Source of the DNA: an uncultured Candidatus Saccharibacteria bacterium
GTDB lineage: Bacteria > Patescibacteriota > Minisyncoccia > Phycocordibacterales > Phycocordibacteraceae
NCBI GenBank assembly: GCA_964349555.1
Contig: CAYGGK010000002.1
Span: forward strand, 9,258-73,257
Length of the DNA: 64,000 nucleotides
Direction of reading: 5' to 3'
The notes under the pieces are model-generated. The model saw only the letters and a program-made list of their open reading frames with translations, was not told the origin of the DNA and searched no databases. Made by a program: the position numbers and the translations under genes. This document shows, one piece after another, positions 1 through 64,000 of this stretch (positions within the stretch are counted from its first letter, which is position 1; each line of letters starts with the position of its first letter).

Positions 1-645
1 CTTGCCTTGCCTTTATTCTTTATAACGGACAATACTGCTTCCCTTCTGTCTTTTATGTGAATGTCCGATACCTCTTTTTTGGTGTCCTTTATACGATCTC
101 TGCCGTCTTGAGACGGTCTGCCGGCGACGGCCGGATTTTTTTCCGGACGCTTTGGAGACGGTTCTCGAGGAGGTACTTTTTTAGCAATCTCAGAGAGCGT
201 TGGGGTGTCTTCTAGAAGAACCCGCGGTTCTTCGTATGCGGCGACTTCTTGAAGCAGTATATGCGCTTCACGAGCAATAAGCTCAACATTCATAGCCGAG
301 AGCAGGCCGCTCGTGCGCGCTATGGAGAGTACGCTGGACAAGGCGAGGAGTTCACGCGAGAGCGCGAGGCGCGCGGTGTTAACCGGCAATATTGCTGCGT
401 CAATAAGCCCTATTGATAAAGCGTCTATGCGGTGTCTTAAAGACGCTGATTCGGTAAGTCCTTGGGCGATAAGGTGGGCGGCTTTCGCGAGCCGTTCGGC
501 CTTTTTGTAAATAAACACTCTCCGTATGTCCTTTTCAAATATATTATTAAATATGCCTCTTTCTAGGACAAAATCTTCAAGACGGCTATCCCTCCCCCTA
601 TTCGCGGTTTGCTGAATTTCAACACCATGTCTCATATCTTGTCCT
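1..645 (-). CDS. hypothetical protein, 3' end truncated by window edge (start ATG = revcomp of 643-645; no stops in frame to position 1)
   Basis: Manual minus-strand translation MRHGVEIQQTANRGRDSRLEDF...; open to window start; not in ORF track because it has no stop in window; no family recognised. Confidence 0.3.
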
Positions 646-754
646 TTTTGCATACGTTATACGACAAGTATATGTCTTATACGCTACAGTGCAAGCCCTC
701 TATCAACGAGCTGTTTACTCTTTCTCCGCCACGCAGTGCTACAATACGCATATC

Positions 755-2992
755 ATGAGTCGTAAAAATGACAATGGTGCCAAGCGCTCTCGGACGCGAG
801 AGAAGACGGTCAGAGAGTACGGTACGCTTATTCGTTATGCCTCTACTATCGTGCTGTTGGCCGTCGGCGTGCTCCTTACGCTTGCCCTCTTCGGCGCGGC
901 CGGCCCGGTGGGTACGGCGGTCTTCGCCGCAAGTTATTCAATAGTTGGTATCGGCGCTTTTCTTCTCCCGGTGGCTTTAATTGTGGGGGGGCTTTATGCG
1001 GGATTCGGTCGCCCGACTCTCGCCCCTCTCACTACCTCGGGCGTTATCATCATTACCGCTTCAGTGCTTGCCTTCGCGGGACTCTTCCCCGACGCGGACT
1101 TCGGCGGGAAGACCGGGACCTTACTCGGTGAAGTGCTTGCCGGATTTTTTGGCTTCTGGGGAGCGTTGGTGCTTCTCATAGCGATTATCGCAGTCGGCAT
1201 CGTCATCCTGAGCGACATGGAGATGCTCTGGGCGCTTGTAAGTGAAAATGTTTCTTCTCTTTGGGAGCGGCTCCGCTCACGCAGTAAAGACGACGAAGAA
1301 CTCCCCGAGGAATTCACGGACGTCGTCGGCGTACCAGAGAACAACGACAGCCCTTACGCGCCTGAGGAGGTGCCAGAATCTTCTCAAACACAGGAGAGCG
1401 ATCCTGCGGTGACTGTTTTCTCCGCCAGAGGCGGACCCTCCTCTGGCGAAAATCGTTCCGGCATCGCGAACTTTGATGCCGAGTATGAGGCTCCTCCCCT
1501 CTCCATTCTCGGCGCGGACCGCGGACGCCCTGGTGTCGGGGACATAAAAGCGAATGCGAACATCATCAAACGCACCTTTCAGAACTTCGGCATTAATTTG
1601 GAGATGGACGAAGTCTCCGTCGGCCCGACCGTCACCCGATACGCGGTGAAGCCTGCTGAGGGCGTGCGCCTCTCAAAAATCGTTTCCCTCGCAAATAATC
1701 TTGAGCTCGCGCTCGCCGCGCATCCGGTGCGCATCGAGGCTCCTATCCCGGGGAAATCGCTCGTCGGCATTGAAGTGCCGAATACGGTGAAAGCGATGGT
1801 TGGTCTCGGCGGAATCCTGAGCGCCTCTGAGTGGTCTGACAGTACGAAACCTCTTCTCGCCGCGCTTGGGCGCGATATCACTGGCACACCGCACTACGTC
1901 AACGTCGCGAAGATGCCACACGCGCTCGTCGCGGGCGCAACCGGCTCCGGCAAAAGTGTCGCTATGCACGCGATTATCACTTCCCTGCTCTACCGAAACG
2001 GCCCCAACCAACTACGCTTTATCATGATTGATCCGAAGCGTGTGGAACTTACCGCGTATAACGGCATTCCGCACCTTCTCACCCCTGTCATCACCGACCC
2101 AAAGAAAGCTATCTATGCGCTTAAGTGGGCGGGTAAGGAGATGGAGCGCCGCTACAACATTCTAGAGACGGAGCGCGTACGCGATATTGATTCATACCAC
2201 TCAACTGTCTTTGAGAGAGCGAAGACAAAACAGGCGTCGGAGATGCCAGAGGCGCTTCCCTTCATCGTTATCGTTATAGACGAGCTCGCCGATATCATGC
2301 ACAGCTACCCGCGAGAACTTGAATCCTCTATTGTCCGCCTCGCACAGATGTCGCGTGCGACCGGTATCCACCTCATACTCTCCACTCAGCGTCCGTCGGT
2401 GAACGTCATCACCGGCCTTATCAAGGCAAACGTGCCGACACGCATGGCGCTCCAGGTCGCCTCCCAGATAGACTCGCGCACAATCCTCGACGGCTCCGGT
2501 GCCGAGACGCTACTCGGCGCCGGCGATATGCTCTATCTTTCAAGCGATATGCAGAAGCCTGTGCGTATTCAAACCGCCTTCATCAGCGAGAGCGAAGTAA
2601 AAAAGGTGGTGAGCTACATCCGTGCCCATAATGCGGGAGATCTTTCCAGCATAGACTTCGGCCTGTCCGGCCAGGGCGGTAATGGAGACTCGTCAGCTGA
2701 CGGCGGCGGTTTCGTAAACGGTGGCTTTGATGACGACGAAGAGATTGATGATGCGCTCTACGAGGACGCGCGTGCGGCGGTAGAAGCCGTCGGCCGCGCC
2801 TCAACCTCCTACCTCCAGCGCAAATTGAAAATCGGTTATTCGCGAGCGGCGCGGCTTATGGATGTGCTTGAAACAAAGGGCATTATCGGTCCCGCCGACG
2901 GATCAAAGCCGCGCGAGGTGCTTACCTCGCGAAATGCCGCAACCCAAAGCAGAACGACAGACATTGACGGAGATGAGGGTGATATTTCTTAA
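755..2992 (+). CDS. ftsK: DNA translocase FtsK/SpoIIIE (N-terminal TM helices, linker, C-terminal motor with Walker A GATGSGKS and gamma wHTH)
   Basis: ORF 689..2992; likely start at MSRKNDN (755); motifs VAGATGSGKSV, IVIDELADIM, SYLQRKLKIGYSRAARLMD (gamma domain). Confidence 0.9.
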   Translation: MSRKNDNGAKRSRTREKTVREYGTLIRYASTIVLLAVGVLLTLALFGAAGPVGTAVFAASYSIVGIGAFLLPVALIVGGLYAGFGRPTLAPLTTSGVIIITASVLAFAGLFPDADFGGKTGTLLGEVLAGFFGFWGALVLLIAIIAVGIVILSDMEMLWALVSENVSSLWERLRSRSKDDEELPEEFTDVVGVPENNDSPYAPEEVPESSQTQESDPAVTVFSARGGPSSGENRSGIANFDAEYEAPPLSILGADRGRPGVGDIKANANIIKRTFQNFGINLEMDEVSVGPTVTRYAVKPAEGVRLSKIVSLANNLELALAAHPVRIEAPIPGKSLVGIEVPNTVKAMVGLGGILSASEWSDSTKPLLAALGRDITGTPHYVNVAKMPHALVAGATGSGKSVAMHAIITSLLYRNGPNQLRFIMIDPKRVELTAYNGIPHLLTPVITDPKKAIYALKWAGKEMERRYNILETERVRDIDSYHSTVFERAKTKQASEMPEALPFIVIVIDELADIMHSYPRELESSIVRLAQMSRATGIHLILSTQRPSVNVITGLIKANVPTRMALQVASQIDSRTILDGSGAETLLGAGDMLYLSSDMQKPVRIQTAFISESEVKKVVSYIRAHNAGDLSSIDFGLSGQGGNGDSSADGGGFVNGGFDDDEEIDDALYEDARAAVEAVGRASTSYLQRKLKIGYSRAARLMDVLETKGIIGPADGSKPREVLTSRNAATQSRTTDIDGDEGDIS

Positions 2993-2998
2993 AGGGCG

Positions 2999-3352
2999 AT
3001 GACTCGGTATCTTATCGGCGCGGCGCTCTTTGTTCTTATTGGCTACGGCCTTATAGAAGCGTGGCCGCTTATCAAAGGCCCTTCTCTCTCTATTACCTCT
3101 CCAGCAGACAACGGTTCTTTCCCAGACGGGACGGTACGGATAGAGGGGAGGGTTAAGAGGGCCGCAACAATCACTCTAAACGGTGTTCCGCTTCTTCACG
3201 ACCAGAACGGAAACTTCTCGTCAACGCTTACATTCCCACGCGGAGGATCTATACTTACCCTTACGGTCACCGACCGCTTCGGTAGGACGGTGACCGAGAC
3301 CCGCTCCATCTTCGTCCCGTTTGAGAGCGACCAGCCGCACACTAATAACTAA
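2999..3352 (+). CDS. small secreted/membrane-anchored hypothetical protein (N-terminal TM helix)
   Basis: ORF; hydrophobic N-terminus [19 protein letters not shown]; no recognisable family. Confidence 0.35.
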
Positions 3353-3356
3353 CACC

Positions 3357-4421
3357 ATGGCTTTCGGAAAACCTAAAAAAGAAAAAGTATTGAAAACAAT
3401 TACGGTGGCGAGTGCCGATAAGAGCGAGAAGCAAAAATCCATTGACCAGGCGTTGAAAGAAATCCGCACGAAGTTTGGCGATGAAGCAATCACCACCTTT
3501 GGCGCGGGGGCTCCGCAGAAAATCCCTGTCGTGCCAACTGGTTCTATCGGGCTTGACGCGGCACTCGGAGTGGGCGGCCTCCCGCGCGGGCGCATCATTG
3601 AAGTATTCGGACCGGAGTCTTCCGGTAAAACGACGCTCGCGCTCCACGCGGTCGCTGAGGCGCAGAAAGCTGGCGGTATTGCGGCATTCGTGGACGCCGA
3701 GCACGCTCTTGACCCGGAGTATGCGCGGCGCATCGGCGTGAAGCTCTCTGAACTGCTCATATCCCAGCCGGACACGGGCGAACAGGCGCTTGATATTGTT
3801 GAATCGCTAGTGCGGAGCGGAAACGTGGACATCATCGTCATAGACAGCGTCGCCGCGCTGACGCCGAAAGACGAGATTGAGGGCGAGATGGGCCAACAGC
3901 ACGTCGGCAAACAAGCACGCCTTATGAGCCAGGCGCTACGCAAACTCACGGCTATCGTTGCGCGAAGCAAGACGATCGTTGTTTTCATTAACCAAATTCG
4001 CATGCAAATAGGAGTGATGTTTGGTAACCCTGAGACGACGCCGGGCGGAAAGGCGCTCAAGTTCTACACCTCTGTACGCCTCGATATCCGGCGCATCGCT
4101 TCTATCAAGAAGGGAGAAGAAGTCGTGGGAGGACGTGTGCGAGTGAAAGTTGTGAAGAATAAGGTCGCCGCGCCTTTTAAAACTACCGAATTTGATCTTC
4201 TGTATAACGAAGGCATCAGCAGAGAGGGCGAGCTTATCGCGCTCGGCGAGAAGTTCGGTATCGTAGCGAAGTCAGGCTCTACTTATAAAATGAGCCTGCC
4301 CGGCCAGGGCGAACAAAAACTCGCCGTCGGATATGACGCGACACGCACTTTCCTCCGCGACAACAAAGACATCGCGAAAGAGCTCCTAAAGCAAATTAAA
4401 TTAAAACTGTCCGAGAGTTAG
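3357..4421 (+). CDS. recA: recombinase RecA
   Basis: ATG at 3357 ([10 protein letters not shown]...), Walker [14 protein letters not shown]2/L1 loop regions, typical RecA length. Confidence 0.95.
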
Positions 4422-4756
4422 AGACGTGTGGGAGTGTAGAGGGAAGAAATCGCTCGGACGGATTCGCGAGCTAGATACACGAAAGACACGAAAGAAAGAA
4501 CCGCAAGCACCTGCACCACAAGGCGCGTATGGCCGAATGCGGCTATAAAGAAGTTCGGTAGGTGTGCGAGATTAGTCGGAGCATTTTGAAATACGCGCGC
4601 GACCCACACCTCCTTTCCTATGCCCCACAGAGCAAGGACCAGGGTTAACACTGCGAGCATCCCTGTTGAAATAACGAGTCCGAACAACCGAGCGAGATGA
4701 ATGCGGCGCATGACGGCGCGCTCGATGTGAGATTGGTCATTCATGGTGCTGTTCAT
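4418..4756 (-). CDS. small membrane protein downstream of ECF sigma factor (possible anti-sigma factor)
   Basis: ORF immediately downstream of and co-oriented with the sigma-70/ECF gene; one or two predicted TM helices; assignment by position only. Confidence 0.3.
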
Positions 4757-4768
4757 AGTTCGACATAC

Positions 4769-5355
4769 TCACGACAAGTCATTCTGCTTATCATAGGCTT
4801 GTTTAAAAAGTTTCTTTGCGCGATGGACGCGCGTCTTTACGGCCGGGACTGAGAGCTTCTCTGCCTCCGCGATCTCTTCTTGACTCTTCCCTTCAATGAA
4901 CTGTAACCGTAGTATCTTCGCCGCGGTTTCAGGTAATTTCGCGAGTGCGGCGAGCACCTCATTCCGTATGGAGAGGTCTTCAATAAACTCTGCCCGCGCG
5001 TCCGGCAGTGACTCGTAGTGCTCCGGCTCAAGCTCTGCTCGCTGTCCACTCTCCTTACGTCGAGTAACATACGCAGTGTACGCGACACGATTCAGAATCG
5101 TGTACGCCCACGAAGAAAAACTTGCACCTTCCTGTACGTGAAATTTGTCCGCGTAGAGATACATTTTAGTGAATGCGTCCTGAACTGCCTCCTCGGCGTC
5201 CTCCGGAGAAAATAAAATCTTTCTCGCCCTGCGAAGCAGGGCCGCTTCATAGCGGCGAACAAGCAGGGCGAAGAGCTCGGGCTCCACACGGGAGCGTGCG
5301 AGCACCTCGGCGTCGGAGAGCGCTTCAGGGTCGTCCGCGGTTGAAAAACTCATTG
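4769..5355 (-). CDS. RNA polymerase sigma-70 family ECF sigma factor
   Basis: Region 2 (AEEAVQDAFTKMYLYADKF...) and region 4 HTH (SQEEIAEAEKLSVPAVKTRVHRAKKLFKQ); ORF track extends to 5458, but the extension is encoded by tandem hairpins, so start at MSFSTADD (5355) preferred. Confidence 0.75.
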
Positions 5356-5409
5356 TATCTGCTAGCATACAGATATTCTCGAAAATGTGTAGGTTTGTGG
5401 GGCACTTTT

Positions 5410-5450
5410 CCCCGACGCTTCGGTCGGGGTCCCGACTTCCTACGTCGGGA
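5410..5450. repeat. tandem pair of related GC-rich hairpins (CCCCGAC-GCTTCG-GTCGGGG / TCCCGAC-TTCCTAC-GTCGGGA) in the divergent sigma-factor/efp intergenic region
   Basis: Seen directly in sequence; REP-doublet-like arrangement. Confidence 0.5.
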
Positions 5451-5556
5451 TATAACATTTATATGGCTGGACTAAGTTACTACCAAGTGAGAGAGCAACA
5501 AGCCTCTGTCTGCAGATGCTTGTTCGAACGAACGCAGGGAGAAAGACAAAACTAGT

Positions 5557-6132
5557 ATGGCTGTTTTGTCTTACAACGAAATCCTCAAGGGTAGCGTCAT
5601 AGATCACAACAACGAACCGTATGAGGTTCTCTCTTCGCACATCTTCCGCATGCAGATGCGTAAGCCGGTGAACCAAACGAAGCTTCGCCATCTCGTCTCT
5701 GGAAAAGTCATTGAAATCTCATTCCATCAAAATGAAACGGTGACTGAAGCGGATATAGACAAAATGCAGGCAACTTATCTCTATACCAACAGAGGCGAGA
5801 GCTGGTTTGCACAAGTCGGCAACGCGAAAAATCGTTTTTCATTCCCTGACAACGTGGTGCACGATAAGGTGCAATGGCTCGCCCCAAACAGTATCGTTGA
5901 AGTGCTTACCTACGAAGAGAAGCCGATGATGATAAAAATACCGGTCAAGGTTGAACTTGAAGTTAAAGACGCCCCGCCGTCAGTGAAAGGAAATACGGTC
6001 TCGGGCGGCACGAAGCTTGTCCTACTCTCCACCGGCGCCAAAGTGGACGTGCCTCTTTTCATAAATGTCGGTGATATCGTCCGCATCAACACCGACACTG
6101 GCCTCTACGCCGAACGCGTGACGAAGTCCTAA
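5557..6132 (+). CDS. efp: elongation factor P
   Basis: MAVLSYNEILKGSVIDHNNEPYEVL... KOW-like N domain and two OB domains; length 191 aa. Confidence 0.9.
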   Translation: MAVLSYNEILKGSVIDHNNEPYEVLSSHIFRMQMRKPVNQTKLRHLVSGKVIEISFHQNETVTEADIDKMQATYLYTNRGESWFAQVGNAKNRFSFPDNVVHDKVQWLAPNSIVEVLTYEEKPMMIKIPVKVELEVKDAPPSVKGNTVSGGTKLVLLSTGAKVDVPLFINVGDIVRINTDTGLYAERVTKS

Positions 6133-6335
6133 GCAGAGACGTAGGGGAGGAGCGCCATAAAGCGAGCGCGCTTAATGGCCTGTGCGATATCGCGCTGTTT
6201 CCCCGCCGGGATGCCAGTGCGCTTTTTTGAGAGCATTTTCGCATGCGGATTGGTAAACAGCTTCAAGTACGCGACATCTTTATAGTCAATACATTTCTTG
6301 ATTTCTATTTCTTCTCTCTCGGCTTGGTATGCCAT
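6129..6335 (-). CDS. rpsR: 30S ribosomal protein S18
   Basis: C-terminal 68 aa of ORF 6129..6575: MAYQAEREEIEIKKCIDYKDVAYLKLFTNPHAKMLSKKRTGIPAGKQRDIAQAIKRARFMALLPY; the ORF track's upstream extension overlaps ssb in another frame and is rejected. Confidence 0.85.
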   Translation of the reverse strand: MAYQAEREEIEIKKCIDYKDVAYLKLFTNPHAKMLSKKRTGIPAGKQRDIAQAIKRARFMALLPYVSA

Positions 6336-6345
6336 ATATAAATAG

Positions 6346-6798
6346 TTAGAATGGGATGTCCTCGGGATTAATCTCCTCGTCTGGATACTTAATCGACTCG
6401 TCATCCCTTCCGCCGGAGGCGGACCCGCCTTCGGCGGGCGGTTCCCCAACTCCTTGTCCGCCCCTCCCGCCATCGGCACCGAATTGGAAATTGTCCACGA
6501 CAATCTCGGTACGGTAATTTTTCTTTCCGCTCTCCTTATCGTCCCACGAGCGCGTCTGGATGCGCCCTTCAACAAAGATCCCGCGACCTTTTTTCATATA
6601 CTGCGCGATAACCTCGGCTGTCTTGCCGAATGCAACAATATTGTGGAACTCGGTCGCCTCTTGTTTTGCACCACTCTTATCCTTATAGGTACGGTTTGTC
6701 GCGATGCCGAAATTCGCGACACTGCCGCCAGACGGGAGCGCCTTCAGCTCCGGATCGCGGGTAAGGTTGCCATAGAGTAATACTTTGTTGAGGTACAT
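6346..6798 (-). CDS. ssb: single-stranded DNA-binding protein with Gly-rich acidic tail (tail carries an inserted palindromic element)
   Basis: MYLNKVLLYGNLTRDPELKALPSGGSVANFGIATNRTYKDKSG... OB fold; C-terminal DEEINPEDIPF tip; rpsF-ssb-rpsR synteny. Confidence 0.9.
   Translation of the reverse strand: MYLNKVLLYGNLTRDPELKALPSGGSVANFGIATNRTYKDKSGAKQEATEFHNIVAFGKTAEVIAQYMKKGRGIFVEGRIQTRSWDDKESGKKNYRTEIVVDNFQFGADGGRGGQGVGEPPAEGGSASGGRDDESIKYPDEEINPEDIPF
6410..6437. repeat. family-1 palindromic element inserted in-frame in the ssb tail (encodes PAEGGSASGGRD)
   Basis: CCGCCGGAGGCGG-AC-CCGCCTTCGGCGG; one arm mismatch. Confidence 0.85.
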
Positions 6799-6806
6799 AG
6801 TGGGTA

Positions 6807-7298
6807 TTATAGAGCTACTTTTTCAAGCACGGCGTCTAGTTCTGCACTCGCGGTCACTTCGGGGTCCTCAAGACGTTTCGGCGTCTTGAGGAAAATTTCG
6901 CGCATCTCGACCGCGTGACGGGCGGCATCCTTCGTCGTGAGAAGGTCTATAAAACGAATAATACGCGTATCCTCTGAGGCCTGTGTCAGTATTTTTGCGT
7001 GGCTAGAGGTGGGCGCTTCGTACACAATCCAGCAAAAATATGCGGAATCAAAGTCGCGGCGACCAGAGGCCTCCTGGCGCGAGATAGTGTAGGCGAGCTG
7101 GATCTTTTGAGGCTCACCCTCCCCAACAATCGTGCCACTGTTTTCAATAAAATCGCGCATTGTCTGATACGCCTTCTTCACCTCCTCTGTCGGGAGTTCT
7201 GGGTCAAGGTGGAAGCCGAGCTCATAGACGCGCGGCCCCGACGAGCCGTCGTCGTCAAGAGTCTCGTCAACGCCCTCTTCTATATCTACCTTCGCCAT
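6807..7298 (-). CDS. rpsF: 30S ribosomal protein S6 (with N- and C-terminal extensions)
   Basis: YELGFHLDPELPTEEVKKAYQTMRDFIENSGTIVGEGEPQKIQLAYTI resembles the S6 core; conserved position upstream of ssb-rpsR. Confidence 0.65.
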   Translation of the reverse strand: MAKVDIEEGVDETLDDDGSSGPRVYELGFHLDPELPTEEVKKAYQTMRDFIENSGTIVGEGEPQKIQLAYTISRQEASGRRDFDSAYFCWIVYEAPTSSHAKILTQASEDTRIIRFIDLLTTKDAARHAVEMREIFLKTPKRLEDPEVTASAELDAVLEKVAL

Positions 7299-7349
7299 AG
7301 TGGCAGAATCCTATCACAGTAGCGCCGGCAGAGCAAACCCTTCAATAGT

Positions 7350-8168
7350 TCAGGGTAACCCATTCGACAAGCTCAGGGTAAATAGGCGCTCCGCGTTCTT
7401 ACAGAGAGTGGCGCGGACGGTTTCGAGGTCGTCGCCTCTTATTTCTGCGATTTTTGCGACGACTTCTACGACGGCGAGAGGGTCGTTCCGAGACCCGCGG
7501 CGACTCGCGGGCGCAACATAGGGTGCATCGGTTTCAGAGAGAATACTCTCGAGCGGTAGAGCCCTTATGACGTCGTCATAGTCGCGCGCGAAGGTGATCA
7601 CTGCGGTAAATGAAAGAGTGAAGTCAAGCGCGATAAGCGCCTGCGCTTCTTCTAGGCCGCCAACAAAGAAGTGTATATCGCCGCGCAACTTGGGAAACTT
7701 GATTTTCGCTTCTTTCAAAATCTCTATCAAATCATGGTATGCATCTTGAGTACCTTTACTCGGGCGAGAATGAATAATGAGCGGTTTATCAAACTCAGCG
7801 GCAAGAATAACTTGGTCATTGAGTATCGCCTCTTGCTTTTGTTTTACCTCGTCATTTATCTGAGCCGGGCGGTAGTAATCGAGCCCGCATTCCCCTATCG
7901 CGACAACCTTCGGGCTCTTTGCTAGTTCTCGGTATTTATCTACTTCATACCACTCATTACTCTCTCTATTGGGATGGAGCCCGACAGAAGCGAAGAGGTG
8001 CTCGTGTTTTTCAGCGAGCGCCACCGCTTTTCTTGAAGACTCCAGGTCAACGCCGACGACAATGCCTGCAACACTCTCTCTACTCATCCGCTCTATGAGC
8101 TCTGCATCATCGGTTTCGTATTGTTCAAACTGTATGTGGCAGTGCGCGTCCACATATTTTATGTTCAT
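7350..8168 (-). CDS. tatD: TatD-family metal-dependent DNase/hydrolase
   Basis: MNIKYVDAHCHIQFEQYE... HxH motif, TIM-barrel amidohydrolase signature; start ATG overlaps metG stop (ATGA). Confidence 0.85.
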   Translation of the reverse strand: MNIKYVDAHCHIQFEQYETDDAELIERMSRESVAGIVVGVDLESSRKAVALAEKHEHLFASVGLHPNRESNEWYEVDKYRELAKSPKVVAIGECGLDYYRPAQINDEVKQKQEAILNDQVILAAEFDKPLIIHSRPSKGTQDAYHDLIEILKEAKIKFPKLRGDIHFFVGGLEEAQALIALDFTLSFTAVITFARDYDDVIRALPLESILSETDAPYVAPASRRGSRNDPLAVVEVVAKIAEIRGDDLETVRATLCKNAERLFTLSLSNGLP

Positions 8169-9610
8169 AATCCTGCCTGCGCAGGCAGGCGCGGGAATAG
8201 GTTGTCCGGCTTTTTGTTTTCAAATACCGCCCTTTTTACCGCCTCGCACGTCGCCGGCATAAATGGGCTGAGGAGTATGGCTATCTGATAGAGCTCGGTA
8301 GCGAGCTCTCTGATGATAATACGTCCTTTTTCTACGTCCTCTTTTACAAGCTTGAAAGGTTCTTCGTGTGTAATGCGTTCATCGAGTCTTTGTATACGAC
8401 TCCAAACAAGATCCATCGCACGATTGAATTCAAACGCATCTATCATGTCCAAGTATTCTCGCGGAAACACGGGCTCTCCCGAGAGGATAACGGGATCTTC
8501 AAGATGAGTTTCGGCGAGCTTCATCACGCGCGCGACAAGGTTACCGAGGCCGTTCGTCAGATTTGCCGTGTACCACTCATCAAGGCGTTCCCAAGTGACG
8601 TCCGAGTCTTCCACCGGGTGGACGTGGCGCAGGAGTATATACCGTGTCGCGTCAGTGCCATATTTCTTCACGAGTTCGTAGGGACTGATAACATTGCCCA
8701 AAGACTTGCTCATCTTCTGCCCGCCACTCGTTATGAATCCGTGGTAAAAGACCGTGTCGGTTGTCTTACTGTCTGCCGACATCAGCATCGCTTGCCACAT
8801 AAGCGACTGAAATCGTACTTGGTCCTTTCCTGCTACCTGAAGCGTTGTTCCCTCTTCCCAAAACTTCTTGAAATCTCCTTGCTCGTCTTCGGGCCAACCG
8901 AGCGTGGAAATATAATTAGTGAGCGCATCAAACCAGACATACATCACCTGCGAATCATCATTCGGGACCGGAATGCCCCATGAGAGCCGTTTTTTCTCGC
9001 GCGAGATGCTGAAATCTTCAAGCCCACCTTTCACAAAGGCAATCGCCTCTTCTTTCCGCCATTCGGGGATGATGACACCGGGACGAGACAGGTATTCGAG
9101 CAGGCGATCATCATATTTCGAGAAGCGGAAGAAATAATTCTCTTCGGTTATCTCCTGAAGTTTCAGATTGGTGTGGGTGGTGCAATGATCGTCCGCTATT
9201 TCTTTCTCGGTTTTGAACGATTCGCATCCTACACAGTACACACCCGTATAGGCTTTCTTGTAGATGTCGCCCGCGATGTCGCACCGCCGCCACATTTCGG
9301 CCGCTGCCGCGTAGTGGCGCCGTTCTGTGGTGCGAATGAAAACATCGTTTGAGAGGTCAAGTGCGGTGCCGAGCTTTCGGAATTCGTCCGCATAGTGATC
9401 GACGTATGCATGCACGTCCTGTCCCGCTTTCTCTGCGGCTTCGTATATTTTCTGGCCGTGCTCGTCGGTACCAATCGAGAAAAAGACATCATTGCCCGCA
9501 AGCCGCCACGCGCGCGCGAGTGCATCTGCCTGAACGAATTCAAGCGCGTGCCCAAGGTGCGGATCCGCGTTCACATACGGGAGCGTCGTGGTGACGTAGC
9601 GCACACTCAT
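8165..9610 (-). CDS. metG: methionyl-tRNA synthetase (class I, no C-terminal tRNA-binding domain)
   Basis: PYVNADPHLGHALEFVQAD (HIGH region), KMSKSLGN, zinc knuckle CVGCESF. Confidence 0.9.
   Translation of the reverse strand: MSVRYVTTTLPYVNADPHLGHALEFVQADALARAWRLAGNDVFFSIGTDEHGQKIYEAAEKAGQDVHAYVDHYADEFRKLGTALDLSNDVFIRTTERRHYAAAAEMWRRCDIAGDIYKKAYTGVYCVGCESFKTEKEIADDHCTTHTNLKLQEITEENYFFRFSKYDDRLLEYLSRPGVIIPEWRKEEAIAFVKGGLEDFSISREKKRLSWGIPVPNDDSQVMYVWFDALTNYISTLGWPEDEQGDFKKFWEEGTTLQVAGKDQVRFQSLMWQAMLMSADSKTTDTVFYHGFITSGGQKMSKSLGNVISPYELVKKYGTDATRYILLRHVHPVEDSDVTWERLDEWYTANLTNGLGNLVARVMKLAETHLEDPVILSGEPVFPREYLDMIDAFEFNRAMDLVWSRIQRLDERITHEEPFKLVKEDVEKGRIIIRELATELYQIAILLSPFMPATCEAVKRAVFENKKPDNLFPRLPAQAGL
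8172..8189. repeat. 18-bp perfect palindrome CCTGCCTGCGCAGGCAGG (family 2) forming the last codons of metG (..LPAQAGL*) next to the tatD start
   Basis: Seen in sequence; identical copy at 62987..63004 in holA. Confidence 0.8.
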
Positions 9611-9612
9611 AC

Positions 9613-10677
9613 TTAGAACTCGGGGGTGGGTACGGCGCGACGCTTCCTCTTATCAAAGTCAGAAACGAATTCCAGTGCGACCGCCGCGACCGGCACCGAG
9701 AGCAGTACGCCGAGGAATCCCGCGAGCGTGTATCCGGCGATAAGCGCCACAATGACCAGGAGCGGCGGAATGCCGATGATCTTCTTCACGATGAGAGGAT
9801 AAATGAGGTTTGATTCAAATTGGTTCACGACAATATAGAGGCCGGCGACGATGGCCGCAATCGCAACACCACCGTAAGAATAGGCGATAGCGACCGCCAC
9901 TACGCCCGACAGGAGAGAACCGAAGATAGGGATGATTTCAATCACCGCGGTGAAGACCGCGAGAAGAAGCGCGTGGGGGACGCCGATAATGAGCAGGCCG
10001 AGATAGACAAGCACGCCGACAATGACCGATAGAAGTATCTGTCCCTGCATCCAGAGTCCTATCTTTTTCTGCGACCGCTTCCAGAGATCAACGGAATATT
10101 CTTCATATTTTATCGGCATGACCATGCGCAGAAAGTCATCAACGCCGGTTTCTTGAAGTGCGAAGTAGAAAGAGAGCACGATGACGAGCGCGAGCGAAAA
10201 AACGCCGCCGAAGAAGGTAGAGAGCAGTTGTAGCACGCCGCCAGAGGCCGCGGTGAATGCCGACTGGAACGAAAGAAGCGTCTCTATGAATGATCCCGGT
10301 TGGCCGATGCTTACACCAGGATTGCTTGCGGAGGTGATGCTTGAGAACGAGCCGGTGAGATTAAACATCTCAAGATACTGCGGCATAACGGAGAGGAAGT
10401 TTGCCGCATCAGCTACAATTGGTGGAAAGAAAAAATAAATGACCGAAAAAACAGAACCGAACACCAGCGCATATACTAGAAGCGCGGCGGCGAAGCGCGG
10501 GATGCGATACCGGATGAAAAACGCGATTCCCGGCTCTATCGCCGAGGCGATAACGATGGCGGTGAGCACCAAGAGCGCGAGGTCGCGCAAGAGCCACAAA
10601 AGGTAAACTCCCGCGACAACACACAGCGCGGCAACGATGGTCCCGGACGTGATGGAAACCCGTATTTCCTTACCCAT
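9613..10677 (-). CDS. AI-2E family (UPF0118/PerM-like) transporter, multi-pass membrane protein
   Basis: Eight or so hydrophobic segments; typical length and pattern of the AI-2E/YhhT family. Confidence 0.6.
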   Translation of the reverse strand: MGKEIRVSITSGTIVAALCVVAGVYLLWLLRDLALLVLTAIVIASAIEPGIAFFIRYRIPRFAAALLVYALVFGSVFSVIYFFFPPIVADAANFLSVMPQYLEMFNLTGSFSSITSASNPGVSIGQPGSFIETLLSFQSAFTAASGGVLQLLSTFFGGVFSLALVIVLSFYFALQETGVDDFLRMVMPIKYEEYSVDLWKRSQKKIGLWMQGQILLSVIVGVLVYLGLLIIGVPHALLLAVFTAVIEIIPIFGSLLSGVVAVAIAYSYGGVAIAAIVAGLYIVVNQFESNLIYPLIVKKIIGIPPLLVIVALIAGYTLAGFLGVLLSVPVAAVALEFVSDFDKRKRRAVPTPEF

Positions 10678-10720
10678 ACAGGAATCCTAACATACCTGTC
10701 TGCCGGTGGGCAGGTTCCTC

Positions 10721-12115
10721 TTATTCAATGGCGGAGCGGATACGGGAGGCGACTTCGGGAATGGAGAGGCGCTCTTGTTCGCCTGAGTCACGGTGGCGGA
10801 GTGTGACGGTATCTTTTCCGCCGGAGGCGGACCCGCCTCCGGCGGGGAGTTCTCCCAACGTTTCAAAGTCTATGGTAATGCAGAAAGGCGTACCGATCTC
10901 GTCTTGGCGGCGGTAGCGTTTGCCGATGTTGCCGTTATCGTCCCATGCGATTGCAGGATGGACTTTCTTGAGCTCGGCGCGCACTTCCCTCGCCTTCGCG
11001 ACCAGCTCGGGCTTATTCTTCAACAAGGGCGAGACCATCGCTTTTATCGGCGCGACCTTAGGCGAGAGCGCGAGATACGTGCGGGTTTCTTCACCCATAG
11101 TGTCTTCGCGATACGCATCAACTAATACGGCGAGAAGCATTCGCCCTACGCCGACTGACGACTCTATCACGTATGGGATAATTCTTTCTTTTGTTTCTTC
11201 ATTAAAATAACTCAAATCCTGTCCGCTCGCTTTTGCGTGATTCGTCAAATCGAAGTCAGTTCTATTATGAGTACCCCAAAGCTCCTTAAAGCCCTGTGGA
11301 AACTTGAAATAAATATCGTGCGCAGCAGAGGCGTAATGGGCGCGTTCGTTCTCTGCATGCTCGTGCCACTGCAGATTCTCCTCGCGTACACCAAGCACAT
11401 CGGTCATAAAATTCCACGCAACGTTCCTCCACGTTTCGTAAGCGACGGTCTGTGTTTCTGAATTGATAAAATACTGCATTTCCATTTGCTCGAGCTCGCG
11501 AACACGAAATATGAAGTCGCGTGGTGCTATTTCATTTCTAAATGCTTTCCCTATCTGCGCGATACCAAACGGCAATGCAGGATGAATTGTATCAATAACA
11601 TTTTTAAAATTCGTAAAAATAGATCCCGCTGTTTCTGGACGCAAATAGGCGACAGAAGAATCGTCCTCAATAGGGCCAACCCACGTCTTCATCATCATAT
11701 TGAACGTGCGTGGTGGTGTAAGTGTTTTTTCACCACAGGTTGGACACGCCGCATCGGTAAGAAGGTTGGTCAATTCAGCGATATTTGTACTGTCAGTTCC
11801 AGCAAGATGGTCGGCACGAAGCCGTGCTCCACAATTCTTACAATCAACAAGAGGGTCGGTAAATCCTGCAACGTGCCCGCTCGCCTCCCACAATTTCGGG
11901 TTCTGAATGATGGCGCCGTCAACACCAAAAATATCGTCTCTCTCTTGCACTATTTTGCGCCACCACAATTGCTTTAGGTTGTTTGCCAATTCGACACCAT
12001 ACGGCCCATAATCCCAAAAGCCTGCTATGCCTCCGTATATTTCACTCGCGGGGAAGACAAACCCGCGGCGCTTGCAAAGCGAGACGATTTTTTCCATCAA
12101 CTGCGAGTCGGCCAT
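10721..12115 (-). CDS. glyQS: glycyl-tRNA synthetase (dimeric class II GlyQS type)
   Basis: MADSQLMEKIVSLCKRRGFVFPASEIYGGIAGFWDYGPYGVELANN... class II motifs; start at internal Met (12115), since the ORF-track extension has no homology and would overlap the upstream gene. Confidence 0.9.
   Translation of the reverse strand: MADSQLMEKIVSLCKRRGFVFPASEIYGGIAGFWDYGPYGVELANNLKQLWWRKIVQERDDIFGVDGAIIQNPKLWEASGHVAGFTDPLVDCKNCGARLRADHLAGTDSTNIAELTNLLTDAACPTCGEKTLTPPRTFNMMMKTWVGPIEDDSSVAYLRPETAGSIFTNFKNVIDTIHPALPFGIAQIGKAFRNEIAPRDFIFRVRELEQMEMQYFINSETQTVAYETWRNVAWNFMTDVLGVREENLQWHEHAENERAHYASAAHDIYFKFPQGFKELWGTHNRTDFDLTNHAKASGQDLSYFNEETKERIIPYVIESSVGVGRMLLAVLVDAYREDTMGEETRTYLALSPKVAPIKAMVSPLLKNKPELVAKAREVRAELKKVHPAIAWDDNGNIGKRYRRQDEIGTPFCITIDFETLGELPAGGGSASGGKDTVTLRHRDSGEQERLSIPEVASRIRSAIE
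10818..10845. repeat. family-1 28-bp palindromic element CCGCCGGAGGCGG-AC-CCGCCTCCGGCGG inserted in-frame in the glyQS C-terminal domain (encodes PAGGGSASGGKD)
   Basis: Perfect 13-bp inverted arms; near-identical copies at 6410, 50082 and 50627. Confidence 0.85.
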
Positions 12116-12125
12116 AAGACTTGGA

Positions 12126-14009
12126 TTATTGCACAATTGCCCTTGCGCTGGTATACCCGGGGTCCCCTTTCGTCTCTGTTGTTGATGGGCTTGCGGATGC
12201 TTGTATCTGCACCCCGGCAAAGCGGTCGTAGCCAGAGAATGAGAGCGCGCCGGTGAGCGTCGGCGTATCGCCTCTCTGAGAAGAAGAAGGGATGAGGGAA
12301 ATCTGAAATACTCCTTTTGCGGTCGCTCCTTGGGCGATATTGCCGACATTCCAAGTCACTGTGCGGGAGGCGCTGTCATACGAGAAAGAGCCGGCGCCAG
12401 CCGTTGCTCCAGTGTATGAGACGTAGCTCGGAAGCGTTGCCGAGACAACGCCGTCGGCAATCGTACTGCCAGTGTTGTGTGCACTCCATTCGACCGTGTA
12501 CGTCGTCGCTTGTCCGGAGCGTGGAGGAACGGGGCCGCTGTTACTCAAAGGTCCAGATGAGTAGAGGGAAGACGCGGAGAGCGCCACTACCGTAGCAACT
12601 TTTACTGTCTTGACTATAGAAGCACTTATCCGCTCCGGTACACTCGTCTGACCAACGCGAGTGCCAGACACGGAGGTGGTGAGCGTTATCGTCGGCGCGA
12701 CTCCGAGAGATCCTGCCGGTAGGGTTGAGAAGGTGAAAGAACCGATACCGGATGTGCCGGGAGCGAGGTTTGCGAGAGAGGGGTCGGTATCTCTGCTAAA
12801 CGTAATCGTACGATCTAGAGAGTGATAGAAGCCGTTTGTTGTTTCAATACTGTCGTAATCAATTGCAGAACCTGAAATGGTGACAACAATCGTGGCGTTC
12901 GTAACACTGGTGGGAAGCGTATTAACGTACGAGACCGTTACATTATGGTGATCCTTTGGAGTGATGGCGACGTTGGCCGCCGTATCGCCGTTGAGAGAGA
13001 GTGTTGTGGCGATGAACGGCGCCGTAATCAGCATTTTCGCCTCTTGAGTCATATATGCAACGACTGATGCTTGGTCGTCGGTCGTTTTTGAGGTCCCAAC
13101 GGTGAAGTGGAAAACGCGCTGTTCCCCGTCCTGTCCTACCAGAATCCCGGTGAGCGTTACTGTTTTACTCGCTCCGGGCGCCAAAGAGCCAAGGGAGAAG
13201 TTTGATCCGCTCATTGGTAAGGATGAGTCGGTTACCGAAAAGCCGAACGGCGAAACATAAGTGAGAACGACATCGTCGAGTGGCACGGTCGCATTTGAGC
13301 GAACGGTGAGCGTGAAGGTAAGTGGTTTCCCCGAGACGGTTTCTGAGAGCGTATTCACCGACACCGAGAGTGGCGCCGAAGAGACCGTAAGCGTATAAGA
13401 AATCTTTTTCACAAAAACGGAGTTGGAACCGGCCGTCTCGAAAGAAACGGACACGGGCAAAAGAAGCGTCTGCCCCGCTTCGCCGAAGACGACGGCTTTT
13501 ATTGACCTGGTTATCGCCTCGCCACTCGCGAGCTGACCCAACTCTTCCGTATAGCGCGGGTAGGCACTGCGCGTATCGTCCGCGTCCAGCGTACCCGGTG
13601 GAAAGCCAATCTCTATGATCGCATTTTCAACAGGGACCGGGTTTCTGTTTGTAATGGTAATGGAAAGCGGGACGGTATCACCAGCGGCAATAGTCGTCGG
13701 GCCCTGTATATCAATGGTAATTTTATCTACGGAGACGGCGTTGCCGCCAAAATAAAAGAAGTAACCGGCGGCGCCCAGCGATATGATAAAGAAAACAAAC
13801 GCGGTGATAAAAAATATGCCAGCGAGACGTACGTGTCGTTTGCCGCGATGCGGAATATCTTCAAGCGAATGATCCTCCCACGCATGCGCCAACTCTCTCT
13901 CATTAGAGTGAACAAGGGAGGAACGTTCGTGTGAAGAATCGTCCGGCTCATACAGCCGTTTGCGTGCCCTCTCGAGTGCCCCGATGTCGTCTTCTGATTT
14001 AGGCGGCAT
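12126..14009 (-). CDS. large membrane-anchored surface protein with repeated Ig-like/DUF11(CARDB)-like Ser/Thr-rich domains
   Basis: N-terminal cytoplasmic segment, single TM (IFFITAFVFFIISLGAAGYFFYF), then about 520 aa of repetitive S/T/V-rich beta-type sequence; typical of envelope proteins in reduced genomes. Confidence 0.45.
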   Translation of the reverse strand: MPPKSEDDIGALERARKRLYEPDDSSHERSSLVHSNERELAHAWEDHSLEDIPHRGKRHVRLAGIFFITAFVFFIISLGAAGYFFYFGGNAVSVDKITIDIQGPTTIAAGDTVPLSITITNRNPVPVENAIIEIGFPPGTLDADDTRSAYPRYTEELGQLASGEAITRSIKAVVFGEAGQTLLLPVSVSFETAGSNSVFVKKISYTLTVSSAPLSVSVNTLSETVSGKPLTFTLTVRSNATVPLDDVVLTYVSPFGFSVTDSSLPMSGSNFSLGSLAPGASKTVTLTGILVGQDGEQRVFHFTVGTSKTTDDQASVVAYMTQEAKMLITAPFIATTLSLNGDTAANVAITPKDHHNVTVSYVNTLPTSVTNATIVVTISGSAIDYDSIETTNGFYHSLDRTITFSRDTDPSLANLAPGTSGIGSFTFSTLPAGSLGVAPTITLTTSVSGTRVGQTSVPERISASIVKTVKVATVVALSASSLYSSGPLSNSGPVPPRSGQATTYTVEWSAHNTGSTIADGVVSATLPSYVSYTGATAGAGSFSYDSASRTVTWNVGNIAQGATAKGVFQISLIPSSSQRGDTPTLTGALSFSGYDRFAGVQIQASASPSTTETKGDPGYTSARAIVQ

Positions 14010-14033
14010 TATACGTATTAGTATACCTCGCCT

Positions 14034-14603
14034 TCAAAGGCCAGAGGCGTCGAGACCGTTATTGATGCGCACGATGTATTTTGTGCGATTTTTTGAAATA
14101 TCGGCAAGCGGCTCCGGAGCGAACATAGACACTCCGCTCGGAATGTCTCCCGCATCAAGTCCGAGCGCTGACAACACGTGAAGCGCGGCGAGCACTTCGG
14201 CGGCCTCATGCGTTTCTTCAGGAAGCGTGGCGAGTGTTTCAAAAAATCCTCTGATGATTTGGGAAAGCGCCGGATCGCGAATTTCGCCGGCAACGAGGCG
14301 GAGCAGGAGACTAGAGATGCGTCCCGCTCGCGTGCGCGACTCGGCACCGCCGAGCCGCATGAACCAGTTTTCTGCGAGAACGGCCCCCGCGACTCTCCAG
14401 CCTTCTTTCCCGCGCACGAGCACGACGTCGCTCTCGGCAAAAGTGGTGAGCGCCGCGGCGAGCTTTGCGCCTGGACGGCGAAGTCCTTGCGCCCGCGCGC
14501 GCACAAGGCCTACATCGACAGTAATGAGTGTAACGAATGCATTCGCCTCTCCGAGCGGTGAACGAGAGAGTACGATGCCGCGTGTCTCGTATTTATGCCG
14601 CAT
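14034..14603 (-). CDS. recO: DNA repair protein RecO-like (short form)
   Basis: N-terminal OB-fold region MRHKYETRGIVLSRSPLGEANAFVTLITVDVGLVRARAQG characteristic of RecO; 189 aa. Confidence 0.6.
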   Translation of the reverse strand: MRHKYETRGIVLSRSPLGEANAFVTLITVDVGLVRARAQGLRRPGAKLAAALTTFAESDVVLVRGKEGWRVAGAVLAENWFMRLGGAESRTRAGRISSLLLRLVAGEIRDPALSQIIRGFFETLATLPEETHEAAEVLAALHVLSALGLDAGDIPSGVSMFAPEPLADISKNRTKYIVRINNGLDASGL

Positions 14604-17600
14604 CAGAAACGAGATTAAACTGCACGGTGCCCGTCGAGAGCGTGGCTGAGTACTTCCCTGCCTGACCGGCGGTCAGGCCCTCCGGCCGAATCTCGACGCG
14701 TACTTTATCTTTCGGCGAGAGCCCTTCCGTTTTACGCGCTTCGGCGACGGCGCGCGCCATCTCGCGCTCATCGCCTTCCTTAATGAGGGAGGGCGTGAGG
14801 ACCGCATCGAGAGCAAGTTCTTCGCCTACAATTATCTTTTTCACATTCACCTCCTCAGCGAGAAGCTGAGCCAGCTCACTACTAAGCGCCCCGATGACAG
14901 TGAGGCTCGCGAGCGGTTGCCGTACTTTAATTCCGGCCTTCTGTCGCAGTTGTAGCGCTTCTGATGCGAGGGCGCGCACGCGGTTCATGTCGGCGACAAC
15001 CTTCCTTTTCTTGCTTCCGCCAAAGAGTTCCCACTTCCCCTGTATCAGAGGCCAATCGGCAAGATGTACGCTTTCCGAGTCACTGGTCTCTCGGACCTCT
15101 TGAAAGATTTCTTCAGCGATGAACGGCATAACGGGCGCCGCCACTTTAGAAAACTCCTTGAGTACCTGCCGCAGAGTAGAGAGCGCATTCGCCTTGTCTC
15201 CATCATCGTCACTTTTCACCCGATCACGAGAGCGGCGTATATACCACGTTGAAAAGTCGTCAATAAATTCGCGCATCGGTCGTGTGGCGTGTGGGACGTC
15301 ATAGCGGTCGAATGCCTCGGTTGTCGTTGCTACAAGTTCTTCGAGTCTGGCGAGAATCCAACTGTCCAGAACATTTTTACTCATAGCATTGGCAGGCCCG
15401 GCATCATCTTTATAGAGCACGTAAAAGGCGAGGATGTTTCGTAGCATGTTTACCACCCGCGCATGTACCTCCTTTATTTCTTCGTCGCGAAAGGTAATAT
15501 CTTCGGCCTGCATCACAACCGACGACATAAGGTAAAAACGGAACGCATCAGCACCGTAACGATCAAAGAGCTCGTATGGATCAGTATAATTCTTCTTACT
15601 CTTTGAGACTTTTGCGCCGTCAGCGGCAAGTATGTTGCCGGTCGTAATAACGTTTCGAAATGCAAGACGACCAAAAACCTCTATTCCTATTGCGTGCAGA
15701 TAGTAAAACCATGCGCGCGTTTGTCCGATATATTCTGAGACGAAGTCTCCTGGCGAACGCTTTTCAAACTCTTTTTTATTCTCGAACGGATAATGGTATT
15801 CGGCGAACGGCATGGAGCCGGACTCCACCCAACAATCAACAACTTCAGGAACGCGCGTGAGCGTATTCCCCTTCTCATCTTCAAGCTGAATTTGGTCAAT
15901 GTACGGCAAGTGGAAATCAAGCTCGTAATCGCGATTGTGCGGAAGCGGTATAAAATCGAGCTTGCGCAGGCTGGCAGTCTTCGCGTAGAGGGGCCAGACG
16001 AGCCTGAGCGACTCTTTCTTGTCAGCGCCGAGCGCGACGGAGCCGAGCGCTTCAAATCCAATACCGTGTGTAACAATCAAGATAGTCTGGTTCGTCTGAC
16101 TTCGCTCAATTTCATACAAGAATTCTCCAAAACGATTCTTAGCGTCCTGATAACTCTCGCCGCCCGGGACGTGGTCGTCAAACTGACGTGCATCCCGGTA
16201 AGCCTGAAACTCCGTCACGGGCCGATTGTTAAGCTCTCCAAATTCAAACTCGCGTAGACGGTCATCATAAATCACCGCCTCTTTGGGGATTTTAAGCTCC
16301 TCAACAATAACTTCGACCGTTTCGCGCGTACGTTGAAGCGGCGAGGCATACACACGCGTAGGGCGCGGCAGGGTGGGCGCTACCGCTTTAACCTCAACCC
16401 TCCCTTTGTCTGTAAGAGGGTTCCCTATTCGACTATTGCTTGCGATCCCTTTTACATTGTTTTCTGATTCGCCGTGGCGCATCACGAAGTACGTGTTGCC
16501 TGATTTCTTCGTGTGTTTCTTAAGTTCTTCAAGAGACCCGACGACCGTTACGTTTCCTTTTTCATCCTTCCAGATAGGGAGCGGACTGGCCCAGAAGCGA
16601 TTACGAGAGATGGTCCAGTCAGGCGCAGTCTCGAGATTGTGTTTGAAGCGGCCCTCTTTAAGGTGTCCCGGAACCCAGTTGATTTTCTCGCTCTCAAGAA
16701 GCATCTTCTCTTTTACATCTTGAATGTTTATGAACCAGCTTGAGACGGCATTGTAGATAAGAAGCGTGCCGCAACGGTAACAGTGCGGATACGAGTGGGT
16801 GTGTGAGGCTTTCGCGAATAACAGACCGCGGCTCTCCAGGTCTTCTTTAATTAAATGTTCTGCTTTTTTAATGTATTGTCCGCGCAAGAATTCCGGCGCA
16901 TCATCGTTGTACGTTGCGTTCGGATTCAAAAGCGGCACCATCGGCAACCCCTCTTTCAACCCAAGATTGTAATCGTCCTCTCCGTAGATGACAGCGGTAT
17001 GCACGATACCTGTTCCTTCCTCGGTGTGTACGAAATCTGCCGGGAGCACCTGCCACTTCTTGCCTGCGTACTCTTTTACTTTTTCCACTGCGTAGAGCGG
17101 TTCGTAGGTGAGGCCAACCAGTTTTCCCCCAGACAGCTTCTGTAAAACTTCGGCACCGGGCAGAATGGCAGACAGCCTCTCTTCTGCAAGCCAGACATCT
17201 CCCTTGTCAGTGTGCGCAAGTACGTACTGGATTTCAGGCCCAACGGCCAAGGCGACATTCCCGGGAAGCGTCCACGGAGTGGTAGTCCACGCGAGGAAAT
17301 ACTCGTTTTCTCTCCCTATAATCTTAAACTTGATCGTTACCGCCTCTTCGGTGATGTCTTTGTAGGTATTGTCCATCGCGATTTCCGCTTTTGCGAGAGG
17401 CGTCTCGCAGTGCGGACAGTACACAAGCACTTTCCTACCCTCATAGAGCCGACCTCTTTTATGAATTTCCTTGAGCGCCCACCACACACTCTCAATGAAC
17501 GAATTGTCCATCGTCTTATATGAATTGTTGAAATCAACCCACCGCCCAACACGCTCAATGTATCGCTTCCAGTCACGCACATATTCGAGGACTAGGGAGC

Positions 17601-17949
17601 GGGCAGTCTCGTTAAATTTTTCTATGCCGAGTGCGAGTATTTCTTTTTTATTCTTCAATCCGAGTCTTTTCTCCACTTCCGACTCTATCGGGAGCCCGTG
17701 AGTGTCCCAGCCCCATCGGCGACGCACATAATAACCGCGCATCGTTTTGTAGCGCGGTATAAGATCTTTCGATACCGAGGAGAGCAGTGAGCCGGAATGT
17801 GGCAGCCCTGTTGCAAATGGCGGGCCGTCATAAAAAGTAAACTCACCTTTCGGGGACTTCTTCGCGAGCGATTTCTCAAAGATGCGTTCTCGATCCCAAA
17901 ATGCGAGTATCGCCTCTTCGCGTTTCGCAACCTCTGATTTCTCTAGCAT
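14593..17949 (-). CDS. ileS: isoleucyl-tRNA synthetase (type 2) containing an inserted histidine-phosphatase (PGM-like) domain
   Basis: PPFATGLPHSGS (HIGH-like), editing-domain WTTTPWTLPGN / GTGIVHTAVIYGEDDY, WTISRNRFWASPLPIW, KVSKS (KMSKS-like), then an insertion at residues ~483-676 with RHGESENN ... SPLQRTRETV ... IVTHGIGF. Confidence 0.9.
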   Translation of the reverse strand: MLEKSEVAKREEAILAFWDRERIFEKSLAKKSPKGEFTFYDGPPFATGLPHSGSLLSSVSKDLIPRYKTMRGYYVRRRWGWDTHGLPIESEVEKRLGLKNKKEILALGIEKFNETARSLVLEYVRDWKRYIERVGRWVDFNNSYKTMDNSFIESVWWALKEIHKRGRLYEGRKVLVYCPHCETPLAKAEIAMDNTYKDITEEAVTIKFKIIGRENEYFLAWTTTPWTLPGNVALAVGPEIQYVLAHTDKGDVWLAEERLSAILPGAEVLQKLSGGKLVGLTYEPLYAVEKVKEYAGKKWQVLPADFVHTEEGTGIVHTAVIYGEDDYNLGLKEGLPMVPLLNPNATYNDDAPEFLRGQYIKKAEHLIKEDLESRGLLFAKASHTHSYPHCYRCGTLLIYNAVSSWFINIQDVKEKMLLESEKINWVPGHLKEGRFKHNLETAPDWTISRNRFWASPLPIWKDEKGNVTVVGSLEELKKHTKKSGNTYFVMRHGESENNVKGIASNSRIGNPLTDKGRVEVKAVAPTLPRPTRVYASPLQRTRETVEVIVEELKIPKEAVIYDDRLREFEFGELNNRPVTEFQAYRDARQFDDHVPGGESYQDAKNRFGEFLYEIERSQTNQTILIVTHGIGFEALGSVALGADKKESLRLVWPLYAKTASLRKLDFIPLPHNRDYELDFHLPYIDQIQLEDEKGNTLTRVPEVVDCWVESGSMPFAEYHYPFENKKEFEKRSPGDFVSEYIGQTRAWFYYLHAIGIEVFGRLAFRNVITTGNILAADGAKVSKSKKNYTDPYELFDRYGADAFRFYLMSSVVMQAEDITFRDEEIKEVHARVVNMLRNILAFYVLYKDDAGPANAMSKNVLDSWILARLEELVATTTEAFDRYDVPHATRPMREFIDDFSTWYIRRSRDRVKSDDDGDKANALSTLRQVLKEFSKVAAPVMPFIAEEIFQEVRETSDSESVHLADWPLIQGKWELFGGSKKRKVVADMNRVRALASEALQLRQKAGIKVRQPLASLTVIGALSSELAQLLAEEVNVKKIIVGEELALDAVLTPSLIKEGDEREMARAVAEARKTEGLSPKDKVRVEIRPEGLTAGQAGKYSATLSTGTVQFNLVSDAA
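14657..14677. repeat. family-2-related palindrome CCTG-CCTGACCGGCGGTCAGG in the ileS C-terminus (encodes GLTAGQAG)
   Basis: Shares the CCTGCCTG arm with the metG/holA elements; centre differs. Confidence 0.5.
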
Positions 17950-18345
17950 AGTTCCTCTATTCTAGCGTTTGCGGCATAAAAAGCGAACGACCGGGGGAGT
18001 AATGCTCCTCCCGGCCGCGTTGTTGCTTAGTGTGCTTGCCGCTCAGTTGCGCATGGGAGCGCCGTGATAAGGAGCAGGCGGCCGCCAGTTACGCCGTTTA
18101 TGCCGACATACGGTAAAGCTGTCTTTTCGTCGCGGTTTATCTGCTACAGCCACTGCCTGACTGGAAGGCTCTTGACGTTCGTCGCTATCAGATTCTGCGA
18201 CTTCATCCATCATTTTCATCATTTCAAGATGGGCTTTAGTTCCGGAACGACTCCTCCTAAAAGACATCTAATCCCCCATTCTGTTTGTGACGGCACGGAA
18301 TGTGCAGTCCGAGGAGAATATAACATCCTATTATTTTTATACAAC

Positions 18346-19986
18346 CTACATTTTCTCCGGTGTGGGGATACCGAGAAGCATGAGACCGTTCGTCATGGTG
18401 GAGACAAAGGCTCGCGCAACGAGAAGATGGTGCCCCTCATGCGCTCCGCCGATAATCCGCTCTTGCGCATAAAAAGAATTCCATTCGCCCGCGAGCTCGG
18501 TGAGATAATTCACGAGCAAGTTCGGGGCGAGCTCGCGCGCGGCTCGCGCGGTAATTTCCGGGAAATGAAGAATAATGCGTTCCAGAACATACGGATTCTC
18601 CTGTACTTCCGCATCTGATGCGTCAGCACGAGCCTGCTGGCTCGCTCTTGCGAGCACGCTTCGTGCCCGAACAAGTGCATATTGCAGATACGGCCCCGAG
18701 TCGCCTTCAAGCGAAAGCGATTTTTCTTCATCAAAGATGATGTCCGAGCCGGGCGCCTGCCGGAGGATCATGTATTTAATAGCTCCGATAGCAACCTGCT
18801 CGGCGATAAGCGGATCTTCATTTTTCTCACTCACCTTCTCAATCACGCTTTGGATAAAGTCAGTGGCGGCAATGACATTCCCTTCGCGCGAAGACATCTT
18901 CTCTCCCGAGGAAAGCTTCAGAAATCCTGTTGCGATAACTTCGGTTTTCGCGGCGAGAAGCGGAGCAACTTCAGAGAGTGCCGCGAGCACAGTCTTGAAG
19001 CGTCCGGTCTGCTCATTGCCGGTCACGACAACGACCTTGCTTGAGGGCCATCGCTCCTCTTTAAGAAATGCGAGGCCGATATCCTTGGCCTCGTAGGTCG
19101 GTGTGTTCTTTGAGGTTATAAAGACCATCGTGTGAACGCCCTTCTTCTCGCCGTTATAAATAACAGCGCCATCGCTCATCTCAAAGATCCCCTTCTCGAG
19201 TCCATCGCGCACCACGCGTAGCCCTGTCTCGGTTGTATCGCTGTCAAAAAATTCAAAATCAAAGCGTGTCCCGAGCAATTTCCAAATGCGACGAAACTCT
19301 GCTACCGACACGTCGCGGCCCTTTCTCCAGAGTTCCATCAGACTCTTGTCCGTACCAGCGTAGATCGCTTGATTAAGTGCGTCTATCTCTTCTCTCACCT
19401 GCGTATCGGTCTCGTACGCGCTTGAGCCCTCTGCGTACGCCTCGCCGACCTCTCGTGCACTTGCGGGCTCGGCGACACCACTCTTCTGCAGACCCCAGAG
19501 CGCCTTCGCAACATTCGGCCCGATATCGCCACCGAAGGTGTCCCGCGCCACGGTCGCTCCCGTATTTTCAATGAGCCGTGCAGCCGACTCGCCGATAACG
19601 GTCCCTACCAAATGTCCGATATGCATCTCTTTAAATACATTTGGATTTGAGTATTCAACCATAACTCTCCTCCCCCTAAACACTTCGTTCTGCGAAGTGT
19701 CGGGCGACCCAGCTTCGCTGGGTTTAGCCTTCCCCCATTCCTCACCTTTCGCATAAGCTTCGGCAATGGCGAGCGTCACCGCCGCGCGCGAGAGCGTAAT
19801 GTTCACGAATCCCTTTCCCGCGACTTCAACTTTCGCCGCGGACTCGCCGAGCTCGCTGCGGATCGCCTGCGCCGCCGACTCTGCCTGTTCCGGCCCAATA
19901 AAAACAGAGTAGTCGCCAAAATCAAGGTGCGGCGGCCGTCGAATAACCACCTCTCTCCCGATCGCTTTTCGTATCCGCTCTTCCAT
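18346..19986 (-). CDS. argS: arginyl-tRNA synthetase
   Basis: N-terminal Arg_tRNA_synt_N domain, EYSNPNVFKEMHIGHLVGT (HIGH), DALR anticodon-binding C-terminus. Confidence 0.9.
   Translation of the reverse strand: MEERIRKAIGREVVIRRPPHLDFGDYSVFIGPEQAESAAQAIRSELGESAAKVEVAGKGFVNITLSRAAVTLAIAEAYAKGEEWGKAKPSEAGSPDTSQNEVFRGRRVMVEYSNPNVFKEMHIGHLVGTVIGESAARLIENTGATVARDTFGGDIGPNVAKALWGLQKSGVAEPASAREVGEAYAEGSSAYETDTQVREEIDALNQAIYAGTDKSLMELWRKGRDVSVAEFRRIWKLLGTRFDFEFFDSDTTETGLRVVRDGLEKGIFEMSDGAVIYNGEKKGVHTMVFITSKNTPTYEAKDIGLAFLKEERWPSSKVVVVTGNEQTGRFKTVLAALSEVAPLLAAKTEVIATGFLKLSSGEKMSSREGNVIAATDFIQSVIEKVSEKNEDPLIAEQVAIGAIKYMILRQAPGSDIIFDEEKSLSLEGDSGPYLQYALVRARSVLARASQQARADASDAEVQENPYVLERIILHFPEITARAARELAPNLLVNYLTELAGEWNSFYAQERIIGGAHEGHHLLVARAFVSTMTNGLMLLGIPTPEKM
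19680..19723. repeat. pair of adjacent hairpins (ACACTTCG-TTCTG-CGAAGTGT and ACCCAGC-TTC-GCTGGGT) inside the argS inter-domain linker (encodes ..KPSEAGSPDTSQNEVF..)
   Basis: Seen in sequence; located in a low-complexity linker between the N-terminal and catalytic domains. Confidence 0.5.
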
Positions 19987-20005
19987 TACAAAAGAGTGTA
20001 GCAGA

Positions 20006-21268
20006 TTATATAAATGACTCGGGGATGGGGTGCGAAAGCGAGAGTTTCTTTATTTCTTGTTTCGCCTCCGCGACCGCCGCGTCGTCGCGCCTCGTCAGCA
20101 CGTCTACCATACTCTCTGCGACCTGCGCGGACTCGGTACGCCCTAGCCCGCGCGTCGTCATCGCGGGCGTGCCGAAGCGGATGCCGGAGGGGTCCATCGG
20201 CCCGCGCGTATCGTCTGCTATCGCATTTTTATTAAGGGTGATGCCGGCGCGATCAAGAAGCAATTCTGCTTCAGCCCCACCGATGCCAAACGATGTCCAC
20301 ACATCAAGCAGAATGAGGTGGTTATCCGAGCCGCCAGTTATCATCCGCGATCCATGTTTCTTAAAAACTGTTTCCATCGCTTTTGTGTTCAAGAGTATTT
20401 GTTTTGCATACGTTTGGAATGCCGGTTGGAGTGCTTCGTTAAATGCTACCGCCTTCGCGGCAATCTGGTGCATGTGCGGACCGCCCTGAAAGCCGGGAAA
20501 CACTGCTTTATCTATCTTCTTCGCGATTTCCTCACTCTCACGCGTAAGTATCATGCCGCCGCGCGGGCCGCGAAGCGTCTTGTGCGTCGTGGTCGTCATG
20601 AGGTCAAAGCCGTAGTCAAAAGGGTTCTTCGCAACGCCCCCTGCGATAAGTCCGGCGATGTGCGCGATGTCCATCACTGCGAGCGCTCCAACCTCACGAG
20701 CGATATCGACAAATTTTGCGTAGTCGAGCTCGCGCGGATACGCCGAGAAGCCCGCGAGCACAATTTTCGGCTTCACTTCTTTGGCGACTCGACGCATTTC
20801 TTCATAGTCAATCTCTCCTGTCTCTACGTCCTTCATCTTATACCGCACGAAGTTGAAGATTTTTGTGAGATACGTCACCGGATGACCGTGAGTCAGGTGC
20901 CCTCCGTGCGAGAGGTCCATGCCGAGCACTGTGTCGCCGGGTTCTAACAAAGCGAAGTACATCGCGATGTTCGCATTCGCGCCGCCGAGCGGCTGTACGT
21001 TCGCGTATGCCGCACCGAAAAGTTTTTTCGCCCGCTCAATAGCAAGCATTTCCACCTTATCCGTGAACTCTTGTCCGCCGTAATAGCGCTTGCCCGGATA
21101 CCCCTCTGAATATTTGTTCGTGAGAGAGGATGCCATTGCTTCCTTCACCGCACGCGATACGTAGTTCTCCGACGGAATAAGCTCCAGTCCTTCCGCCTGC
21201 CGCCGCTCTTCCCCGACGAGGGCGTCATATAGCTCGGGGTCTTCTTTTTCTATAAACGGAAACTCCAT
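20006..21268 (-). CDS. glyA: serine hydroxymethyltransferase
   Basis: LELIPSENYVSRAVKEAMASSLTNKYSEGYPGKRYYGG..., PLP-lysine region TTTTHKTLRGPRGG. Confidence 0.95.
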   Translation of the reverse strand: MEFPFIEKEDPELYDALVGEERRQAEGLELIPSENYVSRAVKEAMASSLTNKYSEGYPGKRYYGGQEFTDKVEMLAIERAKKLFGAAYANVQPLGGANANIAMYFALLEPGDTVLGMDLSHGGHLTHGHPVTYLTKIFNFVRYKMKDVETGEIDYEEMRRVAKEVKPKIVLAGFSAYPRELDYAKFVDIAREVGALAVMDIAHIAGLIAGGVAKNPFDYGFDLMTTTTHKTLRGPRGGMILTRESEEIAKKIDKAVFPGFQGGPHMHQIAAKAVAFNEALQPAFQTYAKQILLNTKAMETVFKKHGSRMITGGSDNHLILLDVWTSFGIGGAEAELLLDRAGITLNKNAIADDTRGPMDPSGIRFGTPAMTTRGLGRTESAQVAESMVDVLTRRDDAAVAEAKQEIKKLSLSHPIPESFI

Positions 21269-21365
21269 GGGGACACTGTATCATGTTTGACTATTCACCC
21301 ATGTTCCGTATGATGCGTAAGGACAACGACTCAACAATGCAGCTCATTACAGGAGAGGTCAGTTC

Positions 21366-22250
21366 ATGGAAAACTCTTATACGTCGCTCTCTGGGCGGAT
21401 GCCGGACACGCAATACCGAGATCGCCTCTCGTACATCCTTGACCGCGGGGAGTTGGTGAAGGACACGCCGCAAGGAGTTGGAGCACGTACCTGCTTCGGA
21501 ACGCTCGCGCCGATGGTCTTCCCTCTTTCTAACGGCGTACCGCTTATTACCGAACGCAAAATTGCTTTCTGGAGAAAAGCCATCGCCGAAATCATTGCCT
21601 TCATCAACGGCGCGCGCACTATTGATGAAATCGAATCGTTTGGTTGCGACTTCTGGAAGGACTACCGCGGGAAAGGTGCGGAGCTTGGATTGGAGCCAAA
21701 CGATATGGGACCAGGCTCGTACGGTTCGGCCTTCCATGATTTCGAAATTCCGGGGGGAGGGGTTCTGAATCAGTTCGCACAACTCATTGAACAGATTCGT
21801 CTCTATCCGACAATGCGAACGCACCTTGTCACGCCATGGAAACCGTATTACACGGCACGCGGTCCAAACAGGAAAGTCATCGTGGCACCCTGTCATGGCT
21901 GGCTCCAGTTTCGCATCATTAATAAGAGTCTCCATATGCGAATGGACCAGCGTTCTGCGGACATGCCCGTCGGGGTGCCCTCAAATATGGTTCAGTATGC
22001 GGCCCTCTTCTTGATGGTGTGCCAGGTAACAGGTTATCGGCCAGGCGATTATGTGCATAGCTTCGCTGATGCACATATCTACGAGAACCAAGCTGATGTG
22101 GTACGGGAGTTGGTCAAACGCGAACCACGACCCTTTCCTATGTTGCGGCTCGACCCGACGGTGAAAGATTTGTTCGACTTCCGGGTTGAACACTTTTCAC
22201 TCGAAGAATACGATCCTCATCCGGCCATGAAAATGCCATACAGCCCGTGA
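21366..22250 (+). CDS. thyA: thymidylate synthase (ThyA type)
   Basis: Catalytic Cys region VIVAPCHGWLQFRI, DQRSADMPVGVPSNMVQYAAL, ..DAHIYENQ. Confidence 0.9.
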   Translation: MENSYTSLSGRMPDTQYRDRLSYILDRGELVKDTPQGVGARTCFGTLAPMVFPLSNGVPLITERKIAFWRKAIAEIIAFINGARTIDEIESFGCDFWKDYRGKGAELGLEPNDMGPGSYGSAFHDFEIPGGGVLNQFAQLIEQIRLYPTMRTHLVTPWKPYYTARGPNRKVIVAPCHGWLQFRIINKSLHMRMDQRSADMPVGVPSNMVQYAALFLMVCQVTGYRPGDYVHSFADAHIYENQADVVRELVKREPRPFPMLRLDPTVKDLFDFRVEHFSLEEYDPHPAMKMPYSP

Positions 22251-22269
22251 CCCACTTGTTGCGAATCAA

Positions 22270-22297
22270 ACTGCTCCCTCGGGAGCAGTTCTTTTTT
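22270..22297 (+). terminator. rho-independent terminator after thyA (AAACTGCTCCC-TCG-GGAGCAGTT + TTTTTT)
   Basis: Perfect 10-bp stem followed by a T-run. Confidence 0.7.
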
Positions 22298-22328
22298 ATA
22301 GCCAGACGTGGTATATCGTTGGTAACCC

Positions 22329-22793
22329 ATGGCCTCAAAGAAACAGCGTGTCGATGCAAAAAATGCGACTATCGTGAAGCGCAGTGATTATACGCGGACA
22401 CTCAACGCAATCATTAGGGGTGGCTTCTGTCCTTTTTGTGAAGAACATCTTTTCAAACATCATCGACGGCCACTTCTAGACAAAACTAGGCACTGGCTCG
22501 TCACTGAAAACGCGTGGCCCTATACGGGATCTCAATTTCACCTCTTGCTCGTCACACGAATACATATCGAAACAATAGAAGAGATGTCACCAGCCGTGTG
22601 GACCGATCTCCACAAACAGTATCAGTCACTGGTAAAGAAGTACCGCATAAAAGGTGCGGCGCTCATGATTCGTTCCGGTGATACGCGCTTCACTGGAGCA
22701 TCCGTCAACCATCTGCACGCTCATCTTGTCGTCGGTACTCAACGAACAAAAAGCGCGAAGCCTATCAAAGCACTAATCGGCTTCAAGAAATAA
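22329..22793 (+). CDS. HIT-family (histidine triad) nucleotide hydrolase/transferase
   Basis: C-terminal HIT motif NHLHAHLVVG; about 150 aa. Confidence 0.65.
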   Translation: MASKKQRVDAKNATIVKRSDYTRTLNAIIRGGFCPFCEEHLFKHHRRPLLDKTRHWLVTENAWPYTGSQFHLLLVTRIHIETIEEMSPAVWTDLHKQYQSLVKKYRIKGAALMIRSGDTRFTGASVNHLHAHLVVGTQRTKSAKPIKALIGFKK

Positions 22794-22799
22794 AAGACT

Positions 22800-22827
22800 C
22801 CCTCGCCCTTTCGGGTCGAGGGAGCTT
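22800..22827. terminator. bidirectional hairpin terminator between the convergent HIT and dCMP deaminase genes (CTCCCTCG...CGAGGGAG; T-run on minus strand)
   Basis: 8-bp stem with a structured loop; TCTTTTATTTCTT follows on the minus strand. Confidence 0.55.
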
Positions 22828-22840
22828 AGCCAGCCGCACG

Positions 22841-23683
22841 TCACATTTCCACACGGATGATTTCTATACCCTTCGCTTGAAGCGTTTCTGCCCCAGCGAC
22901 GAGCGAGTAGCCGTCCGTATAGTAGAGGCGTTTGATGCCAGTAAATGAACAAAGATAGGCGCATGGAGGGCAGGGGAAAGTGGTCACATAGAGGTCGCAC
23001 CCCTCCATAGAGAGCCCACGCCGCGCCGCTTCAGCAACAATTCCGGCTTCGGCGTGGAGAGCGCCTGATACATCAATGCGTTGCCCTGGCTCGAAGTTGC
23101 TTCGTGGATCGCCGTAGAGGTAAGCGCTCTGCTCGCTCGGCACATGCTGGTTGAAAGCAGCGAGTAGGACACTCTTGTTCTCATTGACGAGAAGCGCCCC
23201 TATCTGCCGCCACCAATCAGGGCTTCGGTTTGCGCAAGCAAAGGCAGAGCGCATCAGTTCGCGATCGAGTTCATCGACCGAAACGACACGTTCATTCTCG
23301 GGACGCCGAAACACATTAGTCGCGCCCCAATCCCAACGAAGCCGCCATTGGCCATCGAATGTGACTTTTCTGTCTGCGAAATATTTTTCCGCGAACGCGT
23401 GAGCTACATCTTCATCAGGCATGACGATTGAGTCCTGTTGCACTTCCTCAAGTGCGCTAGATGTCAAAATACGGACATCGGCGAAGATATCGAGAGCCTT
23501 TATCATCGCCTGCGCCTCTTCTGGGCGTACACCCGGCAGATGCCGAGCAAGTGAGGGAAAGGTCTCTATGAACTCACTGCCGAGCACATACAAAATGCCT
23601 CCTTCATATGCCCGGAAGAGTTTCAGATAGCCTTCGTGCGGCGTTGAAACATACGCGATGACGATCTTATCTTTCGAGCTCAT
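22841..23683 (-). CDS. dCMP/cytidine deaminase-fold protein with a roughly 150-aa N-terminal extension (probable dCMP deaminase)
   Basis: Zinc-binding motifs HAEAGIVAEAARRG and PCPPCA in the C-terminal half; adjacent to thyA. Confidence 0.7.
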   Translation of the reverse strand: MSSKDKIVIAYVSTPHEGYLKLFRAYEGGILYVLGSEFIETFPSLARHLPGVRPEEAQAMIKALDIFADVRILTSSALEEVQQDSIVMPDEDVAHAFAEKYFADRKVTFDGQWRLRWDWGATNVFRRPENERVVSVDELDRELMRSAFACANRSPDWWRQIGALLVNENKSVLLAAFNQHVPSEQSAYLYGDPRSNFEPGQRIDVSGALHAEAGIVAEAARRGLSMEGCDLYVTTFPCPPCAYLCSFTGIKRLYYTDGYSLVAGAETLQAKGIEIIRVEM

Positions 23684-24293
23684 CGTGCACCTCCTTTAAG
23701 ACCGAAGCGAGTTTTCGTTCAACATTCAAGAGAACGCCTGCAGCCCCATCAAAAGAAAGCCGACGGATGCGTGATGTTGTGCTCGTATCCGCTTGTGGCG
23801 GAAGGTTCACAATGTGGACGCATTGTTGCTGAATCATCTCAATCTGCGGAAGATCAGTGGTGGACTGTGAGATGATGCGAACGTGATGTTTAACCACCCT
23901 GAAGAGTTGGTCTGCTTCGTGCTGAAGAGTGATAATATCAATCGACCGCAGGTGTCCGAGCATCCGGAGACGCTCATCCTCTGAAACGATTGGTCGATCC
24001 GGGCCTTTACGCTGTTTCGTGAAGGCGTCACTGTCCACGCCGACGACCATAATGATGTGGTCGGCATCCGAGTATAGTTTCGCAACTTCCTCTTTTCCAT
24101 GCTGGATGTACTCGGCATGACCGATGTGGATGAGATCCCACACGCCGGTCGTGAAGCCGATAATGCATCCCATGGAGCGCAAATTCCCAATGAGCTCCGT
24201 AAGGACCTCATGTTCCGGTATGAACCGGTCTTCGAAGGTCGCTGTGCCTTTAATGATACGCAACGCGCGCTCTTGAATAGTACTGCCTGCCAT
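23667..24293 (-). CDS. cytidylyltransferase-like nucleotidyltransferase (HxGH motif; TagD/NadD/CoaD superfamily)
   Basis: GFTTGVWDLIHIGHAEYIQ matches the (T/H)xGH nucleotidyltransferase signature. Confidence 0.55.
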   Translation of the reverse strand: MAGSTIQERALRIIKGTATFEDRFIPEHEVLTELIGNLRSMGCIIGFTTGVWDLIHIGHAEYIQHGKEEVAKLYSDADHIIMVVGVDSDAFTKQRKGPDRPIVSEDERLRMLGHLRSIDIITLQHEADQLFRVVKHHVRIISQSTTDLPQIEMIQQQCVHIVNLPPQADTSTTSRIRRLSFDGAAGVLLNVERKLASVLKEVHDELER

Positions 24294-24358
24294 GGCTTAG
24301 TCCTCCAAAAAATGAACATTTACCCTGGCGAACTGTACACACGAGAGCGATAAAAAGC

Positions 24359-24392
24359 AAACCGCCCCGACAGCTCCGCTGTCGGGGCGGTT
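24359..24392 (-). terminator. strong hairpin terminator downstream of rplK (AAACCGCCCCGACAGC-TCCG-GCTGTCGGGGCGGTTT flanked by A/T runs)
   Basis: 16-bp perfect stem with flanking A- and T-runs (bidirectional potential). Confidence 0.7.
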
Positions 24393-24403
24393 TCTGTATA
24401 AAA

Positions 24404-24823
24404 CTATTTAACGTCAATCCCCATACTCCGCGCCGTACCCGCAATAAGACGCGCGGCGGCCTCGGGGCTGTTCGCATTCAAGTCCGGCATCTTCTCTTCA
24501 ACAATCGTTGCTATCTGCGCCTTCGTGATAGTGCCAGCCTTCTGCTCGCGCGCCTTGCTCGAACCTTTCTCTATGCCAAGCGCCTTGAGGATAAGGCGCG
24601 AGGCGGGCGGATTCTTCATAATGAAGGTGAAGGAGCGGTCGTCGTAGACCGAGAGTTCTACCGGGATGATGGTCCCTTTCTTGTCAGCCGTCGCGGCGTT
24701 GAACTGGGTCACGAACTGCCCGATATTCACGCCAGCGGGGCCAAGCGCGGTGCCCACTGGAGGCGCGGGCGTCGCCGCCCCTCCGGGAATTTGCAATTTA
24801 ATCTTTTTAACTACGGTGGCCAT
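24404..24823 (-). CDS. rplK: 50S ribosomal protein L11
   Basis: [30 protein letters not shown]... canonical L11. Confidence 0.95.
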
Positions 24824-24840
24824 GGTGCTGTGACTCTACT

Positions 24841-25509
24841 CTAAAGTTTCCGTATTTGCAAAAAGTCGAGTTCGACCGGTGTTTCGCGCCCGAACATGGA
24901 GACCATTACCTTCACCTTCCCGCGATCCTCGTCTATCTCTCCCACCTTGCCTTCCAAATCCTTGAACGGGCCGTCTGCAATCACCACGGGGTCGTCCTTC
25001 ACGAGGTCAATACGATGTTTTGGCGCCTCGGCGGTCATACGCTTCATAAGCGTCGCGACCTCGGACGCTTCCATCGGGACCGGCGTGTTGCCGCTCCCGA
25101 CGAAGCCAGTAACGCGCGGCGTGTTGCGCACCACGAACCACGAATCGTCGTCAACAATCATGCGCACGAGGATGTAGCCCGGATAAATCTTCTCCTCCTC
25201 CACAATGCGCTTCCCGCCCTTCACGCGAATCTTCTTTTCAGTTGGAACGATGACCTCAAATATTTTCCCTTCCATGCCGAGCGACTCTATGCGCTGTTTT
25301 AAGTTGCGTTCAACCGCGTTTTCGTAGCCGGCGTAGGTGTGGATAGTGTACCAATGAGCGTCCTTCTCATTTGGTACCGTCTCGTCACGAATCTCTTTAC
25401 GTACTGACGGCGCAATGTCTGCCATGCCGATTTCCTCTTCAGGCAAATCTACTTCCTCCGTCAGCACCTTCGGCATTTCGCCGCTGTTTTGATTTTGGGT
25501 ATCGTCCAT
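24841..25509 (-). CDS. nusG: transcription termination/antitermination factor NusG (with N-terminal extension)
   Basis: NGN domain WYTIHTYAGYENAV..., KOW domain GPFKDLEGKVGEIDEDRGKVKVMV; nusG-rplK synteny. Confidence 0.9.
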   Translation of the reverse strand: MDDTQNQNSGEMPKVLTEEVDLPEEEIGMADIAPSVRKEIRDETVPNEKDAHWYTIHTYAGYENAVERNLKQRIESLGMEGKIFEVIVPTEKKIRVKGGKRIVEEEKIYPGYILVRMIVDDDSWFVVRNTPRVTGFVGSGNTPVPMEASEVATLMKRMTAEAPKHRIDLVKDDPVVIADGPFKDLEGKVGEIDEDRGKVKVMVSMFGRETPVELDFLQIRKL

Positions 25510-25518
25510 AGGAAAGAA

Positions 25519-25704
25519 TTATCCGCCGATGATGCGGCTTGTTATCGAGCTGAAGACGTAATCAAAGAATCCGACAGCAATCGCAATCGCGAGCGCGATG
25601 CCGATGACAACGAGCGTATGCGCGAGCGCCGTCCTGTTGCTCGGCCACACAATATGCGTGAATTCTTCACGAACGTGCCTCAGATAAGTGAATAATGAAG
25701 TCAT
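25519..25704 (-). CDS. secE: preprotein translocase subunit SecE
   Basis: 61 aa, single C-terminal TM; conserved EFTHIVWPSN motif region; secE-nusG synteny. Confidence 0.8.
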   Translation of the reverse strand: MTSLFTYLRHVREEFTHIVWPSNRTALAHTLVVIGIALAIAIAVGFFDYVFSSITSRIIGG

Positions 25705-25723
25705 AGTGAAATAGTCAGGTTAA

Positions 25724-25762
25724 CCCAGCACCTAATTTTTGTTGCAAAAATTAGGTGCTGGG
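25724..25762. repeat. long perfect hairpin (18-bp stem CCCAGCACCTAATTTTTG / CAAAAATTAGGTGCTGGG, 3-nt loop) upstream of secE
   Basis: Seen in sequence; intergenic. Confidence 0.6.
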
Positions 25763-25786
25763 TGAAATAAAAAAGCCCTGCGGGCT
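25763..25786 (-). terminator. rho-independent terminator for the SIMPL-domain gene (GCCC-GCA-GGGC + TTTTTTATTT on minus strand)
   Basis: Short GC stem followed by a T-run on the minus strand. Confidence 0.5.
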
Positions 25787-25831
25787 CTCGATAATGAGAG
25801 CATACTATGACCCCTCAAACACGTCAACCGT

Positions 25832-26635
25832 CTAGCGGATTTCGTAGGTGATGGAGACGGAGGCGTTGTAGGTGTTCTCGCCGGTCGGGATGTTCGGCGC
25901 CTCGGCTTTAGAGAGTACGGCGTCACCACCCATGCCGTACATCATCGGATACGGATACCCGCCCGAAGATTCACTGAAGTTCACGATCTTGCCGAGACGA
26001 ACGCCAAGTTGTTTGGCGAGAAGTTTTGCCTGCTTCTTCGCCTTGTCGATAGCGTCTGCGCGTGCCGCGTTATACCCGGCGGTTGAGTCGTCAAGAGCAA
26101 GGGCCGGGCCATTCACATTCTGCACCTCGAGAGAACCGAGGCCGCCGAGGAGCTCTCCTGTCTTCGACAAGTCGCGCATCGTCACCTGTATCGTCTGCGC
26201 AACATGATAGCCCGTTATCTTCGGCGTACCGCTATAGGTCGGGCAGAGCGCGCCAGGCGAACATGGGTTCGGATACGAGTACTGCGGAGAGATGTTGTAG
26301 GAGAGAGTCTTCACATCTTTGTCGTCAATGCCCTGCTCCTTCACATACTCGATGGCGGCGTTGGCCTGCTTAGTGGTAGCCGCCTGTGCCTCACTGACGG
26401 TCGCCGACGTGTTCTCAACCGTGAAGGAAATGCGCGCGACGTCCGGGGGCAGTGTCGCTTGGCCGTTGCCCTGCACGGTAATCGTGTCGGTCGCTGGCAT
26501 ACCCGAGCGGCCGAAGTTCGTCGCCGTATGTATCGTCTCTGCGAGAAGGAAGAGTGCGAGAATGGAGAGCGCGCCGATAAGCGCGATGCGCACGCCTCCG
26601 TTGTCAAATATTTCGTAGAGTGAATTGCTGTTCAT
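25832..26635 (-). CDS. SIMPL-domain (DUF541/BP26-OMP28-like) periplasmic/secreted protein
   Basis: N-terminal signal anchor, typical SIMPL length; VQGNGQATLPPDVARISF..TVEN pattern. Confidence 0.65.
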   Translation of the reverse strand: MNSNSLYEIFDNGGVRIALIGALSILALFLLAETIHTATNFGRSGMPATDTITVQGNGQATLPPDVARISFTVENTSATVSEAQAATTKQANAAIEYVKEQGIDDKDVKTLSYNISPQYSYPNPCSPGALCPTYSGTPKITGYHVAQTIQVTMRDLSKTGELLGGLGSLEVQNVNGPALALDDSTAGYNAARADAIDKAKKQAKLLAKQLGVRLGKIVNFSESSGGYPYPMMYGMGGDAVLSKAEAPNIPTGENTYNASVSITYEIR

Positions 26636-26856
26636 GGTATTTGATGATTAGTTGCTTACCCCCTAGTATACAACATTCGGGGCGACGTCGTAGAGGATGT
26701 TAAAATAATCAGTAGGAATAGTATAGATGATTGATGATTATCGTTTGAGCGAATCGAGAGATTGTTGCTTATCATAAATAATAGCGTAGGATACTCTCGG
26801 AAACGGATACAGGTATCCGAGGCCTTTTCAATCAACTACAAACGGGAGGAAAACCC

Positions 26857-28287
26857 ATGCGCTATATATCAACACGAGGTGGAGGCAGTCCGCTTTCATT
26901 CAATGATGTCTTGCTGGCCGGACTCGCGCCGGATGGCGGACTCTACGTTCCAGAGGAATATCCGCAACTGAGCTGGCGGGATATTCAGCAGATGAAGGAC
27001 TGGAGTTACAATCGCATTGCACTCCAAGTCCTCAGGATGTTCATCGGTAACGATATCGATGACGACAATCTGCGCCAGATCATCGACAAAGCATACACCC
27101 CGCGACTTTTTGGCAGTATCGACATTACGCCGATTCAACCGATAGCAAATCGGGTCGGCCTTCTGAAACTCTCCAATGGACCGACGTTGGCATTCAAGGA
27201 TGTTGCTCTGCAACTACTGGCAAACTTGATGGATCATGTCCTTCTGGAACGCGATGAGCGCCTAAACATCCTCGGGGCCACTTCTGGTGACACTGGATCG
27301 GCGGCAGAGTGGGCGGTGCGCGGCCGGGAACGGCTCCGCATCTTTATGCTCTCCCCACACGGTCGCATGACTCGGTTCCAAGAGATGCAGATGTATCGGA
27401 TCCATGATCCGGCTGTCTTCAATCTGGTGCCTGACGGCAACTTCGATGACTGCCAGGCGGCGGTGAAGCTGGTTAACAGCGACGCCGACTTCAAGAGGCG
27501 GCACTCGATCGGTGCGGTCAACTCGATCAACTGGGCACGTATCGTTGCTCAGGTCGTCTATTACATTTACGGGTATACCCGCGTGATGGATGATCAGAGC
27601 GAGATCATGAACGTCGCTGTGCCGTCGGGCAACTTCGGCAACGCATTGGCCGCCTACGTGGCTGCCAAGATGGGGCTTAGGATGCATATCATAGTCGCCA
27701 CCAACGACAACGACGTGCTTCACGAGTTCTTTCAGACCGGCGTGTATCGTGTCCGCAAGGGTGACGAAGTCAAGAAGACGCACAGTCCTTCGATGGACAT
27801 CGCGTCGGCCTCGAACTTCGAACGGTTCATGTTTGACTACGTTGACCGCGATCCTGCTCGGCTTCGGGCACTGTGGGAGCAGATCGCCACAACCGGCGAG
27901 TTCAAGTTCCCACATGACTTCCGTCGCTCGAACGGTGGTGTGTCGATCTCGTCTGGCATGGCGACCGACACGGAGGTAATTGATTGGATCAAACTGGTCT
28001 ACAACACCTACGGCGGAATCATTATCGATCCTCACACTGCCGTCGCCTTCAAGGTCGGTCTCGACAACTACACTGGCAACGGACTCGGTCCACTGTTGAT
28101 CACTGAGACTGCTCAACCTGCGAAGTTCGATGACGCAATCAGGCAGGCGATTGGTCTCGAGATGGGCTTTCCCCCCTCGTGTAGTCATCTCAAGAGCTGT
28201 CAGGACAAGATCACACGCATCGAAGAAACTGATCCGGCCGCTATTGCGGATGCGGTGAAGATCTTCATCAAGGCGAACGTGGCCTGA
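26857..28287 (+). CDS. thrC: threonine synthase (long/eukaryote-like form)
   Basis: MRYISTRGGG.. N-terminus, PLP-binding region FKDVALQ, about 476 aa. Confidence 0.8.
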   Translation: MRYISTRGGGSPLSFNDVLLAGLAPDGGLYVPEEYPQLSWRDIQQMKDWSYNRIALQVLRMFIGNDIDDDNLRQIIDKAYTPRLFGSIDITPIQPIANRVGLLKLSNGPTLAFKDVALQLLANLMDHVLLERDERLNILGATSGDTGSAAEWAVRGRERLRIFMLSPHGRMTRFQEMQMYRIHDPAVFNLVPDGNFDDCQAAVKLVNSDADFKRRHSIGAVNSINWARIVAQVVYYIYGYTRVMDDQSEIMNVAVPSGNFGNALAAYVAAKMGLRMHIIVATNDNDVLHEFFQTGVYRVRKGDEVKKTHSPSMDIASASNFERFMFDYVDRDPARLRALWEQIATTGEFKFPHDFRRSNGGVSISSGMATDTEVIDWIKLVYNTYGGIIIDPHTAVAFKVGLDNYTGNGLGPLLITETAQPAKFDDAIRQAIGLEMGFPPSCSHLKSCQDKITRIEETDPAAIADAVKIFIKANVA

Positions 28288-28310
28288 AACTCTCCAGAGC
28301 GAAAAGATTG

Positions 28311-28341
28311 GCCCGCCAGCCGTTGTGTTGGCGGGTCTTTT
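28311..28341 (+). terminator. rho-independent terminator after thrC (CCCGCCAGC-CGTTGTG-TTGGCGGG + TCTTTT)
   Basis: Hairpin plus T-run directly after the stop. Confidence 0.6.
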
Positions 28342-28428
28342 CATATCAAAAGTTCGATTCCCGTTACTATGACGATTTTGTATTCAAAAATATTGAGCGA
28401 AACAAAGCTATTTTGAGCTGTTAACGTT

Positions 28429-28501
28429 GGGCGACTAGAGAGAATCGAACTCTCGATACCTGCTCCACAAGCAGGAGTTTTACCACTAAACTATAGTCGC
28501 C
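28429..28501 (-). tRNA. tRNA-His (anticodon GTG)
   Basis: Manual fold: acceptor GGCGACT/AGTCGCC, anticodon loop CTTGTGGA, T-loop TTCGATT, discriminator C; no encoded G-1 or CCA. Confidence 0.8.
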
Positions 28502-28569
28502 ACGTGCCCTTCGTAGCTTTAGCGAAGAAGGGTGCCTGATTTTTATAACACAGATGCTTCATTTGCGCT

Positions 28570-29103
28570 TTAATACCGAGGGGTTTCTTCGGCGACACCA
28601 TTGATGTGGTTGGCGAGGCGCGCGAGCGCGAAGAGGAGCGAGGAGAGGCGATTCATATACGCGACTGTTTCTGCAGATAGGTCGCGCAGACGCGCCTCGC
28701 CAACCGCGGTAAGACGCCGCTCGGCGCGCCGCGCGAGCGTCCGCGCGACGTCGAGGAGCGCGGAGAGCTCCGTCCCGCCAGCGACGGAGAATCCCTTCAA
28801 GGGAGGTATTTCTTTCTCTATCTCATTCACTATTTTTTCAATATGCGGCACAGCGTCCTTCCCTATTCTTTTATCCGCGCCGGCGACCTCCGCCTGGACG
28901 ATGAAAAGTGTCTCTTGTATGTCGCGCAGTGTGCTTGCGATGCGCGGCTCGCCGGCGCATCGCATCTTCACAAACCCAATATAGGAGTTCAGCTCATCGA
29001 GCGCGCCGAGCGCTTCAGGCAACTCTGACGACTTTGATATCCGCTGTTGGTTACAGCCGAATGCGGTCGTCGTCCCCGTGTCCCCCTTGCCGGTATAAAG
29101 CAT
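28570..29103 (-). CDS. PduO-type ATP:cob(I)alamin adenosyltransferase-like protein (MMAB family)
   Basis: MLYTGKGDTGTT N-terminus and overall helical-bundle pattern typical of the PduO/DUF80 family. Confidence 0.65.
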   Translation of the reverse strand: MLYTGKGDTGTTTAFGCNQQRISKSSELPEALGALDELNSYIGFVKMRCAGEPRIASTLRDIQETLFIVQAEVAGADKRIGKDAVPHIEKIVNEIEKEIPPLKGFSVAGGTELSALLDVARTLARRAERRLTAVGEARLRDLSAETVAYMNRLSSLLFALARLANHINGVAEETPRY

Positions 29104-29113
29104 TATGCGGGAA

Positions 29114-29878
29114 TTATACAGGGCTTACGGCGAGTAACGCCATGGTGCCGATACCCGCCAACATCCAGGCCAGTTGTATGCCTGCTCGCCGCGTGTTTGG
29201 TTCTTTGTGTAATTCTGGAATGAGGTCAGACATGGCGATATAAATGAAGCTCGCCGCGCCCAACCCCAACAAGACTACGAGCGCCTCCTCAAGGTCTCTC
29301 GCGAGAGTTAACACGACAACCGCCCCCGCGATAGCGGTGGTGGCGGAAAAGAAATTGTACAACAATGCCTTTTTTCTACTCCATCCTCCATGGATGAGTA
29401 CGGCGAACTGTCCGATTTCTTGAGGAACCTCGTGGAAAATAATCGCGGTGGCTGTCGCTATCCCGACAGGAATACTGACCAAGAAGCTTGTCGCGATAAT
29501 GATGCCGTCGAGGAAGTTGTGCAACACGTCTCCAATAATGGTGAGGTGCACCATAGAGTGCACGCGCTCCTCGTGAGCGGTGTGCGACTGGTGCCACAAC
29601 AACACGCGCTCTAAAACGAAAAAAATCATAATGCCGGCGAGCACGGAGGCGCCGGCGAGCACGGAGGAGTCTCCCTGCATAATTTCTGGAAGGATGTGGA
29701 TGAACACGTCGCCGAGGAGCGCTCCCGCAGAAAAGCTAATGAGATAAAAAAGAATGCGCCGCAATCGTTCTTGTGTAATCCCCAGCGTAAAAACTCCTAC
29801 CAGAGAAATGAGACTGATAAGTATGACGCTCGCGAGCGTGTATATCCAAACTTCAATCATACTGACGTAGTTGAACAA
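29114..29878 (-). CDS. ZIP-family divalent metal transporter (ZupT-like)
   Basis: Multi-TM; HEVPQEIGQFAVL.. and His-rich loop HQSHTAHEERVH. Confidence 0.75.
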   Translation of the reverse strand: MFNYVSMIEVWIYTLASVILISLISLVGVFTLGITQERLRRILFYLISFSAGALLGDVFIHILPEIMQGDSSVLAGASVLAGIMIFFVLERVLLWHQSHTAHEERVHSMVHLTIIGDVLHNFLDGIIIATSFLVSIPVGIATATAIIFHEVPQEIGQFAVLIHGGWSRKKALLYNFFSATTAIAGAVVVLTLARDLEEALVVLLGLGAASFIYIAMSDLIPELHKEPNTRRAGIQLAWMLAGIGTMALLAVSPV

Positions 29879-29928
29879 TACCTAAAAAAATTGACTCGGA
29901 CAAGGGTTCTCGGCTATCGTGAGGGAGT

Positions 29929-30504
29929 ATGAAAAAACAAACCAAGTTAGTAGTGGGTGTTTCGGGAGCAAAAGGCAGCTTTTCTGAAGAAGCCGCCCTT
30001 AACTACGTTGCGAAGTCGCGTATAAAATCCTATTCAATACAGTACCTTGTCTCGGTAGAAAATGTTCTCCAGGCCCTTGAGCGAGGAGAGATAGCCGAGG
30101 GCATCTTCCCTATTGAGAACTCAAACGGCGGTGTCGTTATTGAGACCGTCTACGCCATGGCCAAACACACATTTCATATCAAGAAAATGTTTGAGATAGA
30201 CGTTCATCACAATTTGCTCGTGAAGAGGGGGGTTACGAGAGCCGAGATTAAAAAAATAGTTTCCCACGACCAGGCCCTCAAACAGTGTCGGATGTACCTC
30301 AAACGTGCGTGGCCGAAGGTGAAGGTGGCTGAATACAAAGACACAGCGCTCGCCGCCAAGGACCTTGCCAGCGGGAAACTGCCCGCCTCAACGGCCGTCA
30401 TCGCTTCAGGAGTAGCGGCAGATTTATATAAACTAAAAATTCTTGAGAAATCAATTCAGGATTTAAAGTTCAATTACACTAGTTTTATCGTCGCAAAAAA
30501 ATAA
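29929..30504 (+). CDS. prephenate dehydratase catalytic (PDT) domain protein, no ACT domain
   Basis: KLVVGVSGAKGSFSEEAALNY... PDT-domain N-terminus; about 190 aa. Confidence 0.65.
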   Translation: MKKQTKLVVGVSGAKGSFSEEAALNYVAKSRIKSYSIQYLVSVENVLQALERGEIAEGIFPIENSNGGVVIETVYAMAKHTFHIKKMFEIDVHHNLLVKRGVTRAEIKKIVSHDQALKQCRMYLKRAWPKVKVAEYKDTALAAKDLASGKLPASTAVIASGVAADLYKLKILEKSIQDLKFNYTSFIVAKK

Positions 30505-30506
30505 AA

Positions 30507-30752
30507 TTAGTCGGAGTAAAAATGTTTCCGCAATTCCGACTCTGGGATATACCGCGAGGCTTGCCGATAAAGCGATACGGCCGTGCCTCGGTCGAGTTCC
30601 TTATGGTTAGGCACGGTAAGCGTCTCACGCGTGCCGTCCTCGGCAGTTCGCCGTAGCTTGATATGGCTTCCTCTCTGGTCTGCTATAGAAAATCCGAAAC
30701 TCTCAAAAATATGAACAACATCTTGTCCGTTCAAGACCCGCGGCTTAGACAT
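30507..30752 (-). CDS. hicA: type II toxin HicA (mRNA interferase)
   Basis: MSKPRVLNGQDVVHIFESFGFSIADQRGSHIKLRR.. classic HicA; start at internal Met of ORF 30507..30812. Confidence 0.8.
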   Translation of the reverse strand: MSKPRVLNGQDVVHIFESFGFSIADQRGSHIKLRRTAEDGTRETLTVPNHKELDRGTAVSLYRQASRYIPESELRKHFYSD

Positions 30753-30975
30753 GCGCGAGCGCGCGAGGCAACTCAAAGTTGACGAGCACGGAGGACGAGG
30801 GTGCGAGGCCAAAATCCGCCGGATCCTCTCCGTTAAGGCAGAGTTCCGTGGCTTCCTGGATATTCTTCGCGAGTTCGTCGAGGGTCTTACCCTGGGTTAC
30901 TACCGGCAAATCCAAACCCTCAGCGACGTAGTAAGTGTCACCCTTGAAGATGCGGTATTGGATGATGGTCTTCAT
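30745..30975 (-). CDS. hicB: HicB-family antitoxin (UPF0150 fold)
   Basis: 76 aa; overlaps hicA start by 8 nt; YYVAEGLDLPVVTQGKTLDELAKNIQEA typical of the HicB N-domain. Confidence 0.65.
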   Translation of the reverse strand: MKTIIQYRIFKGDTYYVAEGLDLPVVTQGKTLDELAKNIQEATELCLNGEDPADFGLAPSSSVLVNFELPRALAHV

Positions 30976-31000
30976 ACTCGCTATTATACCATAGACGAAT

Positions 31001-32668
31001 TTAAGTAGGAAACTCTACAATAAAAGTCGAGCCCTTGCCCGCGCCCTCGGATTCGGCGCGGATGGTGCCACCATGCGCCTCCACAATCTGCTTCGCGATG
31101 TAGAGGCCGTAGCCGGTGGAGTGGACGTTCACCTTCTGCGACTCCTTACCGTGACCACCCTCGGTGAAGAGCAGTTTCTTATCTTCATCGGTTATGCCGA
31201 CGCCAGTATCTTTTACTTTGAAAACAAAAACATCCTTGTTGAGCGATTTATCCCGAGTCTTTTCGAGGGAAACCGCTACCGAGCCAGTCGGTGTGTAGTT
31301 AATAGAGTTGTCTATCAGGTTGCGTAGCACGTGGTCGCCGATTTGAGCTCTGTCTCCGGTCATCTCATACGACCCCTCATCGGTGGTAAAGGAGAGATTG
31401 AGCCCTTTCTGCTCGGCAGAGGACTTCGCCTTCTCTACCGCCTCTCCCACAAGAGCCTTGAGATCAAAGGTCGCTTTCGTGTAGGTCACGGTCCCCTTCT
31501 TCAAGTTCGCGGCCTTAAGGATATTCTCCACTGCACCAGCGCTCTGGCGTGACTCGGTGAGCGCATGCTCAACAAACGGCTTGAGCGTGTCGGGCAACAC
31601 TCCAAAGTCGCCCTCAGCGAGCGCGGCGAACGCTCCTGCATCCTTGGTCAACGACCCCTTCACCTCATGCCCGATGAAATGTATAAGCGTCTCCTGTCTC
31701 TCGTTGGTCTTCGCGAGCTCCCCCGCGAGTTCTTCAATATGCTCTCGCTGCTCAATCTCCCGTTTGACGCTTCGGACAAGGAACCAGCCGAAAATTATTG
31801 CAGAAAACAGTGTAATCCCAGTTAACACATAACTGACCGGATTTGTTACGAAGAGGAATTCCGCTGCCACTAGGATGACAAGGGAGACAACAAGTGCCTG
31901 GGTTGCAACGAGCTTTATATTAAACGCATGATATCGAGTCGTCGCATACGCAAGAATCCCAACAAAAATTGTCATGGCTGCCATGCCATATTGTGAAAGT
32001 CCGAAATCTGGTATATATCCCTGGTCAACAAGATAGCTCGCTACGACTCCTGTAACTAGAAAAGAGAAGGTAAAAAGTTCCGCGCCAGCAAAAATAACGA
32101 CTCGTGCAGATCGAATTTGGTAATCAGCGACATTCTTTTTGCGAAGCCCTTGGAACGCAGAAACCGCCATTAAGACCATGGCAAGTATGCCGAGACCGTA
32201 ATAATAGTTGGTAAACCAAGTCCCTTCGATTGCGATACAGTCTCTGATGTTATACCCGATGAGATTCGCAGTGGTAGGGGTGAAGATGAGTATGGGAAGA
32301 AATGCCACAGTCCAAACTGTAGCCATCCAAGCTGGCAATGGACGCTCAGTAATAGATACATGCACGAACCAATTTGTGAAAAAGAAAAGTAGCACCGAGA
32401 GCAGTCCGAGTTCTGCCCATGAAGACATGATGAATGTATTGTCTTCAATATAAATCCATTGCAATAAATCAAGCGTTGAATAGATTGAGAAAATAACAGC
32501 AATAACGGCAAGTAAGACACTTGCAAGATCCCTGCGTTTTAACAATACATAGCCACCGAAAAGAAGGGACGCCACGATTGCTGGTATATGGGTGTAATAG
32601 AGCAATCCTTGAGAATCCAAAAAAAACTGGTAGCAGTATTGAAGATTGTTCAAGAGATTGTATTCCAT
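31001..32668 (-). CDS. sensor histidine kinase with a roughly 7-TM N-terminal sensor domain
   Basis: HisKA H-box IHFIGHEVKGSL, HATPase_c N/G boxes (NLIDNSINYT, DTGVGI, GYGLYIAKQIV); no response regulator seen in window. Confidence 0.8.
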   Translation of the reverse strand: MEYNLLNNLQYCYQFFLDSQGLLYYTHIPAIVASLLFGGYVLLKRRDLASVLLAVIAVIFSIYSTLDLLQWIYIEDNTFIMSSWAELGLLSVLLFFFTNWFVHVSITERPLPAWMATVWTVAFLPILIFTPTTANLIGYNIRDCIAIEGTWFTNYYYGLGILAMVLMAVSAFQGLRKKNVADYQIRSARVVIFAGAELFTFSFLVTGVVASYLVDQGYIPDFGLSQYGMAAMTIFVGILAYATTRYHAFNIKLVATQALVVSLVILVAAEFLFVTNPVSYVLTGITLFSAIIFGWFLVRSVKREIEQREHIEELAGELAKTNERQETLIHFIGHEVKGSLTKDAGAFAALAEGDFGVLPDTLKPFVEHALTESRQSAGAVENILKAANLKKGTVTYTKATFDLKALVGEAVEKAKSSAEQKGLNLSFTTDEGSYEMTGDRAQIGDHVLRNLIDNSINYTPTGSVAVSLEKTRDKSLNKDVFVFKVKDTGVGITDEDKKLLFTEGGHGKESQKVNVHSTGYGLYIAKQIVEAHGGTIRAESEGAGKGSTFIVEFPT

Positions 32669-32674
32669 GTGGCT

Positions 32675-33442
32675 CTAGACGAATTGCCGCACCTTTTCTG
32701 GATAATAACACCCGAGCGGGCCATCATCAGTTTCCATAGGTTCAATGGGGACAATAAGCGGTTGTAAACCAAAAACTTCTTTCAGTTTCCGGAATGCCGG
32801 AAGCACTTTGATATTAGTAAAAAATGATTCTCGTTTTTCTGTTGTAAAATTACCGAACAAAATTGCATCTGATATGAACAACCCCAGGTATCGAAGATAC
32901 GGTAATTCGGGCGCAAAAGAATATCCTTTGCGGAACCAATCAGAGAAGTCGTATATTTCAATATTCACGCCTGGCAAACATTCCGAGAAAAGGCGGTGGT
33001 GGAAATCAATAAAATTTTCACCTTTTATGGTCTTGATTTCATTCATCGGCTTTCCTTGATCTTTTTCAAAATCGATAATACGTATCGACTCAGTAATCTT
33101 CTTGTTCCCTAAGAAGTTCTCTCGAAAGAATGTCAGCTCGCCTAAGCAGTGTTTTACATAATTTAAGTGGACAAACTTATCCTTTCTAAATTCATAGAAA
33201 ATAGGTCTGATTGGTAGATTTTTAGAAACATCCAGAAAATAGTTAAGTTCAAGGTTTGGACTTACAAGCGTAGGGGACATTACCGCTCGTGGCTCTAACA
33301 TTAATTCAGGAGGGCATGGGTGCGAAGAGAAGTAAGCATCCACCCTCTTCCTCAATTCCCTATCACCTCGGCGACGCTTAAGTTCTTCCAGCGCTTTCGT
33401 CAATGGTGTATAAAGTTCTGCGATTTCAGAATAGGAGGACAT
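32675..33442 (-). CDS. hypothetical protein (low-GC island; operonic with kinase)
   Basis: ORF only; 6-nt gaps to neighbours; no family recognised. Confidence 0.3.
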   Translation of the reverse strand: MSSYSEIAELYTPLTKALEELKRRRGDRELRKRVDAYFSSHPCPPELMLEPRAVMSPTLVSPNLELNYFLDVSKNLPIRPIFYEFRKDKFVHLNYVKHCLGELTFFRENFLGNKKITESIRIIDFEKDQGKPMNEIKTIKGENFIDFHHRLFSECLPGVNIEIYDFSDWFRKGYSFAPELPYLRYLGLFISDAILFGNFTTEKRESFFTNIKVLPAFRKLKEVFGLQPLIVPIEPMETDDGPLGCYYPEKVRQFV

Positions 33443-33448
33443 GAGACG

Positions 33449-33787
33449 TTATTGATTTGTGGTTATGGGACCATAGCATGTATTTTCTTCGCCTGATTCA
33501 CAATATTGAACTGTACAGCTTGAATCATCCTCCACACAACTCAACTCCGGACACTGGCCTGCCCACCCGTCACAGATAGGTATTGTGTTAGCTCTCTTTG
33601 TAATCTCTGCGTAATATTGTGGCGCATTTTCTCCGTCTCCAATAAAACAGGAATGCTGGGTTGGATCGCATGATACGTTTGCAAAAACGAGATAATCACG
33701 AACAATATAGAATTTATAAAATGCCGCACTCGCCGACACTAGCGACACCAGGACGATAATCCAGATGAGAATCCGAGTCCCCTTCAT
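33449..33787 (-). CDS. small secreted Cys-rich protein (signal peptide plus about 10 Cys)
   Basis: MKGTRILIWIIVLVSLVSASA signal; C-rich mature region; start at internal Met of ORF 33449..33898. Confidence 0.4.
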   Translation of the reverse strand: MKGTRILIWIIVLVSLVSASAAFYKFYIVRDYLVFANVSCDPTQHSCFIGDGENAPQYYAEITKRANTIPICDGWAGQCPELSCVEDDSSCTVQYCESGEENTCYGPITTNQ

Positions 33788-33848
33788 GGTTATTATTTTA
33801 ACACAAAAAAAGAAAATCGGCGGCATGCGTTGTGCGCATTGCCGCCGA

Positions 33849-34382
33849 TCAAGTGAGACCGAACCAGTTGAAGATGAAGCGGAGGCCCTCGACGGCAAGG
33901 GTTACAACACCTGTCCACCAGAGGTTGGCCACCAGAACACTGCCCCAGAAGATTCTCCAGTCCCGAGACGAGAGGCCGTTGTACGCTTCCGCGCCATGCC
34001 GCATGTACACGGTCGTCACGAACGGATCCGTGAAGCAGGACAAGGCGAGGAATGCGAGCCAGTCACCCTTGCGGGTGGCCCATTGGATAAGGCGCGCCAC
34101 GCGCCCTTGCTTCTCTTCCCCATCTCGCACTCCCTTGAGGAGTTCGAGACCGAGCCAGTCTTGCTTAGACCAGTCGTAGAAGAGGAGGTAGAGCCAGCAG
34201 ATGAGAGCTGAGAATACGGTCATGACGAGACCGCCGGAAATTGCCCCCAACCACGCTATGACCGCAGGGTAGAAGGTGTAGTCAAACACAAACTCCTCCG
34301 CCTGCTTGAAGCCATGGCCGACAGCCATGATACCGATTCGCTCTTTCCAGCGAATCGGTTGATTCGCTGATTTGAGCGCCAT
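33849..34382 (-). CDS. polytopic membrane protein (about 4 TM), function unknown
   Basis: ORF with hydrophobic segments; first gene of the putative four-gene minus-strand operon. Confidence 0.35.
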   Translation of the reverse strand: MALKSANQPIRWKERIGIMAVGHGFKQAEEFVFDYTFYPAVIAWLGAISGGLVMTVFSALICWLYLLFYDWSKQDWLGLELLKGVRDGEEKQGRVARLIQWATRKGDWLAFLALSCFTDPFVTTVYMRHGAEAYNGLSSRDWRIFWGSVLVANLWWTGVVTLAVEGLRFIFNWFGLT

Positions 34383-34600
34383 TTGGCATCTCCCTTGTTT
34401 GTTACGTTAATGTTCAGGCATTCGACTCCCGACGCACTGTCGTGCTGTCGAGTACAAATACCGCTACTTATATTAAAGCACGACTATCTAAAATGTACAA
34501 GTGTTTGACAATTTATAGATTTAGTAATACGATTTACTCGTGAGTCGTAATTGTGCTACTCGCCTTGGCCTACGCGCCATGAATGTAGAAAGAGAAAACA

Positions 34601-34987
34601 ATGCTTGCTCAAGTTCTTATAAACGAAGACGGGATAAACGCTCGCGCGATCTCCCAGCAGGTTTCTCTCCCTGAGTTCGACACCCACGTTCTTAAGCGGG
34701 TGTTAAGGGAAGAATCAAACTTGCATGACCCTCGCCCCCTAACCGACGCACAGATCGACGCCGACGTTGATGCCTACCTGGAATTCCTTCGCGAACGAAA
34801 GCTGAACCACGGTGTCAACATCGTGCCCGTGGTCCAGGTCGATCGGGTCTGGCACATTCACATCATTCAGACCGAGCAGTACGCCCAGGTCTGCAACGAC
34901 TACTTCGGCTACTTCCTTCATCATGCATCTTTCATCTGCGGCATGGGCGACGGTAAGAAGATGGTCCCCTGGCATACTCGTCAGTAG
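34601..34987 (+). CDS. hypothetical protein (possible DUF1399/GRDP-like WHxH motif)
   Basis: VDRVWHIHIIQTEQYAQVCNDYFG resembles the conserved core of DUF1399; weak. Confidence 0.3.
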   Translation: MLAQVLINEDGINARAISQQVSLPEFDTHVLKRVLREESNLHDPRPLTDAQIDADVDAYLEFLRERKLNHGVNIVPVVQVDRVWHIHIIQTEQYAQVCNDYFGYFLHHASFICGMGDGKKMVPWHTRQ

Positions 34988-35118
34988 TACCACCATTTGA
35001 GCCGAACCCAGTCCTCAAGCCTGCTTTCCTCTATCTCTAAGGGAAAGCAGGCTTTTGAATTGTCGTGCGAGACAAGGCTGAGTTGCGGAACAGGCAAGAT
35101 GCTCGTACAATTTTCTCA

Positions 35119-36762
35119 ATGGAAAAAATGCCTTCTAAGGAGAACGGCGGAAAAGAATTGCTACTGCCAGTTAATAGTCACACAGAGCTTTTCAGGGAAT
35201 TTCCCCCAGTGCCACAAAACCTTACTACTCTAGACACTCCTTTTTTGAGTCCTTACAAAAGTGCAAAAGAAAAGTTGGATTACGAGCGCCGTTTGCCCAT
35301 AGAAATCTTGCCATTTGTGCGCACTTATTTTGCGCAGCATAAGGATGAGATGTTGAAATTGTGTGAGAACGAACCTATTTCAGAGTATCTTTCGCATATC
35401 AAGGAAGCATGGCAAAAACACATAGGGGCTAACGAGGCGATTGACTGTTTTTTGAACTACGAGACTAAGAATGTTTTTGGAGACTGGTCTCAGAAGGAAT
35501 GGGGAATGGCAAAGAGGCTTATAGTTGCGGCTTTCGAGACTGATCATCAGAAAACAATGTATTCGGGGGGAATTAAACATAAATTAGAGATAGAACGCAT
35601 AAGGCTTGGAGAAAAATACCGGACCAGCGGAATTCAGGATTTTGACACACTACTTATTTCACCCGCTGGCCTCACCTTTTACGAAGGCCGTGAACACAAT
35701 AATAAGAAGTTACATCTATCCATACTCAAGGGAGAACCTGATTTTGAATTGAAGAACGAAATAGTAAATCGCTATAATGGGGGTGACCAAAAATTGTTCG
35801 AGGAACGATTCAAGACTTTCAAGTTCTCATCGGATATTGAGAAGTTGGAGTCAGAGATACAGGTAATTGAAGAAAGGGTTCGTTCTCGGTCAGTGAAGAA
35901 GAATTATGCGTTAGTGGAGAGGCAGGAGCTAAAAGATTTTGATTCTCTGCTTTTCTTCGACAACACAACGGAGTACGAATATACATACTCACTTAAAGGA
36001 CTGCAAGATTTGTTTCTTCGCGAAGAACTTCTCAAGCGATTAAAGAGTTTTGGGCAGTTCCCTGCAGATACGTCGGTATATTCCTTATCAAAAGAAGATT
36101 TTGTATCAGCCATAGACGATAGATTATCTAGCATAGCTAGACACTCTTCGATTCGTCTGCGTCCATACCTTCAAACAATGGATACGTGCGGAACAGCGTG
36201 TATTATGTCCATCCTTAATCGAAAAGGCATACCGCTTACCAGAGATGAGGAAATGGCAATTTGGGAACGCGTAGGAAAGCCTTATAATTTTCCTGGTGGA
36301 CTTGCGACCGTTCTCCTCGAGCATGGTTTCCATGTTAAATACATCCAAAATCACCTGACACTTCTTCAAGCTGACAGCCTGGAATTTGAGTCAAAAGATC
36401 CAAACCTCTTAAGGGCCGCTCGGGAATATGTGGTTCTTCATGAAAAGGCAATCAAAAAGGGTTTGAATTATTCTATAGAAAGTTGGGACTTTGAAAAAGT
36501 GAAGGTCGAGATAAGTAGGGGCAACCCCTGCATTCTGTATATATATGTTTCTGAGACATATACCCATTGTGTCATTGCTCGAGGTATCAAGAACAACAGG
36601 CTAGAGATAATCGACCCTCTTGGAAATATTAAGTATATGAATGAGGAGCAATTGAACAAAAGAATCGATACCCCGATGGGACGAAGAATGTTAGTTGTCG
36701 AGAAACTACCAGATGACTTTTTTGAGAAATTGGATAAAGACCTTCAGGTTATTGGTTATTAA
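35119..36762 (+). CDS. large hypothetical protein with C-terminal papain-like C39_2-type cysteine peptidase domain
   Basis: DTCGTACIMSILNRKGIP (catalytic Cys) ... YTHCVIARG (His) in the C-terminal 180 aa; N-terminal about 370 aa unknown; low GC. Confidence 0.45.
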   Translation: MEKMPSKENGGKELLLPVNSHTELFREFPPVPQNLTTLDTPFLSPYKSAKEKLDYERRLPIEILPFVRTYFAQHKDEMLKLCENEPISEYLSHIKEAWQKHIGANEAIDCFLNYETKNVFGDWSQKEWGMAKRLIVAAFETDHQKTMYSGGIKHKLEIERIRLGEKYRTSGIQDFDTLLISPAGLTFYEGREHNNKKLHLSILKGEPDFELKNEIVNRYNGGDQKLFEERFKTFKFSSDIEKLESEIQVIEERVRSRSVKKNYALVERQELKDFDSLLFFDNTTEYEYTYSLKGLQDLFLREELLKRLKSFGQFPADTSVYSLSKEDFVSAIDDRLSSIARHSSIRLRPYLQTMDTCGTACIMSILNRKGIPLTRDEEMAIWERVGKPYNFPGGLATVLLEHGFHVKYIQNHLTLLQADSLEFESKDPNLLRAAREYVVLHEKAIKKGLNYSIESWDFEKVKVEISRGNPCILYIYVSETYTHCVIARGIKNNRLEIIDPLGNIKYMNEEQLNKRIDTPMGRRMLVVEKLPDDFFEKLDKDLQVIGY

Positions 36763-36775
36763 ATAATCGTACACA

Positions 36776-37462
36776 TCATTCAATCTCCTTGAGCGCTTCC
36801 ATTGTTACGTGGACTAACTCGATCACCTCCTCATCCTTTTTCGGAGAATGCCCCATCCCTTCTATTAAATGAAGCTTAGAATTCGAAAGCATGGTGTTGA
36901 GCGTTTCTGAATTTTCAATTGATACAGCATCATCACTCGTCCCATGCACTATATGAACGGGAATATCGATTTCTCGCAAGAAATTCTTTCCAAGGGTAAT
37001 TGATAGAAGTGGGTCAATATCAGAAAATGGCTTGGACTTCATCTCATTAAAGTTTCCTTCATCAGTTTCCGAAAATCCAATCGCAGGAGCCCACAATATC
37101 AATATATTAATACGTTTATCGTTTGCGGCAAGTAGCATCCCGCCGCCAAAACTTTTACCAATGCCGTATATGTCAGTATACCCCATCTCCAAAAGGGAGG
37201 ACACTGATTCATGTATTCTTTCAACTATTTTAGCGATACACATTTCTCCTAGATCAGTACTAGCGTTCCACACCTTAAGGCACTCAGAGTGAATACCTCC
37301 TTTATTTAACTGATCTTTTAGCATTTCATAGAGTGGTAACTGCTTTTCTGCATTTATGCCTGGAACGAAAAGAACTGCGCGGGTTTTTTTCTGCTTTGGT
37401 TTGGAGCTGGAAATAAATTTTGTATCTTCTAGTTTCATATTTCTAATTTTATCACTTTTCAA
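36776..37462 (-). CDS. alpha/beta hydrolase (dienelactone hydrolase-like)
   Basis: GxSxG nucleophile elbow GIGKSFGG, C-terminal His GMGHSP. Confidence 0.6.
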   Translation of the reverse strand: MKSDKIRNMKLEDTKFISSSKPKQKKTRAVLFVPGINAEKQLPLYEMLKDQLNKGGIHSECLKVWNASTDLGEMCIAKIVERIHESVSSLLEMGYTDIYGIGKSFGGGMLLAANDKRINILILWAPAIGFSETDEGNFNEMKSKPFSDIDPLLSITLGKNFLREIDIPVHIVHGTSDDAVSIENSETLNTMLSNSKLHLIEGMGHSPKKDEEVIELVHVTMEALKEIE

Positions 37463-37500
37463 CGAGCTATCGAGACGCTGTGTTTTCTTTGTTCGGGATG

Positions 37501-38218
37501 AATGGGGTCAGCCACCATTCTTTGGTCTACCAACTCTCCGTAGAGTTTGTTCCAACCCATGCTTCTTCACGATAGCATCCTGCCAGCGATCGGAACCGAA
37601 CGGGATACTCTTCGCTATCGAACGTTCGAGAGCCTTTTCTTCTGTTTGTACCTGCGGCTGATTCAGCCATGAGATGTAGTCATGTGGTACTGGAACTGGC
37701 CAAGAAGTGAGGAGTTTCTTTTGCTGTGGTGTTCCATGTTCCCGGCGCCACACACTCGACCAGCGCCATTGCTCTGCCTTTTTAACTAGGTTCGCTTTCT
37801 TCGCGTTTCGCTCGACATAGCGGACAAGGGTAAGGAAGTGTTTGTCTGTCTGACAGAGAAAGGATTTGTATCTGCCTTGGTAGAGGTGGCCCTGGCCAAC
37901 AGTATCTTTTGCAACGTGCCAACGTCTCGTATGTGTATTGGTGATCCAACCCATGAATAGGGAGAGGTCACCATCATTCCTGGGATAGAGGACTAGATGC
38001 CAGTGATTAGGCATGAGGCAGTACGCAAGGATGCGCATAGCAAATTTCTTTTCCGCTTCTTCAAGAATTTGCTCGAAGAGCGGGTAGTCTTTATCGGTAT
38101 CAAATATTTGGACGCGGGCATTTGCGCGGTTCAGGACGTGGTATACATGATCACCAACATCAGTGCGCTCAATGCGGGGCATGCATACAGAATATCATAA
38201 ATGGTGGCTGACCCCATT
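37501..38218. mobile_element. 718-bp IS200-like/REP-associated tyrosine transposase (RAYT) unit bounded by perfect 19-bp inverted REP-like repeats AATGGGGTCAGCCACCATT
   Basis: Left IR 37501..37519, right IR 38200..38218 (exact reverse complement); each IR is itself hairpin-forming (AATGG..CCATT). Confidence 0.75.
37508..38182 (-). CDS. REP-associated tyrosine transposase (Y1 transposase, PF01797-like)
   Basis: YHVLNRANARVQIF.., HxH motif CLMPNHWHLVL, catalytic-Tyr region LYQGRYKSF / YVERNAKKANLV...WRWSS. Confidence 0.75.
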   Translation of the reverse strand: MPRIERTDVGDHVYHVLNRANARVQIFDTDKDYPLFEQILEEAEKKFAMRILAYCLMPNHWHLVLYPRNDGDLSLFMGWITNTHTRRWHVAKDTVGQGHLYQGRYKSFLCQTDKHFLTLVRYVERNAKKANLVKKAEQWRWSSVWRREHGTPQQKKLLTSWPVPVPHDYISWLNQPQVQTEEKALERSIAKSIPFGSDRWQDAIVKKHGLEQTLRRVGRPKNGG

Positions 38219-38302
38219 ACATAATTACATTCATCTTGTGGAGATTTTGCTTCATGTATTCGCAAAATCCCTCACAAGGTCTTCGAGTCCTCTTCTGGCC
38301 AT

Positions 38303-38328
38303 TTAAAAACCGGCCTAAGCCGGTTTTC
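38303..38328 (-). terminator. hairpin terminator downstream of tRNA-Leu (AAAACCGGC-TTAG-GCCGGTTTT + T-run)
   Basis: Perfect 9-bp stem flanked by A/T runs. Confidence 0.6.
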
Positions 38329-38333
38329 TCATG

Positions 38334-38417
38334 TGCCCAGGAGAGGACTCGAACCTCCAAGCCCTTGCGGGCGCTACCACCTCAAGGTAGTACGTCTACC
38401 AATTTCGCCACCTGGGC
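38334..38417 (-). tRNA. tRNA-Leu (anticodon GAG), type II with long variable arm
   Basis: Manual fold: acceptor GCCCAGG/CCTGGGC, D-loop GAAATTGGTAGAC, anticodon loop TTGAGGT, T-loop TTCGAGT. Confidence 0.8.
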
Positions 38418-38426
38418 AAGAAAACA

Positions 38427-38948
38427 CTATACTACAACTTCTTCTTTTTTCTCTTCTGCCGTTTCTTCTTCTACAATCGGCTCTGTTTCTCCTACCTCGG
38501 CCTCTGGAATTATTTCCGCCTCCCCCGCAGGAGCGACTTCCTCGTCACTTTTCACATTCATCATACGCGCGTTACGCAACTGGCGGCGGACAGCCTTAGC
38601 CGCCTTCTCGCGGATGAAGTAGAGCTTCGCCCTGCGCACCGCAGAGCGCTTCACGATCTCAATAGAGTCGATGACCGGGGAGTAGAGCGGAAAGGTCTTC
38701 TCGACACCGACGCCGGAGAGCGTCGCACGCACGGTGAAGGTCCCTCCAGCCTCCCTCCCATGCTTAACCGCTAGGACTAATCCCTCGAAGGTCTGCTTTC
38801 GCGTGTTCTTAATTGTCTTCTCCTTCTTGTCGGTACCGCGACCTTTTTTAAGCTCAACGATGTTCTGTACGACGCGCACCGTGTCTCCCGGGCGTATCCC
38901 AAGCTTCGCGCGTCCTTCTATATTGACCGGAGTAATGACTCTCTGCAT
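38427..38948 (-). CDS. rplS: 50S ribosomal protein L19 with acidic C-terminal extension
   Basis: MQRVITPVNIEGRAKLGIRPGDTVRV... canonical L19 core; about 55-aa E-rich tail. Confidence 0.9.
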   Translation of the reverse strand: MQRVITPVNIEGRAKLGIRPGDTVRVVQNIVELKKGRGTDKKEKTIKNTRKQTFEGLVLAVKHGREAGGTFTVRATLSGVGVEKTFPLYSPVIDSIEIVKRSAVRRAKLYFIREKAAKAVRRQLRNARMMNVKSDEEVAPAGEAEIIPEAEVGETEPIVEEETAEEKKEEVVV

Positions 38949-38972
38949 GTACCGCGCACTCTAGCATATCGC

Positions 38973-39734
38973 TTACTTCGTAGCAATATTCTCGTCGGTA
39001 TCTGGGAAATGCCGGCATGCCTTTGTGAAGTCCTCTGGAAGTGGCGCGGCGAAGGTACGGCGCTCGCCGGAGGGGAGATTGAGAGTGAGCGAGAGCGCAT
39101 GAAGCGCAGTGCGAGAAAAGCCGAGGAGACACGGGCGACCTTTAGCATAGAGCGGATCACAGACAACCGGATGATTGATGTGCTTAAGGTGTACCCGTAT
39201 CTGATGAGTACGTCCGGTTTTCGGCTGTACTCCAAGATAGGTCACCTTTTCGCCAGTAGCGGGGTCGATACCTCGTGAGAGAGTGCGCCACTCGGTTACG
39301 GCGGAGCGATGTTTCTTCTCTTCGCCCTCGCGCGCGACGCCCCAACGCGGCGGCGTCGCGCGAATACGAACGATCTCGGCCTCGATACTCCCCTGCTGTG
39401 CTTTGGTATGTCCGTACACAAAAGCGCGATAGATTTTCTCTGTACTGCGCTCTTGAAATTGCTGTTTGAGAAACGCATATCCTTCTTGAGTTTTCGCGAG
39501 GATAAGAGCACCCGACGTGTCGCGATCAAGCCTGTGCACGATGCCCGGACGCGCGATGACCTCACCCTGCGGCGATGTCCACGGCTCCCCTACCCCCGCA
39601 AGCTCTGGATAGTGAGCAAGAACCCACTCTGCAACTGACGGCTCGTCCGTCCGCCCGTCGGAATGCACGATGAGCCCAGCCGGTTTATTGACGACAAGCA
39701 CCTCAGCATCTTCGTAGAGAATGGGGAGCTCCAT
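38973..39734 (-). CDS. RluA-family pseudouridine synthase (RluD-like, no S4 domain)
   Basis: Catalytic motif HRLDRDTSGALILAKT. Confidence 0.85.
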   Translation of the reverse strand: MELPILYEDAEVLVVNKPAGLIVHSDGRTDEPSVAEWVLAHYPELAGVGEPWTSPQGEVIARPGIVHRLDRDTSGALILAKTQEGYAFLKQQFQERSTEKIYRAFVYGHTKAQQGSIEAEIVRIRATPPRWGVAREGEEKKHRSAVTEWRTLSRGIDPATGEKVTYLGVQPKTGRTHQIRVHLKHINHPVVCDPLYAKGRPCLLGFSRTALHALSLTLNLPSGERRTFAAPLPEDFTKACRHFPDTDENIATK

Positions 39735-39761
39735 GCATTTACCCTAGCACCTTTCTATACA

Positions 39762-40817
39762 TTACCGCGATGCGGCGACCATGTCCGGAACGAGAGATGT
39801 TGTAACTTGTTCCAACACTTTTTTAGTCGCCGGTGCCAGTTCAGTGTGCGAGAGCGCTTCGACTGCCTCCCTTTTGTAACGTGCGGCATAATCCGCAAGT
39901 ATTTTCTGTGCATCTGTTTTTGAAAAAAAGTCGAGAACTTCTGCGACCATTGCTTCGTCTAGATTATCGTTGTCATACAACTCCTCAAGGCGCTTTTTAT
40001 CTGACGAATTGAGATGCATATATGCATGTATGACGGGAAGTGTCTTCTTGCGTTCATAAATATCCCCCGCGCGCCTCTTGCCTGTTTTCTCTGGTACACC
40101 CCAAATCCCTTGCCAGTCATCGTAGAGTTGGTACGCCATCCCGAGCTTCCCGCCAAAGTCACCAAGTGCCGTGACCTTTTCTTCGGCTAACCCCGCAAGA
40201 ATGGCGGTCGTTTCAGTTGCCGCACGGATGAGTTTCGACGTCTTCTTTTCAGTCATCAAGAGATACGCCTCTTCCGTTACTGACGGGGCATTAAGTTTCG
40301 CGGCCGTAAGGGTAAAATCGAGATACTGCCCTTCAATGACCTCAAGATATCTGTCGAGAAGACGTGTGCGCAGTGCGGTGGTACGACTATGCGGTATACG
40401 CATCAACTCCGACTTCTCAAGCGCGCGAAGCGCAAGTATAAGTTGCGCATCTCCCGTGTTAATCGCGTGGTCAACTCCCCAGAGCTTCCATACTGTCGGA
40501 CGGCCGCGGCGCAGTTCATCATGATCGACAATATCATCGTGAATGAGCGTGAAGTTATGGAAAAGTTCGATCGAGAGAGCGGCTGGGATCGCTTCTTCGA
40601 GAAGACCATAGCTGTCGGCGATAAGGAGCATAAGGCCGGGTCGCATACGCTTACCGGCCGCGCGAGAACTTACGTTTAAGTGTTCGTCAGTGTACCCCAT
40701 GAAGTAACGCATCATGCCGTAGAGTGCGTAGTCATTTCGCGTGAGAAACTCCACCGCAGACGCATCAATACGAGAGCCGTAGGTACCGACCACTTCGAGT
40801 GGGTCAATCTTTTTCAT
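39762..40817 (-). CDS. trans-polyprenyl diphosphate synthase (IspA/GGPPS family)
   Basis: FARM LIHDDIVDHDELRRGRPT and SARM YQLYDDWQGIWG. Confidence 0.85.
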   Translation of the reverse strand: MKKIDPLEVVGTYGSRIDASAVEFLTRNDYALYGMMRYFMGYTDEHLNVSSRAAGKRMRPGLMLLIADSYGLLEEAIPAALSIELFHNFTLIHDDIVDHDELRRGRPTVWKLWGVDHAINTGDAQLILALRALEKSELMRIPHSRTTALRTRLLDRYLEVIEGQYLDFTLTAAKLNAPSVTEEAYLLMTEKKTSKLIRAATETTAILAGLAEEKVTALGDFGGKLGMAYQLYDDWQGIWGVPEKTGKRRAGDIYERKKTLPVIHAYMHLNSSDKKRLEELYDNDNLDEAMVAEVLDFFSKTDAQKILADYAARYKREAVEALSHTELAPATKKVLEQVTTSLVPDMVAASR

Positions 40818-41518
40818 ACGCCAAAGTTCCTTTTGCGAGCACGGTATTCGTCCAGAATCAGATTAAACTCTTCTTTTGTAAAAGCTGGCCAGAAAGGGTC
40901 CGTAAAGAACAATTCGCTATAAATCGACTGCCATGGGAGAAATCCTGAGAGACGCTTCTCGCCGCCGGTACGAATGATGATGTCGGGGTCTGGCATAGGA
41001 TGTGACCAGAGTTTCTGCGCAAAGGTATCCTCGGTAATAGTGGGCGTCCCCTCCGCTAACAATGTATTCACCGTCGTAACAATCTCTGCGCGACCGCCAT
41101 ACGACATCAGGAGATGAAGCGTGATGTTGTACGAAACTGCCGTTGCTCTCTCTGCTTTCGCCATCATCTTTTGTATATCTTCGCTGAAGCGTAACCTGTC
41201 GCCAACAAATCGCACACGGACACGTTCGTCGACCATCTTTTCTGTTTCGTTCTCGAGGACAGAATGGAGTAGTTTCATCAAGTATCCAACCTCCTCTTCG
41301 GAGCGCTTCCAATTTTCTGTAGAAAATGCATACGCAACTACGTGTGTAATGCCAGCTTCGCGCGACCAACGTATGAATTCTTGGAGTTTCTTATATCCTT
41401 CACGGTGCCCTTCAAACTTAGGCACCCCGTGCTCTTTCGCCCAGCGACGGTTGCCGTCCATAATAATGCCGACGCAGGTAACACCAGGTGCGTCGTTTGT
41501 CCCTCTATGTTCGTTCAT
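40814..41518 (-). CDS. uppS: undecaprenyl diphosphate synthase (cis-prenyltransferase)
   Basis: IIMDGNRRWAKEHG, ..AYAFSTENWKRS..; overlaps upstream gene stop. Confidence 0.9.
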   Translation of the reverse strand: MNEHRGTNDAPGVTCVGIIMDGNRRWAKEHGVPKFEGHREGYKKLQEFIRWSREAGITHVVAYAFSTENWKRSEEEVGYLMKLLHSVLENETEKMVDERVRVRFVGDRLRFSEDIQKMMAKAERATAVSYNITLHLLMSYGGRAEIVTTVNTLLAEGTPTITEDTFAQKLWSHPMPDPDIIIRTGGEKRLSGFLPWQSIYSELFFTDPFWPAFTKEEFNLILDEYRARKRNFGV

Positions 41519-41656
41519 AGTCGTACCAACCTTTATATCACGATAGGTGGTTTCAAGTATTTCTAAGGAAGGAAAATTATTTGTTTGACTTTAAACACTG
41601 GCTCGAATACTGTACCTGAGGAAGTTGTCAATCATTACGCGCCATTAGGGGGTGAT

Positions 41657-42214
41657 ATGAAAAAAATAGAGAAAGTCGTAGTTGTGACCAAAAGTCCCAA
41701 CGAGGTTCGCGCCGTTGAGAAGGCGCTCCAGAAGCTCTGCGTTGATGAGGTGATGGTGGTTGGATGCGAGACCGAATCAGAGTCAGGCGTTCCTGTACAA
41801 CTACAGGACGGGCTGATGATGATCCAAAGTGCAGCTAGTCGCGCCAAACATGCGCGCCAACTTCACCCTGGTGCCGACATATACGTCGGTATCGAAAAAA
41901 GATTGGAGAAAGTAGTCGATTGTCAGTACGACTTCATATGTGTCGTCGCTCTCGACGGCGATGGCGACACACGACACGAGTCACTCGGCACGTACCTTTA
42001 TATCCCTAATTTTTCTATCCCTTGGCGGGTAGTGAAAAGAATTATGGCTCAAAGTAACGTTCTTGGTAAAATCATCCAGGAACTCGCCGATGACGAAAGA
42101 AATCCAATAAAACGACTCTCGGAAGAAGCCGCCTCTCGTTTAGAGAGTCTTGTGCTAATTGTCGAGCGTGCCCTCGAGCCAATTGTTTTCCCCGAGCGCT
42201 ACGCGGAACAGTAA
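41657..42214 (+). CDS. YjjX/DUF84-like non-canonical purine NTP phosphatase (ITPase/XTPase)
   Basis: VVVVTKSPNEVRAVEKAL.., ESGVPVQ, ADIYVGIE resemble the E. coli YjjX blocks; start at internal Met of ORF 41585..42214. Confidence 0.45.
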   Translation: MKKIEKVVVVTKSPNEVRAVEKALQKLCVDEVMVVGCETESESGVPVQLQDGLMMIQSAASRAKHARQLHPGADIYVGIEKRLEKVVDCQYDFICVVALDGDGDTRHESLGTYLYIPNFSIPWRVVKRIMAQSNVLGKIIQELADDERNPIKRLSEEAASRLESLVLIVERALEPIVFPERYAEQ

Positions 42215-42257
42215 AACATCAGCCCACTGGAGCGGAAAATCTGCTTCGGTGGGTTTT

Positions 42258-42295
42258 CTGTTAACTTTTGGTGCGCGGTGAGGGACTTGAACCCC
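42258..42295 (-). other. tRNA 3' fragment (T-arm + acceptor 3' strand + CCA: GGGGGTTCAAGTCCCTCACCGCGCACCA); no matching 5' half
   Basis: Revcomp reads as a canonical T-loop/acceptor/CCA, but no D-arm or anticodon arm can be folded upstream; overlaps the 3' end of ORF 42261..42950. Confidence 0.45.
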
Positions 42296-42950
42296 CGAGT
42301 TCAGCTAATTTTTCAATCCACCCTTTTATAGTGAGAAAGATGATGGTGTCACACACGTATATTTGAAACGTACCGTACGGCAACGAATCTTTTTTTCCTT
42401 TACTCGCAGTGCTTGGCTTCGAATAGGTCTTATAAAACTGCCGGCGAGGTATCCCTGAAATTTGAGACCAATACTGTTCTGCTTTTTCTGCGTTCAAATG
42501 CGAAAAAGTATGCACATGTCCGCGGAATTTATTCGACGGGACATTAAACACTTCACGAAAGAACAACATCATGAATCGGATGACTTTGGGATCACTGTTT
42601 GAAATTCTAGCCATTCCGGTTTTTGTTTTTCCTCCCTCGCCCCAATACAAAGCAGATCCTACTAGGAGCAAATCCTGTTTAGATAGTGTCGGGATTTTTT
42701 CTTTTGCTGCGTCGATTACTATCCGATGCCGCTGAAGCGTTCCTTTTATCCTGCTTTTTCTCCTTCTCTCTATAGACTCAACACTGCGACCGTGTGTGCT
42801 TAGTTTTTTCCTCTGCTGTTCCGATAACTCTATATCACGAACCCATAAACTAACACTTGCTTTAGAAACACCTAACTCACGTACTATCTCATTGAGCGAC
42901 ATACCTTTCCCCCGAAGGAGCCTGGCTCGTTCTTGTTCTTCTTTTTTCAT
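42261..42950 (-). CDS. HTH-domain protein of unknown function (low GC; weak LAGLIDADG-like motif)
   Basis: N-terminal HTH GMSLNEIVRELGVSKASVSLWVRD; LLLVGSALYWGEGGK faintly resembles a LAGLIDADG block; sits between a tRNA 3' fragment and a tRNA cluster. Confidence 0.35.
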   Translation of the reverse strand: MKKEEQERARLLRGKGMSLNEIVRELGVSKASVSLWVRDIELSEQQRKKLSTHGRSVESIERRRKSRIKGTLQRHRIVIDAAKEKIPTLSKQDLLLVGSALYWGEGGKTKTGMARISNSDPKVIRFMMLFFREVFNVPSNKFRGHVHTFSHLNAEKAEQYWSQISGIPRRQFYKTYSKPSTASKGKKDSLPYGTFQIYVCDTIIFLTIKGWIEKLAELGGSSPSPRTKS

Positions 42951-43045
42951 ATCTAGTATATCATAGGTATACTCTGTATATGTATATTATATCAGTTCGC
43001 TTATTTAGCAATCCTCGATATTGGTGGTATTGTGGAAAAGTTCTT

Positions 43046-43118
43046 GGGCGATTAGCTCAGTTGGTAGAGCAATGTCCTTACACGACAAAGGTCGCAGGTT
43101 CGAGCCCTGCATCGCCCA
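43046..43118 (+). tRNA. tRNA-Val (anticodon TAC)
   Basis: Manual fold: GGGCGAT acceptor, D-loop AGTTGGTA, anticodon loop CTTACAC, T-loop TTCGAGC. Confidence 0.8.
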
Positions 43119-43181
43119 CACAAGTAGCAGAACGGCTCATATACGCCGTATATGAGCCGTTCTGCTGATATAATTCCCGAG

Positions 43182-43265
43182 TGCCGCGGGGGAGACTCGA
43201 ACTCCCAATCCCTTGCGGGAACTAGCTCCTGAAGCTAGCGTGTCTACCAATTTCACCACCACGGC
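43182..43265 (-). tRNA. tRNA-Leu (anticodon CAG), type II
   Basis: Manual fold: acceptor GCCGTGG/CCGCGGC, anticodon loop TTCAGGA, long variable arm, T-loop TTCGAGT. Confidence 0.75.
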
Positions 43266-43300
43266 AATCTTACACGTAAACTCATCCTAACAGAAACTTG

Positions 43301-43395
43301 TGCCCTCGGACGGAATCGAACCTAGCACGGTGAGACCCCACAAGGGTTCCTTGGCGACTTTCAATACATCAGACTAAGGCCTCTCGGTCCGGGCT
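43301..43395 (-). other. tRNA-like sequence (GGTTCGATTCC T-loop motif) that does not fold into a canonical cloverleaf; possible degenerate tRNA/att remnant
   Basis: Revcomp ends ..GCTAGGTTCGATTCCGTCCGAGGGCA, but acceptor/T-stem pairing fails on inspection. Confidence 0.25.
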
Positions 43396-43473
43396 CAACT
43401 CTCAAAGTGGAACAAATTTGACCTTCTTAATAGCCACTATACCGAGCGGCCATTTTAGGGCACACTGTAAGAA

Positions 43474-46101
43474 ATGAGGCTTTCAATCATCATTCCGTGC
43501 TACAACGAGAGTCGGACGTTGGAGGAACTATTAGATAAAGTTATTGTGGCACCACTTCCGCAAGGGTGGAACAAAGAGATTATCGTCGTTGATGACGGAT
43601 CTAATCAAGAAACAAAAAATACACTTTCACGTTTGCAGCCTGGACTCTTCTCTTTAGTTCACAGAAAACACAACGGAGGGAAGGGAGCCGCTCTTAAGGA
43701 TGGTTTTGCTAAAGCGTCTGGAGACTACCTTTTAATACAAGACGCAGATCTTGAGTACGATCCGGCGGATTATCTTGCACTCCTTTCGCCCATTGACCAA
43801 AAGAAGGCCCAAATAGTATTTGGATCTCGACGCACGAAGAGAGAAAACGCATCCGGGAATATTCTCTATGCTTGGGGAGGAGTACTCGTCACCAAGATAT
43901 TTAATGTACTATTCAAAACCAACCTCACTGACATAGCGACGTGCTACAAGGTTTTCCCCAAGTATCTCGTACCAGAGCTTTTGAAATGCAAAAATCAAAG
44001 TTTCATTTTTGATATGGTCGATTTGACCCATGTTCTTGCGACCCATGAAAAGATCATAGAAGTACCGATTTCATATAGAGCACGAACGAAACAAAACGGA
44101 AAAAAACTCAAATGGACAGATGGAATACGGGCGGTGACAAGAATGTTCGCCCTCAAATTTTCCTCTGGTGAGAATCTTTTGAAACTTGCCGTTTTTGGAC
44201 TTCTTCTGCTTTTTTATGGCTCACTGTTGATTCATCAGATTGATTTCTCCGCGGGAGATGATCTTCCGCGCCACATTAAAAACGGCGAGATGATACTCAA
44301 TGGCAATTTTGAAATCCTGTACCAAAATACGTACTCATATACAGAATCCAATGAGACCTTTGTTAATCATCATTGGTTGTCTGGCGTTGTTTTTTACCTG
44401 CTTAATGTCGCTTTTGGTTGGAATGGATTCATTATCTTCAAGGCGATTCTTTTGCTCACTTCCTTTTCCCTGCTGTTCTTCACCGCATTGCGGAAATCCT
44501 CCTTTTGGCTTGCCGCGATACTTTCTGTCCCGGCAATTCTTATACTCGCGGAACGTACAACCCTGCGCCCCGAGATATTCAGCTATTTCTTTATCGCAAC
44601 TTTTCTTTACATCTTAACAGTTGGCGAAAAAAATCAGAATACAAGAAAAATATACCTACTTATTCCGCTCCAACTACTCTGGGTTAATCTCCACATCTTT
44701 TTTCCCATCGGCATCGTACTCGTCGGCGCTTTTTTCTTAGAAAAAGTGGTTGAATACAGAAAATCCTTGACGGGAAACTCTTATATCCGCAGGTTAATTA
44801 CTGTGCTGTGTGCCGTCGTTTTTGTCTCATTCCTCAACCCTAACGGCATTGCCGGAGTACTTGAACCAGTCCGCATTTCCAATGACATTGGCATTGAGGT
44901 AAGCGAGACACAGTCAATACTCACGGTCATGAGGACAGAGCCGCTTAAAGATGTCATACCCATTTTCACCTTCGTTGCGATGCTGCCGTTTCTAGTCCTT
45001 AGTTTCGTTCTTGCTGGAAAAAAGAGGCCGATACCATTTTATGCCGTCGCAGCATTATTCACAGTAGCCGCAGGACTGTTAATGAGACGAAATATACCCC
45101 TTACCGGCTTGATTTTTCTTCCTGCGGTAGCGGCAAACATGCACGCATACTTCGCAGCTCAACGTATACAAAAGTCGAAGCTAAGCCCATACGTTGCTGC
45201 GTGGATAATTGGCACTTTGCTGGTGATTCTAATCTCGCTAGGTTTGAACGGGGGAATTACCGTATATAACAGACCAGGACTGGGGCTGACACCCCGCTCT
45301 CAAGACGCAGCTCTCTTTCTGAAAGAACATTCACTGCGAGGGCCTATATTCAACAACTTTGATAGTGGTAGTTATCTGATTTACCACTTGTTTCCAAAAG
45401 AAAAGGTATTCGTAGACAACAGACCTGAAGCTTATTCCAGATCCTTTTTTGAGCATGAGTATCTTGAGCCCATGCAAAATGAAACCGCGTGGGAACAACT
45501 ACTCACAAAATATAATTTTAACATGGTGTTCCTTTCCACGTATGACCAAAGTTGGTATTTCCACCAGTTTGCTTTTAACCGAATCCGCGATCCGGCATGG
45601 GCACTCGTATATGCCGATACGTATCATCTCATTTTTTTGAGGCGCGTCTCCAACAATGAAGAGATCATTCGGCGTTTTGAGATTTCACCCGTAAATGCAG
45701 AAGAAAAATTACGCCCCTTAGCGAACTCGTTGTATTTTGAAGACAAAGTTGCAGCAGCGGATATTTTCAACCTTTTGGGAATGGAAAGTCTCGCAGCCGA
45801 AACCCACTTACGTATCGTGACGCAATGGCCTGATAAGGCAAAAATATGGATGGTAATGGGCATCTGGGAGCTTATCGGCACTAGAGCAGACATGGATCCG
45901 AGAAGGGGCGTCGAGTATCTCAAAAAAGCTATTGATTTTGGGCAAAAGACTGCGGGGGCATACTATTTCCTCAGCTTCGGTTATTACAAGATCGGCGACT
46001 TTGAGAAAGCGAAAGTAGCAATCAAGCACTCTTTGGATATTAACCCCTCCTATCAAGCCTCCCTTGACCTCCAAAAGCTACTGCTCAATAAATCAAACTA
46101 A
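43474..46101 (+). CDS. fusion protein: N-terminal family-2 glycosyltransferase (DPM1-like), central about 11-TM domain, C-terminal TPR repeats
   Basis: SIIIPCYNE.., VVDDGSNQET, LIQDADLEYDP (DxD), then long polytopic region, then TPR-like C-terminus (..AYYFLSFGYYKIGDFEKAKVAIKHSLDINP). Confidence 0.7.
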   Translation: MRLSIIIPCYNESRTLEELLDKVIVAPLPQGWNKEIIVVDDGSNQETKNTLSRLQPGLFSLVHRKHNGGKGAALKDGFAKASGDYLLIQDADLEYDPADYLALLSPIDQKKAQIVFGSRRTKRENASGNILYAWGGVLVTKIFNVLFKTNLTDIATCYKVFPKYLVPELLKCKNQSFIFDMVDLTHVLATHEKIIEVPISYRARTKQNGKKLKWTDGIRAVTRMFALKFSSGENLLKLAVFGLLLLFYGSLLIHQIDFSAGDDLPRHIKNGEMILNGNFEILYQNTYSYTESNETFVNHHWLSGVVFYLLNVAFGWNGFIIFKAILLLTSFSLLFFTALRKSSFWLAAILSVPAILILAERTTLRPEIFSYFFIATFLYILTVGEKNQNTRKIYLLIPLQLLWVNLHIFFPIGIVLVGAFFLEKVVEYRKSLTGNSYIRRLITVLCAVVFVSFLNPNGIAGVLEPVRISNDIGIEVSETQSILTVMRTEPLKDVIPIFTFVAMLPFLVLSFVLAGKKRPIPFYAVAALFTVAAGLLMRRNIPLTGLIFLPAVAANMHAYFAAQRIQKSKLSPYVAAWIIGTLLVILISLGLNGGITVYNRPGLGLTPRSQDAALFLKEHSLRGPIFNNFDSGSYLIYHLFPKEKVFVDNRPEAYSRSFFEHEYLEPMQNETAWEQLLTKYNFNMVFLSTYDQSWYFHQFAFNRIRDPAWALVYADTYHLIFLRRVSNNEEIIRRFEISPVNAEEKLRPLANSLYFEDKVAAADIFNLLGMESLAAETHLRIVTQWPDKAKIWMVMGIWELIGTRADMDPRRGVEYLKKAIDFGQKTAGAYYFLSFGYYKIGDFEKAKVAIKHSLDINPSYQASLDLQKLLLNKSN

Positions 46102-46401
46102 TTTGGTGCTATAATTTTTGAAGACTTACTAACAAATCTTAATTATCTTAATTACTAAACCATGAGAAAAATATTCCTCTTCAGTATGTTACTAATCTCC
46201 GCATACTTACCACTCACTGCCAAAGCAGCATTTAGTGTCCCCCAAGGTTGAACCGGGCTATCGACGATACCAACCGGGTCTCTTCTCATAGGGAATGGAA
46301 CAAACCCGCTCCAAACTACATATGCCCCGAGTTTTGAGTTTCTCAACTCCACAAGTACCATAGCGACGTCTACCTTCAGTGGGAACCTTTCGATTGGAGG
46401 A

Positions 46402-46983
46402 TTGTTTAATTTCGCTTCGGGTTGGATAAACAATCTCTCATTCGGTATTTCTAACTCAGAAAACATAATCTCAACAAGAGATAGTACAGATGTACCAGAC
46501 GCACTCACCATAAAGACTGGAGATGCTACAGGACAGGCTGGATCGGTTCCAGACTTGCTTATACGAGGAGGGGATCTTCTTAATGGAGACGGAGAAGGCG
46601 GGGGAGGCCAAGTGGGCCTTATGGGAGGGAGCTCATTAGGAAATGGGAGAGGAGGTGATGTTGGACTAGAAGCAGGTAGCGGAGGTTCGTCGGGCGGCAA
46701 CGGTGGGGATGTAAACCTGCTTTCGGGATATGCTAATGGTGGTGATTTTAGAGGTGGTGACGTTAATCTTCAGGTAGGTCCGGGCAGTGGAGCAGGGAGG
46801 AACGGGATCATCAGACTAACGTCAGTGGTGGTTATGGGCACAACAACGATAGAGTTTGGCCTAGTAGACGCAGGGGCCACAGGTCACCATGTATGCTACA
46901 ACACCAAAAATACGGCAGGAGAGGCTATCTCCTTCTATTTTGTCGGAACGACGATGGTTGTAGAAAGTAATTTGTGTAAATAA
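46402..46983 (+). CDS. Gly-rich repeat protein (GGDV/GGN repeats); in frame with an upstream signal peptide (46162..46248) but separated by TGA
   Basis: ORF track (alternative TTG start); repeats GGDVGLEAG / GGNGGDVNLLSG / GGDFRGGDVNLQVG; see finding. Confidence 0.4.
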   Translation: MFNFASGWINNLSFGISNSENIISTRDSTDVPDALTIKTGDATGQAGSVPDLLIRGGDLLNGDGEGGGGQVGLMGGSSLGNGRGGDVGLEAGSGGSSGGNGGDVNLLSGYANGGDFRGGDVNLQVGPGSGAGRNGIIRLTSVVVMGTTTIEFGLVDAGATGHHVCYNTKNTAGEAISFYFVGTTMVVESNLCK

Positions 46984-47058
46984 AATTCCACAATCTTAGC
47001 GTCGGTCCCATTGCTCGGTCACTTGAATTAGCACTGGCTGGTGCCCCCAGCTGGAATC

Positions 47059-47133
47059 GAACCAACATCGACGGCTTAGAAGTCCGCTACTTTATCCATT
47101 AAGCTATGGGGGCAATACTCCCCTACCTTATCG
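47059..47133 (-). tRNA. tRNA-Arg (anticodon TCT), CCA encoded
   Basis: Manual fold: acceptor GCCCCCA/TGGGGGC, anticodon loop CTTCTAA, T-loop TTCGATT, 3' ACCA. Confidence 0.7.
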
Positions 47134-47143
47134 CACCTAAGCG

Positions 47144-47449
47144 TTATTGCGAAGGGTCGGTGTAGTGGTAGACCCCTGTCGCATATTTCGCCTCTTCGGC
47201 GGCACGTTTTTCAAAAATGGCGCGGATAGTGTCGAGTGAGGAACTCGTGAAGACTGGCGTGCTGGTCGCGCTCACTCCGATAACGCCTCCACGAGCAACC
47301 GTGTTAAACGCCCACACATTCCACACGACAATGCTCACAAACGCCAGCAGTGAAAGCGCCAGTAGTGCCAACCAGTCGCGCACCGGGTCTTGATGCGCGC
47401 GGAGGCGCAACCGACTGAAAGAAGAATTGGTAAAGTTAAAAATATTCAT
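47144..47449 (-). CDS. small membrane protein downstream of pilMNO (possible PilP-like/unknown)
   Basis: ORF, single TM LALLALSLLAFVSIVVW; position only. Confidence 0.3.
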   Translation of the reverse strand: MNIFNFTNSSFSRLRLRAHQDPVRDWLALLALSLLAFVSIVVWNVWAFNTVARGGVIGVSATSTPVFTSSSLDTIRAIFEKRAAEEAKYATGVYHYTDPSQ

Positions 47450-47964
47450 ATAGGATTCGTCGATACCGAGCCGACGAGAATCTTCAGATTAGCAGTCCAA
47501 AGATTTTTTTCCTCCTTCCCCAGCGAAAGGTTAGAAATGGAAAGATTGTAAGGGGAATGTTCGATCACTCCAACGGTACGCATAACCGCATCAAACGTCC
47601 CGTTAATCGAAAGCACGAGCGTTAGTGTCGGTTGATTTTTCAAATTGTCGGTGGAAACTGAGAGAACCTTTACCACAGTCTCAAGCGCGCGCCCACGACT
47701 TTCGAGATTATTGATGAAGGAGACCACTTCAGATTCAGGAACGAAATATTTTCTGACCGCCGACTCATCGCCGGCTATTCCGACAAGCGCGGTGCGTGCG
47801 GAGGCGATGCGTGCGGCAGACTCGACCTTCGCGTCAATCTGGCTCTGTAGATTCACCGCCTCCGTACTCTTCTGAGCGATGACGGCATACCAAAGTCTCT
47901 GGCCGGCAAGGGCCGCACTACAGATGACAACCCAGATGATGAGATGAGAGAGTGGCGACTTCAT
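47446..47964 (-). CDS. pilO: type IV pilus assembly protein PilO-like
   Basis: N-terminal TM then coiled-coil plus ferredoxin-like pattern; translationally coupled to pilN/pilM. Confidence 0.45.
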   Translation of the reverse strand: MKSPLSHLIIWVVICSAALAGQRLWYAVIAQKSTEAVNLQSQIDAKVESAARIASARTALVGIAGDESAVRKYFVPESEVVSFINNLESRGRALETVVKVLSVSTDNLKNQPTLTLVLSINGTFDAVMRTVGVIEHSPYNLSISNLSLGKEEKNLWTANLKILVGSVSTNPI

Positions 47965-48515
47965 GGCGCGAGAGTTATGGTAACGCTAAACGTGATATCA
48001 GTATCTTTCGCATACGAAGAAACCGGTACTACCGCGGAGAGAACGCCCGGGGCTCTTTGGAGCGCGAGCTGATAGTTGTTTAACGCAACGCGCGTCGCTG
48101 ACACACCGGAAACAGTCATCGTTTTAGCGCTTTTGCCGACAGAAGGCGCGTAGGTGAGATCTAAAAGCGTAATGCCCGGTCGCGAGGTCGTGAGTATGTC
48201 GCGAATAATCGTACTGACGGAGGAGGTGTTTGAGAGCTCAACAATAGACGCGGTATCGGTTGAAAGCGTGGCGAGACGCGCGGAAAGTGCGGCCTCCTCT
48301 GCGGAAGAAACACTCGACTCAATATGCGCGAGACGCTCTTTTTTAGCTCGAGTGCTTTCGGTAAGAAACACGTAGGTTGGCACGAGCAGTACCGCCGCCG
48401 CGAGCGTCAGCATTGTCACCATCACGACGACTACGACGCCGACGCGAAAAACATATTCTCGAGAGAGCGCTCGCCCGCGCTCAAGAGGAAGGAGGTTGGT
48501 GAGTTCAGTACGCAT
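47961..48515 (-). CDS. pilN: type IV pilus assembly protein PilN-like
   Basis: Short cytoplasmic N-terminus with LLP motif (NLLPLERG), single TM, periplasmic domain. Confidence 0.5.
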   Translation of the reverse strand: MRTELTNLLPLERGRALSREYVFRVGVVVVVMVTMLTLAAAVLLVPTYVFLTESTRAKKERLAHIESSVSSAEEAALSARLATLSTDTASIVELSNTSSVSTIIRDILTTSRPGITLLDLTYAPSVGKSAKTMTVSGVSATRVALNNYQLALQRAPGVLSAVVPVSSYAKDTDITFSVTITLAP

Positions 48516-49641
48516 ATGTCTGAAGAGAGTCGCGAAGCGCGAGACCGATCACTGCCGCGTAAGCGAGCGATTCGGTGTAGTCAAGCGAGGGGAGCTGAGT
48601 GTCGCGCGACGCGAGGTTGGTGAAAACATCGCCGGCGACAACCGGGACTCTTAACGTACCTTCCAGGTATTCTGGAAAGCCGCGCACCGACGCGTTGCCG
48701 CCGACGAGGATAGCGTGCGACACAGGAGTGTGGGCTCCAGAGAGAGTCATCTTCTCTTGCCAATACTCAAGTCGGCGAGAAATCTCGTCGCGAATAACGG
48801 AAACCGTTGAAAGCATCGCCGCGAGGTAGTCTTCGTTCCCTGGTGCCGACACAATGCCTCGCTCTTCCTTTATCCGGCGCGCTTCGGCCTCTGTCACGCC
48901 GAAATGTTTCTGCACCGCGAGCGTGAGGGCGTGGCCGCCGATGCCAATAGTCGTCGCGAATCGCGGGATTCTGTTCGCGACGATGGATATTTTTGTCGTT
49001 GATCTGCCGACGTCAATAATAAGAGCGGTGGACTCGTCTCCGTGGGGGAGAAGCGCGCGAGCAGAGGCGAACGTCTCTCCTTCAAGAGCTCGCACGCGAA
49101 TATGCGCCTCGTCAAACACGGAGAGCGTCTCGTCAACAATGCGCCGCGCGAACCCGATGCCCGCGACAAGCGTGTCGCCCCGCTCCCCCTGCCCCACGGG
49201 GACGATGTCGAATACCGTCTCTGCTGGCGGTAACGGCACGAGCTCATCGAGGCGTTGCTCAACCGCCGTGCGCCATTCAGTAGTCCGAGTGCCCGAAACA
49301 GTTGCTTCAAAAAGATACGACTTTGACTCTGGCAATGCCACATTGGCTGAAGAAATACCGGCTGTTTTAGCAACCACGGAGAGCACGCGAACCACTGCGG
49401 TGCGGTCAACTATCTCACCGTCCACATATGCTCCGGAAGGAAAGCGCGCCTCGGCATATCCCGCGAGCGTTAACCCGTGCATCCCTTCATGTAAACGCAC
49501 GGCCTTGGCCCCGCTGGTAGAAAGGTCTATACCGGAAAAAGGCGGTGCAAGGTAGCGCGGCGGCGCGAAAGCGGCACGGATACGTTCATGAAAAACAAAG
49601 GACATGGTGTATAGAGTATAGCGCGCTCCGATCGACCACAC
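48505..49641 (-). CDS. pilM: type IV pilus assembly protein PilM (actin-like ATPase fold)
   Basis: GIDLSTSGAKAVRL.. ASKHA-fold N-terminus, IIDVGRSTTKISIV second phosphate motif. Confidence 0.65.
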   Translation of the reverse strand: MWSIGARYTLYTMSFVFHERIRAAFAPPRYLAPPFSGIDLSTSGAKAVRLHEGMHGLTLAGYAEARFPSGAYVDGEIVDRTAVVRVLSVVAKTAGISSANVALPESKSYLFEATVSGTRTTEWRTAVEQRLDELVPLPPAETVFDIVPVGQGERGDTLVAGIGFARRIVDETLSVFDEAHIRVRALEGETFASARALLPHGDESTALIIDVGRSTTKISIVANRIPRFATTIGIGGHALTLAVQKHFGVTEAEARRIKEERGIVSAPGNEDYLAAMLSTVSVIRDEISRRLEYWQEKMTLSGAHTPVSHAILVGGNASVRGFPEYLEGTLRVPVVAGDVFTNLASRDTQLPSLDYTESLAYAAVIGLALRDSLQTYAY

Positions 49642-49644
49642 TCG

Positions 49645-49986
49645 CTAGTGTGCCCCTGTTCCAGGCGGCACCTCCCTATCAGGAGTCAGGAATGCGAATG
49701 ATTCTCCCGCACCGACGGCGAAGAGCATGCCGTTGCTCTCGAGCCCGCGTATGGTGCGTGGCTCGAGATTCGTCACGAATGCAAGTTGCCGACCGACAAG
49801 GGCCTCTGGCTCTGGTACATAGGGAGCGATGCCGGAAATAATCTGGCGTGGACCCGTTGTTTCGTTAAAATCAACCACGAGCCGCAGAAGTTTGTCGGTC
49901 TCGGGAACGCGCTCGGCAGAACGTACCGTTCCGACCTGCACTTCTATCTTAGAAAAATCCTCAATTGATATTCGTGGTTTACTCAT
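49645..49986 (-). CDS. CsaA/Trbp111-like tRNA-binding domain protein
   Basis: FSKIEVQVGTVRSAERVPETDKLLRLVVDF..GIAPYV.. = Myf/tRNA_bind OB domain; 113 aa from internal Met of ORF 49645..50271. Confidence 0.7.
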   Translation of the reverse strand: MSKPRISIEDFSKIEVQVGTVRSAERVPETDKLLRLVVDFNETTGPRQIISGIAPYVPEPEALVGRQLAFVTNLEPRTIRGLESNGMLFAVGAGESFAFLTPDREVPPGTGAH

Positions 49987-50422
49987 GGGCAATACGTGAA
50001 AGGTAACTGGTAAGAATAAGCGCGGCGGCAGAGGCATCGACGGCCTCGCGCCTTTTGGGCGCGCGTGTCTTTCTCTCTTTTCCACCGAAGGCGGACCCGC
50101 CCTCGGCGGTTGCAGGCGCGCGACGCGCCTGCGCACTCGTGAGCCCTTCCCACTCATAGAAGACTGGGACGCCGCACCGAGCCGCGACTTCTTCTCCGAG
50201 CTGTTTTGCCCCTTTCGCGGCAGGGTTTTCCTTTCCCGCATAATCAAGCGAGTTGCCGACCACAAGGGCACGCACGTCCTCTTTCGCTATAATTGCGCAA
50301 ATGTGTTCAACTGCCTTGGGAGTGTTCGGGACGACCAAGTGAGGAAACCCCATCGTGCCCGTCTCATCAGAGAGCGCGAGACCAATCTTCTTGGTGCCGT
50401 AGTCAATGCCAAGATGTCGCAT
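49979..50422 (-). CDS. ruvX: YqgF/RuvX-like Holliday-junction resolvase / pre-16S rRNA nuclease
   Basis: MRHLGIDYGTKKIGLALSDETG.. RNase H-like N-terminus; carries the family-1 insert PATAEGGSAFGGKE. Confidence 0.8.
   Translation of the reverse strand: MRHLGIDYGTKKIGLALSDETGTMGFPHLVVPNTPKAVEHICAIIAKEDVRALVVGNSLDYAGKENPAAKGAKQLGEEVAARCGVPVFYEWEGLTSAQARRAPATAEGGSAFGGKERKTRAPKRREAVDASAAALILTSYLSRIAHE
50082..50109. repeat. family-1 palindromic element (degenerate copy CCACCGAAGGCGG-AC-CCGCCCTCGGCGG) in-frame in ruvX
   Basis: Two arm mismatches relative to a perfect palindrome. Confidence 0.7.
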
Positions 50423-50514
50423 ATAAAGAGAAGTGTATGATATAACCTGGTTCTGTGCACGACAGGACAGGGATGGGTGAAAATTTTAGATCTTTGAAAA
50501 ATTCTACACGGAGC

Positions 50515-50601
50515 GGAGGGGTCGCATAGTTGGTCTAGTGCGGTGGACTTGAAATCCACTGTGCCGTAAGGCACCGCGAGTTCGAATCTCGCCCCCTCCG
50601 C
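50515..50601 (+). tRNA. tRNA-Ser (anticodon TGA), type II
   Basis: Manual fold: acceptor GGAGGGG/CCCCTCC, anticodon loop CTTGAAA, long variable arm TGTGCCGTAAGGCAC, T-loop TTCGAAT. Confidence 0.8.
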
Positions 50602-50605
50602 TCCG

Positions 50606-50712
50606 TCGCGGAATCTAGAGCTTTGCCCGCCAGAGGCGGGTCCGCCTCTGGCGGAAAAACTAGCGGGCCAAAAGCCCTTGTGGGTTCGAGTCCCACCCCT
50701 TCCGCAGATGAT
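50606..50712 (+). other. tRNA-like element (5' GCGGAAT..., 3' GTGGGTTCGAGTCCCAC-CCCTTCCGCA) disrupted by or containing a family-1 palindrome at 50627..50654
   Basis: Good T-arm and 3' acceptor-like strand, but no canonical D/anticodon arms; the palindrome plus flanking CTAG..CTAG occupies the central region. Confidence 0.4.
50627..50654. repeat. family-1 palindromic element, perfect copy CCGCCAGAGGCGG-GT-CCGCCTCTGGCGG inside the tRNA-like locus
   Basis: 13-bp perfect arms; central dinucleotide GT (reverse orientation relative to plus-strand copies at 6410/10818/50082). Confidence 0.85.
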
Positions 50713-50728
50713 GCGCTACTATGGAGCA

Positions 50729-51466
50729 ATGACAAAAGTCTTAGGAATTCTTCCCGCGCGCCTCGGCTCCACCCGCCTCCCACGCAAGATGCTCGCCGAC
50801 ATTGACGGGAAGCCTCTTATTTACCACAGCTGGAGCCAAGCAAAGAAAGCAAAACTCCTTGATGACGTTATTATCGCTACCGACGCGGAGGAAATTTCCG
50901 ATGCTGTAACTCCGTACGGAGCAGAAACCATGATGACGCCAGTGGAGATAGCTTCTGGAAGCGACCGTGTCGCATACGCCGCCGCGCACTACACGAAGTT
51001 TCAGCCGGATATTGTCGTAAACATCCAAGGGGATGAGCCTCTTATGCCGCCCGAGGCCATTGATGCCTGCGTGCAGGCGCTGATAGACGACTAGAGCGCA
51101 GTCGTAGCGACGCCTTCAACAAGGTTCATCCGCGAGGGCGATATACATTCTCCTAACTTCGTAAAAGTAGTAACGGATACGAACGGAAACGCGCTTTACT
51201 TTTCGCGTTCGCTCATTCCCTTCCCTCGCGATGAATACAAGACATTTTGGAAACACCTCGGCTTGTATGCGTTCAGAAGAGATTTTCTTGCTACCTATGT
51301 CACACTACCTCAGACGCCCCTAGAGCTTGCAGAGAAATTGGAACAGCTTCGCATCCTCGAGAATGGGTATAAAATTAAAGTCGTGCAAGGAGTATTCAAT
51401 ACGCTTGAGGTGAACACAGCAGAAGAGCTTGAAAGCGTACGGCAGATTGTCGCTACAAGAAAATAG
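50729..51466 (+). pseudogene. kdsB: 3-deoxy-manno-octulosonate cytidylyltransferase (CMP-KDO synthetase) interrupted by a single in-frame TAG at 51092..51094
   Basis: ORFs 50678..51094 and 51263..51466 are in the same frame. The 56 codons between them translate without stops to KdsB-like sequence (..NFVKVVTDTNGNALYFSRSLIPFPRDEY..FWKHLGLYAFRRDFL). Confidence 0.7.
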
Positions 51467-51527
51467 ACCTCTCTCCACTAGGTGCATAAACAACGAGTCG
51501 CACGTGGCGCTCTGATATAATTCTCAT

Positions 51528-52001
51528 ATGCCCGACAGCGCTATTTTAGAATGGGAGGGGAAAGAATACGACTATAATCCGAAGGATGCCGACTGGTACT
51601 GGGTGCTCAGCATTATCGCTATTGCGAGTATTATTGCGTCCATACTCTTCGGCAATTACCTGCTGACCGCTCTTATCGTCATAGCGGCGGTGGCCCTCGC
51701 CCTTCATGCCTCCAAAGAGCCGCCGCTTCACCGCTTCCGCCTCGTCGAGAGAGGCATCGTCATCGGCGACGACTTGCACCCCTTTGAGCACATGCTCTCT
51801 TTTTCCGTTCTTGAAGACGTCAAGGGCGAACTCCCTCCCATGCTCTCTATCAAGACGGAGAGCTGGCTCTCTCCGCACCTAATCATCCCGCTTGAGGGCG
51901 TTGATGCCGATGTGGTCTATACCTATTTCCTTGAACGGGTCGATGAGGACGAGCACAAGCATACTTTCTCAGACGTAGTGGCGGCTTGGCTTGGATTCTG
52001 A
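51528..52001 (+). CDS. hypothetical membrane protein (2 TM)
   Basis: ORF with hydrophobic segment WYWVLSIIAIASIIASILFGNYLLTALIVIAAVALAL. Confidence 0.3.
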   Translation: MPDSAILEWEGKEYDYNPKDADWYWVLSIIAIASIIASILFGNYLLTALIVIAAVALALHASKEPPLHRFRLVERGIVIGDDLHPFEHMLSFSVLEDVKGELPPMLSIKTESWLSPHLIIPLEGVDADVVYTYFLERVDEDEHKHTFSDVVAAWLGF

Positions 52002-52019
52002 TATACATTCACTACGGCC

Positions 52020-52094
52020 GCTCCCGTCGTTCAATGGATAGGACATCTCCTTGCGGAGGAGACGATGTCAGTTCGATTCTGGCCGGGAGCACCA
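52020..52094 (+). tRNA. tRNA-Arg (anticodon GCG), CCA encoded
   Basis: Manual fold: acceptor GCTCCCG/CGGGAGC, anticodon stem TCTCC/GGAGA, loop TTGCGGA, T-loop TTCGATT. Confidence 0.7.
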
Positions 52095-52107
52095 ACAGTA
52101 TTGGTGT

Positions 52108-52353
52108 CTAAAGAAGGACGGTGACCTGATTGTGCGAAACTTCTGCAATTCCTCCTCGGGGCAAGGAAATGGTATGAACCTGATTGTCTGGGGAGATAAT
52201 AGTCGTTTCTCCATTTTTCAGCTCGGCAATGAACGCCTCGTGGTGCGCCAATACTTGAAACACTCCTTCAGTCCCAGGAAACGAGGCGGAAACCGCTTCC
52301 CCATTGAAAAGATTTTGGCCTACTTTTGCAACAGTGAGATGAAAGGTTTTCAT
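52108..52353 (-). CDS. atpC: F1 ATP synthase epsilon subunit (beta-sandwich domain only)
   Basis: MKTFHLTVAKVGQNLFNGEAVSASFPGTEGVFQVLAHHEAFIAELKNGE..; operon position after atpD. Confidence 0.8.
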   Translation of the reverse strand: MKTFHLTVAKVGQNLFNGEAVSASFPGTEGVFQVLAHHEAFIAELKNGETTIISPDNQVHTISLPRGGIAEVSHNQVTVLL

Positions 52354-52366
52354 AGGGAATCGATGC

Positions 52367-54659
<2,293 letters not shown>

Positions 54660-54661
54660 AC

Positions 54662-56209
54662 TTATATCGAATGGCTCACGAATGTATCGAACGCCGCCCG
54701 AAGCTCTTTCTCTATATCTTCATCTATATGCTTTTCATTTCGAATTTTAGTAAGGGTTTCGGACGCCTCGCGTACTAGATAGTCTTGGAGCTTGCCCTCA
54801 GCGGCACTTACGTTCTCAGGCGAAAATGAGTCGAAATAGCCGTTTGTCGCTGCAAAAATAACTGCGGCTTCCATTTCGAAAGAAATCGGTGCCCCACGGT
54901 TCTGCTTCAACACTTCAGTCATACGGCGACCTGAGTCAATCGCCTTCTTCGTATCCGCATCAAGGTCGGAAGAAAATTGCATGAATGCCTCAAGCTCGCG
55001 AAACTGCGCGAGCTCTAGCTTAATCTTCCCGGCAACCTTTTTCATCGCTTTAGTCTGTGCGGCAGAACCGACACGAGAGACCGAGATACCGACGTTAATG
55101 GCCGGACGCTGGCCTTTATTGAAAAGATCGCTTTCAAGAAATATCTGTCCATCAGTGATAGAAATTACGTTGGTCGGGATATATGCCGAGACGTCATTCT
55201 CTTGAGTCTCGATAATCGGAAGTGCCGTGAGAGAACCGCCACCCTTCTCTTTCGAGAGTTTCGCTGATCGCTCAAGAAGACGTGAATGCAGGTAGAAGAT
55301 GTCTCCAGGATACGCTTCACGGCCCGGCGGACGGCGCAAGAGAAGCGACATTTGCCGGTATGCGACTGCCTGTTTGGAGAGGTCGTCATAGACGACAAGC
55401 GCATCCTTCCCCGCCTTCATGAAGTGTTCGCCGATAGTTGCACCCGCAAACGGCGCGAGAAACTGAAGAGCCGCAGGCGCAGAAGCTGGTGCCGTCACAA
55501 TAATCGTATAGTCCATCGCACCCTTCTCTGACAGTTCAGCGACAAGCTTCGCCGTCTTCGATTCTTTTTGACCGATAGCAACATATATGCAGATGGGGCG
55601 CGTCTCTGTCGGTTCATTTTTCTGGTTCAAGATCGTATCTATCGCTATGGTGGTTTTGCCGGTACCGCGATCGCCGATAATAAGCTCGCGCTGTCCGCGA
55701 CCGATGGGTATCATGGTGTCGATCGCCTTGATGCCCGTATGAAGAGGTGTGTTTACCGGTGCACGATCAATCACTCCATATGCTTCATTCTCAATAGGAC
55801 TGTCGATAGTGTTCTCCACCGGGCCCTTGCCATCAACCGGTTCGCCAAGTGGGTTAACCACGCGCCCCACAAGCTCATCCCCGACAGGTATGGAAAGAAG
55901 TCGCTTGAGACGACGTACGAGCATTCCCTCATAAATTCGCGCCGTATCGCCGAGAATCACCGCGCGCACTCCGTCTTCTTCTAGATTGAGAACGAGGCCG
56001 TATATCGGCGAAACATCCTTGAGCGCTTCTTCGAGCGTACGGTCAAATGTGGGGTCAAAGAGCACCATCTCATTCATTATCGCGTTCGTGAGTCCGTCAA
56101 TTTCTGCGATGCCGTCGCCTGTCGCGCGAACAACGCCGACCTCTTCAGTGCCTCCCTTCGGGCTCCACGCCGCTATCTCTGCTTCTATTTTTTTAATGAC
56201 GGATTCCAT
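54662..56209 (-). CDS. atpA: F1 ATP synthase alpha subunit
   Basis: Walker A GDRGTGKT; start taken at MESVIKK (56209). Confidence 0.95.
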   Translation of the reverse strand: MESVIKKIEAEIAAWSPKGGTEEVGVVRATGDGIAEIDGLTNAIMNEMVLFDPTFDRTLEEALKDVSPIYGLVLNLEEDGVRAVILGDTARIYEGMLVRRLKRLLSIPVGDELVGRVVNPLGEPVDGKGPVENTIDSPIENEAYGVIDRAPVNTPLHTGIKAIDTMIPIGRGQRELIIGDRGTGKTTIAIDTILNQKNEPTETRPICIYVAIGQKESKTAKLVAELSEKGAMDYTIIVTAPASAPAALQFLAPFAGATIGEHFMKAGKDALVVYDDLSKQAVAYRQMSLLLRRPPGREAYPGDIFYLHSRLLERSAKLSKEKGGGSLTALPIIETQENDVSAYIPTNVISITDGQIFLESDLFNKGQRPAINVGISVSRVGSAAQTKAMKKVAGKIKLELAQFRELEAFMQFSSDLDADTKKAIDSGRRMTEVLKQNRGAPISFEMEAAVIFAATNGYFDSFSPENVSAAEGKLQDYLVREASETLTKIRNEKHIDEDIEKELRAAFDTFVSHSI

Positions 56210-56210
56210 A

Positions 56211-56456
56211 TCAAGCGATGATGTTCTTATAAATGTCCAGGAGTGCACGCTTCCCGGTGTGGTCGGTGAGTACGCCGTTTTCTATCGTGCGCCACCCTGA
56301 GATAAGCGATGGGTTTTCCTCCACCGTTTCTACTTTAGAACTGAACTTCTTCGCCCGCACTTCTTCCAGGTGGAGTTCACGGAGTACGCGAGGAAGGAGC
56401 TTTAGGCGCCCCGTACGCCTCAAGTGTTCAACAAATGTGTCGTAGTTCTTGATCAT
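56211..56456 (-). CDS. atpH: ATP synthase delta (OSCP) subunit, truncated form (C-terminal region only, 81 aa)
   Basis: Operon position between atpF and atpA; SLISGWRTIENGVLTDHTGKRALLDI resembles the delta C-terminal block. Confidence 0.5.
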   Translation of the reverse strand: MIKNYDTFVEHLRRTGRLKLLPRVLRELHLEEVRAKKFSSKVETVEENPSLISGWRTIENGVLTDHTGKRALLDIYKNIIA

Positions 56457-56893
56457 TTTTTCATTATTTTTTCTGCGGCGAGAACGGCGAGACGCGCTAC
56501 CTCTCTTTCACTCTCTCGCATAGATCGTACGGCAGTTTCTTTAGCGCGCGCGTCCGCATCGCGCGCAATCGCGAGCGCGCGCGCTTCAGCTTCCTTGAGC
56601 AGTTTTGCTCTCTCATCGAGAGCGGCCCGACGCGCCTGCTCCACAATATCGCTTGCTTCAACTTCTGCGGCATGCGTACGCGCTTGTATCTCAACCCCCG
56701 TCTCTGTAAGACGTTTTGCGGATTCTTCCGCGTCGTTAACGCCTTTTGTAATGATCCGTTCACGCTCCTTCACCATATTCAACACCGGCTTGTACAGAAG
56801 CCAGGTAAGCAAGGCGGCAAGAATGCCGAAGTTAATCGTTTGTGCGATTAACAAATGCCAATCAATGCCGAAGGTGGTAAACAGCGCTCCCAT
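56453..56893 (-). CDS. atpF: Fo ATP synthase subunit b
   Basis: N-terminal TM plus long Ala/Glu/Arg-rich coiled coil. Confidence 0.85.
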   Translation of the reverse strand: MGALFTTFGIDWHLLIAQTINFGILAALLTWLLYKPVLNMVKERERIITKGVNDAEESAKRLTETGVEIQARTHAAEVEASDIVEQARRAALDERAKLLKEAEARALAIARDADARAKETAVRSMRESEREVARLAVLAAEKIMKK

Positions 56894-56898
56894 GGTTC

Positions 56899-57132
<234 letters not shown>

Positions 57133-57137
57133 TTATG

Positions 57138-57920
57138 TTAAGTTGCTAAACGCACGCCCGCTCCCCGCTCATCTCTCTCGTGTTCTTCATGTAGCTGAAT
57201 TGCGATCTTCGTAAAGAAGAGGGTAAGAAGCGCAAAAATAGCAGCCTGTATAAACCCGACAAACACCTCAAACGCCACAAACGGCACGGGAAGAACGTAG
57301 GGTACAAAAGACAGTACCACAAGAATCAATACTTTTCCTGCAAAAATATTCCCAAACAGACGGAATGAGAAAGAAATAAGACGGGCGATTTCTGACATCA
57401 GTTCAATAAGGCCGACGGCAAAAGCCATTGGAGACTTGAACGAAATAAATTTTGAGCCGTAAGTAAAAGCGCCAAGTACCACAATACCTGCGATTTCTAT
57501 AGTAAAAAAAGCGATGAAAGAAAGTGCGAGCGTTAGGTTCAGGTCAGTTGCTCCCGGATAAAAAAAAGGAATGAGCTCGTCTCCATGCATGACCCCTATA
57601 GAAGCTACAAACGGAAGGAGCCCAAACCAATTTATACAGAGTACAAAAAGGAATAGTGTCATGATAATAGGAAACACTTTGTCCGCAACAGAATCATTCT
57701 CTAAAGTATCGCGTACTAGATTATATGGATACATAATCAAAAGTTCTACTACCGTTTGGAACCTGCGCGGTTTCAATGTAAGCGAGCGTCCAACCACATA
57801 CGCAAATACGATAAGAAGAAGTGCCACCACGACCGCGGTAAGCAACGTATTCGTCACCGGGATACCGCCGATATGAAAAAGCGCCAGAGGCGCCAGGTGA
57901 ATTGCTATTTCTCCGTGCAT
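57138..57920 (-). CDS. atpB: Fo ATP synthase subunit a
   Basis: 5-6 TM; conserved Arg region ..ISFSFRLFGNIFAGKVLIL. Confidence 0.85.
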   Translation of the reverse strand: MHGEIAIHLAPLALFHIGGIPVTNTLLTAVVVALLLIVFAYVVGRSLTLKPRRFQTVVELLIMYPYNLVRDTLENDSVADKVFPIIMTLFLFVLCINWFGLLPFVASIGVMHGDELIPFFYPGATDLNLTLALSFIAFFTIEIAGIVVLGAFTYGSKFISFKSPMAFAVGLIELMSEIARLISFSFRLFGNIFAGKVLILVVLSFVPYVLPVPFVAFEVFVGFIQAAIFALLTLFFTKIAIQLHEEHERDERGAGVRLAT

Positions 57921-57976
57921 ATATACATCCTAGCAGAAGACCGTTTTGTATTCACGCTCAGTATGAACTGCTATTT

Positions 57977-58492
57977 TTAGCGGTAGACGGCGATACTTTG
58001 CCGTATGACCACTTGGTCGCGTGACTTGAGGTACTCGCCGAGATAATCAAACCAGACTTTGAGAAAATCCTCTCGTTTTAATTTTCGCATGCCACCGATT
58101 TCGGGGTCCTGGAGATAGATATACTTCTTATCCAGTCCGACTGCTATGGAGTAGTGTCCGTCGGCAGTAAACCAGTCAGGGTCGTCGCTCCTGCCCTTGG
58201 TGAACCAATCAACGACAACCGGTATGTCTTTTTTAAGATACTTTTCTATGTCCTTAAACGTAGAGTAGTTTTTAACTTTGGCTTTTAGACCGAAGTGTTT
58301 GAGGCCTTTAACAAAATCCTCGACCGTCGTGCCAGTTTTCTCGGTGGTCCCCAGGAGGCGTGCCAGCTCTTTCTCTGATTTTTCAATACCGTAGTATTGC
58401 AGGAGCATTTTAAGTGTTGCCGGAGCGCAATAACTTTTATAGAGCGTTTCCTGAAAAGGTTTGACGGCAAGCAGTGCGCTCTTTTTACTCAC
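57977..58492 (-). CDS. C39_2-like papain-fold cysteine peptidase (paralogue of the C-terminal domain of 35119..36762)
   Basis: YCAPATLKMLLQYYG (Cys) ... DGHYSIAVG (His). Confidence 0.5.
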   Translation of the reverse strand: MSKKSALLAVKPFQETLYKSYCAPATLKMLLQYYGIEKSEKELARLLGTTEKTGTTVEDFVKGLKHFGLKAKVKNYSTFKDIEKYLKKDIPVVVDWFTKGRSDDPDWFTADGHYSIAVGLDKKYIYLQDPEIGGMRKLKREDFLKVWFDYLGEYLKSRDQVVIRQSIAVYR

Positions 58493-58503
58493 GATGAGGT
58501 TAT

Positions 58504-58770
58504 TTATGCGCGGGCGCGCTTGAGGGCGCGCGCGAGGCGGGATTTTTTACGGGCGGCCGTGTTCTTCTTAATAACGCCGCGCTTCATCGCCTTGTCTATC
58601 GCTTGGTACGCCAATGGGAGGAGTTTCTCTGCTCCGGCGACGTCATTTTTAGAGAGGGCCTTCAGGAGCGACTTCGCCACATCGTGGAGCGCCTCCTTAC
58701 GACGTACGTTGAAGATGTGCTTCTTCGCAGAAGAGCGAATCGCTTTTTTTGCCGAGCTGGTAATAGCCAT
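58504..58770 (-). CDS. rpsT: 30S ribosomal protein S20
   Basis: MAITSSAKKAIRSSAKKHIFNVRRK.. canonical S20. Confidence 0.9.
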   Translation of the reverse strand: MAITSSAKKAIRSSAKKHIFNVRRKEALHDVAKSLLKALSKNDVAGAEKLLPLAYQAIDKAMKRGVIKKNTAARKKSRLARALKRARA

Positions 58771-58828
58771 AGATACTTCATATATACGCTATCTCCCGTT
58801 CTATGGCAAATGGTAGTACGATACAAGA

Positions 58829-59374
58829 ATGATTCGGCAGATTCGTGGGAAGGTGCTCCATGTGGGGCTCGTAAGCGCCGTTATAGAGGTCGCTGGTTTC
58901 GGCGTAGAAGTGCGGATGAGCTCTCCGCAGGCGCTGGTTGTCGGAGGGGAAGCAAACCTTGCGACACATCTGGCGCTGAAGCAAGACGGCCTTGAGCTCT
59001 ACGGATTCTCTGACGCGGCCGACCGCGACTTCTTTGAGCTCATTCTCTCGGTCTCCGGGGTAGGGCCAAAGACCGCACTTTCGGTACTGCGCCGCGCGCC
59101 GCGCGCGGCGCTTGAGGGCGCTATCGGGACACGCGATCTTGCATACCTCACCAAGGTCGTCGGGCTCGGCAAAAAGAGTGCGGAAAAGATGTTGGTGGAG
59201 CTCGCGGATAAAGTGGGGCCGCAGTCTCACTCTCGTGAAGACGGAGAGGTCTTTGATACGCTCGTCGCGCTCGGCTATACCGAGCGCGAGGCGCGAAAGG
59301 CTCTTCAAACTATCCCCGCCGACGCCATCGGCAAAGAAGAGCGACTCAAGGCGGCGCTCTCTTCTCACGCATGA
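58829..59374 (+). CDS. ruvA: Holliday junction DNA helicase RuvA
   Basis: MIRQIRGKVLHVGLVSAVIEVAGFGVEV.. OB domain I, HhH domain II (GVGPKTALSVL), domain III. Confidence 0.9.
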   Translation: MIRQIRGKVLHVGLVSAVIEVAGFGVEVRMSSPQALVVGGEANLATHLALKQDGLELYGFSDAADRDFFELILSVSGVGPKTALSVLRRAPRAALEGAIGTRDLAYLTKVVGLGKKSAEKMLVELADKVGPQSHSREDGEVFDTLVALGYTEREARKALQTIPADAIGKEERLKAALSSHA

Positions 59375-60600
59375 CACGCCTGCGACGACGACTGCTCGCG
59401 CCTTATCACTATGCGTGGGCGCTCTTCTCGGCATTTTGGTACGGCTTCCCCGCGAGGCGGCTGGTAGTCATCGGCGTGACCGGTACAAAGGGTAAGTCGT
59501 CAGTCGCGGAAATGCTCTACGCGATATTCACCGCGGCCGGGCACAGAACGGCTCTCGCGGGAACGATTCGGTTTGCAGTGGGAGAAGAATCACGCCCGAA
59601 CCTCTTTAAGATGACATTGCCGGGGCGGGGATTTATTCAAAAATTCCTCGCAGAGGCACTCACGAAAAAGTGCACGCACGTCGTTATCGAGATTACCAGC
59701 GAAGCGACGCTCCAGTACCGGCACCTGTACCTTAACCTTGATGGACTTATCGTAACGAACATACGGCCCGAACACATTGAAAGCCATGGTTCATTTAAAA
59801 AATACGTAGAAGCGAAACGCTCTATTGTTGATGCACTCGTTCGTTCTCCAAAACATTCGAAAATACTCGTTGCTAATTCTGATATTGCAGAAACTCGTGA
59901 GTTTTTGTCGGCCCCTGTCTCTCGAACAATTGGATTTAGCGCAAATGAGCTCAAAAACATTTCCGGGGACGAGCGGAGTATGCGTTTTGAATACAAGGAA
60001 ACGCCATTTTCTCTCCCTCTCCCGGGCGTCTTCAATGCGATGAACGCTCTCTCTGCCATTAAGCTTGGCGAGGCACTGGGGATTCCCCTCTCCACGGCCT
60101 CGAGAGCGCTCGCCGCGCTCACGCCGATTCGAGGAAGGGTTGAACATGTTGACGCAGGACAGGACTTCCTTGTCGTCGTTGATTATGCCCACACGCCCGA
60201 CTCGCTTCGAGCACTCTACGACGCATTTCCACACCATCGAAAAATTTGTGTCCTTGGTAACACCGGCGGCGGACGCGATAAAGGGAAGCGTCCGTTAATG
60301 GGGGCCATCGCGGACGAGCTATGTGAGAAGGTTATTCTCACAAACGAGGACCCTTACGACGAAGATCCGCGAGGCATCGTGGAGATGATGGCACGCGATA
60401 TGAAGCGCGCGCCGGAGATCATCATGGACCGACGTTCCGCGATTCGCTCCGCGATTCGCTCCGCACGACCCGGAGACGCCGTCCTTATCTCTGGCAAAGG
60501 AACCGATCCCTATATCATGGGTCCGAGAGGCTCTAAAGAACCGTGGAGCGACGCTGTTGTCGTTCGTGAGGAGCTCGAGAGACTTCTTGCGGAAATTTGA
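59371..60600 (+). CDS. Mur ligase family protein lacking N-terminal domain (MurE/MurF-like)
   Basis: P-loop VIGVTGTKGKSS, DYAHTPDSL motif, C-terminal domain; 409 aa. Confidence 0.7.
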   Translation: MTRLRRRLLAPYHYAWALFSAFWYGFPARRLVVIGVTGTKGKSSVAEMLYAIFTAAGHRTALAGTIRFAVGEESRPNLFKMTLPGRGFIQKFLAEALTKKCTHVVIEITSEATLQYRHLYLNLDGLIVTNIRPEHIESHGSFKKYVEAKRSIVDALVRSPKHSKILVANSDIAETREFLSAPVSRTIGFSANELKNISGDERSMRFEYKETPFSLPLPGVFNAMNALSAIKLGEALGIPLSTASRALAALTPIRGRVEHVDAGQDFLVVVDYAHTPDSLRALYDAFPHHRKICVLGNTGGGRDKGKRPLMGAIADELCEKVILTNEDPYDEDPRGIVEMMARDMKRAPEIIMDRRSAIRSAIRSARPGDAVLISGKGTDPYIMGPRGSKEPWSDAVVVREELERLLAEI

Positions 60601-60612
60601 TATTATGCTCTC

Positions 60613-61572
60613 ATGAAAATGAACGACGCGTGGTTTTTCGTTGGCGTTTTAGTCTTTATATTCATCATTTGGATCGCGGTGGGCGGCCCGCTCCGCACGC
60701 CTTCCCTTTCTGTTCCAACCGTTAAGCAAGGCGCGCTCGGCGGCGAAACGTATATACGGCTCCCGCGCGCGCCGTACGACATAGGCAACTCAAGCACCGT
60801 CCTTGTCGGCTCGTCGGACGGTGGAAGCTACTACGGTAGCTCAGGCGACTCAGGCCCTCTTCCCGTCTCTCTCGAGGGAGTTTTGATTGGCACGCCGTCT
60901 CCTTATCGCGGCGCCGTTTCAATGAGTCATTATGTGATAAATGCCAGTTCATCAAACTTTGGCACTGAATATGTACAATTAGCAGTCGCGCAGAACGCCG
61001 GAGCGCCCGTGGACATCACCGGGTGGAGGCTCGTGAGCGAAGTGACCGGCAAGGCGGCCATAGTACCGAGGGGTACCGTAGTCCCAACCTCGGGCATCGT
61101 GAACCAGGTGCAAAACATTGTTCTTCTCCCGGGCGAACGCGCGTTCATCGTTTCTGGCCTCTCTCCTGTCGGCACATCCTTCCGCGAAAATAAGTGTGTC
61201 GGATACTTAAGCACCTTCCAGCAATTTTCTCCATCCTTGCCACAAAATTGCCCGGTACCGCGAGACGAGCTCGCGGCATTCTATGGGGCCTATTACGTCC
61301 GCGATTCAACCTGCGTAGAATATGTGAACACGCTCCCGCGATGCGAAACAGTGCTTTTCCCTCCAAAAACTCTTTCAAAAGAGTGTAGAAACTTCACGAC
61401 CCAGCACTTCAATTACAACGCCTGCGTCTCTGCACACAGAAACGATACTAACTTTAACGGCACCGTGTGGCACCTCTATCTCGGCCGAGACAAACATATG
61501 TGGCGCGCCAAGTACGAGATCGTGAAGCTCCTCGACGCGAGCGGCAAAACGGTAGACGCGTTTAGCTACTGA
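60613..61572 (+). CDS. secreted/membrane-anchored hypothetical protein
   Basis: N-terminal TM WFFVGVLVFIFIIWIAVGG; Cys pairs in the C-terminal half; no family. Confidence 0.35.
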   Translation: MKMNDAWFFVGVLVFIFIIWIAVGGPLRTPSLSVPTVKQGALGGETYIRLPRAPYDIGNSSTVLVGSSDGGSYYGSSGDSGPLPVSLEGVLIGTPSPYRGAVSMSHYVINASSSNFGTEYVQLAVAQNAGAPVDITGWRLVSEVTGKAAIVPRGTVVPTSGIVNQVQNIVLLPGERAFIVSGLSPVGTSFRENKCVGYLSTFQQFSPSLPQNCPVPRDELAAFYGAYYVRDSTCVEYVNTLPRCETVLFPPKTLSKECRNFTTQHFNYNACVSAHRNDTNFNGTVWHLYLGRDKHMWRAKYEIVKLLDASGKTVDAFSY

Positions 61573-61694
61573 ATATAGATTGTGGATGCAAGGTGTAAGT
61601 GGTAGAAATATACATACGCGCCCGTATGGAGTACCATACTGTGCGCTCGCTCGGAGTGAGAGAATATGAGTAAACTCAATCCTCTCATCCTCGC

Positions 61695-61767
61695 TCGCGC
61701 CCGTAGCTCAGTCGGTAGAGCAGGTCCCTTTTAAGGACAAGGTCGTTGGTTCGATCCCAACCGGGCG
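61695..61767 (+). tRNA. tRNA-Lys (anticodon TTT)
   Basis: Manual fold: acceptor GCGCCCG/CGGGCGC, D-loop AGTCGGTA, anticodon loop CTTTTAA, T-loop TTCGATC. Confidence 0.8.
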
Positions 61768-61920
61768 CACAAATTTATTCTCTCCAGATTTTTATAACGC
61801 ACATAGGTAGTGGACAGATATAGAGCGCTTTGTTCACGCGATCATAGTACGCGCCTATCCAAAAATCGTACCAGAGAAAGTTGAGTTTTATTTTTAGTTT
61901 CTTCTGGCTTGGCATACAAC

Positions 61921-62688
61921 TTATTCCACCTCAATCAAGAGCGGGGAGTGGTCTGAGACTTCATCAGGTAGCACTTTAAAATCTTTGAGATGTACACCAC
62001 TACTGATGAAGGCGTAATCTGCAAACTTTTGCGGCTTTGTATAAAAGCTCGTTCTGGTCGAGGTCACTTCAAACTCCCTAATGAGATTCCGCAGTCCAGC
62101 CTCTTCGAGTTCCCGTATGCTCTTTGTATCGGGGAGCAAATTAAAGTCTCCGCACAAGACATAGTCTCCATCAAGTTTTTTAGTAAAGGTAAGAATGTTT
62201 TTTGACTGCTGGATTCTATCTTCCGTGTCCGTCTTGCCCTTACCGTTCCATAGGCCATGAAAATTTATTACGGTAACTGGTCGGCCATTTAAGGTGATTG
62301 TAACGTATTGAATATTACGAGCATGGTTGCCCATATCATCATCTGAAACGTATCCCTTCTCTTTATACACAAAAACTTCTCCTTCGCTAATCACGTTATG
62401 TTCCTTCTTTACAAGCATAAGCAATCCATAATTGTCGCCTAGTAGTGGACGAAAAAATGCTGTGTGACTCGGGAGTGCTTCAGATATTTCTCGCAAAGCA
62501 TGCACCATAATCTGTGTGTTATGTAAGGGAATGCCGCCAGCTAAACGGCCTTCTAGGTGCTCATAGGGCGCAGACCATACCTCCTGCAAACAAAAAATAT
62601 CCGTCGTGTCTGCATGCATTTCAAAAAAATCAAGAAGTTTTTTCTTCCCCGCTCTCCCGCCCCACGTGTTGAGAGAAATAATTCGCAT
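61921..62688 (-). CDS. endonuclease/exonuclease/phosphatase (EEP) family protein
   Basis: MRIISLNTWGG.. FCLQEV N-terminal motif; C-terminal SDHSPL. Confidence 0.75.
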   Translation of the reverse strand: MRIISLNTWGGRAGKKKLLDFFEMHADTTDIFCLQEVWSAPYEHLEGRLAGGIPLHNTQIMVHALREISEALPSHTAFFRPLLGDNYGLLMLVKKEHNVISEGEVFVYKEKGYVSDDDMGNHARNIQYVTITLNGRPVTVINFHGLWNGKGKTDTEDRIQQSKNILTFTKKLDGDYVLCGDFNLLPDTKSIRELEEAGLRNLIREFEVTSTRTSFYTKPQKFADYAFISSGVHLKDFKVLPDEVSDHSPLLIEVE

Positions 62689-62697
62689 ACTCCCGGA

Positions 62698-63366
62698 TTA
62701 TATTGAAAGAGCGAAACGCTCGAGGGAAAGGGAGAGGTCGAGGTCGCCACGGCGAGAGGACTGGAGGAGAGAAATAAGAGAGAGAGAAAGCGCGCGAGAT
62801 TCATTCGGCTTCCAGGCGCGACTTCCTTTTTCCATCAGGTCGCGTGCCTTCCAGTGGAGGAGGCCGTGGAGCATCTCGGGCGCGTCACCCTCCCGAAGCG
62901 CGCGGTTGATTTCAAGCCAGAGTTTCTCGCGTGAACGGTTCGCGAGTGCATTTACAAGATTGGCGTTGAATCCTCTTTCGGTTGTCCCTGCCTGCGCAGG
63001 CAGGTCGTATTTGTATTCAACTTTTGCCTTCGCGGCGAGCTTCTTCGCCTTCGCCAGCGCAAGCTTAGGAGCAAGAATAATGATCGCATTGTCAGACGCG
63101 GCGAGAGTGTCAAGATGTTCTTCAAGAATACTTTTCGTTTCTTCGTCCTCCTCATTTTTTTGAAACGGGTCGTCAATAAGTATAAGGAGCCGTTTAACGA
63201 AGAGCCCACCTGAGAGCGCCGCGTCTTCAAACGCGGCGCTCGACAACTCCTCGCGCGCGAGACGCACGTAGGCGAGGTTTGGCTCTTTCGCGCGCGCGCT
63301 CGCGACCCACTCAAATGCTTTCGCTCGTGTCTTTGAGACATCGGAGCCGTGAAATAAGTAGATCAT
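62698..63366 (-). CDS. holA: DNA polymerase III delta subunit (HolA), short form
   Basis: MIYLFHGSDVSKTRAKAF.. typical HolA N-terminus; carries a family-2 palindrome (DLPAQAGT). Confidence 0.65.
   Translation of the reverse strand: MIYLFHGSDVSKTRAKAFEWVASARAKEPNLAYVRLAREELSSAAFEDAALSGGLFVKRLLILIDDPFQKNEEDEETKSILEEHLDTLAASDNAIIILAPKLALAKAKKLAAKAKVEYKYDLPAQAGTTERGFNANLVNALANRSREKLWLEINRALREGDAPEMLHGLLHWKARDLMEKGSRAWKPNESRALSLSLISLLQSSRRGDLDLSLSLERFALSI
62987..63004. repeat. family-2 18-bp perfect palindrome CCTGCCTGCGCAGGCAGG in-frame in holA
   Basis: Identical to 8172..8189. Confidence 0.8.
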
Positions 63367-64000
63367 AATGACAGCATAGCGCCCCAGTTTGGGCCGGTTT
63401 TTACCGTCGCGATAATAGGCACGCCGCGCGCCTCCTCGCTCGACAGAACGGACTCCATAATCTCTTTTATTTCCGCGCCGAGCGAGGAGGCGCGCTCCGT
63501 ACGTATTTCATATACGAGCTCGTCATGCACTTGGAGCAGGAGGTATGCGTCTTCCACGGCCTTTTCTTTTTCAATCATCTGATCTACGCGCACCATGGCG
63601 AGCTTTATGATGTCCGCCTGCGTCCCCTGTATCGGCGCATTGATGGCCATGCGCTCCGCCTGCGCCCGCACATATGGCAGAGAGGACTTCATCTCCGGGA
63701 ACTGGCGGCGTCGGCCAAAAAAAGTCTCCGTATAACCGTTTTTACGCGCGAATCCCTTCACGCTCTCCAGATAGTCAGAAAGAGTTTTAAACGTGCTGAA
63801 GTAATCTTCTAGATACTGATGTGCTTCGGCAGTCGTGCTCCCGAGTTGCGCGCGAAGAGCGTTAACACCCATACCGTAGAGGATGCCGAAGTTAATAATC
63901 TTCGCTCGCCGACGCATCTCGGCGTCAACGCGTTCCGCCGGAACGTGGAATACCTGCGAAGCGACTTCTTGGTGCACATCTCTTTCCGTTTTAAAAATGC
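63363..64000 (-). CDS. polA: DNA polymerase I, C-terminal polymerase domain (5' part of gene beyond window)
   Basis: Motif B RRRAKIINFGILYGMG, motif C LLQVHDELVYE; ORF open to the window edge. Confidence 0.85.
   Translation of the reverse strand, partial: IFKTERDVHQEVASQVFHVPAERVDAEMRRRAKIINFGILYGMGVNALRAQLGSTTAEAHQYLEDYFSTFKTLSDYLESVKGFARKNGYTETFFGRRRQFPEMKSSLPYVRAQAERMAINAPIQGTQADIIKLAMVRVDQMIEKEKAVEDAYLLLQVHDELVYEIRTERASSLGAEIKEIMESVLSSEEARGVPIIATVKTGPNWGAMLSL

Follow-up and report, generated by a model that had tools for sequence, protein, structure and literature searches.

The ileS gene in the 64,000-nucleotide stretch of DNA analysed here (the window) encodes an isoleucyl-tRNA synthetase (IleRS) into which a histidine phosphatase domain with a complete catalytic set has been inserted. 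On the evidence of its relatives the gene represents, in fused form, a two-gene unit that persists unfused in related Paceibacteria, where the phosphatase gene (hp) lies immediately upstream of ileS. The leading explanation, which we offer tentatively, is that selection keeps the two activities together as co-workers, the target of the phosphatase most likely being a small phosphorylated molecule connected with the reaction or the active site of IleRS.

The features discussed below are as follows, in window coordinates; (-) denotes the reverse strand.

14593..17949 (-): ileS, type-2 IleRS with nested phosphatase, 1118 aa; open reading frame, end coordinate including the stop codon
16504..17949 (-): IleRS N-terminal part, residues 1-482; Pfam tRNA-synt_1 at 14-483
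17788..17799 (-): class-I HIGH signature, variant HSGS; H51 and G53 invariant in the family
15922..16503 (-): inserted segment, residues 483-676; histidine phosphatase domain plus short linkers
15955..16488 (-): Pfam His_Phos_1 (PF00300), residues 488-665
16471..16479 (-): RHG motif, R491, H492 (presumed nucleophile) and G493
16330..16332 (-): R540 of SPLQRTRET, second phosphate-binding Arg
16249..16251 (-): E567, presumed general acid (L-R-E motif)
16063..16071 (-): THG motif with the second catalytic His, H628
14596..15921 (-): IleRS C-terminal part, residues 677-1118; Pfam Anticodon_1 at 862-1013 and a weak DUF5915 match
15598..15612 (-): KMSKS signature, here KVSKS, residues 780-784; K780, S782, K783 and S784 invariant in alignment A1
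18346..19986 (-): argS, upstream neighbour, in the conserved order argS - (hp) - ileS - recO
14034..14603 (-): recO-like gene (RecO_N), downstream neighbour; recO is also downstream of ileS in L085 and L088

The isoleucyl-tRNA synthetase

The window had previously been read from its sequence alone, and that reading held the synthetase to be intact apart from the insertion. This is upheld. The protein matches the full-length equivalog model TIGR00392 (ileS) with 797.8 bits against a cutoff of 621.4, which places it in the IleRS family. In the alignment with Thermus thermophilus IleRS (1ILE) residues 8-482 correspond to 11-482 and residues 677-969 to 488-789; about 190 amino acids fall where canonical IleRS2 has about five, and no portion of IleRS is missing. 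Residues 1-482 comprise the first Rossmann half, the CP core, the CP1 editing domain, CP2 and the first half of CP3 (beta-beta-alpha), while residues 677-1118 comprise the second CP3 helix, the second Rossmann half with KVSKS, the anticodon-binding domain and the type-2 C-terminal domain, CP3 being assigned using the topology given in PMC7191050. The CP1 editing motifs WTTTPWT (221-227) and GTGIVHTAVIYGEDD (312-326) are present, and are invariant in alignment A1.

The C-terminal organization is that of type 2, lacking a zinc-binding C-terminal domain and having an ARD3/DUF5915-like end, as judged from the Anticodon_1 and weak DUF5915 matches. The top Foldseek matches are to Priestia megaterium IleRS2 (8C8V) and yeast IleRS, with IleRS1 ranking lower, and MupA/MupB-like profile scores were obtained. 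On these sequence features the gene is best explained as encoding a working type-2 IleRS, and as the sole ileS of the window. Neither a second ileS nor a free His_Phos gene was found within the 64 kb, where the sole other class-I match is a MetRS at 8168-9649. The gap of about 400 nt upstream of ileS gave no Rfam match to a leader RNA such as a T-box, even at E <= 1.

The HIGH signature had been singled out as unusual because it reads HSGS. It is a real variant of HxGH, in which the first His and third-position Gly are kept and the fourth-position His is replaced by Ser, so that the motif is altered rather than absent; but it is the norm in this clade, with Ser at position 4 in 108 of the best 120 relatives (His in 9, Thr in 2 and Asn in 1). 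A link between the variant and the insert was considered and rejected. Other carriers of the insert read HYGH, GIHH or GLHH (both forms occurring among L007, L009, L010 and L011), HIGL or HHGS, and HSGS is therefore independent of the insertion. A survey of 379 IleRS sequences reported only HXGH and G/AXHH (PMC10485003). The HxG(S/N/L) signature widens the range of natural class-I HIGH variants known from IleRS2. Despite HxGS, the IleRS part would be expected to charge tRNA-Ile normally.

The inserted phosphatase domain

An extra histidine phosphatase domain had been proposed at about residues 483-676, and it maps exactly to 15922-16503. Pfam His_Phos_1 matches with 113.2 bits (E = 1.6e-32), far above the gathering score of 21.7, and the match is nested between the two halves of tRNA-synt_1. 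The segment has no counterpart in 1ILE or 8C8U; it takes the place of a loop of about five residues between two helices of the peripheral CP3 subdomain. Its translation runs SGNTYFVMRHGESENN...SPLQRTRET...ILIVTHGIGF...PLPHNRDYE. The GC and GC3 contents are those of the host gene, and no repeats were found flanking the insert. In the full-length model the insert has a pLDDT of about 90-95, and an AF2 model of the domain by itself (pLDDT 93.8, pTM 0.91) has the alpha/beta/alpha phosphoglycerate-mutase-like fold. The domain is near neutral (pI 6.4), not basic.

All three signature blocks of the branch-1 histidine phosphatases that had been recognized in the sequence are present, and the catalytic set of RHG His, second Arg, acid Glu and second His is complete. 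It is also essentially invariant among 161 domain copies taken from 50%-identity representatives: the Arg and His of RHG are found in 152/152 non-truncated copies, R540 in 160/160 and H628 in 156/156, with E567 in 154 of the 161. The phosphatase would hydrolyse a phosphomonoester via a phospho-His492 intermediate; R491, R540 and H628 would bind the phosphate, and E567 would serve as the acid. It would have no part in the chemistry of aminoacylation itself, nor would it be a phosphoglycerate mutase. The chain comes in at the beginning of strand beta-1 and goes out directly behind the final strand, and for this reason the phosphatase pocket probably faces away from the body of IleRS, into solvent.

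The insert is not a recent mobile insertion or an intein. It lacks flanking repeats, has native composition and is shared by proteins down to 63% identity, and the residues at its junctions are unlike those of an intein. PADLOC gave no match to a defence system for the insert or for the stand-alone relative P0217, and a weak match for the stand-alone relative P0184; PHROGs returned an unannotated family only.

Affinities of the domain

The earlier description of the domain as phosphoglycerate-mutase-like stands for the superfamily and fails for the specific enzyme. The nearest PDB sequences are PspA, TIGAR, PhoE and FBPase-2. The nearest folds are PspA (4IJ6; TM 0.83, rmsd 2.2 Å by Foldseek), the riboflavin-pathway phosphatase 9MMH, GpgP, CobC and PhoE, and structures of cofactor-dependent phosphoglycerate mutase (dPGM) rank below PspA, CobC and PhoE. 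The dPGM equivalog models score far under their cutoffs (dPGM_arch 81.7 against 225, GpmB 48.8 against 261, PRK01295 37.2 against 316), as do models of characterized phosphatases (PspA 50 against 350, CobC TIGR03162 70.6 against 162.9, PRK15004 47.3 against 250). A relative, P0155, comes to 70 against 74.5 with the sixA model.

A dPGM is about 250 aa in length, has a C-terminal tail that caps the active site, and reads HGN after the second His. By contrast the window domain is about 185 aa, reads THGIG at this position, and lacks a C-terminal tail, since behind the last strand its chain runs directly back into IleRS. The domain is accordingly described here as phosphomonoesterase-like, an assignment made from fold and sequence, and as phosphoglycerate-mutase-like at the level of the superfamily only.

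Fused, split and replaced forms

Comparison with related IleRS sequences had been proposed earlier as a check on whether the insert is lineage-specific. All of the best 120 clusters at 90% identity carry PF00300 (63-100% identity; Patescibacteria/Paceibacterota; contigs up to 693 kb), and the identical protein with the same neighbours is present on contigs from three independent samples. IleRS-type motifs are found in 93 of the 94 synthetase-attached matches among the best 150 representatives.

Other relatives have an ileS without the insert and a separate, adjacent hp. Such an ileS is immediately preceded, across a 1-nt spacer and in the order argS-hp-ileS-recO, by the stand-alone phosphatase P0217 or P0184 or by an ORF in L019; the neighbour of P0217, at locus L085, is an IleRS of 984 aa. 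The argS-hp-ileS order with a free-standing hp gene is found in L085 and L088. The 1-nt spacing suggests translational coupling. The C-terminus of the stand-alone phosphatase coincides with the end of the nested domain. More distant stand-alone homologs are found in unrelated gene contexts.

In Gracilibacteria/Peregrinibacteria the phosphatase occupies two further sites in IleRS, making three sites overall with one to four copies. The catalytic residues are kept in the 122 domain copies examined at the three Gracilibacteria/Peregrinibacteria sites (S1 45-46/46, S2 18/18, S3 58/58), the position of E567 being E in 14, D in 3 and N in 1 of the 18 copies at S2. One relative, a single example, has an HAD phosphatase at site 2 and no His_Phos_1. 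IleRS loops in relatives also host GNAT, P-loop kinase, Ser-hydrolase, DUF559 endonuclease and IS200-like transposase (Y1_Tnp) domains, and in some relatives the IleRS contains AAA_33-type P-loop kinases alongside His_Phos_1 or HAD; variants with a kinase are few, and lie outside the clade of the window. The separate hp gene 1 nt upstream of an insert-less ileS, the two further IleRS sites, and the GNAT, kinase, hydrolase and HAD variants are new. The trees are rough neighbour-joining trees, too poorly resolved for counting independent insertion events.

With a column identity of 0.56, compared with 0.67-0.89 in the IleRS core, the domain is the more rapidly evolving part, and the C-terminal linker of the insert is as conserved as the catalytic core, at 0.89. 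The conservation of the linker suggests a fixed orientation of the domain. In more than 280 domain copies the catalytic set is essentially invariant while the rest of the domain drifts, and this is a signature of selection on catalysis.

Possible functions of the phosphatase

The occurrence of split, fused and replaced forms together is a classic comparative-genomic signature of functional partnership. In a selected partnership of IleRS and phosphatase, candidate targets would be a nucleotide-like product such as AMP, or a phosphorylated competitor or antimetabolite.

We note that the observations in support of a partnership are the position of hp beside ileS, the three IleRS sites, the one to four copies, the HAD replacement and the conserved linker, and that those against coupling are the ordinary metabolic phosphatases that are the nearest structural relatives, the pI of 6.4 and the peripheral location of CP3. 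The unrelated domains found in the same IleRS loops are as compatible with permissive landing pads as with a specific functional coupling. Gene adjacency may itself cause repeated fusion, rather than signal joint function.

A serious though rather unlikely alternative is that the domain is a housekeeping or metabolic phosphomonoesterase, mechanistically unconnected with isoleucylation, that was first a neighbour of ileS and was then repeatedly captured in permissive loops. Since precise deletion would be hard and co-expression comes free, the fusion would persist without joint function. This agrees with the small-molecule metabolic phosphatases that are its nearest relatives, with the peripheral position of CP3 and its variable topology among IleRS structures, and with the presence in the same loops of many unrelated domains that include the mobile-element nucleases DUF559 and Y1_Tnp. 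The faster evolution of the domain than of the IleRS core, and the unrelated contexts of the distant stand-alone homologs, point the same way. However, the association has lasted through deep divergence in two Patescibacteria classes, taking split as well as fused form and occupying three sites, and the partner is always IleRS and never the product of another nearby synthetase gene. The spacing that suggests translational coupling, the conserved linker, and the non-homologous phosphatase at the same place in one lineage also argue against a passive association.

Partnership could also take the form of a target-tethered repair or antidote system for isoleucylation, made up of the IleRS-tethered phosphatase and of the modules (kinase, GNAT, HAD and hydrolase) that relatives carry; we regard this as quite unlikely. 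Such a system would take a blocking 2'/3'-phosphate or pyrophosphate off tRNA-Ile's CCA end or, alternatively, would degrade a phosphorylated inhibitor or antimetabolite at the active site of IleRS.

As a rival to the small-molecule partnership, repair directed at tRNA or protein is distinctly improbable. Here the phosphatase, kept next to the site where the tRNA CCA end is received, would make damaged or toxin-modified tRNA-Ile chargeable by stripping it of a 2'/3'-phosphate, a cyclic phosphate or a pyrophosphate, or would reverse an inhibitory phosphorylation of IleRS, and the kinase and HAD domains of relatives would form a Pnkp-like end-healing set. We know of no member of the histidine phosphatase family that acts on RNA ends. 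The near-neutral charge of the domain, nearest folds that are small-molecule enzymes and not the protein phosphatase SixA, and the lack of a PADLOC defence-system match for the insert all weigh against repair; there is no evident reason why tRNA-Ile alone should need it, and the kinase-bearing variants are few, with none in the clade of the window. In its favour, CP3 directly follows the CP2-CP3 linker that lines the CCA/reveromycin pocket, and the pocket of the nested domain, which has no C-terminal tail, may be more open than that of PspA or dPGM. Moreover, the pairing of His_Phos_1 or HAD with an AAA_33-type kinase in relatives is the domain pairing of T4 Pnkp (PMC3592404), and toxins that pyrophosphorylate the CCA end of tRNA, and so block aminoacylation, exist (PMC11559606).

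It is very unlikely that the domain is the glycolytic cofactor-dependent phosphoglycerate mutase of the cell, fused to IleRS in a streamlined genome. The superfamily includes dPGM, the window has no other His_Phos gene, and archaeal-type dPGM is the best-scoring NCBIfam phosphatase-family model (92 bits for P0217). Yet the scores of both proteins are far under the cutoff of 225, true dPGM structures rank under those of PspA, CobC and PhoE, THGIG replaces HGN, the tail is lacking, and two to four tandem copies would be implausible for a mutase.

A non-catalytic role, as a structural spacer, an allosteric ligand sensor tuning IleRS or a docking surface for a partner protein, is highly improbable given the near-invariance of the catalytic residues within a drifting domain, although CP3 is a protein-protein interface in human IARS1 (PMC13439101) and a variable copy number may suit a spacer or docking function. 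An assembly chimera or annotation artefact, raised earlier as what might undo the finding, is rejected by the continuous ORF, the clean IleRS junctions, the native GC and GC3, the absence of flanking repeats, and the recovery of the insert in three samples and more than 120 clusters.

Significance

Aminoacyl-tRNA synthetases are among the most conserved of enzymes, and accessory catalytic domains are rare in those of bacteria. Here a second enzyme has been kept with IleRS across two classes of Patescibacteria, as an adjacent and probably translationally coupled gene, at three nested sites, in one to four copies and with one replacement. If the partnership is real, it would mean a phosphate-dependent step connected to isoleucylation that has gone unrecognized; if the repair or antidote reading is true, it would be a previously unknown layer of quality control or defence within an aminoacyl-tRNA synthetase.

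The suggestion that the architecture was undescribed is borne out in the literature searched, including a domain-insertion survey, where we found no description of an IleRS-histidine phosphatase. It does not extend to sequence databases, where the architecture is abundant and where JGI automatic names already mention extra domains on some relatives. Many such proteins go under the NCBI source names 'class I tRNA ligase family protein', 'GNAT family N-acetyltransferase' or 'hypothetical protein', and their genomes may therefore be recorded as lacking ileS. Metabolic reconstructions of these reduced genomes could, conversely, count the nested domain as a phosphoglycerate mutase.

Comparison with known systems

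The compact branch-1 phosphatases (PspA 4IJ5, PhoE 1H2E, CobC 6NRU, GpgP Rv2419c 4PZ9, 9MMH and TIGAR) resemble the window domain in fold (TM 0.78-0.83), in their size class of about 200 aa and in the RHG/R/E/H catalytic set. The domain differs from them in having only 21-27% identity, in scoring below every equivalog cutoff, and in being nested in another enzyme without a free C-terminus. The position of PspA His85, a residue important for PspA, is occupied by Phe570 in the PDB sequence alignment.

The type-2 ('eukaryote-like'), mupirocin-resistant bacterial IleRS enzymes (P. megaterium 8C8V and T. thermophilus 1ILE) match the window protein over the whole length in sequence and fold, including the editing domain, KMSKS, the anticodon-binding domain and the type-2 C-terminal domain. 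The window protein differs in the roughly 190 extra CP3 residues that form a second enzyme, and in HSGS in place of HxGH. CP3 is peripheral and its topology differs between IleRS structures (PMC7191050); the Zn-binding motif of Thermus CP3 described there is not evident in the sequence flanking the insert in the 1ILE alignment, and no contact of CP3 with tRNA is reported in the IleRS literature consulted. The mupirocin hyper-resistant IleRS2 enzymes with G/AXHH (PMC10485003) are likewise a natural departure from HxGH in type-2 IleRS, but the window enzyme does not read G/A-x-H-H: it keeps the first His and the Gly, and loses the last His.

T4 Pnkp, which heals broken tRNA (PMC3592404), is a functional analogy only. 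Its kinase and phosphatase recall the AAA_33 and histidine phosphatase or HAD domains in the IleRS of relatives; however, the Pnkp phosphatase is of the DxDxT (HAD) type and not a histidine phosphatase, and the window protein has no kinase domain.

NCBIfam NF040702 (isoleucine--tRNA ligase, N-acetyltransferase domain-containing; ileS_w_GNAT) is a curated IleRS with an accessory catalytic domain, from another lineage and with another domain. The window protein is not a member (307 bits against a cutoff of 1999, and no GNAT domain), and a GNAT-bearing Gracilibacteria IleRS scores 245 bits against the same cutoff. Among the matches listed there is no curated model for a phosphatase-bearing IleRS.

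A catalytically active histidine phosphatase is joined to an unrelated enzyme in PFK-2/FBPase-2, where it is paired with a P-loop kinase as in some relatives of the window protein, and in the mycobacterial bifunctional RNase H/acid phosphatase NF005567, which the insert matches at 60.7 bits. Both of these are end-to-end fusions, whereas the phosphatase of the window protein is nested within the catalytic-domain insertions of an aminoacyl-tRNA synthetase.

A phosphatase domain within IleRS

The ileS gene of the window scores 797.8 bits against the NCBIfam ileS equivalog model (cutoff 621.4), with affinities to the MupA/MupB-like, type-2 enzymes. The relevant features are:

14593-17949, minus strand: ileS, type-2 IleRS with nested phosphatase, 1118 aa (single long ORF and NCBIfam ileS model)
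15922-16503, minus strand: the insert, a histidine phosphatase segment (residues 483-676; limits exactly as in the sequence-only reading)
17788-17799, minus strand: HIGH signature reading HSGS (from the translation of ileS)

The class-I catalytic domain is matched in two Pfam stretches with His_Phos_1 nested between them (residues 488-665, E = 1.6e-32), bearing out the claim of a histidine phosphatase domain inside IleRS. The three signature blocks proposed for it (FVMRHGESENN, SPLQRTRET and ILIVTHGIGF) all fall within residues 483-676 on translation. In alignment with the Thermus thermophilus IleRS, query residues 8-482 correspond to 11-482 and 677-969 to 488-789, with clean junctions, and at the insertion point the P. 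megaterium IleRS2 passes from residue 478 to 480. The window enzyme thus has about 190 residues in place of the roughly five found at this point in canonical type-2 enzymes, without loss of any IleRS sequence. The remainder of the synthetase is intact, as had been supposed, retaining the editing-domain motifs WTTTPWT and GTGIVHTAVIYGEDD, KVSKS and the anticodon-binding domain.

The sequence-only reading had also considered an assembly chimera, and we reject an artefact as the origin of the nested domain; its probability is negligible. Contigs from three different samples carry a gene for an identical protein, accompanied upstream by ArgRS or downstream by RecO for as far as each contig extends. 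In a search of 5.8 billion proteins, tRNA-synthetase families and PF00300 occur together in all of the best 120 clusters (63-100% identity, contigs up to 693 kb), so the insert is common to relatives, and the named members are Patescibacteria or Paceibacterota. The GC and GC3 of the insert are those of the rest of the gene, and no repeats were found flanking it.

Position in the structure

The CP3 subdomain directly follows the CP2-CP3 linker (…W-x-ISRNR-x-W…), which lines the tRNA CCA and reveromycin pocket (PMC7955072). CP3 lies at the enzyme periphery, and its topology is beta-beta-alpha-alpha in the Candida IleRS and different in the two bacterial structures (PMC7191050); human IARS1 uses it as a protein-protein interface (PMC13439101). 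An AlphaFold2 model of the window IleRS (pLDDT 83.3 overall, about 90-95 over the insert) is best matched by IleRS2 8C8V and yeast IleRS. The order of elements is strand 459-461, strand 467-469, helix 473-479, phosphatase domain and helix 683-686, so that the phosphatase is nested between the two CP3 helices. The chain runs into the phosphatase where strand beta-1 begins and returns to IleRS directly behind the last strand. Since histidine phosphatases have their catalytic pocket at the opposite end of the strands, we infer that here it is directed away from the IleRS body.

Catalytic residues and type of the phosphatase

Conservation was assessed in 161 domain copies drawn from 50%-identity representatives, counting those that include each position. 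R491 (152/152), the presumed nucleophile H492 (152/152), R540 (160/160) and H628 (156/156) are invariant, and the presumed general acid E567 is kept in 154 of the 161. The mean column identity of the domain is 0.56 compared with 0.67-0.89 elsewhere, making it the fastest-evolving part of the protein; that of the linker is 0.89. That the catalytic residues are fixed while their surroundings change indicates that catalysis is under selection.

The domain had been described as a histidine phosphatase and as phosphoglycerate-mutase-like; the former stands, and the latter is true of the superfamily only. The nearest solved sequences are the PspA phosphoserine phosphatase, TIGAR, PhoE and FBPase-2 domains, and a true cofactor-dependent phosphoglycerate mutase is matched only at E = 1e-4. 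A model of the domain alone (pLDDT 93.8) superimposes best on PspA (TM 0.83, rmsd 2.2 Å), followed by the riboflavin-pathway phosphatase 9MMH, GpgP, CobC and PhoE, with mutases ranked lower. The insert scores far below the cutoff of every characterised equivalog model. Because the nearest sequences and folds are phosphatases and no equivalog model reaches its cutoff, the insert is predicted to be a compact family member of the phosphomonoesterase type, and not a mutase.

The phosphatase as a separate gene

With only the insert as query, an exhaustive profile-free search returned 573 representatives at E <= 1e-10. Class-I synthetase sequence is attached in 94 of the best 150 of these, with IleRS-type motifs in 93 of the 94. 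Two stand-alone proteins, P0217 (195 aa) and P0184 (189 aa), are encoded immediately upstream of insert-less ileS genes (984 and 931 aa) in the order argS - hp - ileS - recO - DUF11/CLIPPER-like gene, where hp is the free-standing phosphatase gene; the window has the same order minus hp. A Staskawiczbacteria genome (L019) has this arrangement too. The hp stop codon lies 1 nt from the ileS ATG, and the stand-alone protein terminates where the nested domain does (…LRKLN then stop, …LRKLD-F… when nested).

At another locus (L090), argS-hp is followed by a convergent ileS. A stop near the point that matches residue 391 of the window protein divides this insert-less gene (2685-5609, minus strand) in two ORFs. 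A sequencing error may explain this, or the gene may be a pseudogene or the stop recoded; UGA is read as Gly in some Patescibacteria. A gap of about 400 nt separates argS and ileS in the window (17950-18345), long for so compact a genome; it gave no Rfam match even at E <= 1, and hp occupies its place in the split-operon relatives. The window gene downstream of recO (12126-14009, minus strand) encodes a 627-aa DUF11/CLIPPER-like repeat protein with an N-terminal hydrophobic segment, and the gene order is the same at three relatives' loci (L001, L085 and L088).

Insertion sites and other nested domains

The distance from W-x-ISRxRxW to D-x-W-x-x-SG is 57-83 residues in 31 insert-less type-2 IleRS, 246-261 in the eight single-copy carriers with both motifs found, and 446 in a two-copy Peribacteria gene. 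Two sites besides that in CP3 (site 1) are used in Gracilibacteria, Peregrinibacteria and Peribacteria: site 2, between DxWxxSG and QTRGWF, and site 3, about 75 residues past KMSKS and ahead of the anticodon-binding domain. Among 120 proteins of these lineages the phosphatase is at site 3 only in 44, site 1 only in 40, sites 2 and 3 in 10 and site 2 only in five; six have mixtures, two are unassigned and 13 have none. The catalytic residues are intact at all three sites, and an IleRS may carry one to four copies.

The same IleRS loops of these lineages also hold GNAT acetyltransferases, AAA_33/AAA_18/Zeta-like P-loop kinases, a Ser-hydrolase, DUF559 and an in-frame IS200-like Y1_Tnp. In a single case (P0340) a HAD phosphatase occupies site 2 and His_Phos_1 is nowhere in the protein. 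Combinatorial in-frame enzyme domains are seen at sites 2 and 3 in the relatives P0155 (L084 8001-12260), P0197, P0165 and P0280-P0363. In some relatives Y1_Tnp or the Vsr-like endonuclease DUF559 lies in-frame within the CP1/editing region:

P0230, residues 340-461
P0363, residues 346-470
P0357, residues 294-399

The figures on carriers and non-carriers apply among the genomes sampled. Neither the insert nor a neighbouring hp (flanks up to 10 kb) was found in the other Patescibacteria sampled (Saccharibacteria, Gottesman-, Magasanik-, Morani- and Peregrinibacteria), nor in the other phyla sampled. According to rough neighbour-joining trees, approximate and too weak for counting events, carriers fall into several IleRS clades alongside non-carriers, and the phosphatase domains cluster by site.

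The HIGH signature

The HSGS noted in place of HxGH is typical of the window clade: all 120 sequences have His1 and Gly3, and at position 4 Ser occurs in 108, His in nine, Thr in two and Asn in one. More distant carriers have HYGH, GIHH/GLHH, HIGL, HHGS, HSGN, HVGN or HIGN, and because of this variety the variant is independent of the insert. Position 4 also varies in other class-I enzymes (TIGN in TrpRS, HVGG in GluRS), and by analogy the change need not damage function. Loss of the fourth His in IleRS2 seems to be unreported, since a survey of 379 IleRS sequences lists only HXGH and the swapped G/AXHH, the latter conferring mupirocin hyper-resistance (PMC10485003).

Other features of the window

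Three class-I synthetase genes (MetRS, ArgRS and IleRS) lie within 12 kb, and neither MetRS nor ArgRS of the window has an extra domain. Eight tRNA genes are scattered across the window. Two stretches, 32000-38000 and 42000-46000, have a GC content of 0.43-0.47 compared with about 0.52, and may be acquired islands; the former also has a weak alpha/beta-hydrolase match.

8168-9649, minus strand: MetRS gene
18346-19986, minus strand: argS (ArgRS)
35065-36762: peptidase-C39-like ORF, 565 aa (first low-GC stretch)
37508-38182: free-standing IS200-like Y1_Tnp gene (first low-GC stretch)
42261-42950: resolvase-HTH-like ORF (second low-GC stretch)
43474-46101: glycosyltransferase, 875 aa (second low-GC stretch)

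Possible role of the pairing

The IleRS body would carry out normal isoleucylation, and the phosphatase domain would hydrolyze a phosphomonoester via phospho-His492. We tentatively favor a real functional partnership, on the grounds that phosphatase and synthetase have stayed together through deep divergence, either in an operon with tight spacing or by nested fusion at any of three sites, that the synthetase is always IleRS, that the linker is conserved and that a non-homologous phosphatase once stands in the same place. A small phosphorylated ligand is a more likely substrate than RNA, in view of the structural neighbors and the near-neutral charge of the domain (pI 6.4); AMP or another nucleotide-like product is one candidate, and a phosphorylated molecule competing for the active site is another.

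The main rival, which we think somewhat unlikely, is an uncoupled housekeeping phosphatase, formerly encoded by a neighboring gene and captured into permissive loops. That many other kinds of domain, mobile-element nucleases among them, have been inserted agrees with this reading; the constancy of the association with IleRS speaks for partnership. A repair role directed at tRNA or IleRS is doubtful. The kinase and phosphatase sets of relatives resemble T4 Pnkp (PMC3592404), toxins exist that pyrophosphorylate the CCA end (PMC11559606) and the insert adjoins the CCA-pocket linker, while charge and fold point to a small ligand. A glycolytic mutase is very unlikely given the low ranking of mutases, and a non-catalytic role is at least as improbable beside the fixed catalytic residues.

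Relationship to known systems

Nested-phosphatase IleRS proteins are numerous in public databases, and for some relatives the automatic JGI names mention the extra domains. NCBI names many of them 'class I tRNA ligase family protein', 'GNAT family N-acetyltransferase' or 'hypothetical protein', and therefore ileS may be counted absent in these genomes; the nested domain could pass for phosphoglycerate mutase in pathway reconstructions. No description of a phosphatase nested in IleRS, or as its partner, was found in the literature searched, in keeping with the unfamiliarity of the architecture to the sequence-only reading. The NCBI-curated model for a GNAT-bearing IleRS is unrelated, and the window protein and its relatives fall short of its cutoff. 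There are precedents both for synthetases with accessory domains and for the fusion of a histidine phosphatase to another enzyme (PFK-2/FBPase-2, RNase H/acid phosphatase), and the phosphatase-bearing IleRS belongs among the multidomain aminoacyl-tRNA synthetases.

Follow-up and report, generated by a model that had tools for sequence, protein, structure and literature searches.

A locus on the minus strand of the window (the whole stretch of 64,000 nucleotides that was analysed, from an uncultured CPR bacterium of Paceibacteria type) apparently represents an undescribed signalling module, as the first-pass annotation had proposed, being conserved and functionally linked and having its three non-kinase parts outside the curated families. 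Its exported Cys-rich protein, a 255-aa protein (HUP255) and the transmembrane sensor half of a histidine kinase are shown, by the comparison of pairwise identities between loci, to have one evolutionary history, uncoupled from those of the kinase core and of the neighbouring membrane protein Memb177. The best reading of the compared loci is that the two partners and the kinase sensor half have been swapped between lineages as one unit. The features of the locus are the following:

33849..34382, minus strand: Memb177 gene, encoding a 177-aa helical membrane protein; left flank of the cassette, conserved
33804..33848, minus strand: terminator-like hairpin, immediately past the Memb177 stop codon
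33795..33803, minus strand: extended -10-like element, TGTTAAAAT, by resemblance to the consensus
33449..33787, minus strand: Cys-rich gene, encoding an exported protein of 112 aa counted from the ATG
32675..33442, minus strand: HUP255 gene, encoding a cytoplasmic protein of 255 aa
31001..32668, minus strand: kinase gene, 555 aa, HATPase_c 1.7e-22
31790..32668, minus strand: kinase sensor half, residues 1-293; AT-rich right part of the variable cassette
31001..31789, minus strand: kinase core, residues 294-555, GC3 0.67; right flank, conserved

The four minus-strand ORFs lie at the coordinates first annotated. All are real genes, their proteins being conserved across 14 independent loci with identities of 19-75%. 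The ORF of the Cys-rich gene extends upstream of its ATG to a TTG at 33898. Spacers of 6 nt had been reported among all four genes; this holds in the window for the two that separate the Cys-rich, HUP255 and kinase genes, whereas the one between Memb177 and the Cys-rich gene has 61 nt. Profile searches against Pfam and NCBIfam gave no match for Memb177, the Cys-rich protein or HUP255, so the absence of a known family noted earlier for the non-kinase proteins stands, and the kinase is the only protein with a curated match. A known anti-phage defence system was also considered and rejected: among the PADLOC component models the kinase gave only a generic match in the HATPase region (PDC-M43B, 9.6e-07) and the other six proteins gave none.

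The joint occurrence of the Cys-rich protein and HUP255 in other genomes, a check proposed with the first annotation, was strongly positive. Both are found together with the kinase, in the same orientation, in 14/14 independent relatives analysed in full, and the Cys-rich gene is present in every locus examined even where public gene callers skipped it (L001-L003, L004, L010, L011 and L025). Exceptions to the gene order are L008, with HUP255 before the Cys-rich gene, and L027, with the Cys-rich gene ~2.6 kb upstream, before an ABC transporter. The linkage holds down to 31-38% HUP255 identity in the remote members L025, L026 and L027, the flanking synteny differs between the genomes carrying the module, and two independent starts, the searches for HUP255 homologues and for membrane protein homologues, reach the same module. 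The Memb177 gene lies near the cassette in 11 of the 14 independent loci. Neither of the two outcomes that the first annotation named as contradicting it was found: HUP255 and the membrane protein match no well-characterised unrelated family, and no relative without the upstream genes has the kinase in a conserved pair with a response regulator.

The mosaic nature of the locus is evident from the Mantel tests on pairwise identities, which cover 10-14 loci retrieved by homology. The correlation is high among the parts of the cassette (Cys-rich and HUP255, rho 0.77; Cys-rich and sensor half, 0.83; HUP255 and sensor half, 0.86; each p about 5e-4) and absent between sensor half and core (0.02), Memb177 and Cys-rich (-0.02) and Memb177 and sensor half (-0.07). 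Single pairs illustrate both situations: L004 and L006 share 73% identity in the sensor half, 71% in HUP255 and 60% in the Cys-rich protein versus 39% in the core and 28% in Memb177, while L006 and L010 share 71% in the core versus 23%, 31% and 27% in sensor half, HUP255 and Cys-rich protein. At the nucleotide level, the window aligns with L010 by blastn solely at 34393-33800 and 31720-31014, and with L006 solely at 33724-32633 and 31773-31008.

These homology breakpoints coincide with two change points in GC3, which runs 0.74 / 0.40 / 0.67 across the locus in the window, at 33728 and 31790 (2*deltaLL = 101); the latter falls at residue 293 of the kinase, where the last TM helix ends. The ~1.9-kb block 31790-33728 is compositionally foreign in the window genome. 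All three genes upstream of the kinase had been described as AT-rich, which is correct for the Cys-rich and HUP255 genes, and extends to the kinase sensor half, but not for the GC-rich Memb177 gene (GC 0.58, GC3 0.73). Among the 11 loci tabulated, GC3 is lower in the Cys-rich gene, HUP255 and sensor half than in Memb177 and core in 7 (the window, L004, L006, L008, L010, L012 and L017); the pattern is absent in L011, L014, L015 and L016. In most loci HUP255 has the Cys-rich gene on one side and the kinase gene on the other, so its co-variation could be hitch-hiking between the breakpoints and not co-adaptation. A second AT-rich island, with an IS200-like transposase, is located 3 kb from the block.

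The 61-nt spacer between Memb177 and the Cys-rich gene contains a GC-rich hairpin with a T-run, followed by the -10-like element. The hairpin stem is TCGGCGGC(A)ATGCG / CGCATGCCGCCGA, then TTTTCTTTTTTT, and the hairpin is predicted by RNAfold; it was overlooked by a simple terminator scan because the stem is bulged, and it matches no Rfam family. Its sequence is kept in L004, L010, L012, L019 and L023, with a compensatory change in L023 (GGCGAC/GTCGCC) and a G-U pair in L012. The -10-like element ends 7 nt 5' of the Cys-rich ATG, and TGnTAnAAT-like elements occur 7-12 nt 5' of the ATG in L004, L012, L019, L023 and L010, a position that suggests a leaderless or near-leaderless cassette transcript. 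Memb177 appears to be a transcription unit apart from the cassette and does not co-vary with it. It had been tentatively regarded as a processing protein, which is not supported: it has no similarity to processing or immunity proteins.

The 555-aa protein is, as annotated, a histidine kinase (HATPase_c, PF02518, 1.7e-22) and, judging from its motifs and alignments, of the HisKA type with canonical DHp and CA domains, the H, N, G1 and G2 boxes being present. The H-box FIGH(334)EVKG, preceded by a coiled linker, and the N450/N454, DTGxGI and GYGL...HGG motifs are invariant in 6 homologues. In a phmmer search against the PDB, residues 326-554 match the full DHp and CA domains of SrrB (2e-20) and also HK853, and residues 320-554 align to these domains in SrrB, HK853 and WalK-like structures; the Pfam HisKA model itself does not match the window kinase. 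Instead of the 7 TM helices first counted, about 9 are predicted from hydropathy and the positive-inside rule, with the N-terminus outside and short loops. The sensor half in the window matches no Pfam sensor family: HisKA_7TM (PF16927) gave no match in this kinase or 5 relatives even at E<=1, and a weak precomputed match exists in the L025 homologue alone. Two cysteines, C12 and C144, both on the predicted outer face, are invariant in 6 diverse homologues.

No response regulator is found nearby, in agreement with the first annotation: tblastn with CheY, PhoB, NarL and Spo0F gave a best E of 0.15 in the window and 11 loci (L001-L011), and Response_reg is absent from the ~40 of ~70 window ORFs scanned with Pfam and from the precomputed Pfam tables of the loci. 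A classical two-component operon was rejected, there being no receiver domain adjoining the kinase by tblastn or Pfam.

The Cys-rich protein has a hydrophobic N-terminal segment (residues 6-24), the one TM-like segment in its hydropathy profile, which would serve as a signal peptide or else as a signal anchor, and an extracytoplasmic domain of ~88 residues with 8 conserved cysteines, not the approximately 10 first estimated. C40, C47, C72, C84 and C91 are invariant in the alignment, C79, C96 and C104 nearly so, and the cysteine count is even (8 or 10) in 24/24 relatives, which is consistent with disulfide bonding. The best-conserved stretch is juxtamembrane, FYKFYIxRDYLVFANVS (identity 0.78). 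With about 17-19 residues the hydrophobic segment is short, and an AxA-like motif (for instance SAA|F or ASA|Y) often comes after it; cleavage and release of the protein may therefore take the place of tethering. No Pfam or PDB match was obtained and no metal-binding motif or family match.

HUP255, which had been listed without a recognisable family, founds a large unannotated family of 898 representatives, and its structure model, a confident one, points to a HUP-type, Rossmann-like fold resembling class I aaRS and nucleotidyltransferases. Among known proteins it is compared with HUP-class enzymes (the cores of class I Lys/Tyr/Trp-tRNA synthetases, nucleotidyltransferases, BshC and cyclodipeptide synthases) and with the USP domain of KdpD. 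The family as a whole keeps about ten polar residues. The loop after strand 52-55 reads SPTLV[ST]PN-E and contains no His/Gly signature (HIGH / HxGH / SGGxDS), a conserved FHHR is at residues 147-150 and not after strand 1, and no HIGH, KMSKS or CDPS signature or sequence-level link to aaRS, BshC or CDPS enzymes was detected. A SET gene lies between HUP255 and the kinase in L004, L008 and L012, and on the opposite strand in L027, and a SET domain is fused to HUP255 in four representatives. Other relatives are fused to GNAT domains, one of these fusions being on a 4.6-kb contig with no kinase beside it.

The reading preferred here, to which somewhat less than an even chance is given, is a multi-part membrane receptor built around the HisKA-type kinase, whose specificity cassette is swapped by recombination. 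The outer loops of the kinase are only short, and therefore a membrane-tethered Cys-rich domain would supply the extracytoplasmic recognition surface. This domain, probably disulfide-bonded, would dock on the N-terminal tail and the TM4-5 loop of the kinase, the sites of C12 and C144, in a manner likened to YycH/YycI with WalK and SaeP/SaeQ with SaeS. SET and GNAT transferases accompany HUP255, or are fused to it, in relatives. On binding of the signal, autophosphorylation at H334 would be switched, and the phosphate would pass to a response regulator encoded at another site. Since a mutual fit is required of the three parts, they would be replaced together, through recombination between two conserved flanks, the Memb177 gene with the hairpin and, at the opposite end, the kinase core; the swap would alter the cue that is sensed, which in an episymbiont could for instance come from the host surface or the environment. 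It counts against this receptor model that cassette-type exchange is not known in the YycHI or SaePQ accessory systems, whereas it typifies self-signalling loci (comQXP, agr and blp among them).

The latter point leads to a second reading, possible and on balance doubtful, in which the locus is a self-signalling pherotype system like comQXPA or agr: the Cys-rich protein would be cut by signal peptidase and released as a signal of ~89 residues, HUP255 (with SET or GNAT in some lineages) would mature or modify it before export, the 9-TM kinase would be the receptor, and exchange would create incompatible "dialects". The polymorphism has the same form as in comQXP, an enzyme-like gene, an exported protein and the sensor half co-varying and the core uncoupled (PMC6334282), and the order HUP255-Cys-(SET)-kinase of L008 mirrors comQ-comX-comP. 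In most homologues the mature domain has a conserved aromatic start with an AxA-like motif ahead of it, a promoter-like element of the cassette's own follows the terminator-like hairpin, and HUP255 has enzyme-like conserved polar residues and fold relatives that are adenylating or aa-tRNA-using ligases. On the other hand, a domain of ~88 residues with an even cysteine count is unlike the known bacterial pheromones, and a Sec-exported domain offers no obvious access to a cytoplasmic enzyme. The cassette contains no dedicated exporter, processing protease or response regulator, no ComQ, ComX, AgrB or AgrD family match was found, and the comparisons span distant lineages and not strains of one species. 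The analogy first drawn with pheromone cassettes is supported, unexpectedly, by the comQXP/agr-like mosaic, but there is no evidence for the small peptide signal or bacteriocin that it implied, the product being an ~88-residue domain with an even number of cysteines. A wider version, rather doubtful, would give Paceibacteria-type CPR bacteria a pherotype-like recognition system that is exchanged horizontally: a matching 9-TM kinase would read a disulfide-rich protein that is secreted after maturation aided by a new family of HUP-fold enzymes (sometimes with SET or GNAT tailoring), providing strain- or host-specific "dialects" for ultra-small episymbionts.

An improbable reading is that HUP255 makes a small molecule, as an adenylate-forming or aminoacyl-tRNA-dependent ligase (aaRS/BshC/CDPS type) with SET or GNAT tailoring in some lineages; the product would be exported and sensed by the TM domain of the kinase, and the Cys-rich protein would act outside the cell as a binding or presenting factor. 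Fusions to methyl- and acetyltransferase domains and the polar residues conserved across the family would agree with this role, as would an EamA-type exporter gene directly 5' of HUP255 in L026 and an ABC exporter inside the L027 module; these exporter associations are, however, single cases, the catalytic signatures and sequence links to such enzymes are those missing above, and SET domains normally methylate protein lysines, not small molecules.

Somewhat more improbable is envelope thiol/redox or metal surveillance, where the cysteines of the exported protein and the two outward ones of the kinase would form a switch and the kinase would report oxidative or metal stress at the cell surface. 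The 8-10 conserved extracytoplasmic cysteines of the partner, the two invariant ones of the kinase and the way of life of CPR bacteria, typically anaerobes of groundwater, point in this direction. Yet cysteines are gained and lost strictly in pairs, as would be expected more of structural disulfides than of sensory thiols, cassette-type diversification is left without a reason if the sensor is a generic redox one, and no metal-binding motif or family match was found.

Finally, the view that these are neighbours with no joint function, a horizontally acquired low-GC patch beside a kinase that works alone with a distant response regulator, is very improbable and strongly disfavoured: the foreign composition, the second AT-rich island with its transposase and the flanking synteny not being kept between genomes agree with it, but the three genes stay together in 14/14 independent loci despite unrelated flanks, with very short spacers and co-variation, and the SET-HUP255 fusions and the SET insertion between HUP255 and kinase tie the parts together.

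The genomes of CPR/Patescibacteria are tiny, few regulatory systems are known from them, and the way in which these bacteria perceive hosts or one another is largely obscure. The locus defines a widespread, lineage-specific and testable signalling module with two families, HUP255 (898 representatives) and the Cys-rich protein (mostly missed by gene callers), that are absent from the curated libraries searched. Its signature, a kinase sensor half and two partner genes swapped while the core stays, is rare and otherwise a hallmark of communication-specificity loci. Confirmation would give a handle on specificity determination in uncultured symbionts and a clear case of domain-level recombination within the gene of a kinase, and it would place a new HUP-fold family, tied to SET and GNAT transferases, in a functional context.

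Three groups of known signalling systems are comparable. In YycH/YycI-WalK, SaeP/SaeQ-SaeS and LiaF-LiaS, operon-encoded partners give input to a kinase with little or no outer domain, and these systems have in common with the module an extracytoplasmic protein anchored at its N-terminus and a polytopic membrane protein of small size. However, their proteins have no sequence or fold relation to those of the module, the response regulator is within the operon, there is no cytoplasmic HUP-fold partner and exchange of a specificity cassette is not known.

Like the module, the agrBDCA locus has a gene for a small membrane protein upstream, makes an exported product and includes a polytopic kinase with a variable sensor half, which in staphylococci is part of the hypervariable specificity region. 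In contrast, no AgrB match was obtained for Memb177, which varies independently of the cassette and has a terminator-like hairpin 3' of its gene, the product here is a folded domain of ~88 residues and not a thiolactone peptide, and no AgrA-type regulator is present. An agr-type locus, with AgrB, AgrD, an HPK10 kinase and a LytTR regulator, was rejected: Memb177 and the Cys-rich protein have no AgrB or AgrD match, the kinase core resembles those of the HisKA type, and no regulator was found.

In comQXP, comQ, comX and the 5' part of comP are poorly conserved and the remainder is conserved (PMC6334282). Identity with ComQ or ComX was rejected, as there is no Pfam/NCBIfam match and the HUP255 model is Rossmann-like and not an all-helical prenyl synthase. 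An isoprenyl transferase, ComQ, and a short peptide lacking a Sec signal, ComX, stand where the module has a HUP-fold protein and a Cys-rich protein of Sec type with 112 aa; ComP is of the HisKA_3 type with ComA adjacent, whereas the present kinase is of the HisKA type with no regulator nearby. ComQXPA and the module nevertheless have comparable components, a cytoplasmic enzyme (here enzyme-like), an exported product of small size and a kinase whose sensor domain has many TM helices, and the same pattern of variation, with the first two and the 5' sensor part of the kinase variable and co-varying and the core conserved (PMC6334282), here between lineages and not between strains.

The main result is that the specificity-bearing parts of a three-gene sensor cassette evolve and move together. 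This cassette is established as conserved, with a conserved membrane-protein gene upstream, and in the window it comprises the last three of the following genes:

33849-34382, minus strand, 177-aa helical membrane protein (Memb177), on the left flank of the cassette
33449-33787, minus strand, 112-aa Cys-rich protein, uncalled in the public contig
32675-33442, minus strand, 255-aa HUP255, named for the HUP-class Rossmann-like fold (class I aaRS/nucleotidyltransferase-like) of its predicted model
31001-32668, minus strand, 555-aa histidine kinase

All four open reading frames of the first-pass annotation were found at these coordinates, the 555-aa product being indeed a histidine kinase (HATPase_c match, 1.7e-22). 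The other three, described as lacking a known family, gave only noise in Pfam, NCBIfam and PADLOC (for example DUF846, VTT_dom and DsbB, E of at least 0.02), with Pfam run on the family alignments as well; profile searches of the PDB with the three families gave no match, and no paralogues of the module genes were identified elsewhere in the window. Spacers of 6 nt separate the kinase from HUP255 and HUP255 from the Cys-rich gene, as claimed, but the one between the Cys-rich and membrane genes is of 61 nt. The AT-richness attributed to the three upstream genes applies to the Cys-rich and HUP255 genes; the membrane gene, however, is GC-rich (0.58), and the AT-rich stretch extends into the kinase gene over its first half.

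The first HUP255 homologues (35 clusters) were retrieved by a word-indexed search, and their contigs contain a HATPase_c kinase of about 550 aa directly downstream and a gene of about 115 aa alongside. Homologues of the membrane protein (78 clusters) were the second, independent entry point. The order in two relatives' loci, L010 and L011, is the membrane gene, an uncalled gap, one or two genes of about 270-300 aa and a kinase of about 537 aa; six-frame translation identified the Cys-rich protein in the gap and divergent HUP255 members in the genes of 272, 274 and 301 aa. Profile HMMs built from our own alignments were run over stop-to-stop ORFs in all fetched loci. Every locus of sufficient length was found to encode the Cys-rich protein, HUP255 and the kinase in a common orientation, with 14 independent loci fully analysed and further fragments being consistent; the co-occurrence of the 255-aa and Cys-rich proteins elsewhere, raised in the first-pass annotation, is confirmed and includes the kinase. 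The order is Cys-rich, HUP255 and kinase in most loci, with the exceptions of L008 (HUP255 ahead of Cys-rich) and L027 (Cys-rich about 2.6 kb upstream), and the association holds likewise for the three remotest HUP255 members examined (31-38% identity). The membrane gene is nearby in 11 of the 14 loci, being inverted in L006, three genes away in L008 and duplicated in L016 and L017 (two tandem copies each). Tandem duplication of a single component was also observed in L011, with HUP255 copies at 8035-8781 and 8857-9600. Pattern scans identified 6 loci in genomes and 7 in metagenomes, counts that are lower bounds since the patterns were narrow. In the window, neither tblastn nor Pfam scans of about 40 of its roughly 70 ORFs showed a receiver domain, and the same holds for L001-L011 (tblastn) and for the other loci (precomputed Pfam tables), in agreement with the earlier statement that no response regulator is nearby.

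The Cys-rich protein comprises a single N-terminal hydrophobic segment followed by a domain of about 88 residues. Eight cysteines were counted past the hydrophobic N-terminus, instead of the ten or so first reported. Eight cysteine columns are conserved in the alignment, and the relatives contain 8 or 10 cysteines, an even number in 24 of 24 sequences, gained and lost pairwise; these paired, even counts fit disulfides. The hydrophobic helix may be removed as a signal peptide or may serve as an anchor. AxA-like motifs are frequent in the family and not universal, and the best-conserved part is FYKFYIxRDYLVFANVS, right after the helix (identity 0.78 versus 0.49 for the helix). In most loci gene callers skip the gene, and the public gene tables have a gap of about 400 bp in its place; for this reason only 10 clusters of the family are contained in a database of 5.8 billion proteins, yet it is present with every module examined. 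Besides the window, the uncalled gene was located at:

L001, 4575-4910
L010, 7605-7940
L011, 7632-7946
L025, 711-1028

With 29 homologues as input, AlphaFold2 gave a confident model of HUP255 (pLDDT 91.3, pTM 0.88), for which Foldseek returned no significant match in the PDB. The protein falls outside the class I aaRS/nucleotidyltransferases as defined, because their signature motifs are absent; the HIGH/HxGH site is occupied by [ST]-P-N-x-E. The motifs of the family are E84...D88-K-F, G141-E..F..F-H-H-R150, W169 and Y182. When its HMM was run over the full set of 1.84 billion representatives, 898 members were recovered at E<=1e-3, of which 441 reach E<=1e-30. In an alignment of 65 diverse members, R24, H148, Y182 and P228 are invariant, and E65, E84, N94, K97, T138, W169, E205 and Y247 reach at least 90% conservation, a profile suggestive of either enzymatic activity or a specific ligand pocket. 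A receiver-like phospho-acceptor was dropped, as there were no CheY-like fold matches.

Ten over-long HUP255 members include four with a C-terminal SET domain (proteins P0129, P0138, P0148 and P0191) and two with an N-terminal GNAT acetyltransferase (P0139 and P0154). In the one GNAT-HUP255 contig examined, of 4.6 kb, the fusion gene is preceded by a spermine-synthase-like gene and is not followed by a kinase; this is the sole examined case of HUP255 not adjoining a kinase. A separate SET gene adjoins the kinase in four loci, inserted mostly between HUP255 and the kinase and, in L008, after Cys-rich; it is absent from the window.

L004, 8771-9352, SET gene
L008, 9256-9828, SET gene
L012, about 9743-10150, SET gene
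L027, 4552-4965, SET gene

The kinase H-box is H-Q and not H-E in three of these four (L004, L008 and L027), and L004 and L008 also have a distinct kinase core.

The kinase core (residues 294-555, DHp and HATPase_c) is canonical, residues 320-554 aligning with the complete DHp and CA of SrrB, HK853 and WalK-type structures. For the sensor half (residues 1-293), reported with roughly seven helices, hydropathy and the positive-inside rule favour nine, with the N-terminus outside. On the outside the helices are joined by short loops of 8-27 residues. Two cysteines, C12 of the outward N-terminal tail and C144 of the TM4-5 loop, are invariant in six homologues, the divergent type included. No Pfam sensor family matched the sensor region, and the L025 homologue gave a weak HisKA_7TM match. 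A rhodopsin identity for the membrane domain had no support and was dropped. Memb177 is modelled with confidence as all-helical (pLDDT 86), has no informative structural neighbours, and carries many conserved charged residues close to the membrane boundary.

Pairwise protein identities of five segments (Memb177, Cys-rich, HUP255, sensor half and kinase core) were compared in 14 independent loci, a small sample retrieved by homology.

Correlation of pairwise identities between segments (Spearman rho; Mantel test)
Cys-rich vs HUP255: 0.77; p about 5e-4
Cys-rich vs sensor half: 0.83; p about 5e-4
HUP255 vs sensor half: 0.86; p about 5e-4
Sensor half vs kinase core: 0.02; not significant
Memb177 vs Cys-rich: -0.02; not significant
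Memb177 vs HUP255: 0.03; not significant
Memb177 vs sensor half: -0.07; not significant
Memb177 vs kinase core: 0.34; p 0.07

The two halves of one and the same kinase are thus not correlated. L004 and L006 share 73% identity in the sensor, 71% in HUP255 and 60% in Cys-rich, with 39% in the core and 28% in Memb177; L006 and L010 share 71% in the core, with 23% in the sensor, 31% in HUP255 and 27% in Cys-rich. Third-codon GC (GC3) of the window passes from 0.74 to 0.40 and then to 0.67, with maximum-likelihood change points (2*deltaLL = 101) at 33728, which falls near codon 20 of the Cys-rich gene, and at 31790, kinase residue 293, where the last TM helix ends. The breaks in blastn homology coincide with these points: the L010 alignment is limited to the membrane gene plus the hairpin that follows it (34393-33800, 75%) and to the kinase core (31720-31014, 68%), and against L006 there is alignment only over Cys-rich plus HUP255 (33724-32633) and the core (31773-31008). 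The window bears the physical trace of cassette exchange. GC3 is lower in Cys-rich, HUP255 and the sensor half than in the membrane gene and core in the window, L004, L006, L008, L010, L012 and L017, and this is not seen in L011, L014, L015 and L016. The sensor half of the window is closest to L021, L015 and L014, and its HUP255 and Cys-rich to L012, L004 and L006; therefore the cassette is not perfectly indivisible. HUP255, usually located between the other two variable parts, could be hitch-hiking.

Directly 3' of the membrane-gene stop codon, positions 33804-33848 contain a bulged, GC-rich hairpin of 13 bp and then TTTTCTTTTTTT; the sequence of this element is kept in L004, L010, L012, L019 and L023, the last with a compensatory pair change. 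A TGnTAnAAT-like element ends 7-12 nt ahead of the Cys-rich ATG in several loci. From these two elements, the cassette is probably a separate transcription unit behind a terminator, and its transcript is possibly leaderless. A consensus promoter/terminator scan gave background-level signal and missed this hairpin, and Rfam had no family match anywhere in 30400-35100, hairpin included.

The window belongs to the chromosome of a CPR bacterium. The genes neighbouring the module are housekeeping ones, including L11, NusG, thymidylate synthase, L19 and UppS, and the nearest named relatives are hypothetical proteins from Candidatus Kaiserbacteria, Paceibacterota, Nomurabacteria and 'Patescibacteria group'; no module relatives were found in the viral contigs, phage records and plasmid records searched. 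Other features of the window are:

4418-5458, minus strand, 229-aa ECF-type sigma factor (Sigma70_r2/r4), then a 112-aa ORF
30507-30975, minus strand, HicA toxin (HicA_toxin, 2.1e-14) and overlapping 76-aa UPF0150/HicB-like ORF, directly downstream of the kinase
34601-34987, plus strand, 128-aa protein, divergent from the membrane gene
35065-36762, plus strand, 565-aa protein with a C-terminal C39-like peptidase domain
36776-37462, minus strand, 228-aa alpha/beta hydrolase
37508-38182, minus strand, IS200-like Y1 transposase gene
42261-42950, minus strand, 229-aa protein with resolvase-type HTH
43474-46101, plus strand, 875-aa protein, by eye only with a glycosyltransferase-like N-terminus, large multi-TM region and TPR-like tail
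57138-57920, AT-rich gene for a 260-aa membrane protein, adjoining the next
57977-58492, minus strand, 171-aa stand-alone C39/C39_2/C70-type cysteine peptidase (1.6e-16)

The C39-like peptidase and hydrolase genes form a second AT-rich island (35065-37462, GC 0.39-0.41) adjoined by the transposase gene, and all three are absent from other module loci. The 128-aa protein, restricted to the locus as it occurs in this genome, is PF27765 (UCP032817-like) in a public table and had no match in our Pfam scan. Missing from all other loci, the C39-like peptidase and UCP032817-like neighbours were dropped as module members. Low GC (0.43-0.44) was also observed in the 875-aa and 229-aa resolvase-type genes, and L008 has another HicA gene a few kb from the module. 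The sigma factor is the only regulator noticed in the window besides the kinase, and the ORF after it could be an anti-sigma partner.

By analogy with YycH/YycI-WalK and SaeP/SaeQ-SaeS, we tentatively favour a tethered co-receptor complex. The Cys-rich domain would provide an outer recognition surface for a kinase with almost none of its own, HUP255 would act at the inner face, by itself or together with SET or GNAT, and the kinase output would go to an unlinked response regulator. A self-produced signal is rather unlikely, and is counted as a serious rival because the form of the polymorphism resembles that of comQXP (PMC6334282) and agr; comQ and comX, together with the 5' end of comP, make up the poorly conserved part of the comQXP locus (PMC6334282). 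The module differs from ComQXPA, being without prenyl transferase, and from agr, being without AgrB or AgrD, and has the adjacent regulator of neither. HUP255 as a small-molecule synthase is improbable, a thiol or metal sensor is slightly more so, and chance linkage of the genes can hardly be credited.

No description of the module was found in the searched CPR, Patescibacteria and Parcubacteria literature on histidine kinases, SET and cysteine-rich proteins, and papers on heliorhodopsin and Lipocone bore no relation to it. The module is a sensor kinase with specificity partners, made from three unannotated protein families, having its kinase core in common with ordinary HisKA kinases and its organisational logic with accessory-protein kinases and pherotype loci.

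Follow-up and report, generated by a model that had tools for sequence, protein, structure and literature searches.

Gene content of the locus

The DNA analysed here is a 64-kb stretch (the window) of a Candidatus Kaiserbacteria (CPR/Paceibacterota) genome, in which a series of genes lies between CobAT on the left and tRNA-Leu(GAG), with rplS beyond it, on the right (Table 1). An earlier note on this DNA had listed a histidine kinase, an unknown 255-aa protein, a Cys-rich protein, a membrane protein, a C39 fold, an alpha/beta-hydrolase and a Y1 transposase, an inventory that is essentially right, and its tRNA-Leu(GAG) gene was confirmed by ARAGORN. Its 'DUF1399-like' label was not reproduced, the protein concerned matching the UCP032817-like family instead.

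Table 1. Features of the CobAT–tRNA-Leu(GAG) locus, by position in the window
Feature	Position	Strand	Basis and remarks
tRNA-His(GTG)	28429..28500	-	downstream of CobAT in many relatives
CobAT (PduO-type cob(I)yrinic acid a,c-diamide adenosyltransferase), left core flank	28570..29103	-	TIGR00636, 143 bits, above cutoff
ZIP-family metal transporter, leftmost segment gene	29114..29878	-	PF02535, ZupT-like match
Prephenate dehydratase (PDT) domain protein	29929..30504	+	PF00800, 2.6e-47
HicA-like toxin	30507-30731	-	PF07927, 9e-15
76-aa ORF, precedes the HicA-like toxin gene	30745-30975	-	no family match
HK, sensor histidine kinase	31001..32668	-	HATPase_c 1.7e-22; predicted multi-TM N-half, DHp/HATPase C-half
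u255, cytoplasmic HUP/Rossmann-like protein	32675..33442	-	invariant FHHR motif
Cys-rich 112-aa protein (Cys112)	33449..33787	-	N-terminal signal or anchor segment, 8 Cys
TM177 membrane protein, first HK-operon gene	33849..34382	-	hydrophobic segment
UCP128, UCP032817-like, 128 aa, first cassette gene	34601..34987	+	PF27765, precomputed Pfam match
547-aa protein	35119..36762	+	C-terminal C39-fold cysteine peptidase domain
ABH (alpha/beta-hydrolase), 220 aa, third cassette gene	36776..37438	-	weak Hydrolase_4 and Abhydrolase_1 matches
RAYT-like unit	37501..38218	-	Y1 (HUH) transposase CDS 37508-38182; PF01797, 63.5 bits
Ancestral tRNA trailer	38232..38331	-	sequence reading, repeat listing
tRNA-Leu(GAG), 3′ end toward the variable segment	38333..38417	-	ARAGORN; after L19 in essentially all relatives
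rplS (L19), right core flank	38427..38948	-	PF01245, 1.7e-26

A variable interval between conserved flanks

The order UPPS-RluD-L19-tRNA-Leu(GAG)-CobAT-tRNA-His forms a conserved backbone in the 53 related species that carry all anchors on one contig and that were used to survey the gap between tRNA-Leu and CobAT. A set of 80 related loci was anchored on L19 (73–93% identity), and the relatives are species representatives. In these relatives the conserved neighbour downstream of tRNA-Leu is CobAT; hisK, whose direct adjacency to the tRNA gene had been raised, does not lie beside it. The gap measures 6–7026 bp in the 53 species (median 846), compared with 9229 bp in the window; it is shorter than 150 bp in 10 relatives (6–11 bp in the tightest) and exceeds 1 kb in 26. 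Its cargo is mostly unique, with singletons making up 66 of the 98 gap ORFs of relatives, and includes rve (three), IstB (two), an IS1595 transposase, a group II intron RT, a serine recombinase and LAGLIDADG (nine). These data show that the tRNA-Leu(GAG)-CobAT interval is a gene-turnover hotspot, variable across Candidatus Kaiserbacteria.

The view that the DNA adjoining tRNA-Leu(GAG) is lineage-specific, and that it sits 3′ of the tRNA gene, is borne out. No gene of the segment was found between tRNA-Leu and CobAT in any of the 53 species (tblastn, 1e-5), and no relative displays DNA homology inside 29150-38231. The ZIP gene, 10 bp upstream of CobAT, is absent from the related loci, and PDT is missing from all 80 related L19 loci. 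The same content does not recur at this locus in all relatives; cargo differs in nearly every species. A close strain without the segment was not found among these relatives, which are species representatives with 73–93% L19 identity. As no gene of the 9229-bp gap occurs there in relatives, the variable segment is 29104-38218 (9.1 kb), strain- or lineage-specific, and not 32675-37462, the bounds given earlier for an island; the RAYT unit and the genes from Zip through PDT and hicA to HK also lie inside it. HK is part of the variable segment and not of the native flank.

A conserved operon and a rare cassette

The genes of the segment had been described as only unknown or accessory, but they are not a random set, as both the TM177-Cys-u255-HK operon and the UCP-C39-ABH cassette are conserved. 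In a survey that kept 80 metagenome loci of 131 u255 relatives, HK was adjacent to u255 in 40, while TM177 was nearby in 36, mostly just upstream, and Cys in 26. The order TM177-Cys-u255-(SET)-HK is present in L089-L094, and the operon is conserved and widespread in Paceibacterota. Homologues of the Cys-rich protein are 115–122 aa long, which supports its internal Met start. In the MAG CAZXAN the operon adjoins ddl/uvrABC on contig 1 and the L19-CobAT locus is on contig 6. Identity to the CAZXAN copy is 52–64%, inside the span set by the housekeeping proteins on the flanks (RluD 45%, UPPS 53%, CobAT 71%), so that an old, vertically inherited operon may simply have been relocated. The closest relatives of u255 (68–70%) are copies in contigs of 37–44% GC, where HK is only 41% identical, and the best HK matches (50–57%) sit in loci where u255 is 42–51% identical. 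Within HK, the nearest relative of the N-half is L097 (59%) and that of the C-half L091 (63%). The kinase resembles orphan multi-TM sensor histidine kinases of the HisKA_7TM type in having a multi-TM sensor followed by DHp/HATPase and no adjacent response regulator. It differs from these in being part of a conserved CPR operon with membrane, secreted Cys-rich and HUP-fold proteins, and often also a SET-domain protein.

The UCP-C39-ABH genes are a conserved but rare three-gene cassette. The UCP032817-like gene is always directly upstream of the C39 gene (L086, L087, L088 and L175; 56–72% identity). ABH, with a gene GC of 0.39, is convergent with the C39 gene; only five homologues were found, and in L175 a 31%-identical homologue holds the same convergent position. 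At its N-terminus the 547-aa protein has a novel domain that is entirely helical (roughly residues 20–340). The C39 double-glycine leader peptidases of PCAT/AMS ABC transporters (6mpz, 5xe8 ComA, PCAT1) are borne by the transporter, whereas the 547-aa protein is soluble, with neither ABC transporter nor TM domain, and its C39 domain is fused to the novel helical domain of ~320 aa and always encoded next to a UCP032817-like gene. The gene at 57977-58492 (minus strand) encodes a genuine C39 protein (PF13529, 1.6e-16) that had been put forward as a paralogue. This was rejected, as its product shares no significant similarity with the 547-aa protein (BLASTP E=2.8; profile comparison E=0.16), the two having only the fold class in common.

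The RAYT-like unit and the tRNA trailer

Perfect inverted repeats of 19 bp, AATGGGGTCAGCCACCATT, lie at either end of the RAYT-like unit (37501-37519 and 38200-38218; 2 copies against 0.01 expected). The unit lies exactly at the homology breakpoint with L052, the nearest relative, in which homology stops where the right inverted repeat ends on its outer side. According to Nunvar et al. 2010 (PMC2817692), two inverted copies of a short, partly palindromic sequence always flank RAYT ORFs, and the unit resembles these RAYT/REP systems in consisting of a lone Y1/IS200-like transposase gene with two inverted, partly palindromic flanking copies. It departs from them in several respects: its match to the NCBIfam REP_Tyr_transpos model (66.6 bits) is under the 80-bit cutoff, the protein is extended by about 80 aa at its C-terminus, the bacterium that carries it belongs to the CPR and not to the proteobacteria, and no further copy of the 19-mer, nor a dispersed REP population, was seen in the 64 kb.

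Between this unit and the tRNA gene, the trailer contains a hairpin resembling an intrinsic terminator (CCGGC-TTAG-GCCGG and then a T run, about 38305-38323), a second hairpin (about 38237-38280) and, at 38282-38301, an inverted 20-nt copy of the tRNA 3′ end (18/20). The inverted copy is kept in L052, L012 and L074 and is therefore no att scar peculiar to the present genome. It is the sole tRNA-derived repeat; the search for a direct repeat of the tRNA-Leu 3′ end found none in the window (11–16-mers; 25-nt tail with ≤5 mismatches; 14-mer with ≤2 mismatches). Four relatives (L012, L017, L024 and L054) do carry a direct 14–15-nt copy of the tRNA 3′ end ~170–200 bp downstream. Family profile searches identified no tyrosine or serine recombinase or integrase in the segment. 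The hallmarks of a classic horizontal islet claimed for this DNA thus lack both the integrase and the direct repeat.

Base composition and codon usage

A drop in GC is real, although the figures first given, ~40% against 55–58%, were overstated on both sides: GC is 43.9% in the interval 32675-37462, 52.0% in the remainder of the window and 51.2% in the window as a whole, and the mean over 1-kb windows outside the segment is 0.520 (sd 0.037). GC is indeed not uniform, but the supposed single island of ~5 kb is two troughs, 31800-33750 at 42.0% and 35101-37500 at 40.4%, separated by 1.35 kb (33751-35100) at 52.4%. The separating DNA carries TM177 (GC3 0.73) and UCP128 (GC3 0.68), among the most GC3-rich genes of the window. 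The left trough begins within HK, not where HK and u255 meet: GC3 is 0.38–0.46 from codon 1 to about 280 and 0.58–0.72 in later codons (switch at about codon 280–290). The RAYT unit (718 bp, 49.3% GC) falls between position 37462, where the earlier note ended its island, and the tRNA, even though the wording of that note places the RAYT element within the island.

Codon usage, scored as the log-likelihood against the rest of the window and given as z, is likewise divided. It is strongly atypical in u255 (-6.0), C39 (-9.4) and ABH (-5.3), as the low-GC proposal would have it, but typical in TM177 (+2.1), UCP128 (-1.1) and RAYT (-1.8), with Cys112 at -2.9. Zip, PDT and the hicA-type pair are near-native in composition. 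An equally atypical block occurs elsewhere in the window (41.5–46.5 kb, 44.3% GC, z -6 to -7), and GC3 is 0.42 in atpB, a core gene.

The pattern of high and low GC3 is repeated in orthologous clusters of genomes with 27–60% GC, showing that low GC is in part a property of the genes themselves. Whatever the host GC, GC3 is higher in the TM177 homologue than in u255 in 30 of 32 loci, and higher in the HK C-half than in the N-half in 26 of 28. For u255, GC3 is 1.2 sd under the family regression value for a host of 52% GC (z=-1.2). The UCP, C39 and ABH genes have nearly equal GC in L175 (0.60, 0.41 and 0.39) and in the window (0.54, 0.41 and 0.39), while C39 GC3 is 0.42 here and 0.56 in the orthologue of a host with 53% GC (L086). 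In u255, the N-terminal half of HK, C39 and ABH, low GC is in part a conserved family trait, and incomplete amelioration accounts for only part of it. Composition is an ambiguous clock at this locus, and low GC is a weak argument.

Origin of the segment

The low-GC stretch probably belongs to a lineage-specific fill of 9.1 kb (29104-38218) in a hypervariable hotspot, a fill that is composite, integrase-free and low in GC partly for intrinsic reasons. The observations behind this view are the hotspot itself, the absence of the genes from it in relatives, the modularity of the segment and its lack of att repeats and integrase. From left to right the fill comprises Zip, PDT and the hicA-type pair, the TM177-Cys-u255-HK operon, the UCP-C39-ABH cassette and the RAYT-like unit, and it was probably assembled in several steps; in at least one relative (CAZXAN) the HK operon lies elsewhere in the chromosome. 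A foreign or mosaic ancestry is favoured by the codon usage of u255, C39 and ABH, by the differing nearest relatives of u255, HK and the two HK halves, by the lower C39 GC3 here than in L086 and by the near-equal cassette GC in L175. Many HGT hotspots carry neither integrases nor mobile elements, their turnover proceeding by recombination at the core genes on either side (Oliveira, Touchon & Rocha 2017, PMC5635113). On this model the DNA would have entered by recombination or transposition and not through a site-specific integrase, and its source may be other, partly lower-GC Paceibacterota.

The segment is an integrase-free hotspot islet of an already known and fairly ordinary kind. As in the hotspots of that study, a narrow interval between core genes concentrates strain-specific genes, turnover across species is rapid, a tRNA gene is adjacent, the fill has no integrase or self-mobile element, and IS and recombinase genes occupy the same spot in other species. 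The present case differs in that it concerns a CPR/Patescibacteria clade compared through MAG species representatives and not within-species pangenomes.

It is unlikely, though conceivable, that the segment is instead old resident DNA, low in GC by family, and that relatives differ because a fragile locus was rearranged and underwent differential loss. The conservation of the GC3 mosaic across orthologous operons in hosts of 27–60% GC, and likewise in the UCP/C39 pair, is consistent with such a history, as are the u255 residual, the phylum-wide HK operon with its housekeeping-like identities to a relative, and the native-like codon usage of RAYT, Zip, TM177 and UCP. However, the very small gaps in 10 relatives and the differing cargo are better explained by repeated gain and turnover than by loss from an ancestor of 9 kb. 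In addition, the operon is located elsewhere in CAZXAN, the nearest relatives of adjacent genes are incongruent in rank order, and C39 and ABH are far under orthologue GC3 in a host of equal GC.

A classic tRNA-targeted island, in which one foreign element, spanning positions ~32.7–37.5 kb, was inserted by a site-specific recombinase at the 3′ end of tRNA-Leu(GAG), is improbable. The segment shares with classical tRNA-associated genomic and pathogenicity islands its position on the 3′ side of the gene, several low-GC genes of atypical codon usage and a sporadic distribution, with content missing from relatives; the att-like direct copies in four relatives suggest that the site was an integration target in the clade in the past. 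Such islands carry an integrase and att direct repeats, and the segment has neither. It is also not a single unit but a mosaic in composition and phylogeny, its true limits take in genes of near-native GC, and one of its parts is a chromosomal operon with a wide distribution in the phylum.

A metagenome-assembly chimera, with low-GC contigs of another organism joined at conserved tRNA genes, is scarcely credible: three Logan contigs do end inside tRNA-Leu, one spanning exactly tRNA-Leu to tRNA-His, and two assemblies stop ~61 bp past the RAYT stop, but the junctions were recovered in independent assemblies (from different runs and assemblers, L19-tRNA-Leu-RAYT in L003 and RAYT-ABH-C39-UCP in L005, L177 and L178; the full CobAT to L19 stretch in L001/L004, on a 46-kb contig). 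There is also an NCBI contig of 142.8 kb, and the HK ORF in which the low-GC boundary lies is intact.

A minor observation concerns RluD, whose identities are bimodal, which hints at recombination at flanking genes.

A variable segment between tRNA-Leu(GAG) and CobAT

The small genomes of CPR/Patescibacteria tend to be regarded as streamlined and static. The locus described here is evidence of genome plasticity in a CPR clade: a tRNA-adjacent hotspot with fast gene turnover, whose cargo comes in reusable modules in the absence of an integrase. In our best reading, which we consider probable, the variable segment at 29104-38218 has a composite origin and fills, with no integrase involved, a hotspot that extends across the clade. 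Eighty related loci were taken around L19 and analysed by tblastn and ARAGORN, with gap statistics derived from the 53 species that carry all anchors on one contig. The L19-anchored relatives place the window in a Candidatus Kaiserbacteria (Paceibacterota/CPR) genome. These loci share the backbone order UPPS-RluD-L19-tRNA-Leu(GAG)-CobAT-tRNA-His, in which CobAT is a PduO-type adenosyltransferase. The distance from tRNA-Leu to CobAT ranges from 6 to 7026 bp among the 53 species (median 846 bp), being under 150 bp in ten and over 1 kb in 26, and that of the window, 9229 bp, is the largest seen. Different accessory genes lie between the same orthologous core genes in different genomes, the pattern that identifies a hotspot, and 66 of the 98 gap ORFs of the relatives are singletons. 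Among their cargo are three rve genes (DDE integrase-type transposases), two IstB genes, one IS1595 transposase gene, the reverse transcriptase of a group II intron, a serine recombinase, nine LAGLIDADG-like ORFs and nine fatty-acid desaturases. The fill appears to agree with the model that Oliveira et al. (PMC5635113) describe for hotspots, and is a fresh example of an already known type.

None of the segment genes was found by tblastn at this site in the relatives (0/53), and the DNA between 29150 and 38231 displays no homology to the relatives' loci. The outcome that would have refuted the earlier note, the same gene content at this locus in all relatives, did not occur; the variable segment is wider than the low-GC islet at 32675-37462 that the note outlined. 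The sensor histidine kinase (HK), the hicA pair, the prephenate dehydratase, the Zip metal transporter and the RAYT-like unit (a Y1 transposase gene with inverted repeats, RAYT below) all lie within the variable segment, and the kinase is not directly beside tRNA-Leu in the relatives, where CobAT is the conserved neighbour. Boundaries drawn from GC alone were wrong on both sides, by several kilobases. When the tRNA trailers of the window and its nearest relative (L052) are aligned, the right breakpoint falls exactly at 38218, where the RAYT inverted repeat has its outer end.

Several side observations concern the flanks of the hotspot. RluD identity to the window is bimodal across the 80 loci (39-47% vs 71-87%) and unrelated to L19 identity, a distribution that may reflect recombination or allelic replacement in this core gene beside the hotspot. 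An IspB-like polyprenyl synthase separates UPPS from RluD only in the window and L044, the two genes being adjacent in most other relatives. In 13 species L19 and tRNA-Leu are separated by inserted members of a family of ~170-250-aa ORFs, usually of lower GC (0.40-0.47), which the window lacks; these are probably the LAGLIDADG-like ORFs scored among the relatives. In two relatives dnaA is located in the tRNA-Leu/CobAT gap, suggesting that some lineages may have the hotspot close to the replication origin.

Features of the window and of comparison loci (L-numbers), with positions in the respective stretch
Locus	Feature	Position	GC (%)	Remarks
Window	Left part of variable segment	29104-31799	51.2	
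Window	HicA-like toxin preceded by small ORF	30507-30975		Directly downstream of HK
Window	HK N-half, u255, Cys-rich gene	31800-33750	42.0	
Window	TM177, UCP128	33751-35100	52.4	GC3 0.73 and 0.68
Window	C39 gene, ABH	35101-37500	40.4	
Window	RAYT block		49.3	Right of C39/ABH trough
Window	RAYT inverted repeats	37501-37519; 38200-38218		
Window	Y1 transposase gene	37508-38182		
Window	Inverted copy of tRNA-Leu 3' end	38282-38301		
Window	IspB-like polyprenyl synthase gene	39762-40817		
Window	Second low-GC block	41500-47113	44.3	Also holds tRNA-Val, tRNA-Leu(CAG), unknown 193-aa ORF, tRNA-Arg
Window	HTH protein in second block	42261-42950		
Window	875-aa GT2+TPR glycosyltransferase in second block	43474-46101		
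Window	atpB (ATP synthase subunit a)	57138-57920		GC3 0.42; codon z -2.8
Window	C39_171	57977-58492		
Window	tRNA-Lys	61697-61770		
Window	Endonuclease/exonuclease/phosphatase-family gene	61921-62688	43	Codon z -4.9
L012	tRNA-Leu trailer	9984-10196		Equivalents in L017, L024, L054, L052, L008, L074
L039	dnaA in gap	7454-8824		
L058	dnaA in gap	4065-5456		
L086	GC3-rich TM177/UCP032817-like homologue	8755-9147		
L088	GC3-rich TM177/UCP032817-like homologue	4353-4733		
L093	GC3-rich TM177/UCP032817-like homologue	6010-6543		
L095, L118	GC3-rich TM177/UCP032817-like homologue			
L093	96-aa ORF and HicA	2841-3365		A few kb from HK operon
13 species	ORF between L19 and tRNA-Leu			L011, L019, L020, L028, L032, L042, L043, L054, L062, L065, L067, L072, L073

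Composition of the segment

The dip in GC is real and contains the lowest 1-kb windows of the 64 kb; it is smaller than the earlier note described and consists of two troughs split by a GC-richer block. The interval 32675-37462 is 43.9% GC, compared with 51.2% for the whole window and 52.0% outside 29104-38332. Composition is not distinct from that of the host over the entire segment, as the blocks in the table illustrate. The left trough begins within the HK gene, where GC3 is 0.38-0.46 in codons 1 to ~280 and 0.58-0.72 beyond. Codon z values, a likelihood of codon usage against the rest of the window, span +2.1 to -9.4 across the segment. The 255-aa HUP-fold protein u255 (z -6.0), the C39 gene, which encodes a 547-aa C39-fold peptidase (z -9.4), and the α/β hydrolase ABH (z -5.3) are strongly atypical, while the membrane protein TM177, the UCP032817-like protein UCP128, the RAYT transposase, Zip and HK taken whole are typical.

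Comparably atypical codon usage occurs at 42.3-47.0 kb and 61.9-62.7 kb. The former lies in a second low-GC block with codon z values of -6.2, -7.4 and -6.5; in L091 an HK operon is followed by a GT2 gene whose product is 35-38% identical to the glycosyltransferase of this block. The latter adjoins tRNA-Lys, and 61697-62688 could be another tRNA-adjacent islet. Low GC3 thus also extends to atpB, a gene that this genome without doubt needs.

Comparison of orthologous operons shows what the low GC signifies. The GC3 of TM177 exceeds that of u255 in 30/32 loci (mean +0.13), and that of the C-terminal half of HK exceeds that of the N-terminal half in 26/28 (mean +0.155), in both cases regardless of host GC; similarly, the GC of the UCP032817-like gene is in every case far above that of the C39 gene paired with it. 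These conserved contrasts indicate that the mosaic in the window is largely a family property. The idea that the HK operon came from one low-GC donor was rejected: when u255 GC3 is regressed on host GC across the family, the value in the window (0.40) falls only 1.2 sd short of that predicted for a host of 52% GC, and the window is not an outlier (z=-1.2). For island callers the operon is a caution: GC3 gaps of 0.13-0.16 separate neighbouring genes, or halves of one gene, within one conserved operon in hosts of 27-60% GC, and a low-GC patch there is, by itself, no evidence of foreign origin. GC3-rich homologues occur in AT-rich hosts too, with 0.71 for TM177 in a locus of 35% GC, and 0.72 and 0.83 for the UCP032817-like gene in loci of 44% and 53% GC, respectively.

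These contrasts are in keeping with the view that the segment is resident DNA with an intrinsic composition, which we nevertheless regard as unlikely. Some evidence for foreign or mosaic ancestry remains in the sequence comparisons. Adjacent genes disagree in their nearest-relative rankings: u255 is 68% identical to its counterpart in L089, whose HK is only 41% identical, and HK is 50-57% identical to those of L097, L100 and L101, loci in which u255 is 42-51% identical. The halves of HK also have different nearest relatives, L097 for the N-terminal half (59%) and L091 for the C-terminal half (63%). In L086, a host of equal GC, the C39 orthologue has a GC3 of 0.56 vs 0.42 in the window; the per-gene GC of the UCP128/C39/ABH cassette is nearly equal in L175 (0.60/0.41/0.39) and the window (0.54/0.41/0.39).

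Hallmarks of integration

A classic integrase island is improbable. The variable DNA does lie 3' of a tRNA; a conserved trailer comes first, and the variable part starts 114 bp past the tRNA-Leu(GAG) 3' end. The two defining tests of such an island, att repeats and a recombinase, failed, and the low rating reflects this. The direct repeat of the tRNA-Leu 3' end that the earlier note proposed seeking at the left boundary was not found, there or elsewhere in the window (exact 11-16-mers; 25-nt tail with <=5 mismatches; 14-mer with <=2 mismatches), and Pfam and NCBIfam scans of the segment's main ORFs revealed no tyrosine or serine site-specific recombinase, the Y1 transposase being the sole mobility gene. 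The only tRNA-derived repeat in the window is an inverted 20-nt copy (18/20) beside a terminator-like hairpin; this copy is ancestral, as it is conserved in relatives. In many Kaiserbacteria the tRNA-Leu(GAG) trailer contains a terminator together with the tRNA 3' end in inverted copy. Four relatives have in addition a direct copy of 14-15 nt, CCTCTCCTGGGCAC, ~170-200 bp downstream, and L012 has a third copy. The copies in trailers resemble att scars, or a small repeat element derived from the tRNA end; the att-scar-like direct copies suggest that the site was an integration target elsewhere in the clade.

An assembly chimera is highly improbable, as independent assemblies span the junctions. 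Near-identical contigs occur in several independent metagenome assemblies. Independent assemblies also break at shared positions (contig ends of L003, L179, L177 and L178): at ~37447, ~61 bp past the RAYT stop, in two assemblies; at ~38361, in tRNA-Leu, in three contigs; and at ~28472, in tRNA-His. The breaks inside tRNAs are probably inter-genome repeats, while that at 37447 could mark a strain polymorphism at the RAYT/ABH junction. A phage origin found no support, IMG/VR containing no relatives of C39, u255 or RAYT; nor did membership of a defence system, the only PADLOC match being a marginal one to the HK ATPase. A literature search on Kaiserbacteria islands returned nothing relevant.

Modules of the fill

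The Y1 transposase gene is bracketed by perfect 19-bp inverted repeats, AATGGGGTCAGCCACCATT, a 19-mer observed twice against 0.01 copies expected. The protein scores 63.5 bits against PF01797 (cutoff 23) and 66.6 bits against NCBIfam NF047646 (REP_Tyr_transpos), below the cutoff of 80, and has no sequence match in the PDB. RAYT systems consist of a transposase gene flanked by inverted repeats (PMC2817692), a layout that the unit shares; RAYT/REP systems have many dispersed REP copies, whereas no 19-mer copy other than the two flanking ones was found within the 64 kb (<=3 mismatches).

The 547-aa protein belongs to a family with only 13 clusters among 5.8 billion. It has the papain-like fold and Cys/His/Asp(Asn) triad of Peptidase C39 (clan CA). 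In bacteriocin/PCAT ABC exporters C39 is the N-terminal domain and cleaves the double-glycine leader; in contrast, the 547-aa protein has a helical N-terminal domain and contains no TM segments or ABC domains. C39_171, which the earlier note took for a paralogue, was rejected as such, since neither pairwise nor profile comparison with the 547-aa protein gave significant similarity (BLASTP E=2.8; hhalign E=0.16, probability 0.4%). Four further loci include sequence upstream of the C39 gene (L086, L087, L088 and L175), and in each of them a UCP032817-like gene directly precedes it. L175 encodes the closest homologue of the 547-aa protein (62%), there followed, as in the window, by a convergent ABH, which accompanies the cassette in the two closest copies; ABH has only five homologues, on short contigs. 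The 'DUF1399-like' label once given to UCP128 lapses, as no local-library Pfam match appeared even at E<=10 and only the precomputed PF27765 stands; a literature search on UCP032817 found nothing.

For u255, a member of the HK operon, there are 35 word-indexed and 131 metagenome homologues. Loci of 27-60% GC repeatedly show the genes in the order TM177, Cys-rich protein, u255, (SET), HK; of the 80 metagenome loci kept, 40 contain HK, 36 contain TM177 and 26 contain the Cys-rich gene. In the MAG CAZXAN (85% L19 identity) the operon lies beside ddl/uvrABC, away from the tRNA-Leu locus. Three candidate homologies were discarded: u255 is unrelated to the 255-aa ORF at 61921-62688, an EEP-family protein; the 260-aa protein of L087 is not a u255 homologue (hhalign probability 0.1%); and the 182-aa protein of L086 was rejected on comparison as a homologue of TM177 or of the 182-aa protein of L093.

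In the window, L086 and L087, the only loci whose context suffices, the cassette lies three genes or fewer from a multi-TM HK. It is conceivable, if rather doubtful, that the genes are no unrelated cargo but form one functionally linked CPR-specific system for envelope signalling and peptide processing, with a GC3 signature arising from an unrecognised selective constraint. Its first part may be the multi-TM HK operon, which encodes a membrane protein, a secreted Cys-rich protein, a HUP-fold enzyme and in some cases a SET methyltransferase. Its second part may be the cassette of UCP032817-like protein and soluble C39-fold peptidase with a novel helical domain, joined in the two closest copies by the convergent ABH. 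The constraint may be a codon bias tied to expression, or else an RNA or antisense element embedded in the genes. Two uncharacterised families, u255, tied to the multi-TM HK, and the 13-member C39-fold protein, tied to the UCP032817-like gene, now have defined neighbourhoods and confident structure models. The conserved CPR kinase operon, the rare C39 cassette and the conserved intra-operon GC3 signature are by-products of modest interest. A HicA gene accompanies the HK operon both in the window and in L093, at the positions listed in the table.
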